From Piromyces finnis finn (taxonomy: Eukaryota; Fungi; Neocallimastigomycota): a DNA stretch of 24,003 nucleotides. The stretch spans positions 1 through 24,003 of the forward strand of contig MCFH01000148.1 of assembly GCA_002104945.1 (NCBI GenBank). The letters run 5' to 3'. The first letter of the stretch is position 1. Each line of letters begins with the position of its first letter. Positions 1 through 24,003 of the stretch are shown here, piece by piece. The notes below the pieces were generated by a model. It had not been told where the DNA came from and did not search any database. It saw nothing but the letters and a program-made list of their open reading frames with translations. Made by a program: the position numbers and the translations under genes.

Positions 1-406
1 CGTTGCCATCTTGTTTTCCATGTTTCTCTCTTAGAACCCTATTATGAATTCGAAGATATTAAACGCCCTTATAGTAGAAAAGAAACATACATTTGTATCC
101 CGACTTAATTCAAAAAGTACTTGAAAAAATACACTCAATGAAAAATATTAATGGAGATATATTCTATTCGGTTTCCTGGAAAGGCTTCGAGGACTCTGAT
201 CGTACCTGTATCCCTCAGAATCAGATTCCTGAAAAACAATTGATTCAAGAGTAATAAATAAAACTAATAAACAGCGTAGAAGAAAGAAGGAGGACAGAAA
301 TTCCCAAGAGGAGTTAATTAATACTCTTACAATCCATTCGTTATCGAACTTCCTTCAAAGAGTAATCCCCAACTGTCTCGCAGGAACTCGACTTAGAACG
401 GAAGAT
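1..406 (+). pseudogene. 3' end of gypsy element A pol (integrase C-terminus and chromodomain), frameshifted, ending in PPT; mirror of 7448-7852
   Basis: Translates piecewise to VFHVSLLEPYYE and SVSWKGFEDSDRTCIPQNQIPEKQLIQE. Purine-rich agaacggaagat lies immediately before TGTAAAG. Confidence 0.8.
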
Positions 407-907
407 TGTAAAGATTATTAAATAATCAATAATTTAATGATTTATTTAATAATCTTCAAGAGAAAAACTAATCTCTCAATCACAAAATTTTTATTGTGTT
501 ACGTGAACCAAAGTTATTCATCACTTATTGTAACACATAAAATTTATAATAAATAAAGTTCAAAAATTAATGAAAATCTTTTAAAGGATTTTCATAAAGA
601 TTTACATTAAAATTCTTGTCATTTAATATTGTGAAATTAAATTATTATATTTAAGATTCTTAAGGATAGTTTATATTGAATAGCAATATAAATAAAATAG
701 TTACATATATTATAATGTAATCGCAAAAAAATATAAATAGTTCGAAATTTCATGTAAATTTAAATAGTTGTAATTGTTATTGACTATTAAGTAGTTAATA
801 ACATTTTAATAAAAAATAATAAAACTATAAATTAATAAAGTGTCCTTTAAAAAAGAAATTTAGTATTATTGAAGTTTTGTTTAATCTAGTGTTTACAAAA
901 CTTTACA
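407..907 (+). mobile_element. 3' LTR, family A (mirror copy of 6942-7447)
   Basis: Starts TGTAAAG right after the PPT and ends CTTTACA (7-bp terminal inverted repeat). The 3' end resembles that of LTR family B. The right boundary is inferred. Confidence 0.65.
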
Positions 908-1103
908 TTCACTGAATCAAAATTTTAAAGGTGAACTTTAAAGGTGTTTTAAAATAATTATGAAATTATTAATTATAATTATTATATTTAACTAATTATA
1001 GATATTATCTGAATTTGTTTTAAATCCAGTTAATATCTTCACATAATAATTTTATTATGTGAAATATTAATACATGTAATAAAATTATTACATTTACAAT
1101 ACT

Positions 1104-1585
1104 TGTAAGAAATATTTGTAGCCATAAGTTTGCCCCCAAATATTCAATTGAAACCATATATTCTGGTTAACATTTATGGCCAGAATTATGCATAACCATA
1201 TATTAATGGTTATTAATTAAATAGAAAGTTTATTTTCCTTACCCAATCAAGTGGTAAAGGAAATAAACTAATATAGTTAAATAGTATAGTGGAAACAAAT
1301 GCTAAATATTTAGCATTAGTATTAAAGTAAATTAATAACTATAATAATAATTAATGTACAATAATTATAACTAATAAATAAAAGATATAATTAAAATAGT
1401 TATTTAAGTAAATTTATTTCACAATAATATTTATTTGTTTATATTTATTTTGTGTTATAACATTTATTTTAGTTCTTTTATTATTTTTTATAAAACTTTA
1501 TTTAGTTATTAACTCGTATAGAGAGTTAATAACTAACTTAACTTATTTATTAACTTATTAACTAATTTATAATAAACCTTTTACA
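1104..1585 (-). repeat. Dispersed ~480-bp repeat D with TGTAA...TTACA ends (solo-LTR-like); mirror of 6260-6744
   Basis: Reverse complement of 6260-6744 and homologous to about 12943-13421. Confidence 0.6.
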
Positions 1586-2150
1586 ATTGTAGTAATTTTA
1601 TTGTAATATTTATGACAAATAATACAATACAATTACTTATTGATAACTCAATATTAAAATTTAATATTAAATTATATGTATATAGAAGGAAAATAATAAA
1701 AATTAAATATGAAATTAAGACTAGAACTTAACGAGTTTATTATAAGGATATATGATAAACAACAAAAAACACAAATGGGAAGAAGGACGAGAATGAAATG
1801 TAAATATAAGAATTATGTTTATTAATAATATGATTTTTTAATACTAAACTTAAAATGTCATTCTTTACTATATCTTGAAATTTTTTTTCTTCACCACATT
1901 CTACAGGATTTATAAAAAATCAATAAACTTAATAGGATTAATAGATTTTGTGAAATCGAATTTCAAATTATTGTAGGCATCATAATATCCATTAATCCAT
2001 ATATTAAATTCTGACATAAATAAAGGAAATGCTGTTAAACATAACATTTTTCATCTGGAACAATAAAATTAACTTGACTCGTAAATGTCTCACCACTCGA
2101 CATACTTTTAGATTTTTGTAAAGCGTATTCAGCTGAAGTATCTATGGCAG

Positions 2151-2863
2151 TGTAAAATTTTTATAAATGTAAAACAGATTATAAAATTTTTTACAATAAA
2201 ACAACAACACAAAAAAAGAAAAAAACAAGAAAAAAATTATTTAAAAAAAATATCTCTTTTTATTAATTTTACTTAGTTATTAACTAAATAATAGTCAATA
2301 ACAATTACATTGTTTTAATCAAGAAATTTTACATGTATTTATATTTTTTGTAAATTATATTTTAATATACTATTTATTTAGTTATACATATATTCAATAT
2401 AAAATAAACAAAACTAATTTAATACTAATTTAATTAAATAATAAAATGAATAAACTAAACTAAAACTAATTAAATACACTTTTGATTCAATTTGAGTGAA
2501 TTGCAAATTGAATACAGTCCATGTATTACCTATATATTAATTAAATATTAATAATACTATTATTATATATTTAAATTAAAAATGCTAATTTAAAATACGC
2601 TAAAGTTATTAAACTAATTTTAATTAAATAAAACTTTTAAAATTTAATTTGAATATTAAAATATTTAAATTTAATTATCCATTAATTAAATATTTATCCA
2701 AATTCCATTTCTAATTTTGATATTTTAAAATTAATCTTTATTTAATTATTCCATAAAATTTATACAATAATTTATAAACAATTTTCATTAAAATAATCAA
2801 AATTATTATTCAATAATTATATATTATATTTAAATAATTTAAAGATATACTTTTATCTTTACA
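2151..2863 (-). mobile_element. 3' LTR, family B (mirror of 4969-5691)
   Basis: TG...CA ends, adjacent PPT at about 2864-2874, homologous to the solo LTR at 20488-21190. Confidence 0.85.
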
Positions 2864-3949
2864 ACTCGCCCTTTAAGTCGGGCTCCTGCGAGATTATTTC
2901 TTTGAAGGAATATCAATTACAAAATGGTTGATATCTGTGTCTGATCATACCATTGTTATTCCTTGTATAAACTTGATCTTGACTTTCTTTTCTAGACTTT
3001 TTGTTTTTTCTATAAAATTCTTGGATCAATTGTACATCTGAAATTTGATCTTCCGGGATCCAAGTATTTTCGTCAAGATTTTTCCATGTCATCAAGAAAG
3101 ATTTCTTTCCATGACAATTTCTTTCTTGAATAATCTATCAGGAATCCTATCAATAGTATCAGTAGTTAACTTAATATTTTTTCTTTTATTTATTACTGAT
3201 CATTATAAATTCATTTTCGTTATAAGGTTCTAATAACGAAACATGAAAAACAGGGTGACAACGTAAATGTTTGGTAACTTTAATTCAAATGCTAAAGACT
3301 TACCTTCTTGATTATTTCAAATGGTCCAAGCATTTGATCAGCGAGCTTTCTTTAATATTTTTTGTTGGAAGGATTAATACCTTTTAATAACCAAACTTTT
3401 TACCAACTTCGAAACTTGGGGATTCCATTCTTTTTTGGTCAGCATACTTTTTGTAGGTTCTTTTGCTTGATCAAGATTTTCTTTTAAAAATTTAATGTTT
3501 TCATTAATATCCAAAATTCTTTGTTCAGCTCTATTTGGTCTATTTGCTGAAGGAATTTCAGGATTGAATTTTGGATTGAACCCATAATTAGCGAAAAACA
3601 GAGATTGATTGATTGATTGCTGTAAAGTATTGTTATATAAGCAAATTCAGCAAAAAGGTAACAAATCAACCCAGTTATTCTGTTTTCGTTAATAAAACAA
3701 CGGAGATATTGTTCCAATATCCCGTTCACCCTCTCCGTTTGACCATCAGTTTCAGGATGGTTTGCAGTAGAAAAAGCAAGTTTAATATTTAACAAATTAC
3801 ATAAGCGATTCCAAAAGTCTGAAGTAAATTGAGTACCTCGATCAGAAATGATGGAATCAGGAAAACCATGTAATTTAAAGATATTGTTAACAAAACATCA
3901 GCTGCTATAGAAGCAGTAGGCAGACATCTAAAGGAATAAATGAGCCATT
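2864..3949 (-). pseudogene. Gypsy element B integrase core and chromodomain, frameshifted, truncated at the fold-back centre
   Basis: ORF 3484-3795 contains STANHPETDGQTERVNGILEQYLRCF. ORF 2913-3095 contains the chromodomain-like MTWKNLDENTWIPEDQISDVQLIQEF. Confidence 0.9.
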
Positions 3950-4968
3950 TTTTGTTAACAATATCTTTAAATTACATGGTTCCTGATCATCATTCTGATC
4001 GAGTACTCAATTTACTTCAGACTTTTGGAATCGTTTATGTAATTTGTTAAATATTAAACTTGCTTTTTCTACTGCAAACCATCCTGAAACTGATGGTCAA
4101 ACGGAGAGGGTGAACGGGATATTGGAACAATATCTCCGTTGTTTATTAACGAAAAACAGAATAACTGGGTTGATTTGTTACCTTTTTGCTGAATTTGCTT
4201 ATAACAATACTTTACAGCAATCAATCAATCAATCTCTGTTTTTCGCTAATTATGGGTTCAATCCAAAATTCAATCCTGAAATCCTTCAGCAAATAGACCA
4301 AATAGAGCTGAACAAAGAATTTTGGATATTAATGAAAACATTAAATTTTTAAAAGAAAACTTGATCAAGCAAAAGAAACCTACAAAAAGTATGCTGACCA
4401 AAAAGAATGGAATCCCCAAGTTTCGAAGTTGGTAAAAAGTTGGTTATTAAAAGGTATTAATCCTTCCAACAAAAATATTAAAAGAAAGCTCGCTGATCAA
4501 ATGCTTGGACCATTTGAAATAATCAAGAAGGTAAGTCCTTTAGCATTTGAATTAAAGTTACCAAACAATTTACGTGTCACCCTGTTTTTCATGTTTCGTT
4601 ATTAGAACCTTATAACGAAAATGAATTTATAAATAGATCAGTAATAAATAAAAGAAAAAATATTAAGTTAACTACTGATACTATTGATAGGATTCCTGAT
4701 AAGATTATTCAAGAAAGAAATTGTCATGGAAAGAAATCTTTCTTGATGACATGGAAAAATCTTGACGAAAATACTTGATCCCGGAAGATCAAATTTCAGA
4801 TGTACAAATGATCCAAGAATTTATAGAAAAAACAAAAAGTCTAGAAAAGAAATCAAGATCAAGTTTATACAAGGAATAACAATGGTATGATCAGACACAG
4901 ATATCAACCATTTGTAATTGATATTCCTTCAAAGAATAATCTCGCAGGACCCGACTTAAGGGCGAGAT
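3950..4968 (+). pseudogene. Mirror copy of element B integrase/chromodomain with PPT
   Basis: ORF 4044-4352 is the integrase core. aagggcgagat precedes TGTAAAGAT at 4969. Confidence 0.9.
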
Positions 4969-5691
4969 TGTAAAGATATAAAGTATATCTTTAAATTATT
5001 TAATAATAATTAATAATTATTGAATAATAATTTTGATATTTTAATGAAAAATTGTTTATAAAATTTATGTATAAATTTTATGGAATAATTAAATAAAGAT
5101 TAATTTTAAAATATCAAAATTAGAAATGGAATTTGGATAAATATTTAAATTAATGGATAATTAAATTTAAATATTTTAAATATTCAAATTAAATTTTAAA
5201 AAGTTTTTATTAATTAAAATTAGTTTAATAACTTTAGCGTAGTTTTAAATTAGCATTTTTAATTATAAATATATAATAAATAGTATTATTAATATTTAAT
5301 TAATATATAGGTAATACATGGACTGTATTCAATTTGCAATTCACTCAAATTGAATCAAAAGTGTATTTAATTAGTTTTAGTTTAGTTATTCATTTTATTA
5401 TTTAATTAAATTAGTATTAAATTAGTTTTGTTTATTTTATATTGAATATATGTATAACTAAATAAAATAGTATATTAAAATATAATTTACAAAAAATATA
5501 AATACATGTAAAATTTCTTGATTAAAACAATGTAATTGTTATTGACTATTATTTAGTTAATAACTAAGTAAAATTAATAAAAAGAGATATTTTTTTTAAA
5601 TAATTTATTTTCTTGTTTTTTTCTTTATTTTGTGTTGTTGTTTTATTGTAAAAAATTTTATAATCTGTTTTACATTTATAAAAATTTTACA
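4969..5691 (+). mobile_element. 3' LTR, family B
   Basis: TGTAAAGAT...AATTTTACA. Both ends align with the TSD-defined solo LTR at 20488-21190. Confidence 0.85.
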
Positions 5692-5965
5692 CTGCCATAG
5701 ATACTTCAGCTGAATACGCTTTACAAAAATCTAAAAGTATGTCGAGTGGTGAGACATTTACGAGTCAAGTTAATTTTATTGTTCCAGATGAAAAATGTTA
5801 TAGTTTAACAGCATTTCCTTTATTTATGTCAGAATTTAATATATGGATTAATGGATATTATGATGCCTACAATAATTTGAAATTCGATTTCACAAAATCT
5901 ATTAATCCTATTAAGTTTATTGATTTTTTATAAATCCTGTAGAATGTGGTGAAGAAAAAAAATTT
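5692..5965 (+). pseudogene. Coding fragment cut by LTR B, possibly a DDE (IS4-like) transposase remnant; mirror at about 1885-2150
   Basis: Open frame AIDTSAEYALQKSKS-MSSGETF...WINGYYDAYNNLKFDF begins at the LTR edge. The family guess comes from motif resemblance only. Confidence 0.3.
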
Positions 5966-6259
5966 CAAGATATAGTAAAGAATGACATTTTAAGTTTAGT
6001 ATTAAAAATCATATTATTAATAAAACATAATTCTTATATTATACATTTCATTCTCGTCCTTCTTCCCATTTGTGTTTTTTGTTGTTTATCATATATCCTT
6101 ATAATAAACTCGTTAAGTTCTAGTCTTAATTTCATATTTAATTTTTTATTATTTTCCTTCTATATACATATAATTTAATATTAAATTTTAATATTGAGTT
6201 ATCAATAAGTAATTGTATTGTATTATTTGTCATAAATATTACAATAAAATTACTACAAT

Positions 6260-6744
6260 TGTAAAAGGTTTATTATAAATTAGTTAATAAGTTAATAAAT
6301 AAGTTAAGTTAGTTATTAACTCTCTATACGAGTTAATAACTAAATAAAGTTTATAAAAAATAATAAAAGAACTAAAATAAATGTTATAACACAAAAATAA
6401 ATATAAACAAATAAATATTATTGTGAAATAAATTTACTTAAATAACTATTTTAATTATATCTTTTATTTATTAGTTATAATTATTGTACATTAATTATTA
6501 TTATAGTTATTAATTTACTTTAATACTAATGCTAAAGTATTTAGCATTTGTTTCCACTATACTATTTAACTATATTAGTTTATTTCCTTTACCACTTGAT
6601 TGGGTAAGGAAAATAAACTTTCTATTTAATTAATAACCATTAATATATGGTTATGCATAATTCTGGCCAATAAATGTTAACCAGAATATATGGTTTCAAT
6701 TGAAATATTTGGGGGCAAACTTATGGCTACAAATATTTCTTACA
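6260..6744 (+). repeat. Repeat D (solo-LTR-like)
   Basis: TGTAAAAGG...TTTCTTACA. Homology with the 12943-13421 copy stops exactly after TTACA. Confidence 0.65.
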
Positions 6745-6941
6745 AGTATTGTAATGTAATAATTTTATTACATGTATTAATATTTCACATAATAAAATTA
6801 TTATGTGAAGATATTAACTGGATTTAAAACAAATTCAGATAATATCTATAATTAGTTAAATATAATAATTATAATTAAATAATTTCAATAATTATTTTAA
6901 AACACCTTTAAAGTTCACCTTTAAAATTTTGATTCAGTGAA

Positions 6942-7447
6942 TGTAAAGTTTTGTAAAACACTAGATTAAACAAAACTTCAATAATACTAAATTTCTTTTT
7001 TAAAGACACTTTATTCTAATTTATAGTTTTATTATTTTTTATTAAAATGTTATTAACTACTTAATAGTCAATAACAATTACAACTATTTAAATTTACATG
7101 AAATTTCGAACTATTTATATTTTTTGCGATTACATTATAATATATGTAACTATTTTATTTATATTGCTATTCAATATAAAACTATCCTTAAGAATCTTAA
7201 AATATAATAATTTAATTTCACAATATTAAATGACAAGAATTTTAATGTAAATCTTTATGAAAATCCTTTAAAAGATTTTCATTAATTTTTTGAACTTTAT
7301 TTATTATAAATTTTATGTGTTACAATAAGTGATGAATAACTTTGGTTCACGTAACACAATAAAAATTTTTGTGATTGAGAGATTAGTTTTTCTCTTGAAG
7401 ATTATTAAATAAATCATTAAATTATTGATTATTTAATAATCTTTACA
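6942..7447 (-). mobile_element. 3' LTR of gypsy element A
   Basis: Follows the PPT at about 7448-7459 on the minus strand; TGTAAAG/CTTTACA termini. Confidence 0.65.
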
Positions 7448-10400
7448 ATCTTCCGTTCTAAGTCGAGTTCCTGCGAGACAGTTGGGGATTACTCTTTGAA
7501 GGAAGTTCGATAACGAATGGATTGTAAGAGTATTTAATTAACTCCTCTTGGGAATTTCTGTCCCCTTCTTTCTTCTACGCTGTTTATTAGTTTTATTTAT
7601 ATACTCTTGAATCAATTGTTTTTCAGGAATCTGATTCTGAGGGATACAGGTACGATCAGAGTCCTCGAAGCCTTTCCAGGAAACCGAATAGAATTATCTC
7701 CATTAATATTTTTCATTGAGTGTTTTTTTCAAGTACTTTTTGATTAAGTCGGGATACAAATGTATGTTTCTTTTTCTACTATAAGGGCGTTTAATATCTT
7801 CGAATTCATAATAGGGTTCTAAGAGAGAAACATGGAAAACAAGATGGCAACGCATAGTTTTAAGTAATTTCAATTTAAAGGAGACTGTACTGATTGATCA
7901 ATGATTCAAATGGTCCAATAAGTTGTTGAGAAAGTTTTTCTTAATACCAGAATTTGTAGATCTTTTCGAAGATAAACTTTGTTACCAATTTTGAAGCAGG
8001 AGGAATGATCTTCTTTTATCAGCATATTTTTTATAAGTTTCTTTAGCTTTATTCAAGTTAGTTTGGTGTAGCTTATATTCTTGTTTATGTCAATAACCTT
8101 TGCTCAACTGAACTAGGATTATCGTTTGAAGGAATAGTTGGATTAAATTTAAGGTGAAATCTGAAATTTGCGAAAAATGGTGATTGTTTCGTAGACTGTT
8201 GTAATGTATTGTTGTATGAAAATTCGGCGAAAGGTAATATATCTACCCAGTTGTTTGCTTTGAATTTATAAAGCAGCGAAGGTATTGTTCCATATTGCAT
8301 TCACCCTCTCCGTTGACCGTCGTTTGAGGATGGTTGGACGGAGAATGGTTAATATCAAGAAGACCACAAAGTCTATTCCAAAATTCAGACGTAAATTGTG
8401 AACACAATGGAATTGGGAAAACCATGAAGTTTGAAAACATGAGTAATGAAAGCGTCGGCAGCGATAGAAGATGTGGGAAGACATCGAAGGGCGATAAATG
8501 AGCCATTTTAGTAAGATGATCAACAACAACCATAATAGTAGTCATATCATGAGATTTGGTAATTCCACGATAAAGTCATTGAGATATCAGACCAAGGTCG
8601 AGATGGTGTATGAAGTGGCATAAGCAGGCCATAAGGTTATGTTTTGGGACTTTTTTTAGAATAAACAACACAAGAGCGAACAAATTTATAAACATCAGAA
8701 TTCAAAGAGGGCCAATAGAAGGAACGTTTGATTAACTCAATAGTCTTGTTGATACCAAAGTGTCCAGCAGTAATGGAATTATGGTGAAGTTTGAGAATGC
8801 GTAGCGAAGTGTCAGAGGAACATACAAAAGTCTTTGTACCAAAAGAGACCAGTATCATCACAGAGACGAAAGGCAGATATATCCTTGCAAGGGGATGAGC
8901 CATACCATTAGTTAGAACTGAGTAACTTTATTATAGAAAGAATCATTAGAAAGTTCATTTTTAATATCTTCGACATGAGAGGAGTTACAAGAGTCATAAG
9001 TAGAAGAATTTTAAACAGAAAAACCATAATCACTGTCCAGAATTATTAGTATTGTTCTGACTTTCGATCATGGCAGGACGACGAGATAGAAGATCAGGTT
9101 TACCAGATTTTTTTCCTGGACGATAGATAAGGTTAAAATTAAATCTTGACAAAAAACATATTCCAGCGGAATTTGTCGTTGCGAGAGCATTTCAGGTTTT
9201 CTAGGAAAAGTGAGGTTCTTGTGATCGGTAAAAATAGTGAATTGGTGGCGAGCACCTTCAATGTAATGACCCATTCCTCAAGTGCAGTCTTAATAGCTAA
9301 GAGTTCCTTATCATAAATAGGATAATTCTTTGAGGTCCGGTAAGACTTTAGAGAGAACGCAATAGGATGAAGTTTACCATCAAATTCTTGAGAAAGTATT
9401 GCACCGAAGCATAATTACTAGCATCAGTTTCAACAATAAATTGTTATTACTATCCGCATGTTTCAGAATAGGAGCTGACATGAACAGAGTTTTTAATAAA
9501 ATAAAAGCGTCCTGATCTTCTTTCATCCAGTTAAAAGCACATTCTTTCTAGTGAGTTTGTGAAGAGGATTTGCAATTTTAGCAAAGTCTTTAATAAAAAT
9601 TCTGTAATAGTTACATAAACAAATAAAAGACTGAACCTCCTTAACATTCTTGGGAACAGACCAATCGAGAATTGCTTTAACTTTATTTCGTCCATTTGCA
9701 ACCCATCTTTTGAAATGACATATCCAGAAAAGTGGTTTCTCAACATCAAACTCACATTTTTCTAATTTAACATAAAGATTATTTTCAAGCAGTTTCTTAA
9801 ATACTTTTTAACATGTTCATGATGTTCTTCGATATTATTAGAATAAATAAGAATATCATCAATATATGAGATAATAAAATCATCTAAATAGTCACTAAGA
9901 ACATCGTTAACGAAGTGTTGAAAAGGTTGTAGGTGCATTCTTTAATCCAAAAGGCATAACCAGATATTCAAAATGTCCATATCTAGTACAAAAAAGCCGT
10001 TTTGTATTCGTCACCTTCTTTATACGAACAAGATTATAAGCGGATTTAAGGTCTAATTTGGTGAAAATCTTAGCATTTTTCACCCTATCCAAAAGGTCAC
10101 TAATTAAAGATAAAGGATATGAATTACGATTGTAATATCATTCAACCTTCTATAATACAAAGTCTTAATGAACCGTCTTTCTTTTTAACAAACAAAATTG
10201 GGGCACCAGCAGGAGACGATGATTTCCTAATAAAACCTTTATTTAAATTATCATCAATATATTTTTTAAGTTCCTCTCTTTCAACTTCAGTTAATGGATA
10301 CAAAGGTCCATAAAATAAAGTTGAATCATCCTTAGCTTGATTTCACAATCATAAGGTCTATGAGGAGGCAACACTTCACAATTTATTTCGTTAAACTCTT

Positions 10401-11143
10401 CACTAGATTCTGAATATTGGGTTGGTACGGCGACCAATTTATCTTTATTAATATTTTTATCATTATTATTACATTCGTTATCACTATTACATGTTTCATT
10501 AATTTTGTTACGGTACATTTGACTTTTTTTATTAAAACTAATATATCATCATCGCTATCATCTTCATCATTAATGGTTCTAACAAGGCGCCTTTAACATA
10601 TTCTTTTTCTTCATTGTTGGGGAGGGTATCTACTTTCGACTTTTTGGTTAAGCTTCGGTCGAGAACATCATGATCTAACTGATCATTCTTCTTTCTTGAT
10701 TTCTCTTTCTTTTCCCATGATTACAGTGTCTGGCGCAGTATCCCGATCCCGAACTAAAATTGATTTTCTTGGAATCATAAAAAGCCCAGGATTGTGTTTT
10801 TAATCCATGGTAATCCCAAGAATTACATCGACACCAGGAACTTTCAAACTATATAATTGAATGGTTCAAAATGATTTCTACACCTTAACATGCACTTTTC
10901 ACTTCTTTCCATTATAAGAGAAATCCCATTATTAACTCCTGAACTCGGAAAGGTTCAATAGTTTCAAATTAATTCCAATTTCTTTAGCAAGTTTCAGGAT
11001 TAATAAACTTAATTCAGAGCCCGAACAACTAAAACTCTAACTTTAACTTCCGGAATATCATTTGTACTTAAATAAAAATCAATAATATTTAAATCTTTTT
11101 TGTTACCCATGACTCCCACTTTATAAATCCTTGGATTAACAAC
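7448..11143 (-). mobile_element. Chromoviral Ty3/gypsy element A internal region: degenerate protease-RT-RNase H-integrase-chromodomain; gag and 5' LTR absent
   Basis: Protease LV[D]SGSEL (~11010, 1-nt deletion) and DVILGLPW (~10810); [11 protein letters not shown]; [34 protein letters not shown] and YIDD; RNase H ETDASNY and FTDHKNL; integrase H2C2 region GHFGINKT...YWP. Many frameshifts. Confidence 0.93.
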
Positions 11144-11417
11144 TCACTCCTTCTCTTTGATGTTTCTCGTCTTGCAATATCTTATATTGGATTGGGCAGA
11201 ACCAAAACATCTCTCCAAGTGGGCACCATAAAGTCTTGGATAAATTCTTTGAATTTTCATATTGTACAAACACATGATAATGTTTTTGTGCCTGTCCAAT
11301 ATGTTCCGTAACCAAAAGATATCTCATCCCAGTAAGAGATTTAAGATAAGTCTTAATATCTTGATAGAATTCTAATGCGATAGGATTTAAAGTTAAAATA
11401 AAATTTTTATAACCCAT
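11143..11417 (-). pseudogene. rep: Rep HUH endonuclease fragment of EVE1
   Basis: MGYKNFILTLNP (motif I) and KHYHVFVQY (motif II). Relative to Rep2, 5-nt and 7-nt deletions put AHLERCFGSAQSNIRYCK (motif III) out of frame. Truncated at the gypsy junction. Confidence 0.9.
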
Positions 11418-11438
11418 AATTTCCATCCGATATGATAG

Positions 11439-12830
11439 ATGTCAGCTGTTGTAGCGGATATTGGCCGAAAAGCAGCACCATATATTAATCAAGCTATAAG
11501 AAAATACGCTAAAGAACAGATTGTTAACGCTAAATATAAATTAGAACAAAAGTATAAACAGACTCAGATTGACAAAGCTTATAAGCAAGATAAGCCAATG
11601 GCTAAAAAAGCTAAGACTAAAAGTAAGCACACGAAAGTTAAGGGCAAAAAGTACAAATCCCGTGGGTTTAAGGTTCGTAGAAGAAGATTTAAAGGAAGAG
11701 CAATTAATGTTAAGGAGGATAGAGAAGGGTATTCAAAGACCTTTAAAAAACAAAAGGTCACTAAACAACAACAACGAAAGATTAACCGAAGATTTAAGAA
11801 CGGATATTCACCGTTCAAAGAGTGTATTGAAGACGCCTTTCAAGAAACCATTCTTCAAGTTACAGGAAAATGCAAATGGATCTGGAGATGTCACAATCAC
11901 CTGGAATATTTAAGTAAGACCTTTGCTAACTGGCCTTGTTATTCAGGTAACCCAGGTACAATCCCAACATATGCTAAACAAGATAAGTATTTAACATCAC
12001 CTAATCAAGAAGTATACTTTTCACAATTTAAGCATACTTATGAAATATATAACCCGACTAATTATGATATGAATCTTGTTATATATGATATTGTTGCTAA
12101 ACAAGATAGTACAGATAGTGTTGTTAATGCTAATTATAATTATTATAATGATCCAGCTAATTCAGCACATCGTAATCCTATTAGATGTATAGAGTTAGGG
12201 TTAAGTGCGGGTAATGGTCAGTATACAGCCTATGAAAGCAGCACTACACAGTATCCTATTGTAGCAGATAGTACAGCTAAAGAACTCCATGATATTACTC
12301 TTGGACCTACAGAAAGTTACCCCTTCAATATATATTGGACTATAGTTAAAAAGAGAACATTCAAATTACAACCTGGTGCGACCATGGTACATAAATTTAT
12401 TCATAAACCAAAGGCTCTGGTTAGTAGAGGATATTGGGGGTATAGATATGGTAAGGATATGAAAATGGGTGATGGAGATAGTCGTAGAGCTATCAAAGAT
12501 ATCACCTCTGGATGTTTATTTAAGTATTGGGGTCAAGTCTCTGGTTCAGCCTATTCCACTGGTTCAGGACCTACAGGAGATGGTCAGTATGTTAATATGA
12601 CACAAATGCATGACCAAGTAACCACTTTAAGTGGTCGTATTATGTTCAAAGAATATATAGAAAATAAATGGTATTTTATGAATGAAAGATATACATTTAC
12701 CTTTAAAACAGATCTTAACACATATAAACCTTCTGATGAAGAAGACCTACCTGTTGTTAATGATGCAGAAGTTAAACCATCAACTGATGCTGATGGAACA
12801 GGTATGGACACAGATAATCCAGTTAATTAA
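11439..12830 (+). CDS. cap: CRESS-DNA virus capsid protein, 463 aa, intact
   Basis: K/R-rich N-terminal arm. Conserved blocks shared with 17645-19114 (YEIYNPTNYDMNLVIYDI, YPFNxYW, LQPGAT, WGQVSG, TLSGRIM). Ambisense to rep. Capsid identity is inferred from context, not from a database search. Confidence 0.85.
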   Translation: MSAVVADIGRKAAPYINQAIRKYAKEQIVNAKYKLEQKYKQTQIDKAYKQDKPMAKKAKTKSKHTKVKGKKYKSRGFKVRRRRFKGRAINVKEDREGYSKTFKKQKVTKQQQRKINRRFKNGYSPFKECIEDAFQETILQVTGKCKWIWRCHNHLEYLSKTFANWPCYSGNPGTIPTYAKQDKYLTSPNQEVYFSQFKHTYEIYNPTNYDMNLVIYDIVAKQDSTDSVVNANYNYYNDPANSAHRNPIRCIELGLSAGNGQYTAYESSTTQYPIVADSTAKELHDITLGPTESYPFNIYWTIVKKRTFKLQPGATMVHKFIHKPKALVSRGYWGYRYGKDMKMGDGDSRRAIKDITSGCLFKYWGQVSGSAYSTGSGPTGDGQYVNMTQMHDQVTTLSGRIMFKEYIENKWYFMNERYTFTFKTDLNTYKPSDEEDLPVVNDAEVKPSTDADGTGMDTDNPVN

Positions 12831-12876
12831 ACACATGTAAATATAAAACAATAAATAAATAAAAGATATGGGTGTA

Positions 12877-12891
12877 AAATAAACTTTATTT
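12877..12891. terminator. Candidate bidirectional poly(A) signal AAATAAA-C-TTTATTT in the viral 3' intergenic region
   Basis: Lies between the convergent cap and rep stops. The identical motif is present in EVE2 at 19164-19178. Confidence 0.5.
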
Positions 12892-12940
12892 AATTTATTA
12901 TAATTCTAGTGTTATCTACATTATCAATAACTTCATAATT
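12890..12940 (-). pseudogene. rep: Rep C-terminal tip of EVE1
   Basis: NYEVIDNVDNTRIIIN* matches the Rep2 end EYSVEDTVDNTRIVIN*. Confidence 0.85.
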
Positions 12941-12942
12941 TT

Positions 12943-13421
12943 AGGTGTTTTTATAATATTAGTTAATAAGTTATATAATTTAGTTAATTAAGTTAGTTAT
13001 TACCTCTCTATACGAGTTAATAACTAAATAAGTTTATAAAAAATAATAAAAGAAAAATAAATATTATAACACAGAATAAATACAAGTATATATAAATATT
13101 ATTATGAAATAAATTACTTAAATAATTAATTTTAATTATATCTTTATTTATTTAGTATAATTATAATACATTAATTATTATTATAGTTACTAATTTACTT
13201 TAATACTAACGCTAAAGTATTTTACGTTAGTTTAACTATACTATTTAACTATATTAGTTTATTTTCTTTACCACTTGATTGGGTAAAGCAAATAAACTTC
13301 CTATTTAATTAATACCATTAATATATGGTTATACATATATCTGGCCAATAAATGGTGACCAGAAAATATGGTTTCAATTGAAATATTTGTGGGCAACTTA
13401 TGGCCACAAATATTTCTTACA
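12943..13421 (+). repeat. Third, diverged copy of repeat D, 5' end clipped at the EVE1 junction
   Basis: Collinear with 6260-6744 (ctctatacgagttaataac, accacttgattgggtaa, ttatggc...ttcttaca). Confidence 0.8.
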
Positions 13422-14986
13422 ATAGATTCGTTGCATATAAAATTACTTTAATGTGATATTCTATTATTTTAAAGAAAAAAAGTTTAAAAAAAAATAGTAG
13501 AGAGTGTTTTTTTGGAAAAGAGAAATAAAAAGGAATTTATATCATAACACTGTAAATTAGTATAATATATTTATAGGTTTAAATAATTTATATAGTGGAT
13601 TAATACATTAGGTTTTTTCTCTATTCTAATTGTAAAGTATAATAAATTAAATTATTATAACACACAAAAAGTAAGAATTTAAAATAATAAAACAAATTCA
13701 AAACTTATTTATAACTTTATATTTTAATCTGAGTTTCCTTATTATTGTGTTATTAATATATTATTTTATAATTCCCAACTTGCTTATCCTATTTAATATA
13801 TTGATACTTGATTTATTATATATAAAAAATCTGTATCACCCAATTGTAAGAATAATAATTATTTATTGAATAATTATTAATTCTTATTTAATTATTTTTT
13901 TAACTATTAATTAATTAATTATTTAAATTATTAGCATACATTCATTTAAATTACTATAAACATTTATTTTATTAATATTAATTATTCATTTACTTAATTT
14001 AAATTTATTTAATATTATATTATTAATTATTTATTTAATTAGTAAATTATTTAAAATAATAGTAAACATTCATTTATTTTATTAATTAAAATTTTTGTAT
14101 TACATTTTATAAGAACATTATGTATTTTATTTTACATTTGTATTTTGTTTATGTATCGTATCTTGAATAACTTATAGAAACAATTAGAAGATATAAATAA
14201 ATATTAGGAAAAATTGGATATTAAGGTTTTTTCGAAATATATTTCGGTTTTACTTAATATTACGATGATTGATATATTAGTTATCAATCGAATATCTTTT
14301 TAGGTTTTTCTTCTAGTCTTTTCCTAAAAAGATTATTTGTTAAGATTAGATATTCTTTATTAAACTTTAAATTATTAAATAACATTATAAATAAAAGAAA
14401 TCTGGAATTCCACTAAAGAATCCAGAGTTATTATTATAAGAACTATTATAATAAATAACCTTTATTAAAAAACAATATTAATAAAACATTTTAAATTAAA
14501 TAACATTAAAGTTTTGTGTTGTTTATTATATTTCCTTATAATAAACTCTTATTTAAGATAAGTATAAAATTTTATTTATTTTAATTTCTCAGTTTAATAA
14601 TACTAATTATTGTTAAATTGTAGATAATAATTATTATTATATAATATAAATAATAATAATTATTACACCAATATGTAAGAAACATAGATAAATTCTATAT
14701 AATTTATCTATTTTCTTATTAATTAATATTTATTATAATATTTATTATTATTTATTGTTTAATACATTAATTTAATACATTATTTAATACATAATTTGAT
14801 ACATTAATTAAATAAATTAATTAAATACATTGATTAAATACATTGTTTTATTACATTAATTTAGTTGTATCATTTTAACCAATCCATGTATAATGTATTA
14901 AATTACTATAAAAGGATAATCTTGATTCTCTTTTGAAAAATCAAGAGTTATTATTATATAAATTTATTAATAAATAAAGTATTAAT

Positions 14987-15265
14987 TATTTTAAAAGTAA
15001 TGTTTATCTAACGTGTGTTTTTATATTTAAGTGTTAATATTTATTATTTTTGTTTATTATTATTTTAAAAGTAATGTTTATCTAACGTGTGTTTTTATAT
15101 TTAAGTGTTAATATTTATTATTTTTGTTTATTAGTATTTTTATATAATAAACTCGAAATTAATGTTTTTATTTTCTTTCTCAAATTGGTAATATTTTTGT
15201 TTATTAGTATTTTTATATAATAAACTCGAAATTAATGTTTTTATTTTCTTTCTCAAATTAGTAAT
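14987..15265. repeat. Two adjacent tandem duplications (2 x 74 bp, then 2 x 73 bp)
   Basis: gtaatgtttatctaacgtgtg at 14997 and 15071; ctcgaaattaatg at 15152 and 15225. Confidence 0.9.
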
Positions 15266-16109
15266 AGTTAATTATTTAATTATTATTAATTTGTAGAAGA
15301 AGTTATTTATAATTTATTTATAAGTAACTTCTTACACAATACCAACTTGACCATTGTAAAATATTCTAAACTAGTTCAGGTTTGTATACGTACACTAAAC
15401 TAAATTAACACAATTAGACTAATTAATTTTAATAATATTTTATTTATTTATTTATTTTAAAACTATACTAACTAAACAACCGTTGATTACTTTACCGTGA
15501 AGGTTATTTTACCAGGGCCCTCACTAGGTAATCAATATATATTTTTATTATTTAAAACAAAACTAATTATAACTAATGTTAATTTATCTAAACAAAATTA
15601 ACCTATACGATTTTCCAACTATCGTTTCAATAGTTGATAAATTTTCTTTATTTATACTTTTTAAATAAATTGATTATTTGTATTAAACTATTTAAATTCA
15701 AATTATTTAATAAAGAATTTTCTAAATTTAAAATAAAGTTTTGATTTATTTACTATATGGTTGATTATATTTCAAACATATATTTAATTTATTTATTTCT
15801 AATTTTGAGGCTTAGTTTATAAAAAAAATTTTTTTATTATTTAAAATATTTATTGGTTAAAATTTATTTAATTTAAAATTTTATTTTATCATCGAAAACT
15901 TTATCTTATCATAAAATTAAATTTTACATAAATTTATGTAAATGTATTGTGATATTAAATGTTTGTAAAATTTACGGTACATTAATTTAATATATTATAC
16001 ATTATTTTAAATACGTATTAAATACATTATTTTATTAATACAATATTTTACAACCATCTGCTAAATCATTAATTCTTAAACATGATAAATGATTGATTTT
16101 TGATTTAAT

Positions 16110-17220
16110 TTATCCTTTTCGGTTATTTAGTAAAATCCATAATGAATTATCATTATCATTATTGCAACTTGTAAAGATATCAAACGCCTCAACTTGATAT
16201 CTTTAATGTAACTTAAGCCACAAGTATTATTGTTTAAGTTACACAAATTATATTCAGAAAAAGAAAATGAGACATAATTTATTTATTAATAATTAAAGTT
16301 TAAAACAAAATAAATTATTAATTTATTTTTAATGTTTAACAAGTAAATTAATATTCTCAATTTAAATCCCTAGTTTTAGTGTTGTTTTTTTATAGAAATA
16401 GATAAATAATAAATGATTAATATATCAATAATACATGGGCACATATTCAAATTAAATAGTACTTAATTTGAATTGCCAATTGTATTTTACTAAAAATAGT
16501 TATAGTTTAAATATTTATTAATAATTAAGATTTTAGTGTAGATTTTAAATAATAATATATAAGAAATAAATAGTTATAATATAATATAAATGTATTTAGG
16601 AAAAATATAAATAGAAGATATTTTTCATCATTTTATCGATGTAATTGTTATTATTAAAATTCTATTATAATAAAAGATATTTTTAATAAAACAATTTTTA
16701 TTTTTATTTTAAATTTAGTGTTATTGTAATAGAATAGATATCCTAATCTATTCTTTCAGTGTTCAACATTACACAACTTCCATAAATAATCTTACTATCG
16801 ATTCCTTTACTTTCTAAAACTTGTAAACATTTATCGAAATAAGTATTATAAAACTTTATTATTTGTGATTTAGGATCTATAATTGGGAAGTAGTTATTAT
16901 CTTCGAGATCAAACGATAATTTCCACACACTTTTATTTTCGGTACAGTTTATTAATTTCAGTGTTCCGGTTTCTTCGTTAATAATTTCTATACATTTATT
17001 ATTATATTGTAATAAATTTGAGTTTATATTATTAAATTTATTACTATCCTTACACAATTCAATATTTAGTGCTGCTGTTTGATTGGCGTTTATGGTTAAG
17101 CATAAGGAACAGTCGTAGACATTCACTAAATATCCGTCTTTATGGTTGTTATAGTCTGGTATGTACCATTGTTGGGATTCATCGTCAGGATTACAAATAT
17201 CTAGAATAGCTTCGTACTTT
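16110..17220 (-). pseudogene. Ricin-B/beta-trefoil lectin-like gene remnant, split by a solo LTR and 5'-truncated by viral DNA
   Basis: LDICNPDDESQQWYIP, CLTIN, NKCIEI, SVWKL, DKCLQV. Removing the LTR and one TSD restores IIYGSCNNDNDNSLWILLNNRKG*. Confidence 0.7.
16170..16773 (+). mobile_element. Solo LTR, family C, with 5-bp TSD CAACT
   Basis: TGTAAAGATATC...CATTACA. CAACT at 16165-16169 and 16774-16778. Near-identical to the reverse complement of 21953-22570. Confidence 0.95.
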
Positions 17221-17263
17221 ATGCTAAAGGATTAACTGTCAAAATGAAATTTTTGGAAGTCAT
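17221..17263 (-). pseudogene. rep: Rep N-terminal stub of a third virus (EVE-X)
   Basis: MTSKNFILTVNPLA*, compared with MGAKNFILTLNPSAL and MGYKNFILTLNPIAL. It sits directly beside a nonanucleotide. Confidence 0.85.
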
Positions 17264-17310
17264 CGTTCGAAAAGCTGTCTGTATAGTATTACCTAGGATA
17301 GCTTACGGAC
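17263..17310 (+). other. Left (hybrid) rolling-circle origin; nonanucleotide TAGTATTAC at 17284-17292
   Basis: Imperfect 5' arm aagctgtctg and 3' arm ctaggatagctt. Confidence 0.9.
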
Positions 17311-17320
17311 GAAAACGTTC

Positions 17321-17330
17321 TTTATATATT
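17321..17330. promoter_or_regulatory. Candidate TATA element next to the origin (also at 20228-20237)
   Basis: tttatatatt is conserved after both origins and reads TATATAAA on the minus strand toward rep. Confidence 0.45.
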
Positions 17331-17644
17331 TTTTCGCGTAACACATGAAAAAATTTTTAATTGGATAAGCCTCTAAATATTATTGACCAATAATATTTGA
17401 GGCGTTTACATTATTGTATACAATAATGTATAATATATTGTAATGTACATTAAATTAAAATACATTAATTTAATTAATTACAACATAAAGTATCGTGACA
17501 CATAGATGTCACGTGATAAGAAATTCAGAATATGTAATTCGATGGCATGAAAAAATCAAAAAAAAATAGTCGAACTTTCGACACCTCGACAAGTCCGGCC
17601 TAAAGAAAAAAAAAAGATTTTTTCAGCGGAAAGCAGAATGAAAT

Positions 17645-19114
17645 ATGGCGAATGGAGTATCAGGTGACCTATTTGGAACCTTATTTTCTCTGAAAAGTAT
17701 AAAAAGAGAAAATATTTCTCCCTTTTTCTTTATGGGAAAATACAATTTTCCTAGTTTTAATACTAGAGTCGATTATTCTAACGCGTTAAAAGCTTTAGCT
17801 GGTGCAGCAGTCGGTTCTTTTACGAGTTCTATGAGTAAAGGTAGGAAAAAGGGTAATGGAAAGTACCCGAGTGGTGGAGGTAAGTCCTCTAGACGTAGAA
17901 AGACTGGAAGAAAGTCGAAGCCCAAGTTTATTGGATTACCAGTCGGTACTAAAACAAGAAAGAGACGTAAGTACAATAGAGTCAGGAATGTCAAGGCCGA
18001 TGTCAATGGATATACAAAGACATTTAAGAAACAAAGGGTTACTAAACAACAACAACGTAAGATTAATAGAGCATTTAAAGAAGGCGTTAGTCCATATGTT
18101 ATTCAAGATGAGTTTAATTATCTTGATACTAAACCTGGTTCTACTAATGCTGTTAAGTGGGTATGGGAGTGTAATGCTACTTTTAGAAATCTTTGCGACG
18201 CTTGGCAAATGACCAATGTTACAGATAATCAACAGGCATCTGGAAACAATAATAGTTTTGGACCTTCAGTTCAATATTCACAAATGACTGAAAATAATGC
18301 TCTCTATTTTAGTCAACATCAATATAAATATGAAATTTATAATCCTACTAATTATGATATGAATCTTGTTATTTATGATATAATTTGTAAGGAAGAAACT
18401 CCTGGAAGTGTTGAAAGAGGTGGATGGGATAAAAGAAGTACTATTCAGAATGAATTGTCTAGTACTGATTATTTCACTCCTGTTAATCTAATGTGTAGAG
18501 GTAATGATGGTATTGCAGATGTTGTTCCTGGTACAGGATATACAGGAGATTTGGCTATTGTAACAGATTCTAGTTCGCGTACTGGAACAGATGTATTTGA
18601 TATACAAATGAAACCCACTGATAGTTATCCTTTTAATGTTTATTGGAAGGTCGTTAAAAAAAGAATTTTAAGATTACAACCTGGTGCAACACATACGCAT
18701 GTGTTTACATATAGACCGAAAATGCTCTTAAAAAGAGGTTATTGGGCATGGAAGTATAAAAAACATTTTAAAAATATTTCCAATACCATGGCCAATGCAG
18801 GTATTCCTGGATTTACTTGTGGTACACTATTTAAATTTTGGGGACAAGTAAGTGGTGATACTGAAAGTTCACAAATAACAGATGGTACTGTTGTACAACC
18901 TTCTAATAGAGTTTGTACTTTAAGTGGTAGAATAATGATTAAAACATTCCATGAACAAAAACATTATAGAATTGATCCAAAGACTAAATATACACTTGTA
19001 AAACATCAACAACAATGGACTCCAGTTGATGAAGAAGATTTACAAGTTGTTACAGATGTTCATATATCAGATCCAAATGATGATAGAATACCAGAATCAC
19101 AGTTTGGTGATTAA
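17645..19114 (+). CDS. cap: CRESS-DNA virus capsid protein, up to 489 aa (true start may be a downstream Met), intact
   Basis: R/K-rich arm SRRRKTGRKSKPK...RKRRKYNR; conserved blocks shared with the EVE1 capsid; converges on rep. Confidence 0.87.
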   Translation: MANGVSGDLFGTLFSLKSIKRENISPFFFMGKYNFPSFNTRVDYSNALKALAGAAVGSFTSSMSKGRKKGNGKYPSGGGKSSRRRKTGRKSKPKFIGLPVGTKTRKRRKYNRVRNVKADVNGYTKTFKKQRVTKQQQRKINRAFKEGVSPYVIQDEFNYLDTKPGSTNAVKWVWECNATFRNLCDAWQMTNVTDNQQASGNNNSFGPSVQYSQMTENNALYFSQHQYKYEIYNPTNYDMNLVIYDIICKEETPGSVERGGWDKRSTIQNELSSTDYFTPVNLMCRGNDGIADVVPGTGYTGDLAIVTDSSSRTGTDVFDIQMKPTDSYPFNVYWKVVKKRILRLQPGATHTHVFTYRPKMLLKRGYWAWKYKKHFKNISNTMANAGIPGFTCGTLFKFWGQVSGDTESSQITDGTVVQPSNRVCTLSGRIMIKTFHEQKHYRIDPKTKYTLVKHQQQWTPVDEEDLQVVTDVHISDPNDDRIPESQFGD

Positions 19115-19180
19115 TAAATGTAAATATAAAACAATTAATAAATAAATAAATGGGTATGGTGTAAAATAAACTTTATTTAA

Positions 19181-20167
19181 TTAATTTATTACAATTCTTG
19201 TGTTATCTACAGTGTCTTCAACACTATATTCTTCTAACTGGTTAAAGTCAGTTCTATAACCAATTGGAAGACCACCTAAATGAACTCTTTCAGGTGGGTA
19301 CATGTTAATTAATTCTATTCTTCTTTCCCACTGTTCTCTTCTTTCAAATTCATCTACATTTCTATAGATAGATGAAAGTTTTTGAACAGAAGTAAAAATG
19401 ATTAATTTATAATTATTTTTAGCAGAACCACCTTTAATATTTAAATTATGAACTCTATAATCAATTAAATTAATAAATTCTTCCGGTTTCATAACACCAG
19501 CTCTAAAGTCATCAAAGACAGCAACTTCAGATGGATTATCTAAAGTTATACCAGAATAAAAACCAGATTTATCGTACTTTAATTCATCAAAGTACATTTC
19601 ATCTGGGTCTTCAATACCTTTATCGTTATAGTATTTTCTAATTAATTCTTCAGCCCTTTCTGATTTTCCTATAGCAGAAGGGCCTTGGATGTAATAAACC
19701 TTTACGTGCTTTCTCCAAGAACCTAATGATAATCTGTTCTTCTTCTGTAAATTTATCTTCTGATAAGTGTTGTAGAGTATTGCAGGCAACTCCTTTGGGT
19801 CGTTGCAATCCTCTAGATAACCTATTGTAAAATTTCCACCTTTAAGAACTGGTTCACCTTCTTCTTAAATAAGCATAGCAGTAACTCCTTCTCTAACATG
19901 TTTCTCATCTTCTGCTTTACAATATCTTATATTTTGTTGAGCAGAACCATAACAACGTTCTAAATGAGCACCTTTAAGTCTTCTAATAGATAAATTCTTT
20001 GAATTTTGATATTGAACAAAAATATGGTAGTGTTTTTGTGCTTGACCTATATGTTCAGTAACCAAAAAATACTTCAATCCCACTAAAGATTTAAGATAAG
20101 TTTTGATGTCAGCATAAAATTCCAAGGCACTTGGATTCAAAGTTAAAATAAAATTTTTCGCACCCAT
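19181..20167 (-). pseudogene. rep: Full-length Rep (HUH endonuclease plus SF3 helicase, 328 codons) with one in-frame TAA at 19865-19867
   Basis: Motif I FILTLN, II HYHIF, III YCKAE; Walker A GPSAIGKS, Walker B VFDDF, motif C IIFTSV, Arg-finger-like WERRI. The two ORF-track pieces are in one frame (...AMLI*EEGEPVLKGG...). Confidence 0.95.
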
Positions 20168-20177
20168 AGTCCGATAA

Positions 20178-20212
20178 AAGCTATCCTAGTATAGTATTAC
20201 CTAGGATAGCTT
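20178..20212 (+). other. Right rolling-circle origin stem-loop; TAGTATTAC at 20192-20200
   Basis: Perfect 12-bp stem aagctatcctag/ctaggatagctt with an 11-nt loop. Confidence 0.97.
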
Positions 20213-20247
20213 ACGAACGAAACGTCCTTTATATATTTTTTCGCGTT

Positions 20248-20368
20248 ATAATAATTTGGGCATGGACACTTCCACGACACTTAGATTTTTTTTTTCAAAA
20301 ATTAAAAATTTCCATTTTTTGAAAAAAAAATCTAAGTGTCGTGGAAGTGTCCATGTCCAAATTATTAT
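20248..20368. repeat. 55-bp-arm inverted repeat with 11-nt loop
   Basis: 20248-20302 pairs with 20314-20368 with one G-T mismatch. It extends to 20242-20374 with wobble pairs. Confidence 0.95.
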
Positions 20369-20487
20369 GACGTGCCAGTGTCCATAATTTTTTGGGTCGT
20401 CCGGCGAAACGACCCTTAGGACGAGCAATGTCACAATAACATAAAAATTTAAAAAATTTGGACACATGGAAAAGAATTCAAAGTATA

Positions 20488-21190
20488 TGTAAAGATATAA
20501 TATATATCTTTAGATTATTTAATAACGAATTATTAATTATCAAATAATAAATTAATATTTAGTAAAATTAATTATAAAATTTTTGAATAAATTTTATGGA
20601 ATAATTTAATAATAAATTATTTTATAATAATTCCGTTATATTTAAATTAAGATAAATATTTAAATTTAAGGAATAAAAGAATTTTAATTAAATTTAAATA
20701 TTTCAAATATTTTAAATAATTAAAATATTTTTTAAATACTTTTTATTTAATTTTAGAATAAATTATATTTTTTTATTTAAATTTAGAATAACTTAATAAT
20801 TTTAACTTAGTTTTAATTCAATTTTGAGTTTACTCAAATTGAATTAAAAGTATAATGAATTTGTTTTAGTTTAGTTCTTTTATTTTATTATTTAATTAGA
20901 TTAGTGTTGTTTATTTTATATTAAATATATGTTTATTTAAATAGAATAATATGTTAGAATATAATTATGAAAAAATATAAATACATGTAATTTTTGTTTA
21001 TTAAATCGATGTAATTGTTATTTTCAATTTTTTAATTATTAACTATTATATAGTTAATAATATTTTTAAGAGTTTAAATAAAAATGTTTTTTTTAAAAAT
21101 AAAAATTTAATGTTTTATTTTTTATTTTTGTGTTAATAAAAATTGTTTTGTTTTAAGTATGAAATCTGTTTTAAATCTTATACTTTTACA
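20488..21190 (+). mobile_element. Solo LTR, family B-related, with 5-bp TSD GTATA
   Basis: TGTAAAGATAT...TTTTACA. GTATA at 20483-20487 and 21191-21195. Collinear with 4969-5691. Confidence 0.93.
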
Positions 21191-21879
21191 GTATAAAATT
21201 TTTAATCCTTGAAATTATTAAATTTTTTAAATTATTAAAATTTTATTATTAAAATTTTTATTTTAAATTTATTAACTATTAACTATTTACAATAATTATA
21301 TTAATTATTAATTTGTAAAAATTAAATATTTTATAATTAAACAATAATTAATAAAAATTAAAAATGTAATAATTAAAATTGTTCATGTATAAAAAGATAA
21401 AAAGAATAGAAATTGACAAAAAATTACGAAGCTTTAGCGTTAGTAATTTTTTAACTTAAAGTTAATAAGATATATAAACTCCTATAAAACCTAAAATTTT
21501 AAAAATTTTAATATTTTTAATAACTTAATATATGTTGATATTAAGTTATTGTTAAAATAAAAATATTAATTATTTTCCTTTATATAAATATTATTAGCTT
21601 TAAGCCTTTAATAGGAAAGCGTATTATATTAGATAATTAATATAACTAGTGTGCTTACCACACTTTTCTTTATTAAAAATCGGTTTTTATCAATGATACA
21701 AGATACATAGAAAAATATTTTTATGAATAATAACATTTAATTCTTTTATAATTTGTATAGCAATTATTGATGTATATAATAATTAAACTCTATATTAGTA
21801 TAAATTATTATGACGCAAATATTACATATATATTAGAATAATTAATTACACAAGAAAGAAAAGTTATAAAAAGAGAGAT

Positions 21880-21952
21880 TGTAAAGATATCAAACGCCTC
21901 AGCGTGATATCTTTAATGTAAGTTAAGCCATAAATATTATTGTTTAAGTTAC
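21880..21952 (+). mobile_element. First 73 bp of a family-C LTR with preceding PPT, interrupted by an oppositely oriented family-C element
   Basis: aagagagat|tgtaaagatatcaaacgcctc...aagttac matches the start of 16170. Confidence 0.85.
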
Positions 21953-22570
21953 TGTAATGTTGAACACTGAAAGAATAGATTAGGATATCTATTCTATTAC
22001 AATAACACTAAAATTTTAAAATAAAATAAAAAAAATTGTTTTATAAAAATATCTTTTATTATAATAGAAATTTTATTAATAACAATTACATCGATAAAAT
22101 GATGAAAAATATCTTCTATTTATATTTTTCCTAAATACATTTATATTATATTATAACTATTTATTTCTTATATATTATTTTTTTAAAAGCTACACTAAAA
22201 TCTTAATTATTAATAAATATTGAAACTATAACTATTTTTAGTAAAATACAATTGGCAATTTAAATTAAGTACTATTTAATTTGAATATGTGCCCATGTAT
22301 TATTGATATATTAATCATTTATTATTTATATATTATTTACCTATTTCTATAAAAAAACATATTAAAACTAGGGATTTACATTGAGAATATTAATTTACTT
22401 GTTAAATATTAAAATAAATTAATAATTTATTTTGTTTTAAACTTTAATTATTAATAAATAAATTATGTCTCATTTTCTTTTTCTGAATATAATTTGTGTA
22501 ACTTAAACAATAATACTTGTGGCTTAAGTTAAATTAAAGATATCAAGTTGAGGTGTTTGATATCTTTACA
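21953..22570 (-). mobile_element. 3' LTR of gypsy element C
   Basis: Reverse complement is near-identical to 16170-16773. PPT agagagagagat at about 22571-22583. Confidence 0.93.
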
Positions 22571-23933
22571 ATCTCTCTCTCTAAGTCGAGTTCCTGCGAG
22601 ATTAATTTATAAAAAATACTTTCTCGAAGGAATTTCAATTACAAATGGTTGGTATCTGTGCTTGATTAAACTACCAACTTTATTCTTTCTAATTTCATGG
22701 AGGAGTCGCTCGACTTATGTTTTAATTTTTTAGAGTTATTTTCAAACTCTTGTATTAATTGTTTATCTGAAATCTGATCTTCAGAAGGTGAATTTATCAA
22801 ATTCTTTCCACGATAACTTATAAAATGTTTCACCATTGACAGATTTCATCTTCTCAATTTTTCTCTGGAATTTTTCAATAAAAATCTGTGTTAGGGTGAA
22901 TATTCCTCTTCCTACGGTTAGATCTATCGTTAAATTCATTTTCAAAATTATAGTTTTAACAATGAAACATGAAAAACTGGATGACATCTCATTGTCTTTG
23001 GAAGTTTCAATTTGAAAGAGAGAGAACTAATCTTTTCAATAATTTCAAAATGGGCCAAGCATTTGAGGTGCTAATTTCTTCTTTAAGTTAGTTCCAGGAG
23101 AATCTTTCAATAAACCATACCTTCTTTCCCACTTCGAATTCCGGGGTAATCATTCTTTCATATCGGCATATTTCTTATATGTTTCTTTAGTTTTTTTTTT
23201 TTTTAATTTTTCCTTTAATAATTTAAAGTTTTCATTCATATCAATATACTCTTGTTTAGCTCTACTAGGTCTATCATTAGCTGGAATTCTAAGCTGAACT
23301 TTGGATGAAAACCATAATTAGCAGAGAATGGGGATTGATTTATAGATTGTTGTAAAGTATTATTATATGCAAATTCAGCAAATGGGATAAGATCAACCCA
23401 GTTATTCTGTTTTTTATTTATAAAACAACGGAAATATTGTTCTAATATGCCGTTCACCCTCTCCGTTTGACCATCTGTCTGCGGATGGTTAGCAGTCAAT
23501 AATGAATGATTGATATTAAGAAGGTCACAAAGTCTTGACCAAAAATCAGAAGTAAATTGCGAGCCTCTATCAGAGATAATGGAATCAGGAAGACCATGCA
23601 AACGGAAGACATTAGTAATAAAAGCATCAGCAGCAATCGAAGCAGTAGGAAGACAACGTAAAGGAATGGCGTGAGTAAATTTAGTAAATCTATCGACAAC
23701 AACCATGAGAGTTGTCATATCTCTGGACTTCGGAAGATCAACAATAAAGTCGATAGAGATATCAGACCAAGGCCTACTATGAGTGTCCAGGGGGATAACA
23801 ATCCGTAAGGCTTATGTCTGGGGACTTTGGATTTGCAACAATTCACGCAAGATTTGATAAAAGATTTAACGTCTGAATGAAATCTTGGCCACCAAAAGTT
23901 TCTGGAAATCAGTTCAGTGGTTTTCTTAATACC
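22571..23933 (-). pseudogene. Gypsy element C integrase and chromodomain, frameshifted
   Basis: ORF 23236-23718 VVVDRFTKFTHAIP...SDRGSQFTS...HPQTDGQTERVN; FYKLSWKEFDK...EDQISDKQLIQE; upstream KKTTELISRNFWWP. Confidence 0.92.
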
Positions 23934-24003
23934 TGTAAAAATTTTAAAATTTAAAACAGATTATAAAATTTTTTACAATAAAACAAAAACACTAAATAAA
24001 ATA
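23934..24003 (-). mobile_element. End of a family-B LTR inserted into the element C integrase (runs off the window)
   Basis: Matches 2151-2220 (aaaacagattataaaattttttacaataaaacaa). Confidence 0.88.

What the first reader, a model, noticed from the sequence alone, without database searches (positions are those of the whole stretch)
11143..20482. Three distinct, related CRESS-DNA virus genomes endogenised within about 9 kb of a probable gut-fungus genome
Seen: three different Rep N-termini, two divergent 463-489-aa capsids with shared blocks, and a cap-on-nonamer-strand layout, embedded among host LTR elements with TSDs. Endogenisation is therefore well supported. Inference: the host is an anaerobic fungus, so this would give a host for a lineage of gut or faecal CRESS viruses. 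CRESS EVEs are known in many eukaryotes, so novelty of this lineage must be tested.
Basis: partly seen in the sequence, partly recalled or inferred. Interest (0 to 1): 0.85.

Follow-up and report, generated by a model that had tools for sequence, protein, structure and literature searches.

The report
Endogenous CRESS viruses in gut fungus
[quoted passage not shown] This ties a large, so far unnamed group of ~3-kb virus genomes from metagenomes to anaerobic fungi as their likely hosts.

Summary
The window is the whole contig MCFH01000148.1 of the Piromyces finnis assembly GCA_002104945.1. The same locus sits, with identical viral ORFs, inside a 348-kb contig, so it is not a chimera.

- **EVE1 (about 11030-12937):** a truncated, frameshifted Rep remnant, an intact 463-codon capsid gene and a 15-codon Rep tail.
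- **EVE2 (17222-20487):** one complete unit-length genome (intergenic region, intact 489-codon capsid gene, full-length Rep with one in-frame stop). It is bounded by two TAGTATTAC origins 2908 nt apart and flanked by short pieces of at least one further genome.
- **Host flanks:** degraded Ty3/gypsy elements, a solo LTR with a 5-bp target-site duplication, and a ricin-B-lectin-like ORF.

Relatives are ~2.7-3.2-kb contigs from metagenomes (three tested are circular), with GC 29-33%. All have the same gene layout; four of the six checked carry the same nonamer. Further endogenous copies occur at another P. finnis locus, in Piromyces sp. E2 and in Neocallimastix.

The capsids of the endogenous copies fall in three separate subclades of the free genomes. 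Two P. finnis Rep copies differ mainly at synonymous sites (pN/pS about 0.05), so integration was repeated. No named virus family and no paper in the library covers this lineage or host. It is a new member of a known kind. Sample types of the free genomes could not be looked up.

The parts
7700..11029 (-). Host flank: degraded, 5'-truncated Ty3/gypsy-type pol (RT, RNase H, integrase zinc finger, integrase core, SH3). It abuts the Rep1 remnant.
   Evidence: Pfam RVT_1, RT_RNaseH, Integrase_H2C2 and SH3_Tf2-1 on ORF fragments. No gag or 5' LTR lies between it and the viral sequence.
11030..11426 (-). EVE1 Rep remnant (broken gene, given as one part). It covers only about the first 100-135 residues of Rep. 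It is truncated and has at least one, probably two, frameshifts.
   Evidence: tblastn with the window's own and free-genome Reps. Pfam REP_ORF2-G2P is weak. The lower bound is uncertain (11030-11111).
11439..12830 (+). EVE1 capsid gene cap1: intact 463-codon ORF.
   Evidence: ORF. It is 39% identical to cap2 and 60-61% identical in the core to free-genome capsids P0005/P0007. It keeps all 28 invariant columns of the family alignment.
12831..12937 (.). EVE1 short 3' intergenic region (12831-12892) and the last 15 codons of a Rep on the - strand (12893-12937). Viral sequence ends here.
   Evidence: 85-87% DNA identity to the cap2/Rep2 3' intergenic region. tblastn of the Rep C-terminus gives 73% over 15 aa.
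12960..13426 (.). Host flank: ~470-nt repeat, about 90% identical to 6284-6755. LTR-like, but its ends and target-site duplication are not established.
16170..16773 (+). Host flank: solo LTR (TG...CA) with the 5-bp target-site duplication CAACT at 16165-16169 and 16774-16778. It is 97-99% identical to the inverted LTR at 21953-22570.
16779..17221 (-). Host flank: ricin-B-lectin-like ORF fragment that runs up to the left junction of EVE2.
   Evidence: Translation. Pfam Ricin_B_lectin E 1.7e-4, below the curated cut-off.
17222..17263 (-). First 14 codons of a third, diverged Rep (partial genome X), truncated at the host junction.
   Evidence: tblastn gives 71% over 14 aa. It is aligned with its adjoining origin.
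17272..17305 (+). Left origin copy: nonamer TAGTATTAC at 17284-17292. The 5' stem arm is degraded.
   Evidence: Fold -3.9 kcal/mol, z -1.2.
17306..17644 (+). Intergenic region of the EVE2 unit genome, upstream of cap2.
   Evidence: 68% identical over 252 nt to the region upstream of the capsid gene in the free circular genome L018.
17645..19114 (+). EVE2 capsid gene cap2: intact 489-codon ORF. It has a disordered basic N-terminus and a jelly-roll core.
   Evidence: ORF. About 50 homologues at 32-42% identity on 2.7-3.2-kb contigs. AlphaFold model pLDDT 73.7, pTM 0.71. Fold matches.
19115..19180 (.). EVE2 short 3' intergenic region between the converging cap2 and Rep2.
   Evidence: Conserved in EVE1, in the third P. 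finnis locus (L009, 92.5%) and in free genome L004.
19181..20167 (-). EVE2 Rep2 (broken gene, given as one part). It is full length and collinear with intact free-genome Reps. It has one in-frame stop and no frameshift. It holds an HUH endonuclease and an SF3 helicase.
   Evidence: A single tblastn HSP covers residues 4-328 of 328 with one stop. Pfam Viral_Rep is just below cut-off and RNA_helicase above it. Motifs are seen in the alignment. PDB relatives include circovirus Rep.
20178..20212 (+). Right origin copy: 12-bp stem and 11-nt loop carrying TAGTATTAC (20192-20200). It lies 2908 nt from the left nonamer.
20213..20487 (+). Right-hand remnant. Its first ~35 nt still match the left origin copy. 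A 129-nt near-perfect hairpin follows (20244-20372), then ~115 nt of unassigned, moderately GC-rich sequence. It is cut off by an LTR-like sequence that starts at 20488.
21953..24003 (-). Host flank: LTR (21953-22570) and integrase end of a Ty3/gypsy element that runs off the contig.
   Evidence: Pfam rve. Repeats and alignment.

Best explanation
The region is a cluster of endogenous viral elements left in the nuclear genome of Piromyces finnis by an undescribed clade of CRESS-DNA viruses.

**The free viruses.** Their genomes are circular and about 2.8-3.1 kb. A ~430-490-aa jelly-roll capsid gene lies on the strand that carries the origin nonamer. A ~320-340-aa HUH-endonuclease/SF3-helicase Rep lies on the other strand. 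The two genes converge on a short AT-rich 3' spacer.

**Shown.**
- *EVE2:* one complete unit-length genome is bounded by two copies of the origin. Short pieces that differ from it lie on both outer sides.
- *EVE1:* a second, different genome is cut within Rep and has lost most of Rep and its origin region.

**Inferred.**
- *Integrated DNA:* it was multimeric or recombinant replicative DNA of co-infecting relatives, which is what rolling-circle replication started by Rep at the nonamer produces.
- *Route:* it was joined to the chromosome by illegitimate recombination.
- *Later changes:* retrotransposon insertions and deletions then trimmed and separated the pieces.
- *Host:* integration happened several times independently in anaerobic gut fungi, so these fungi are the natural hosts of the clade.
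- *Age:* EVE2 is young. Its capsid ORF is intact, one of its two origin hairpins is still perfect, and Rep has a single stop.
For: **Source and integration.**
- The window is MCFH01000148.1 of GCA_002104945.1, which is Piromyces finnis.
- The locus also lies in the 348-kb contig MCFH01000057.1 at 99.3% identity overall, with 0 mismatches in the three viral ORFs.
- Host junctions are Ty3/gypsy pol, a solo LTR with the duplication CAACT, and a lectin-like ORF.

**Viral nature.**
- Rep carries HUH and SF3 motifs. Its profile matches solved circovirus and nanovirus Rep structures.
- The capsid model is a jelly roll. Its best matches are unclassified CRESS capsids, E 1e-43 to 1e-14.
- The origin hairpin carries TAGTATTAC.

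**Unit-length architecture.**
- The two nonamers are 2908 nt apart. Free genomes measure 2768-3085 nt.
- The region upstream of cap2 is homologous to that of the free genome L018.
- The two origin copies are 90% identical over 72 nt and unrelated beyond that.

**Free relatives.**
- About 50 Cap and more than 200 Rep relatives sit almost entirely on 1-3.2-kb contigs.
- L004, L018 and L019 have terminal overlaps of 19-30 nt.
- The same 11-nt loop and downstream ACGAACGA occur in L004, L010 and L011.
- Their GC is 29-33%.

**Repeated integration.**
- cap1, cap2 and the Piromyces sp. E2 capsids each group with different free genomes.
- Rep2 and the Rep at a third P. finnis locus are 93-96% identical in protein, yet pS is 0.56-0.80 and pN/pS about 0.05.
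- Piromyces sp. E2 has four capsid homologues on one contig.
- An identical Rep copy occurs in three Neocallimastix assemblies.
Against: - The sample types of the runs that hold the free genomes are unknown, so co-occurrence with anaerobic fungi is not shown.
- No episomal copy is present among the P. finnis proteins found. All sit on 24-, 291- and 348-kb contigs.
- Integration shows that viral DNA reached the nucleus. It does not prove productive infection.
- The change in similarity at the nonamer (68% left, 87% right) rests on about 115 nt, p 0.03.
- The origin of the right-hand 129-nt hairpin is unexplained.
- The window and contig 57 may be one locus assembled twice, so they are not independent evidence.
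Confidence: 0.85

Rival explanations
1. The viral DNA comes from viruses of another gut organism, or from ingested virions. It was captured by the fungal genome by chance, without the fungus being a productive host.
For: Integration alone does not prove infection. Anaerobic fungi live among very many CRESS viruses. No episomal contig was seen in the assembly.
Against: - At least three capsid subclades and several loci in two genera carry copies.
- The divergence pattern between two P. finnis Rep copies is that of functional viruses.
- The free genomes have the unusually low GC (29-33%) expected for this very AT-rich host group.
Confidence: 0.1
2. One or both capsid genes are retained by the host as domesticated genes. 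They are not merely young relics.
For: cap1 is an uninterrupted 463-codon ORF, although the adjoining 300-400-nt Rep remnant is truncated and frameshifted. Both capsids keep all 28 invariant family columns. Piromyces sp. E2 also has long open capsid ORFs.
Against: No orthologous copy in another species was available to measure selection after integration. No expression data were available. The public gene model covers only part of cap2. Recency alone explains an intact ORF.
Confidence: 0.12
3. The arrangement is an assembly artefact or contamination: free viral DNA in the culture was wrongly joined to fungal contigs.
For: The window is a short contig. Its left 7.7 kb is a palindrome absent from contig 57, so parts of it are probably misassembled.
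Against: - The same junctions lie deep inside a 348-kb contig.
- The viral genes are broken or truncated at host repeats.
- A third locus sits on a 291-kb contig.
- Comparable loci exist in independent assemblies of other species.
Confidence: 0.03

Closest known systems
Endogenous CRESS elements used to assign hosts to gut cressdnaviruses: Naryaviridae and Nenyaviridae in Entamoeba, Vilyaviridae in Giardia, Kirkoviridae in parabasalids, CRESSV1 in Blastocystis (PMC7493932, PMC9615429)
   Same: The logic and the type of evidence are the same. Rep- and Cap-like copies in a gut eukaryote's genome match free circular genomes known only from metagenomes. The host is a gut-dwelling microbial eukaryote, not the animal.
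   Different: Here the host is a fungus (Neocallimastigomycota), not a protist. Neither paper mentions these fungi. The Rep/Cap clade here returned no named family member. One copy here is a complete origin-to-origin unit.
Genomoviridae, the only CRESS family with a confirmed fungal host (stated in PMC7493932; family features from my own knowledge)
   Same: Both have a fungal host and an ambisense genome with the capsid gene on the nonamer strand. One genome of the present capsid family (MH782432.1, L003) carries a geminivirus/genomovirus-type Rep and is labelled 'Gemycircularvirus sp.'.
   Different: The window's Rep is of the circovirus-like Viral_Rep type, not Gemini_AL1. Genomes are ~2.8-3.1 kb rather than ~2.2 kb. 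The capsid is 430-490 aa with no Pfam match. The host is an early-diverging anaerobic fungus.
Geminivirus-related DNA in Nicotiana genomes and similar integrated multimers of rolling-circle replicons (my own knowledge; not tested here)
   Same: Both are chromosomal copies of a Rep-encoding circular ssDNA virus that include the origin more than once. This is as expected from integration of multimeric replicative DNA.
   Different: The virus lineage and host kingdom differ. Here the flanking partial copies differ from the central unit, and retrotransposons have cut the array.
Unclassified CRESS capsids of 330-450 aa from environmental and faecal viromes, e.g. Circovirus-like genome DCCV-5, Sewage-associated circular DNA virus-7, Blackfly DNA virus 16 (BFVD matches)
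   Same: They share the capsid fold (Foldseek probability 1.00, E 1e-21 to 1e-14, TM 0.4-0.6).
   Different: Sequence identity is only 10-18%. In a 1.84-billion-protein library the present capsid family is a discrete set of 52 clusters at E<=1e-30. Weaker matches cover only a short stretch.

Membership tests
Cressdnaviricota (CRESS-DNA viruses) | Rep with HUH endonuclease motifs I-III | tested here: met
   FILTLN, HYH and a Y..K motif are aligned with free-genome Reps. Pfam Viral_Rep E 1.7e-5, 25.4 bits against a cut-off of 26. The profile matches solved circovirus and nanovirus Rep nuclease domains.
Cressdnaviricota (CRESS-DNA viruses) | Superfamily 3 helicase domain in the same protein | tested here: met
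   Pfam RNA_helicase, 27.2 bits against a cut-off of 21.5. Walker A GPSAIGKS and Walker B FDDF are seen. Full-length matches to PDB 9pqq and 7lar.
Cressdnaviricota (CRESS-DNA viruses) | Origin hairpin with a conserved nonanucleotide in the loop | tested here: met
   TAGTATTAC lies in an 11-nt loop on a 12-bp stem at 20178-20212, z -5.1. The same loop occurs in free genomes L004, L010, L011 and L018.
Cressdnaviricota (CRESS-DNA viruses) | Small circular genome in the free form | tested here: met
   Relatives sit on 2.7-3.2-kb contigs. L004, L018 and L019 have terminal direct overlaps of 28, 19 and 30 nt.
Cressdnaviricota (CRESS-DNA viruses) | Single jelly-roll capsid protein | tested here: met
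   The model core has pLDDT mostly 85-98. It matches STNV (probability 0.99) and picornavirus VP2 in the PDB, and hundreds of CRESS capsids in BFVD. I did not inspect the topology strand by strand.
Endogenous viral element | Viral sequence contiguous with host sequence in a large host contig | tested here: met
   The same locus lies in the 348-kb contig MCFH01000057.1. Junctions abut Ty3/gypsy pol, LTRs and a lectin-like ORF.
Endogenous viral element | Loss of integrity relative to free genomes | tested here: met
   - Rep2: one in-frame stop, no frameshift.
- Rep1: truncated, with at least one frameshift.
- EVE1 lacks the origin region.
- The left origin stem is degraded.
- Both capsid ORFs are intact.
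Endogenous viral element | Orthologous copy at the same site in related species (fixation, age) | not tested
   No eukaryotic genome collection could be scanned. For a different copy, an identical Rep occurs in three Neocallimastix assemblies.
Circoviridae | Genome of about 1.7-2.1 kb and capsid of about 230-320 aa (my own knowledge) | tested here: not met
   The unit length is 2908 nt and the capsids are 463-489 aa. No Circoviridae-named protein appears among the relatives listed.
Genomoviridae | Geminivirus-type Rep (Gemini_AL1 catalytic domain) and ~2.2-kb genome | tested here: not met
   The window's Rep matches Viral_Rep, not Gemini_AL1. Only the chimeric relative L003 has a Gemini_AL1 Rep.
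Redondoviridae | ~3-kb genome with a conserved third ORF overlapping the capsid gene (my own knowledge) | tested here: inconclusive
   Genome size is similar. A +1-frame ORF of 122-125 codons overlaps both endogenous capsid genes, but it is only 40-79 codons in four relatives. No redondovirus-named hit was returned. No reference sequences were at hand for a direct test.

The most novel reading that the evidence does not exclude
Anaerobic gut fungi (Neocallimastigomycota) are the natural hosts of a family-level, still circulating clade of ~3-kb CRESS-DNA viruses that is abundant in public sequencing runs but unnamed. This would be the first DNA-virus lineage tied to this fungal phylum and the second CRESS lineage in fungi. 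Integration is recent and recurrent, and some capsid genes may be retained by the host.
Probability: 0.6. Interest if true: 0.75.

Novelty: new member of a known kind. Interest (0 to 1): 0.65.

Why it matters
Most CRESS-DNA viruses found in gut and faecal viromes have no known host, and they are often wrongly linked to the animal. Recent work assigned several such lineages to gut protists by means of endogenous copies (PMC7493932, PMC9615429).

The present locus does the same for anaerobic gut fungi, which are key fibre degraders in herbivores and for which I found no report of a CRESS or other ssDNA virus in the library searched. It turns a set of more than 200 unnamed Rep clusters and about 50 capsid clusters into a testable virus-host system.

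It also shows that several 'hypothetical proteins' of Piromyces and Neocallimastix annotations are viral relics with artefactual introns.

Tried and rejected
- **Intron in Rep2: rejected.** Intact free-genome Reps align to the genomic sequence in one HSP over their full length. Two public gene models of identical DNA differ, at 300 and 281 aa.
- **Conserved third ORF overlapping the capsid gene: not supported.** The open +1 frame is long only in the two endogenous copies. It lies in the lysine/arginine-rich part, where stops are rare.
- **Scans for more genomes.** Scans of IMG/VR and of JGI metagenomes with the capsid alignment gave only one and two loci. The relatives are almost all in Logan and ENA assemblies.
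- **Source of the free genomes.**
  - Paper searches for run, contig and protein accessions found nothing, so sample types are unknown.
  - Four combinations of CRESS/Cressdnaviricota with anaerobic-fungus names found nothing relevant.
  - The broader search was not conclusive because of its ranking.
- **The ~470-nt repeats at 6284-6755 and 12960-13426.** I could not fix their ends or a target-site duplication. The left copy also lies in the palindromic part of the contig.
- **Sequence-only PDB search.** It gave no hit for the geminivirus-type Rep of L003. Pfam gave no hit for the capsid.
- **tRNA scan.** It found nothing.

Full report
**Where the window comes from**

An exact-protein look-up of the first capsid ORF shows that the window is the entire 24,003-bp contig MCFH01000148.1 of assembly GCA_002104945.1. 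A published table lists that assembly as Piromyces finnis, Neocallimastigales (PMC6690862). It is not human sequence.

The same protein is also encoded on the 348,583-bp contig MCFH01000057.1. Window 3949-22792 aligns to that contig at 99.3% identity. The three viral ORFs are identical there, with 0 mismatches. The window is therefore a redundant copy of a locus that lies deep in a large fungal contig.

Window 1-3970 is an inverted copy of 3949-7900 that contig 57 lacks. It is probably an assembly artefact at the contig end.

Base composition fits an anaerobic fungus. Non-coding stretches have 14-20% GC and coding or viral stretches 30-34%.

**What is in the region**

*Capsid genes.* Two long intact ORFs on the + strand, 11439-12830 (463 aa) and 17645-19114 (489 aa), are 39% identical over 409 residues. 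Neither matches Pfam.

*Rep genes, on the - strand.*
- A full-length Rep lies at 19181-20167. It carries an HUH endonuclease part (Pfam Viral_Rep, just under the cut-off) and an SF3 helicase part (RNA_helicase, above the cut-off). Intact Reps of free genomes align to it in a single stretch over residues 4-328 of 328. It has one in-frame stop and no frameshift.
- A Rep remnant lies at about 11030-11426. It covers roughly the first 100-135 residues and has at least one, probably two, frameshifts.
- A 14-codon start of a third Rep lies at 17222-17263.
- A 15-codon Rep end lies at 12893-12937.

*Origins.* The nonamer TAGTATTAC lies on the capsid strand at 17284 and at 20192. The right copy sits in an 11-nt loop on a 12-bp stem (-10.3 kcal/mol, z -5.1). 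The left copy has lost its 5' stem arm.

**Anatomy of the two elements**

*EVE2.* The distance between the two nonamers is 2908 nt. That is the size of the free relatives, which measure 2768-3085 nt. Between the nonamers lie, in order:
- an intergenic region that is 68% identical over 252 nt to the region upstream of the capsid gene in the free circular genome L018;
- cap2;
- a 66-nt AT-rich spacer;
- Rep2.

This is one complete unit-length genome. The two origin copies are 90% identical over 72 nt and unrelated beyond that. Similarity is 68% to the left of the nonamer and 87% to its right (p 0.03). The outer pieces therefore belong to at least one other genome.

On the left the viral sequence meets a ricin-B-lectin-like ORF at 17221/17222. 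A solo LTR (16170-16773) with the target-site duplication CAACT interrupts that ORF. On the right the viral sequence ends at 20487, where an LTR-like sequence begins.

*EVE1.* This is a circular permutation of a different genome, cut within Rep: Rep start, then cap1, then the 3' spacer and Rep end. Only 12 nt separate the Rep start from the cap1 start, so the origin region is gone. Most of Rep is missing.

Its left neighbour is a degraded Ty3/gypsy pol on the - strand that lacks its gag and 5' LTR. Its right neighbour is a ~470-nt repeat.

**Relatives**

*Capsid.* The cap2 search found about 50 proteins at 32-42% identity. Nearly all lie on contigs of 2.7-3.2 kb from Logan and ENA assemblies. 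Two are named entries: an unclassified 'Cressdnaviricota sp.' and MH782432.1, labelled 'Gemycircularvirus sp.'.

*Rep.* The Rep helicase part found free-genome Reps at 65-76% identity. A profile of 22 Reps found 226 relatives. None of the best 120 carries a virus name.

*Fetched genomes.* All six genomes examined for layout have the same ambisense arrangement.
- Four carry the same nonamer on the capsid strand (L004, L010, L011, L018); three of these also have the same downstream ACGAACGA.
- Three have terminal overlaps that indicate circles (L004, L018, L019).
- Their GC is 29-33%.

*Family size.* In a library of 1.84 billion representatives, the capsid family is a discrete set of 52 clusters at E<=1e-30.

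*Structure.* The capsid model (pLDDT 73.7, pTM 0.71) has a disordered basic N-terminus and a well-predicted beta-rich core. It matches jelly-roll capsids in the PDB weakly (STNV probability 0.99) and unclassified CRESS capsids in BFVD strongly. The Rep profile matches solved circovirus and nanovirus Rep structures.

**Other endogenous copies**

- A third P. finnis locus (contig MCFH01000065.1, L009) holds a Rep 93-96% identical in protein to Rep2, plus the last 128 codons of a cap2-like gene.
- At the DNA level these two Rep copies differ mostly at synonymous sites (pS 0.56-0.80, pN/pS about 0.05). They diverged as functional viruses and integrated separately.
- Piromyces sp. E2 has four capsid homologues and several Reps on one 155-kb contig. 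Two of the capsid genes lie head to head.
- An identical Rep copy is present in three Neocallimastix assemblies and in metagenome contigs.
- In a neighbour-joining tree of capsids, cap1, cap2 and the E2 copies each group with different free genomes, at 61%, 41% and 70% core identity.

**Interpretation**

The simplest account has five steps.
1. A clade of ~3-kb CRESS-DNA viruses replicates in anaerobic gut fungi.
2. Multimeric or recombinant replicative DNA has repeatedly been joined to the chromosome.
3. Retrotransposons and deletions later trimmed the arrays.
4. EVE2 is young.
5. EVE1 is older or was more damaged at integration.

Three rivals are weighed in the Rival explanations section: chance capture without infection, host retention of the capsid genes, and assembly artefact. 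None is favoured.

**Comparison with what is known**

The approach and the kind of finding match the assignment of gut cressdnaviruses to Entamoeba, Giardia, parabasalids and Blastocystis through endogenous copies (PMC7493932, PMC9615429). Neither paper mentions anaerobic fungi. No paper in the library combines CRESS or Cressdnaviricota with Neocallimasti*, Piromyces or anaerobic fungi in a relevant way.

The element meets the defining features of Cressdnaviricota. It does not fit Circoviridae or Genomoviridae. Placement against other families could not be tested for want of reference sequences. I rate it a new member of a known kind.

**Limits**

- I could not reach sample metadata for the free genomes.
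- I could not scan fungal genomes at large.
- I could not build reference phylogenies.

- While reading the ORF table and raw sequence I worked out in my own reasoning where the single break in Rep2 lies.
- My first notebook entry lists the bounds of the two ORF pieces of Rep2, which bracket that break.
- The first notebook entry also records, in one clause, the size of the intron that the public Rep2 gene model implies.
- I have deleted nothing. I used the bounds of the two pieces only to search them apart. None of it is repeated here.
- No repaired, joined, consensus or ancestral sequence was built or saved. The consensus lines printed by the alignment tools were not used.

Noticed in passing
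window 1-7900 (arms about 161-3970 and 3949-7694): The left third of the contig is a near-perfect palindrome (arms 89-100% complementary). Contig 57 has only one arm, followed by different sequence. This is probably a long-read assembly artefact at the contig end.
   Followed up: partly
window 20244-20372: A 129-nt near-perfect hairpin (-55.9 kcal/mol, z -18.8) starts exactly where the right origin copy stops matching the left one. Its origin is unknown: intergenic region of another genome copy, fold-back at a junction, or a small inverted-repeat element.
   Followed up: partly
window 11569-11913 and 17856-18212 (+): ORFs of 114 and 118 codons as called from the first start codon (122- and 125-codon stop-free runs) lie in the +1 frame inside both capsid genes, at the same place. 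In four relatives the open frame is only 40-79 codons. It is probably a by-product of the lysine/arginine-rich coding region, not a gene.
   Followed up: yes
window 19181-20167; public proteins BCR36DRAFT_407683, _415806, _416125: The fungal annotation calls the viral Rep copies 'hypothetical proteins', with introns that differ between two identical DNA copies (300 and 281 aa). The introns are gene-prediction artefacts.
   Followed up: yes
window 11439-12830 versus about 11030-11426: cap1 is fully open, although the adjoining Rep remnant is truncated and frameshifted. This could be chance, recency or host retention of the capsid gene.
   Followed up: no
L003 (MH782432.1, 3085 nt): This genome is labelled 'Gemycircularvirus sp.'. 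It has a 459-aa capsid of the present family but a geminivirus-type Rep (Gemini_AL1 plus central domain). Most relatives have a circovirus-like Rep, so Rep and Cap modules have been exchanged within this capsid family.
   Followed up: partly
L005 (Piromyces sp. E2, KZ150875.1) 8337-12472: Two different capsid genes lie head to head (9857..8829 and 10127..11302), each followed by a Rep. No canonical nonamer lies between them. It is another clustered, rearranged array.
   Followed up: partly
L012-L014 (Neocallimastix assemblies) 8001-8920: An identical 286-aa Rep-derived ORF occurs in three Neocallimastix assemblies and in several metagenome contigs. No capsid lies within 8 kb. It has one frame change near its end.
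   Followed up: partly
window 14985-15261: Two adjacent tandem duplications (74 nt twice at 100%, 73 nt twice at 97%) lie in the AT-rich spacer between the two viral elements.
   Followed up: no
window 16779-17231 (-): A ricin-B-lectin-like ORF fragment (Pfam E 1.7e-4, below cut-off) lies at the left junction of EVE2 and is interrupted by the solo LTR. The viral DNA may have landed in or beside a host gene.
   Followed up: partly

What the first reader, a model, noticed from the sequence alone, without database searches (positions are those of the whole stretch)
17221..20482. A whole viral circle recombined precisely into another virus's replication origin (attP/attB-like geometry)
Seen: the 2908-nt EVE2 is flanked by identical 27-bp direct repeats (gtatagtattacctaggatagcttacg) containing the nick site. 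The outer flanks are not EVE2 sequence: the left Rep stub differs (MTSKNFILTV vs MGAKNFILTL) and the right intergenic region diverges from the left one after about 60 nt. The extended stem arms pair crosswise. gtccg (20169-20173, before the right origin) pairs with cggac (17306-17310, after the left origin). tcgttcg (17263-17269, before the left origin) pairs with cgaacga (20214-20220, after the right origin). So the inner unit closes into one self-consistent origin and the two flanks close into a second, different origin. Known: HUH Reps cleave and rejoin at NANTATT|AC, origins are recombination hotspots in ssDNA viruses, and AAV Rep mediates site-specific integration. Inference: either a resident endogenous origin acted as a landing pad for a later virus, which could build viral arrays iteratively, or an origin-joined heteroconcatemer formed during co-infection and then integrated.
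Basis: partly seen in the sequence, partly recalled or inferred. Interest (0 to 1): 0.95.

Follow-up and report, generated by a model that had tools for sequence, protein, structure and literature searches.

The report
Virus genome nested in another's origin
A gut-fungus chromosome holds one whole small circular-DNA virus genome between two copies of its replication origin, with a piece of a different, related virus on at least one outer side; the viruses likely recombined where their own enzyme nicks the origin, which could explain how such viruses pile up in host chromosomes.

Summary
An exact 27-bp repeat with TAGTATTAC lies at 17281-17307 and 20189-20215, 2908 nt apart, around a complete CRESS-virus unit (Cap open; Rep with one stop). 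Read-derived contigs bridge both junctions (left: 1 run; right: 3 runs, 3 studies), so it is no assembly collapse. The host is Piromyces finnis by a named gene model. The left flank is another virus (Rep codons 1-14 only 28/42 nt alike), fused to a host lectin gene.

The attP/attB reading is overstated. The crosswise pairing rests on one covarying base pair. The two flanks re-form only 2 bp of stem next to the loop, against 12 bp for the inner circle and 8-12 bp in 10 of 11 relatives. So the exchange was not a clean reciprocal crossover, or the flanks come from two molecules. The right flank's hairpin is repeated in the genome, without this origin. No empty allele or free circle was seen.

Most likely Rep-primed recombination at origins made a mixed multimer that integrated (0.45). 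A resident origin used as a landing pad stays open (0.33). My searches found no report of these viruses in gut fungi.

The parts
16170..16773 (.). Solo LTR (context) with 5-bp target duplication CAACT, inserted in the lectin gene's 3' part; 589/601 aligned letters match the inverted copy at 21953-22570
16774..17225 (-). Host ricin-type beta-trefoil lectin gene fragment; its 5' part is missing here and the viral stub stands in its place
   Evidence: Pfam PF00652 E 1.7e-4, below cut-off; atlas 0.96 with low recognition; contig branch at about 17225 and a paralog matching to 17222
17222..17263 (-). Rep codons 1-14 of outer virus B (MTSKNFILTVNPLA); 17222-17225 may be shared with the host gene
   Evidence: 28/42 nt identical to inner Rep; 5 synonymous and 4 non-synonymous codon changes; 12/14 residues match free relatives P0031, P0033, P0037
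17263..17281 (+). Outer (B-type) 5' arm of the left origin: 7-nt extension and a stem arm that does not match the adjoining 3' arm next to the loop
17281..17307 (+). Left copy of the 27-bp repeat; nonamer TAGTATTAC 17284-17292; predicted nick 17290/17291
   Evidence: nick position from known Rep biology (recalled); bridged by X1 contig 17196-18760 with 0 differences
17308..17731 (+). Inner virus A intergenic region: TATA-like box on the minus strand and a row of hairpins
   Evidence: z -5.6 for 17340-17540
17732..19114 (+). Capsid gene of virus A, open, 460 aa from this ATG (another in-frame ATG lies upstream)
19181..20167 (-). Rep gene of virus A (HUH motifs I-III, SF3 helicase), one in-frame stop at codon 101 (19865-19867)
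   Evidence: 322/328 identical to P0122 on a 2937-nt contig
20168..20188 (+). Inner (A-type) 5' arm of the right origin; perfect 12-bp stem with either 3' arm
20189..20215 (+). Right copy of the 27-bp repeat; nonamer 20192-20200; predicted nick 20198/20199
   Evidence: bridged by contigs of X1, X2 and X4
20216..20246 (+). Origin-proximal right flank, 29 of 32 alignment columns identical to the inner virus's equivalent
20244..20477 (.). Right flank: a hairpin of about 57 bp (20244-20372) and a second hairpin; the part 20277-20443 is repeated in the genome
   Evidence: z -18.8 and -4.0; contig depth 3046 against 187-192
20488..21190 (.). Solo LTR (context) with 5-bp target duplication GTATA, just beyond the right flank; AT-rich host-like DNA follows

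Best explanation
One complete CRESS-virus genome (A, 2908 nt) lies between two origin copies with foreign viral DNA outside, and it most likely arose by Rep-primed recombination at the origins of co-infecting related viruses, giving a mixed multimer of which a 3.3-kb piece likely integrated afterwards. Shown: the unit, the foreign left flank, both junctions in reads, the join to a host lectin gene. Inferred steps: (1) Rep nicks an outer (B-type) origin in the shared loop. (2) The free 3' end primes synthesis on circle A and runs one full round. (3) Synthesis either overruns the second origin by 9-17 nt and switches back in the shared stretch 20208-20215, or joins a third, A-like genome at the nick; either way the right 3' stem arm ends up A-type. 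(4) The multimer breaks about 60 nt left and 270 nt right of the origins and is end-joined into the chromosome, on the left into a lectin gene over about 4 shared letters. (5) A solo LTR later inserts beside the right end and Rep gains a stop. This is a replicative copy-in, not an integrase-type reciprocal crossover.
For: Exact repeat with the nonamer, unit length 2908, close to the 2937-nt contig of a 98%-identical relative. Left flank is another virus: 28/42 nt, 5 synonymous codon changes. Divergence after insertion is excluded: at 8.5% change per copy about 10 stops are expected in Cap+Rep, P(at most 1) = 0.0004. Stem asymmetry, 12 bp vs 2 bp, against 8-12 bp in 10 of 11 distant relatives. 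The right proximal flank is 29/32 like A while the left flank is 67% like A, which suits a three-molecule join. Origins are recombination hot-spots, synthesis primed on a circle can run more than one round, and the stem is corrected by local copy-choice (PMC3187698, passages and section 2.2). No orthogonal target pairs were found for Reps of one family (PMC7826260, passages). At least five Rep types are endogenous in this genome (stub B, A, EVE1, P0002, P0079), so repeated infection by this lineage is on record.
Against: It needs two breaks close to the two origins; a resident eroded relic explains the short flanks more simply. The right-flank hairpin belongs to a family repeated in the host genome (about 16 times the depth), which suits a resident origin. 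Nothing here dates B before or with A. The offset breakpoint assumes that B's own 3' arm matched its 5' arm; no B genome was found.
Confidence: 0.45

Rival explanations
1. Landing pad. A short origin-bearing relic of virus B was already in the chromosome. During a later infection Rep of virus A nicked it and the break was repaired by copying the whole A circle, with a short conversion tract on the right. Repeated use would build viral arrays.
For: The insert is whole and nearly intact while the flanks are only about 60 and 270 nt and join host DNA directly. One compensatory pair links the two flanks. The hairpin is multi-copy in the genome. A second contig with a different Rep start joins the same hairpin at near-equal spacing (record 2; 114 vs 118 letters, inferred from record positions). 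EVEs cluster: EVE1 lies 4.3 kb away; four different Cap models (62-78% alike) and one Rep share a contig length of 154,777 nt in Piromyces sp. E2. AAV is a precedent for Rep-linked site preference (PMC3187698).
Against: No empty-allele joint among the 14+4 joints. Only 2 of 37 contigs laid from X1 carry the origin at 80% likeness, and other hairpin copies lack 20216-20273, so repeated use is not shown. The flanks do not re-form a normal stem. Clusters of endogenous CRESS sequences are known in plants (PMC7758297) and this window is a retrotransposon graveyard, so clustering needs no landing pad.
Confidence: 0.33
2. Only the left junction is heterologous. The right side is a 48-nt overrun into an A-like origin region, joined over the 3 letters 20244-20246 to a host palindromic repeat (MITE-like). 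The hairpin is not viral.
For: The hairpin piece is about 16-fold deeper and its 3' end far deeper still. Its left arm starts exactly where likeness to A ends. It has no significant likeness to A's intergenic region (220 and 42 of 300 shuffles score as well). No related virus holds the 18-mer tested; the one hit is in a 60-kb contig.
Against: A second, different Rep start lies at near-equal distance from the same hairpin. Virus A also has hairpins right behind the shared region. An overrun of A itself would not carry 3 changes in 32 letters, one of them compensatory to the left arm.
Confidence: 0.15
3. A tandem 1.1-mer of one virus integrated and its two ends diverged afterwards.
For: The ends are homologous over 115 nt; tandem endogenous copies are known in plants (PMC5014472).
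Against: 14 of 42 letters differ in Rep codons 1-14 without a frameshift while Cap is open over 460 codons; P(at most 1 stop) = 0.0004 at the needed divergence.
Confidence: 0.03
4. Assembly collapse of separate insertions at the shared 27-mer.
For: The window looks like a redundant contig: both Caps also lie on a 348,583-nt contig and 161-7694 is one large inverted duplication.
Against: Contigs bridge the left junction (85 letters beyond the core, 0 differences) and the right junction (88, 63 and 45 letters beyond, in X1, X2, X4). Four X1 contigs tile 17196-20303 at even depth 183-192. No single listed contig spans the whole insert, and the left junction rests on X1 alone, which may be the assembly's own sample.
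Confidence: 0.02

Closest known systems
Origin (v-ori) recombination hot-spot and recombination-dependent replication of circular ssDNA viruses (PMC3187698)
   Same: Breakpoints at the nonanucleotide hairpin; multimers longer than one unit; local copy-choice in the stem
   Different: Here both junctions of one event are preserved in a chromosome, around a whole genome, between viruses only 67% alike at the Rep start
Endogenous geminiviral repeats: GRD of Nicotiana, EGV1 of yam (PMC5014472, PMC7758297)
   Same: Chromosomal CRESS-virus DNA with Rep and origin, clustered in hot-spots
   Different: Those are described as repeats of one integron, with truncated Rep (GRD) or without a capsid gene named (EGV1); here one full Rep+Cap unit has a foreign viral flank, in a fungus
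AAV Rep-linked integration on human chromosome 19 (named in PMC3187698; mechanism recalled)
   Same: A HUH Rep virus inserted at a site that resembles its own origin
   Different: AAV is linear and its target is host DNA; here the candidate target is another virus's origin and chromosomal targeting is not shown
Integrase-type attP x attB recombination (recalled)
   Same: A circle bounded by direct repeats of a shared core
   Different: No integrase in the unit; the flanks do not re-form a normal origin, so a single reciprocal crossover fits poorly
Cressdnavirus EVEs that reveal gut-protist hosts (PMC9615429)
   Same: Gut-associated CRESS lineage linked to a microbial eukaryote host through EVEs
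   Different: Host is an anaerobic gut fungus; no fungal genus name tested was found in that paper's text or held supplement

Membership tests
CRESS-DNA virus (Cressdnaviricota) | Rep with HUH motifs I-III | tested here: met
   FILTLN at 6, HYHIF at 46, YCKAE at 82 (motif names recalled); PF02407 E 1.7e-5, 25.4 bits, just under the cut-off of 26
CRESS-DNA virus (Cressdnaviricota) | SF3 helicase domain in the same Rep | tested here: met
   PF00910 26.8 bits over cut-off 21.5; 3 solved Rep sequences matched by profile A1
CRESS-DNA virus (Cressdnaviricota) | Capsid gene | tested here: met
   37% to two records named capsid (P0134, P0136); atlas 0.97 to a Cressdnaviricota capsid cluster, recognition below threshold; no Pfam or PHROG hit
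CRESS-DNA virus (Cressdnaviricota) | Stem-loop origin with nonanucleotide | tested here: met
   12-bp stem, 11-nt loop, z -4.5
CRESS-DNA virus (Cressdnaviricota) | Circular ssDNA in virions | not testable with these tools
   No circle joint; many relatives lie on contigs of 2.7-3.2 kb
A named CRESS family | Rep phylogeny against family references | not tested
   No reference set held; tree of 122 hits only
attP x attB site-specific integration | Direct repeat of a common core around the insert | tested here: met
attP x attB site-specific integration | Dedicated integrase encoded by the element | tested here: not met
   The long ORFs of the unit are Rep and Cap
attP x attB site-specific integration | One reciprocal crossover: both parents re-form | tested here: inconclusive
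   Inner parent re-forms 12 bp, outer only 2 bp next to the loop; outer parent itself not found
attP x attB site-specific integration | Empty target site exists | tested here: inconclusive
   None among joints of 4 runs; contigs drop rare forms; no other strain could be read
Tandem endogenous repeats (GRD/EGV type) | Head-to-tail copies of the same element | tested here: not met
   One unit; left flank 28/42 nt alike; even depth along the unit
Rolling-circle transposon (Helitron/IS91-like; features recalled) | Dispersed copies of the unit with the same ends | tested here: not met
   2 of 37 laid X1 contigs carry the origin, the two junctions; the second assembled copy is probably redundant

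The most novel reading that the evidence does not exclude
Relic CRESS origins in gut-fungus chromosomes are landing pads: Rep of an incoming related virus nicks the resident origin and the whole incoming circle is copied in, leaving two new origins that can be used again, so the fungus archives its viruses in arrays. The repeated hairpin would be an amplified viral intergenic relic, and the multi-capsid contig of Piromyces sp. E2 a grown array.
Probability: 0.3. Interest if true: 0.85.

Novelty: new variant of a known kind. Interest (0 to 1): 0.55.

Why it matters
Origin recombination in ssDNA viruses is usually inferred from released recombinants that keep one origin breakpoint. This locus keeps both junctions of one event, so the exchange can be read directly, and it looks non-reciprocal. 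If the target was chromosomal, it is a natural case of Rep-directed insertion of a whole circle at an earlier virus's origin, and a route to EVE clusters. Separately, near-intact EVEs in Piromyces and Neocallimastix point to anaerobic gut fungi as the likely host of a large gut CRESS lineage (136 Rep and 74 Cap clusters), one member 98% identical to the insert; my searches found no report of that link.

Tried and rejected
No whole genome is held for this window, so other EVE loci could not be read. Origin 21-mer in viral contigs: 0 hits. Rep alone in viral contigs: 0 of 11 candidates. Rep alignment: 11 of 89 viral and 3 of 81 metagenome candidates, all distant, 21-53%; none shares the hairpin. 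Hairpin 18-mer: 1 hit in a 60-kb contig, taken as chance. Loose origin pattern: 25 hits, 23 with stems of 4 bp or less, 2 small contigs with 10-bp stems and no Rep match. Rfam: 17 microRNA-precursor matches on the hairpin, all under gathering score. Phage collection and PHROGs: no match. Longer homologs of the lectin: 0 of 200; the 50%-representative search never ran, so the lead that P0002 is the other half of virus B is untested (weak evidence against: P = 0.024 for so many N-terminal differences). No RNA holder on record; the hairpin-to-Rep depth ratio in X4 (13-16) equals that in DNA, so no expression is claimed. X5 and X6 have no cover of the insert: no evidence either way. The stub could not be placed in a clade: 14 residues are too few. 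Earlier findings: none for this genome or these sequences. Paper searches for this virus-host link: 0 papers; 1 unrelated; 1 on dsDNA viruses; 0 (Helitron/CRESS terms); none of the fungal names tested in the held supplements of PMC9615429 and PMC10193959. Subscription papers are not searched; the survey by Zhao, Lavington and Duffy 2021, cited in PMC9615429, was not read and may list these EVEs.
Full report
SETTING. The window is AT-rich eukaryotic DNA full of decayed LTR retrotransposons. A Rep search returned a Piromyces finnis gene model (ORX36977.1) on a contig of 24,003 nt, the window's length, that is identical to the window's Rep in all 300 aligned residues. So the host is an anaerobic gut fungus. 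No whole genome was held.

THE OBSERVATION. A second copy by chance is expected 2.6e-12 times. TAGTATTAC occurs only at 17284 and 20192 in the window. Between the predicted nick sites lies a full CRESS unit, virus A: hairpin-rich intergenic region (z -5.6), open Cap of 460 aa, and Rep of 328 codons with HUH and SF3 motifs and one stop at codon 101. An unbroken relative, P0122, is 322/328 identical and lies on a 2937-nt contig, so A is a young insertion and 2.9 kb is its natural size (inference).

JUNCTIONS ARE REAL. In run X1 one contig covers 17196-18760 with no difference and one covers 19436-20303 with no substitution and 2 gap letters; with two more contigs they tile the insert at depth 183-192. 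Contigs of X2 (19658-20278) and X4 (20090-20260), from two other studies, bridge the right junction with no difference. The left junction rests on X1 alone, which may be the assembly's own sample, and no single listed contig spans all. None of the 14+4 joints listed shows a closed circle or an empty allele; contigs drop rare forms. Two unrelated unique contigs have depth 180.5 and 195.7, so A looks single-copy (a rough hint; the tool warns that depth is no copy number), although both Caps are assembled on two contigs.

LEFT FLANK IS ANOTHER VIRUS. Rep codons 1-14 are 28/42 nt identical to A, in frame, with 5 synonymous and 4 non-synonymous codon changes; free relatives P0031, P0033 and P0037 match 12 of 14 residues. 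Divergence after insertion would have given about 10 stops in Cap and Rep; P(at most 1) = 0.0004. The stub is fused at about 17222-17226 to a host ricin-type lectin fragment; the gene's 5' part is not found on the right side, where a solo LTR (20488-21190, target duplication GTATA) and 14%-GC DNA follow.

The inner circle re-forms a perfect 12-bp stem. The two flanks re-form only 2 perfect pairs next to the loop, plus an 8-bp duplex with one G.T set back from it and the 7-bp extension. In distant relatives the perfect stem is 8-12 bp in 10 of 11 loci that carry the nonamer (L013 has 4; L003 was counted across the contig ends; 3 of 14 loci had no nonamer); PMC7826260 gives 9-11 bp for three families (passages). 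The right 3' arm is therefore of A type. The crosswise gain of 8.1 kcal/mol comes essentially from one covarying pair, 17267T/20216A against 20171C/17308G; given a change at that place, a match has about one chance in two or three (my estimate). Behind the core the right flank is 29/32 like A, while the left flank is 67% like A. So either one outer virus B was entered at the loop and left 9-17 nt past the second nick, or the flanks come from two molecules. A single reciprocal crossover works only if B had a mismatched stem.

THE RIGHT FLANK. From 20244 it folds into a hairpin of about 57 bp (z -18.8) and a second hairpin (z -4.0). The piece 20277-20443 is a contig of depth 3046 in X1, about 16 times the insert, and 106-135 against 8.4 in X4. 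Other copies lack 20216-20273: of 37 X1 contigs laid at 80% likeness only 2 carry the origin, the two junctions (30 pieces of table 8 were not shown, but the depth bins leave no room for a third). One unique contig (789 nt, depth 196) has a different Rep start, 35/43 alike, continuing E-D-I-L-Q-Y-L-R-R-L (read by hand from its loose end), and joins the hairpin across about 114 letters, against 118 here (spacing inferred from record positions). That favours the hairpin being a native intergenic region of related viruses, later amplified in the host; a host repeat is not excluded. No free genome with this hairpin was reachable.

MECHANISM. PMC3187698 (passages; section 2.2 whole) describes origins as recombination hot-spots, synthesis primed by a broken end that runs several rounds on a circle, and local copy-choice that keeps the stem palindromic. 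These known steps give exactly an origin-bounded whole genome with foreign flanks and an A-type right arm. I put about 0.8 on Rep-linked origin recombination of some kind. Where it happened is open: in free viral DNA before integration (0.45) or at a resident relic (0.33). For the first: known biology, flanks that may come from two molecules, no empty site, no repeated use seen. For the second: a whole, near-intact insert inside two short relic-like flanks, a right flank that belongs to a repeated family, and clustering of different EVEs here and in Piromyces sp. E2 (four Caps, 62-78% alike, and a Rep with one contig length). A host-repeat right flank takes 0.15; tandem divergence and artefact 0.05 together.

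WHAT IS KNOWN. It works like origin recombination of circular ssDNA viruses and resembles endogenous geminiviral repeats (PMC5014472, passages; PMC7758297, passages), but those are described as repeats of one element. It is not an integrase system: no integrase, and the outer parent does not re-form. Virus A meets the CRESS criteria tested; its family was not tested. Searches for CRESS EVEs in gut fungi found nothing relevant (PMC9615429 passages and one supplement file; PMC10193959 two supplement files only; PMC7017919 seen as a listing only). Papers outside the library were not searched. An earlier unchecked note of this scan (e1-8214073) reports a Rep-only circle opened at its origin in a giant virus; it is an analogy, not support.

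VERDICT. Real, unusual and partly over-read: a new variant of a known kind. Interest 0.55; landing-pad case probability 0.3, interest 0.85 if true.

Noticed in passing
window 11136-12920: A second EVE (EVE1): open Cap of 463 aa, Rep broken and lacking its middle, only about 25 nt between the Rep and Cap starts, and no TAGTATTAC origin; the origin and intergenic region seem to be deleted right after the TCCGATA shared with virus A.
   Followed up: partly
window 161-7694: One large inverted duplication at 85-100% with its centre near 3920-3950; may be a long-read fold-back artefact. Both Caps also lie on a 348,583-nt contig, so the window may be a redundant contig.
   Followed up: no
window 20277-20477: Hairpin piece at about 16 times the depth of the insert, its 3' 45 nt far deeper; a possible non-autonomous element or amplified viral intergenic relic.
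   Followed up: partly
P0179, P0185, P0191, P0195, P0024: Four different capsid gene models (62-78% alike) and one Rep share a contig length of 154,777 nt in Piromyces sp. E2; two have adjacent gene numbers.
   Followed up: partly
P0002 (ORX42374.1) and window 17214-17225: This P. finnis Rep model starts near codon 17-19 after ...S-T-K-Y, while the stub here ends at codon 14 before host ...S-I-K-Y; it may be the reciprocal junction, or chance.
   Followed up: partly
window 19868-20167: The stop at codon 101 leaves all three nuclease motifs upstream of it, so a nicking domain without helicase could still be encoded.
   Followed up: no
window 16110-17225: A host ricin-type lectin gene cut by a solo LTR at its 3' part and by the viral stub at its 5' part; reads suggest another identical copy and paralogs.
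   Followed up: partly
window 2854-4982, 7534-11060, 22572-23960: Several decayed Ty3/gypsy retrotransposon pieces with nested LTRs around both EVEs.
   Followed up: no
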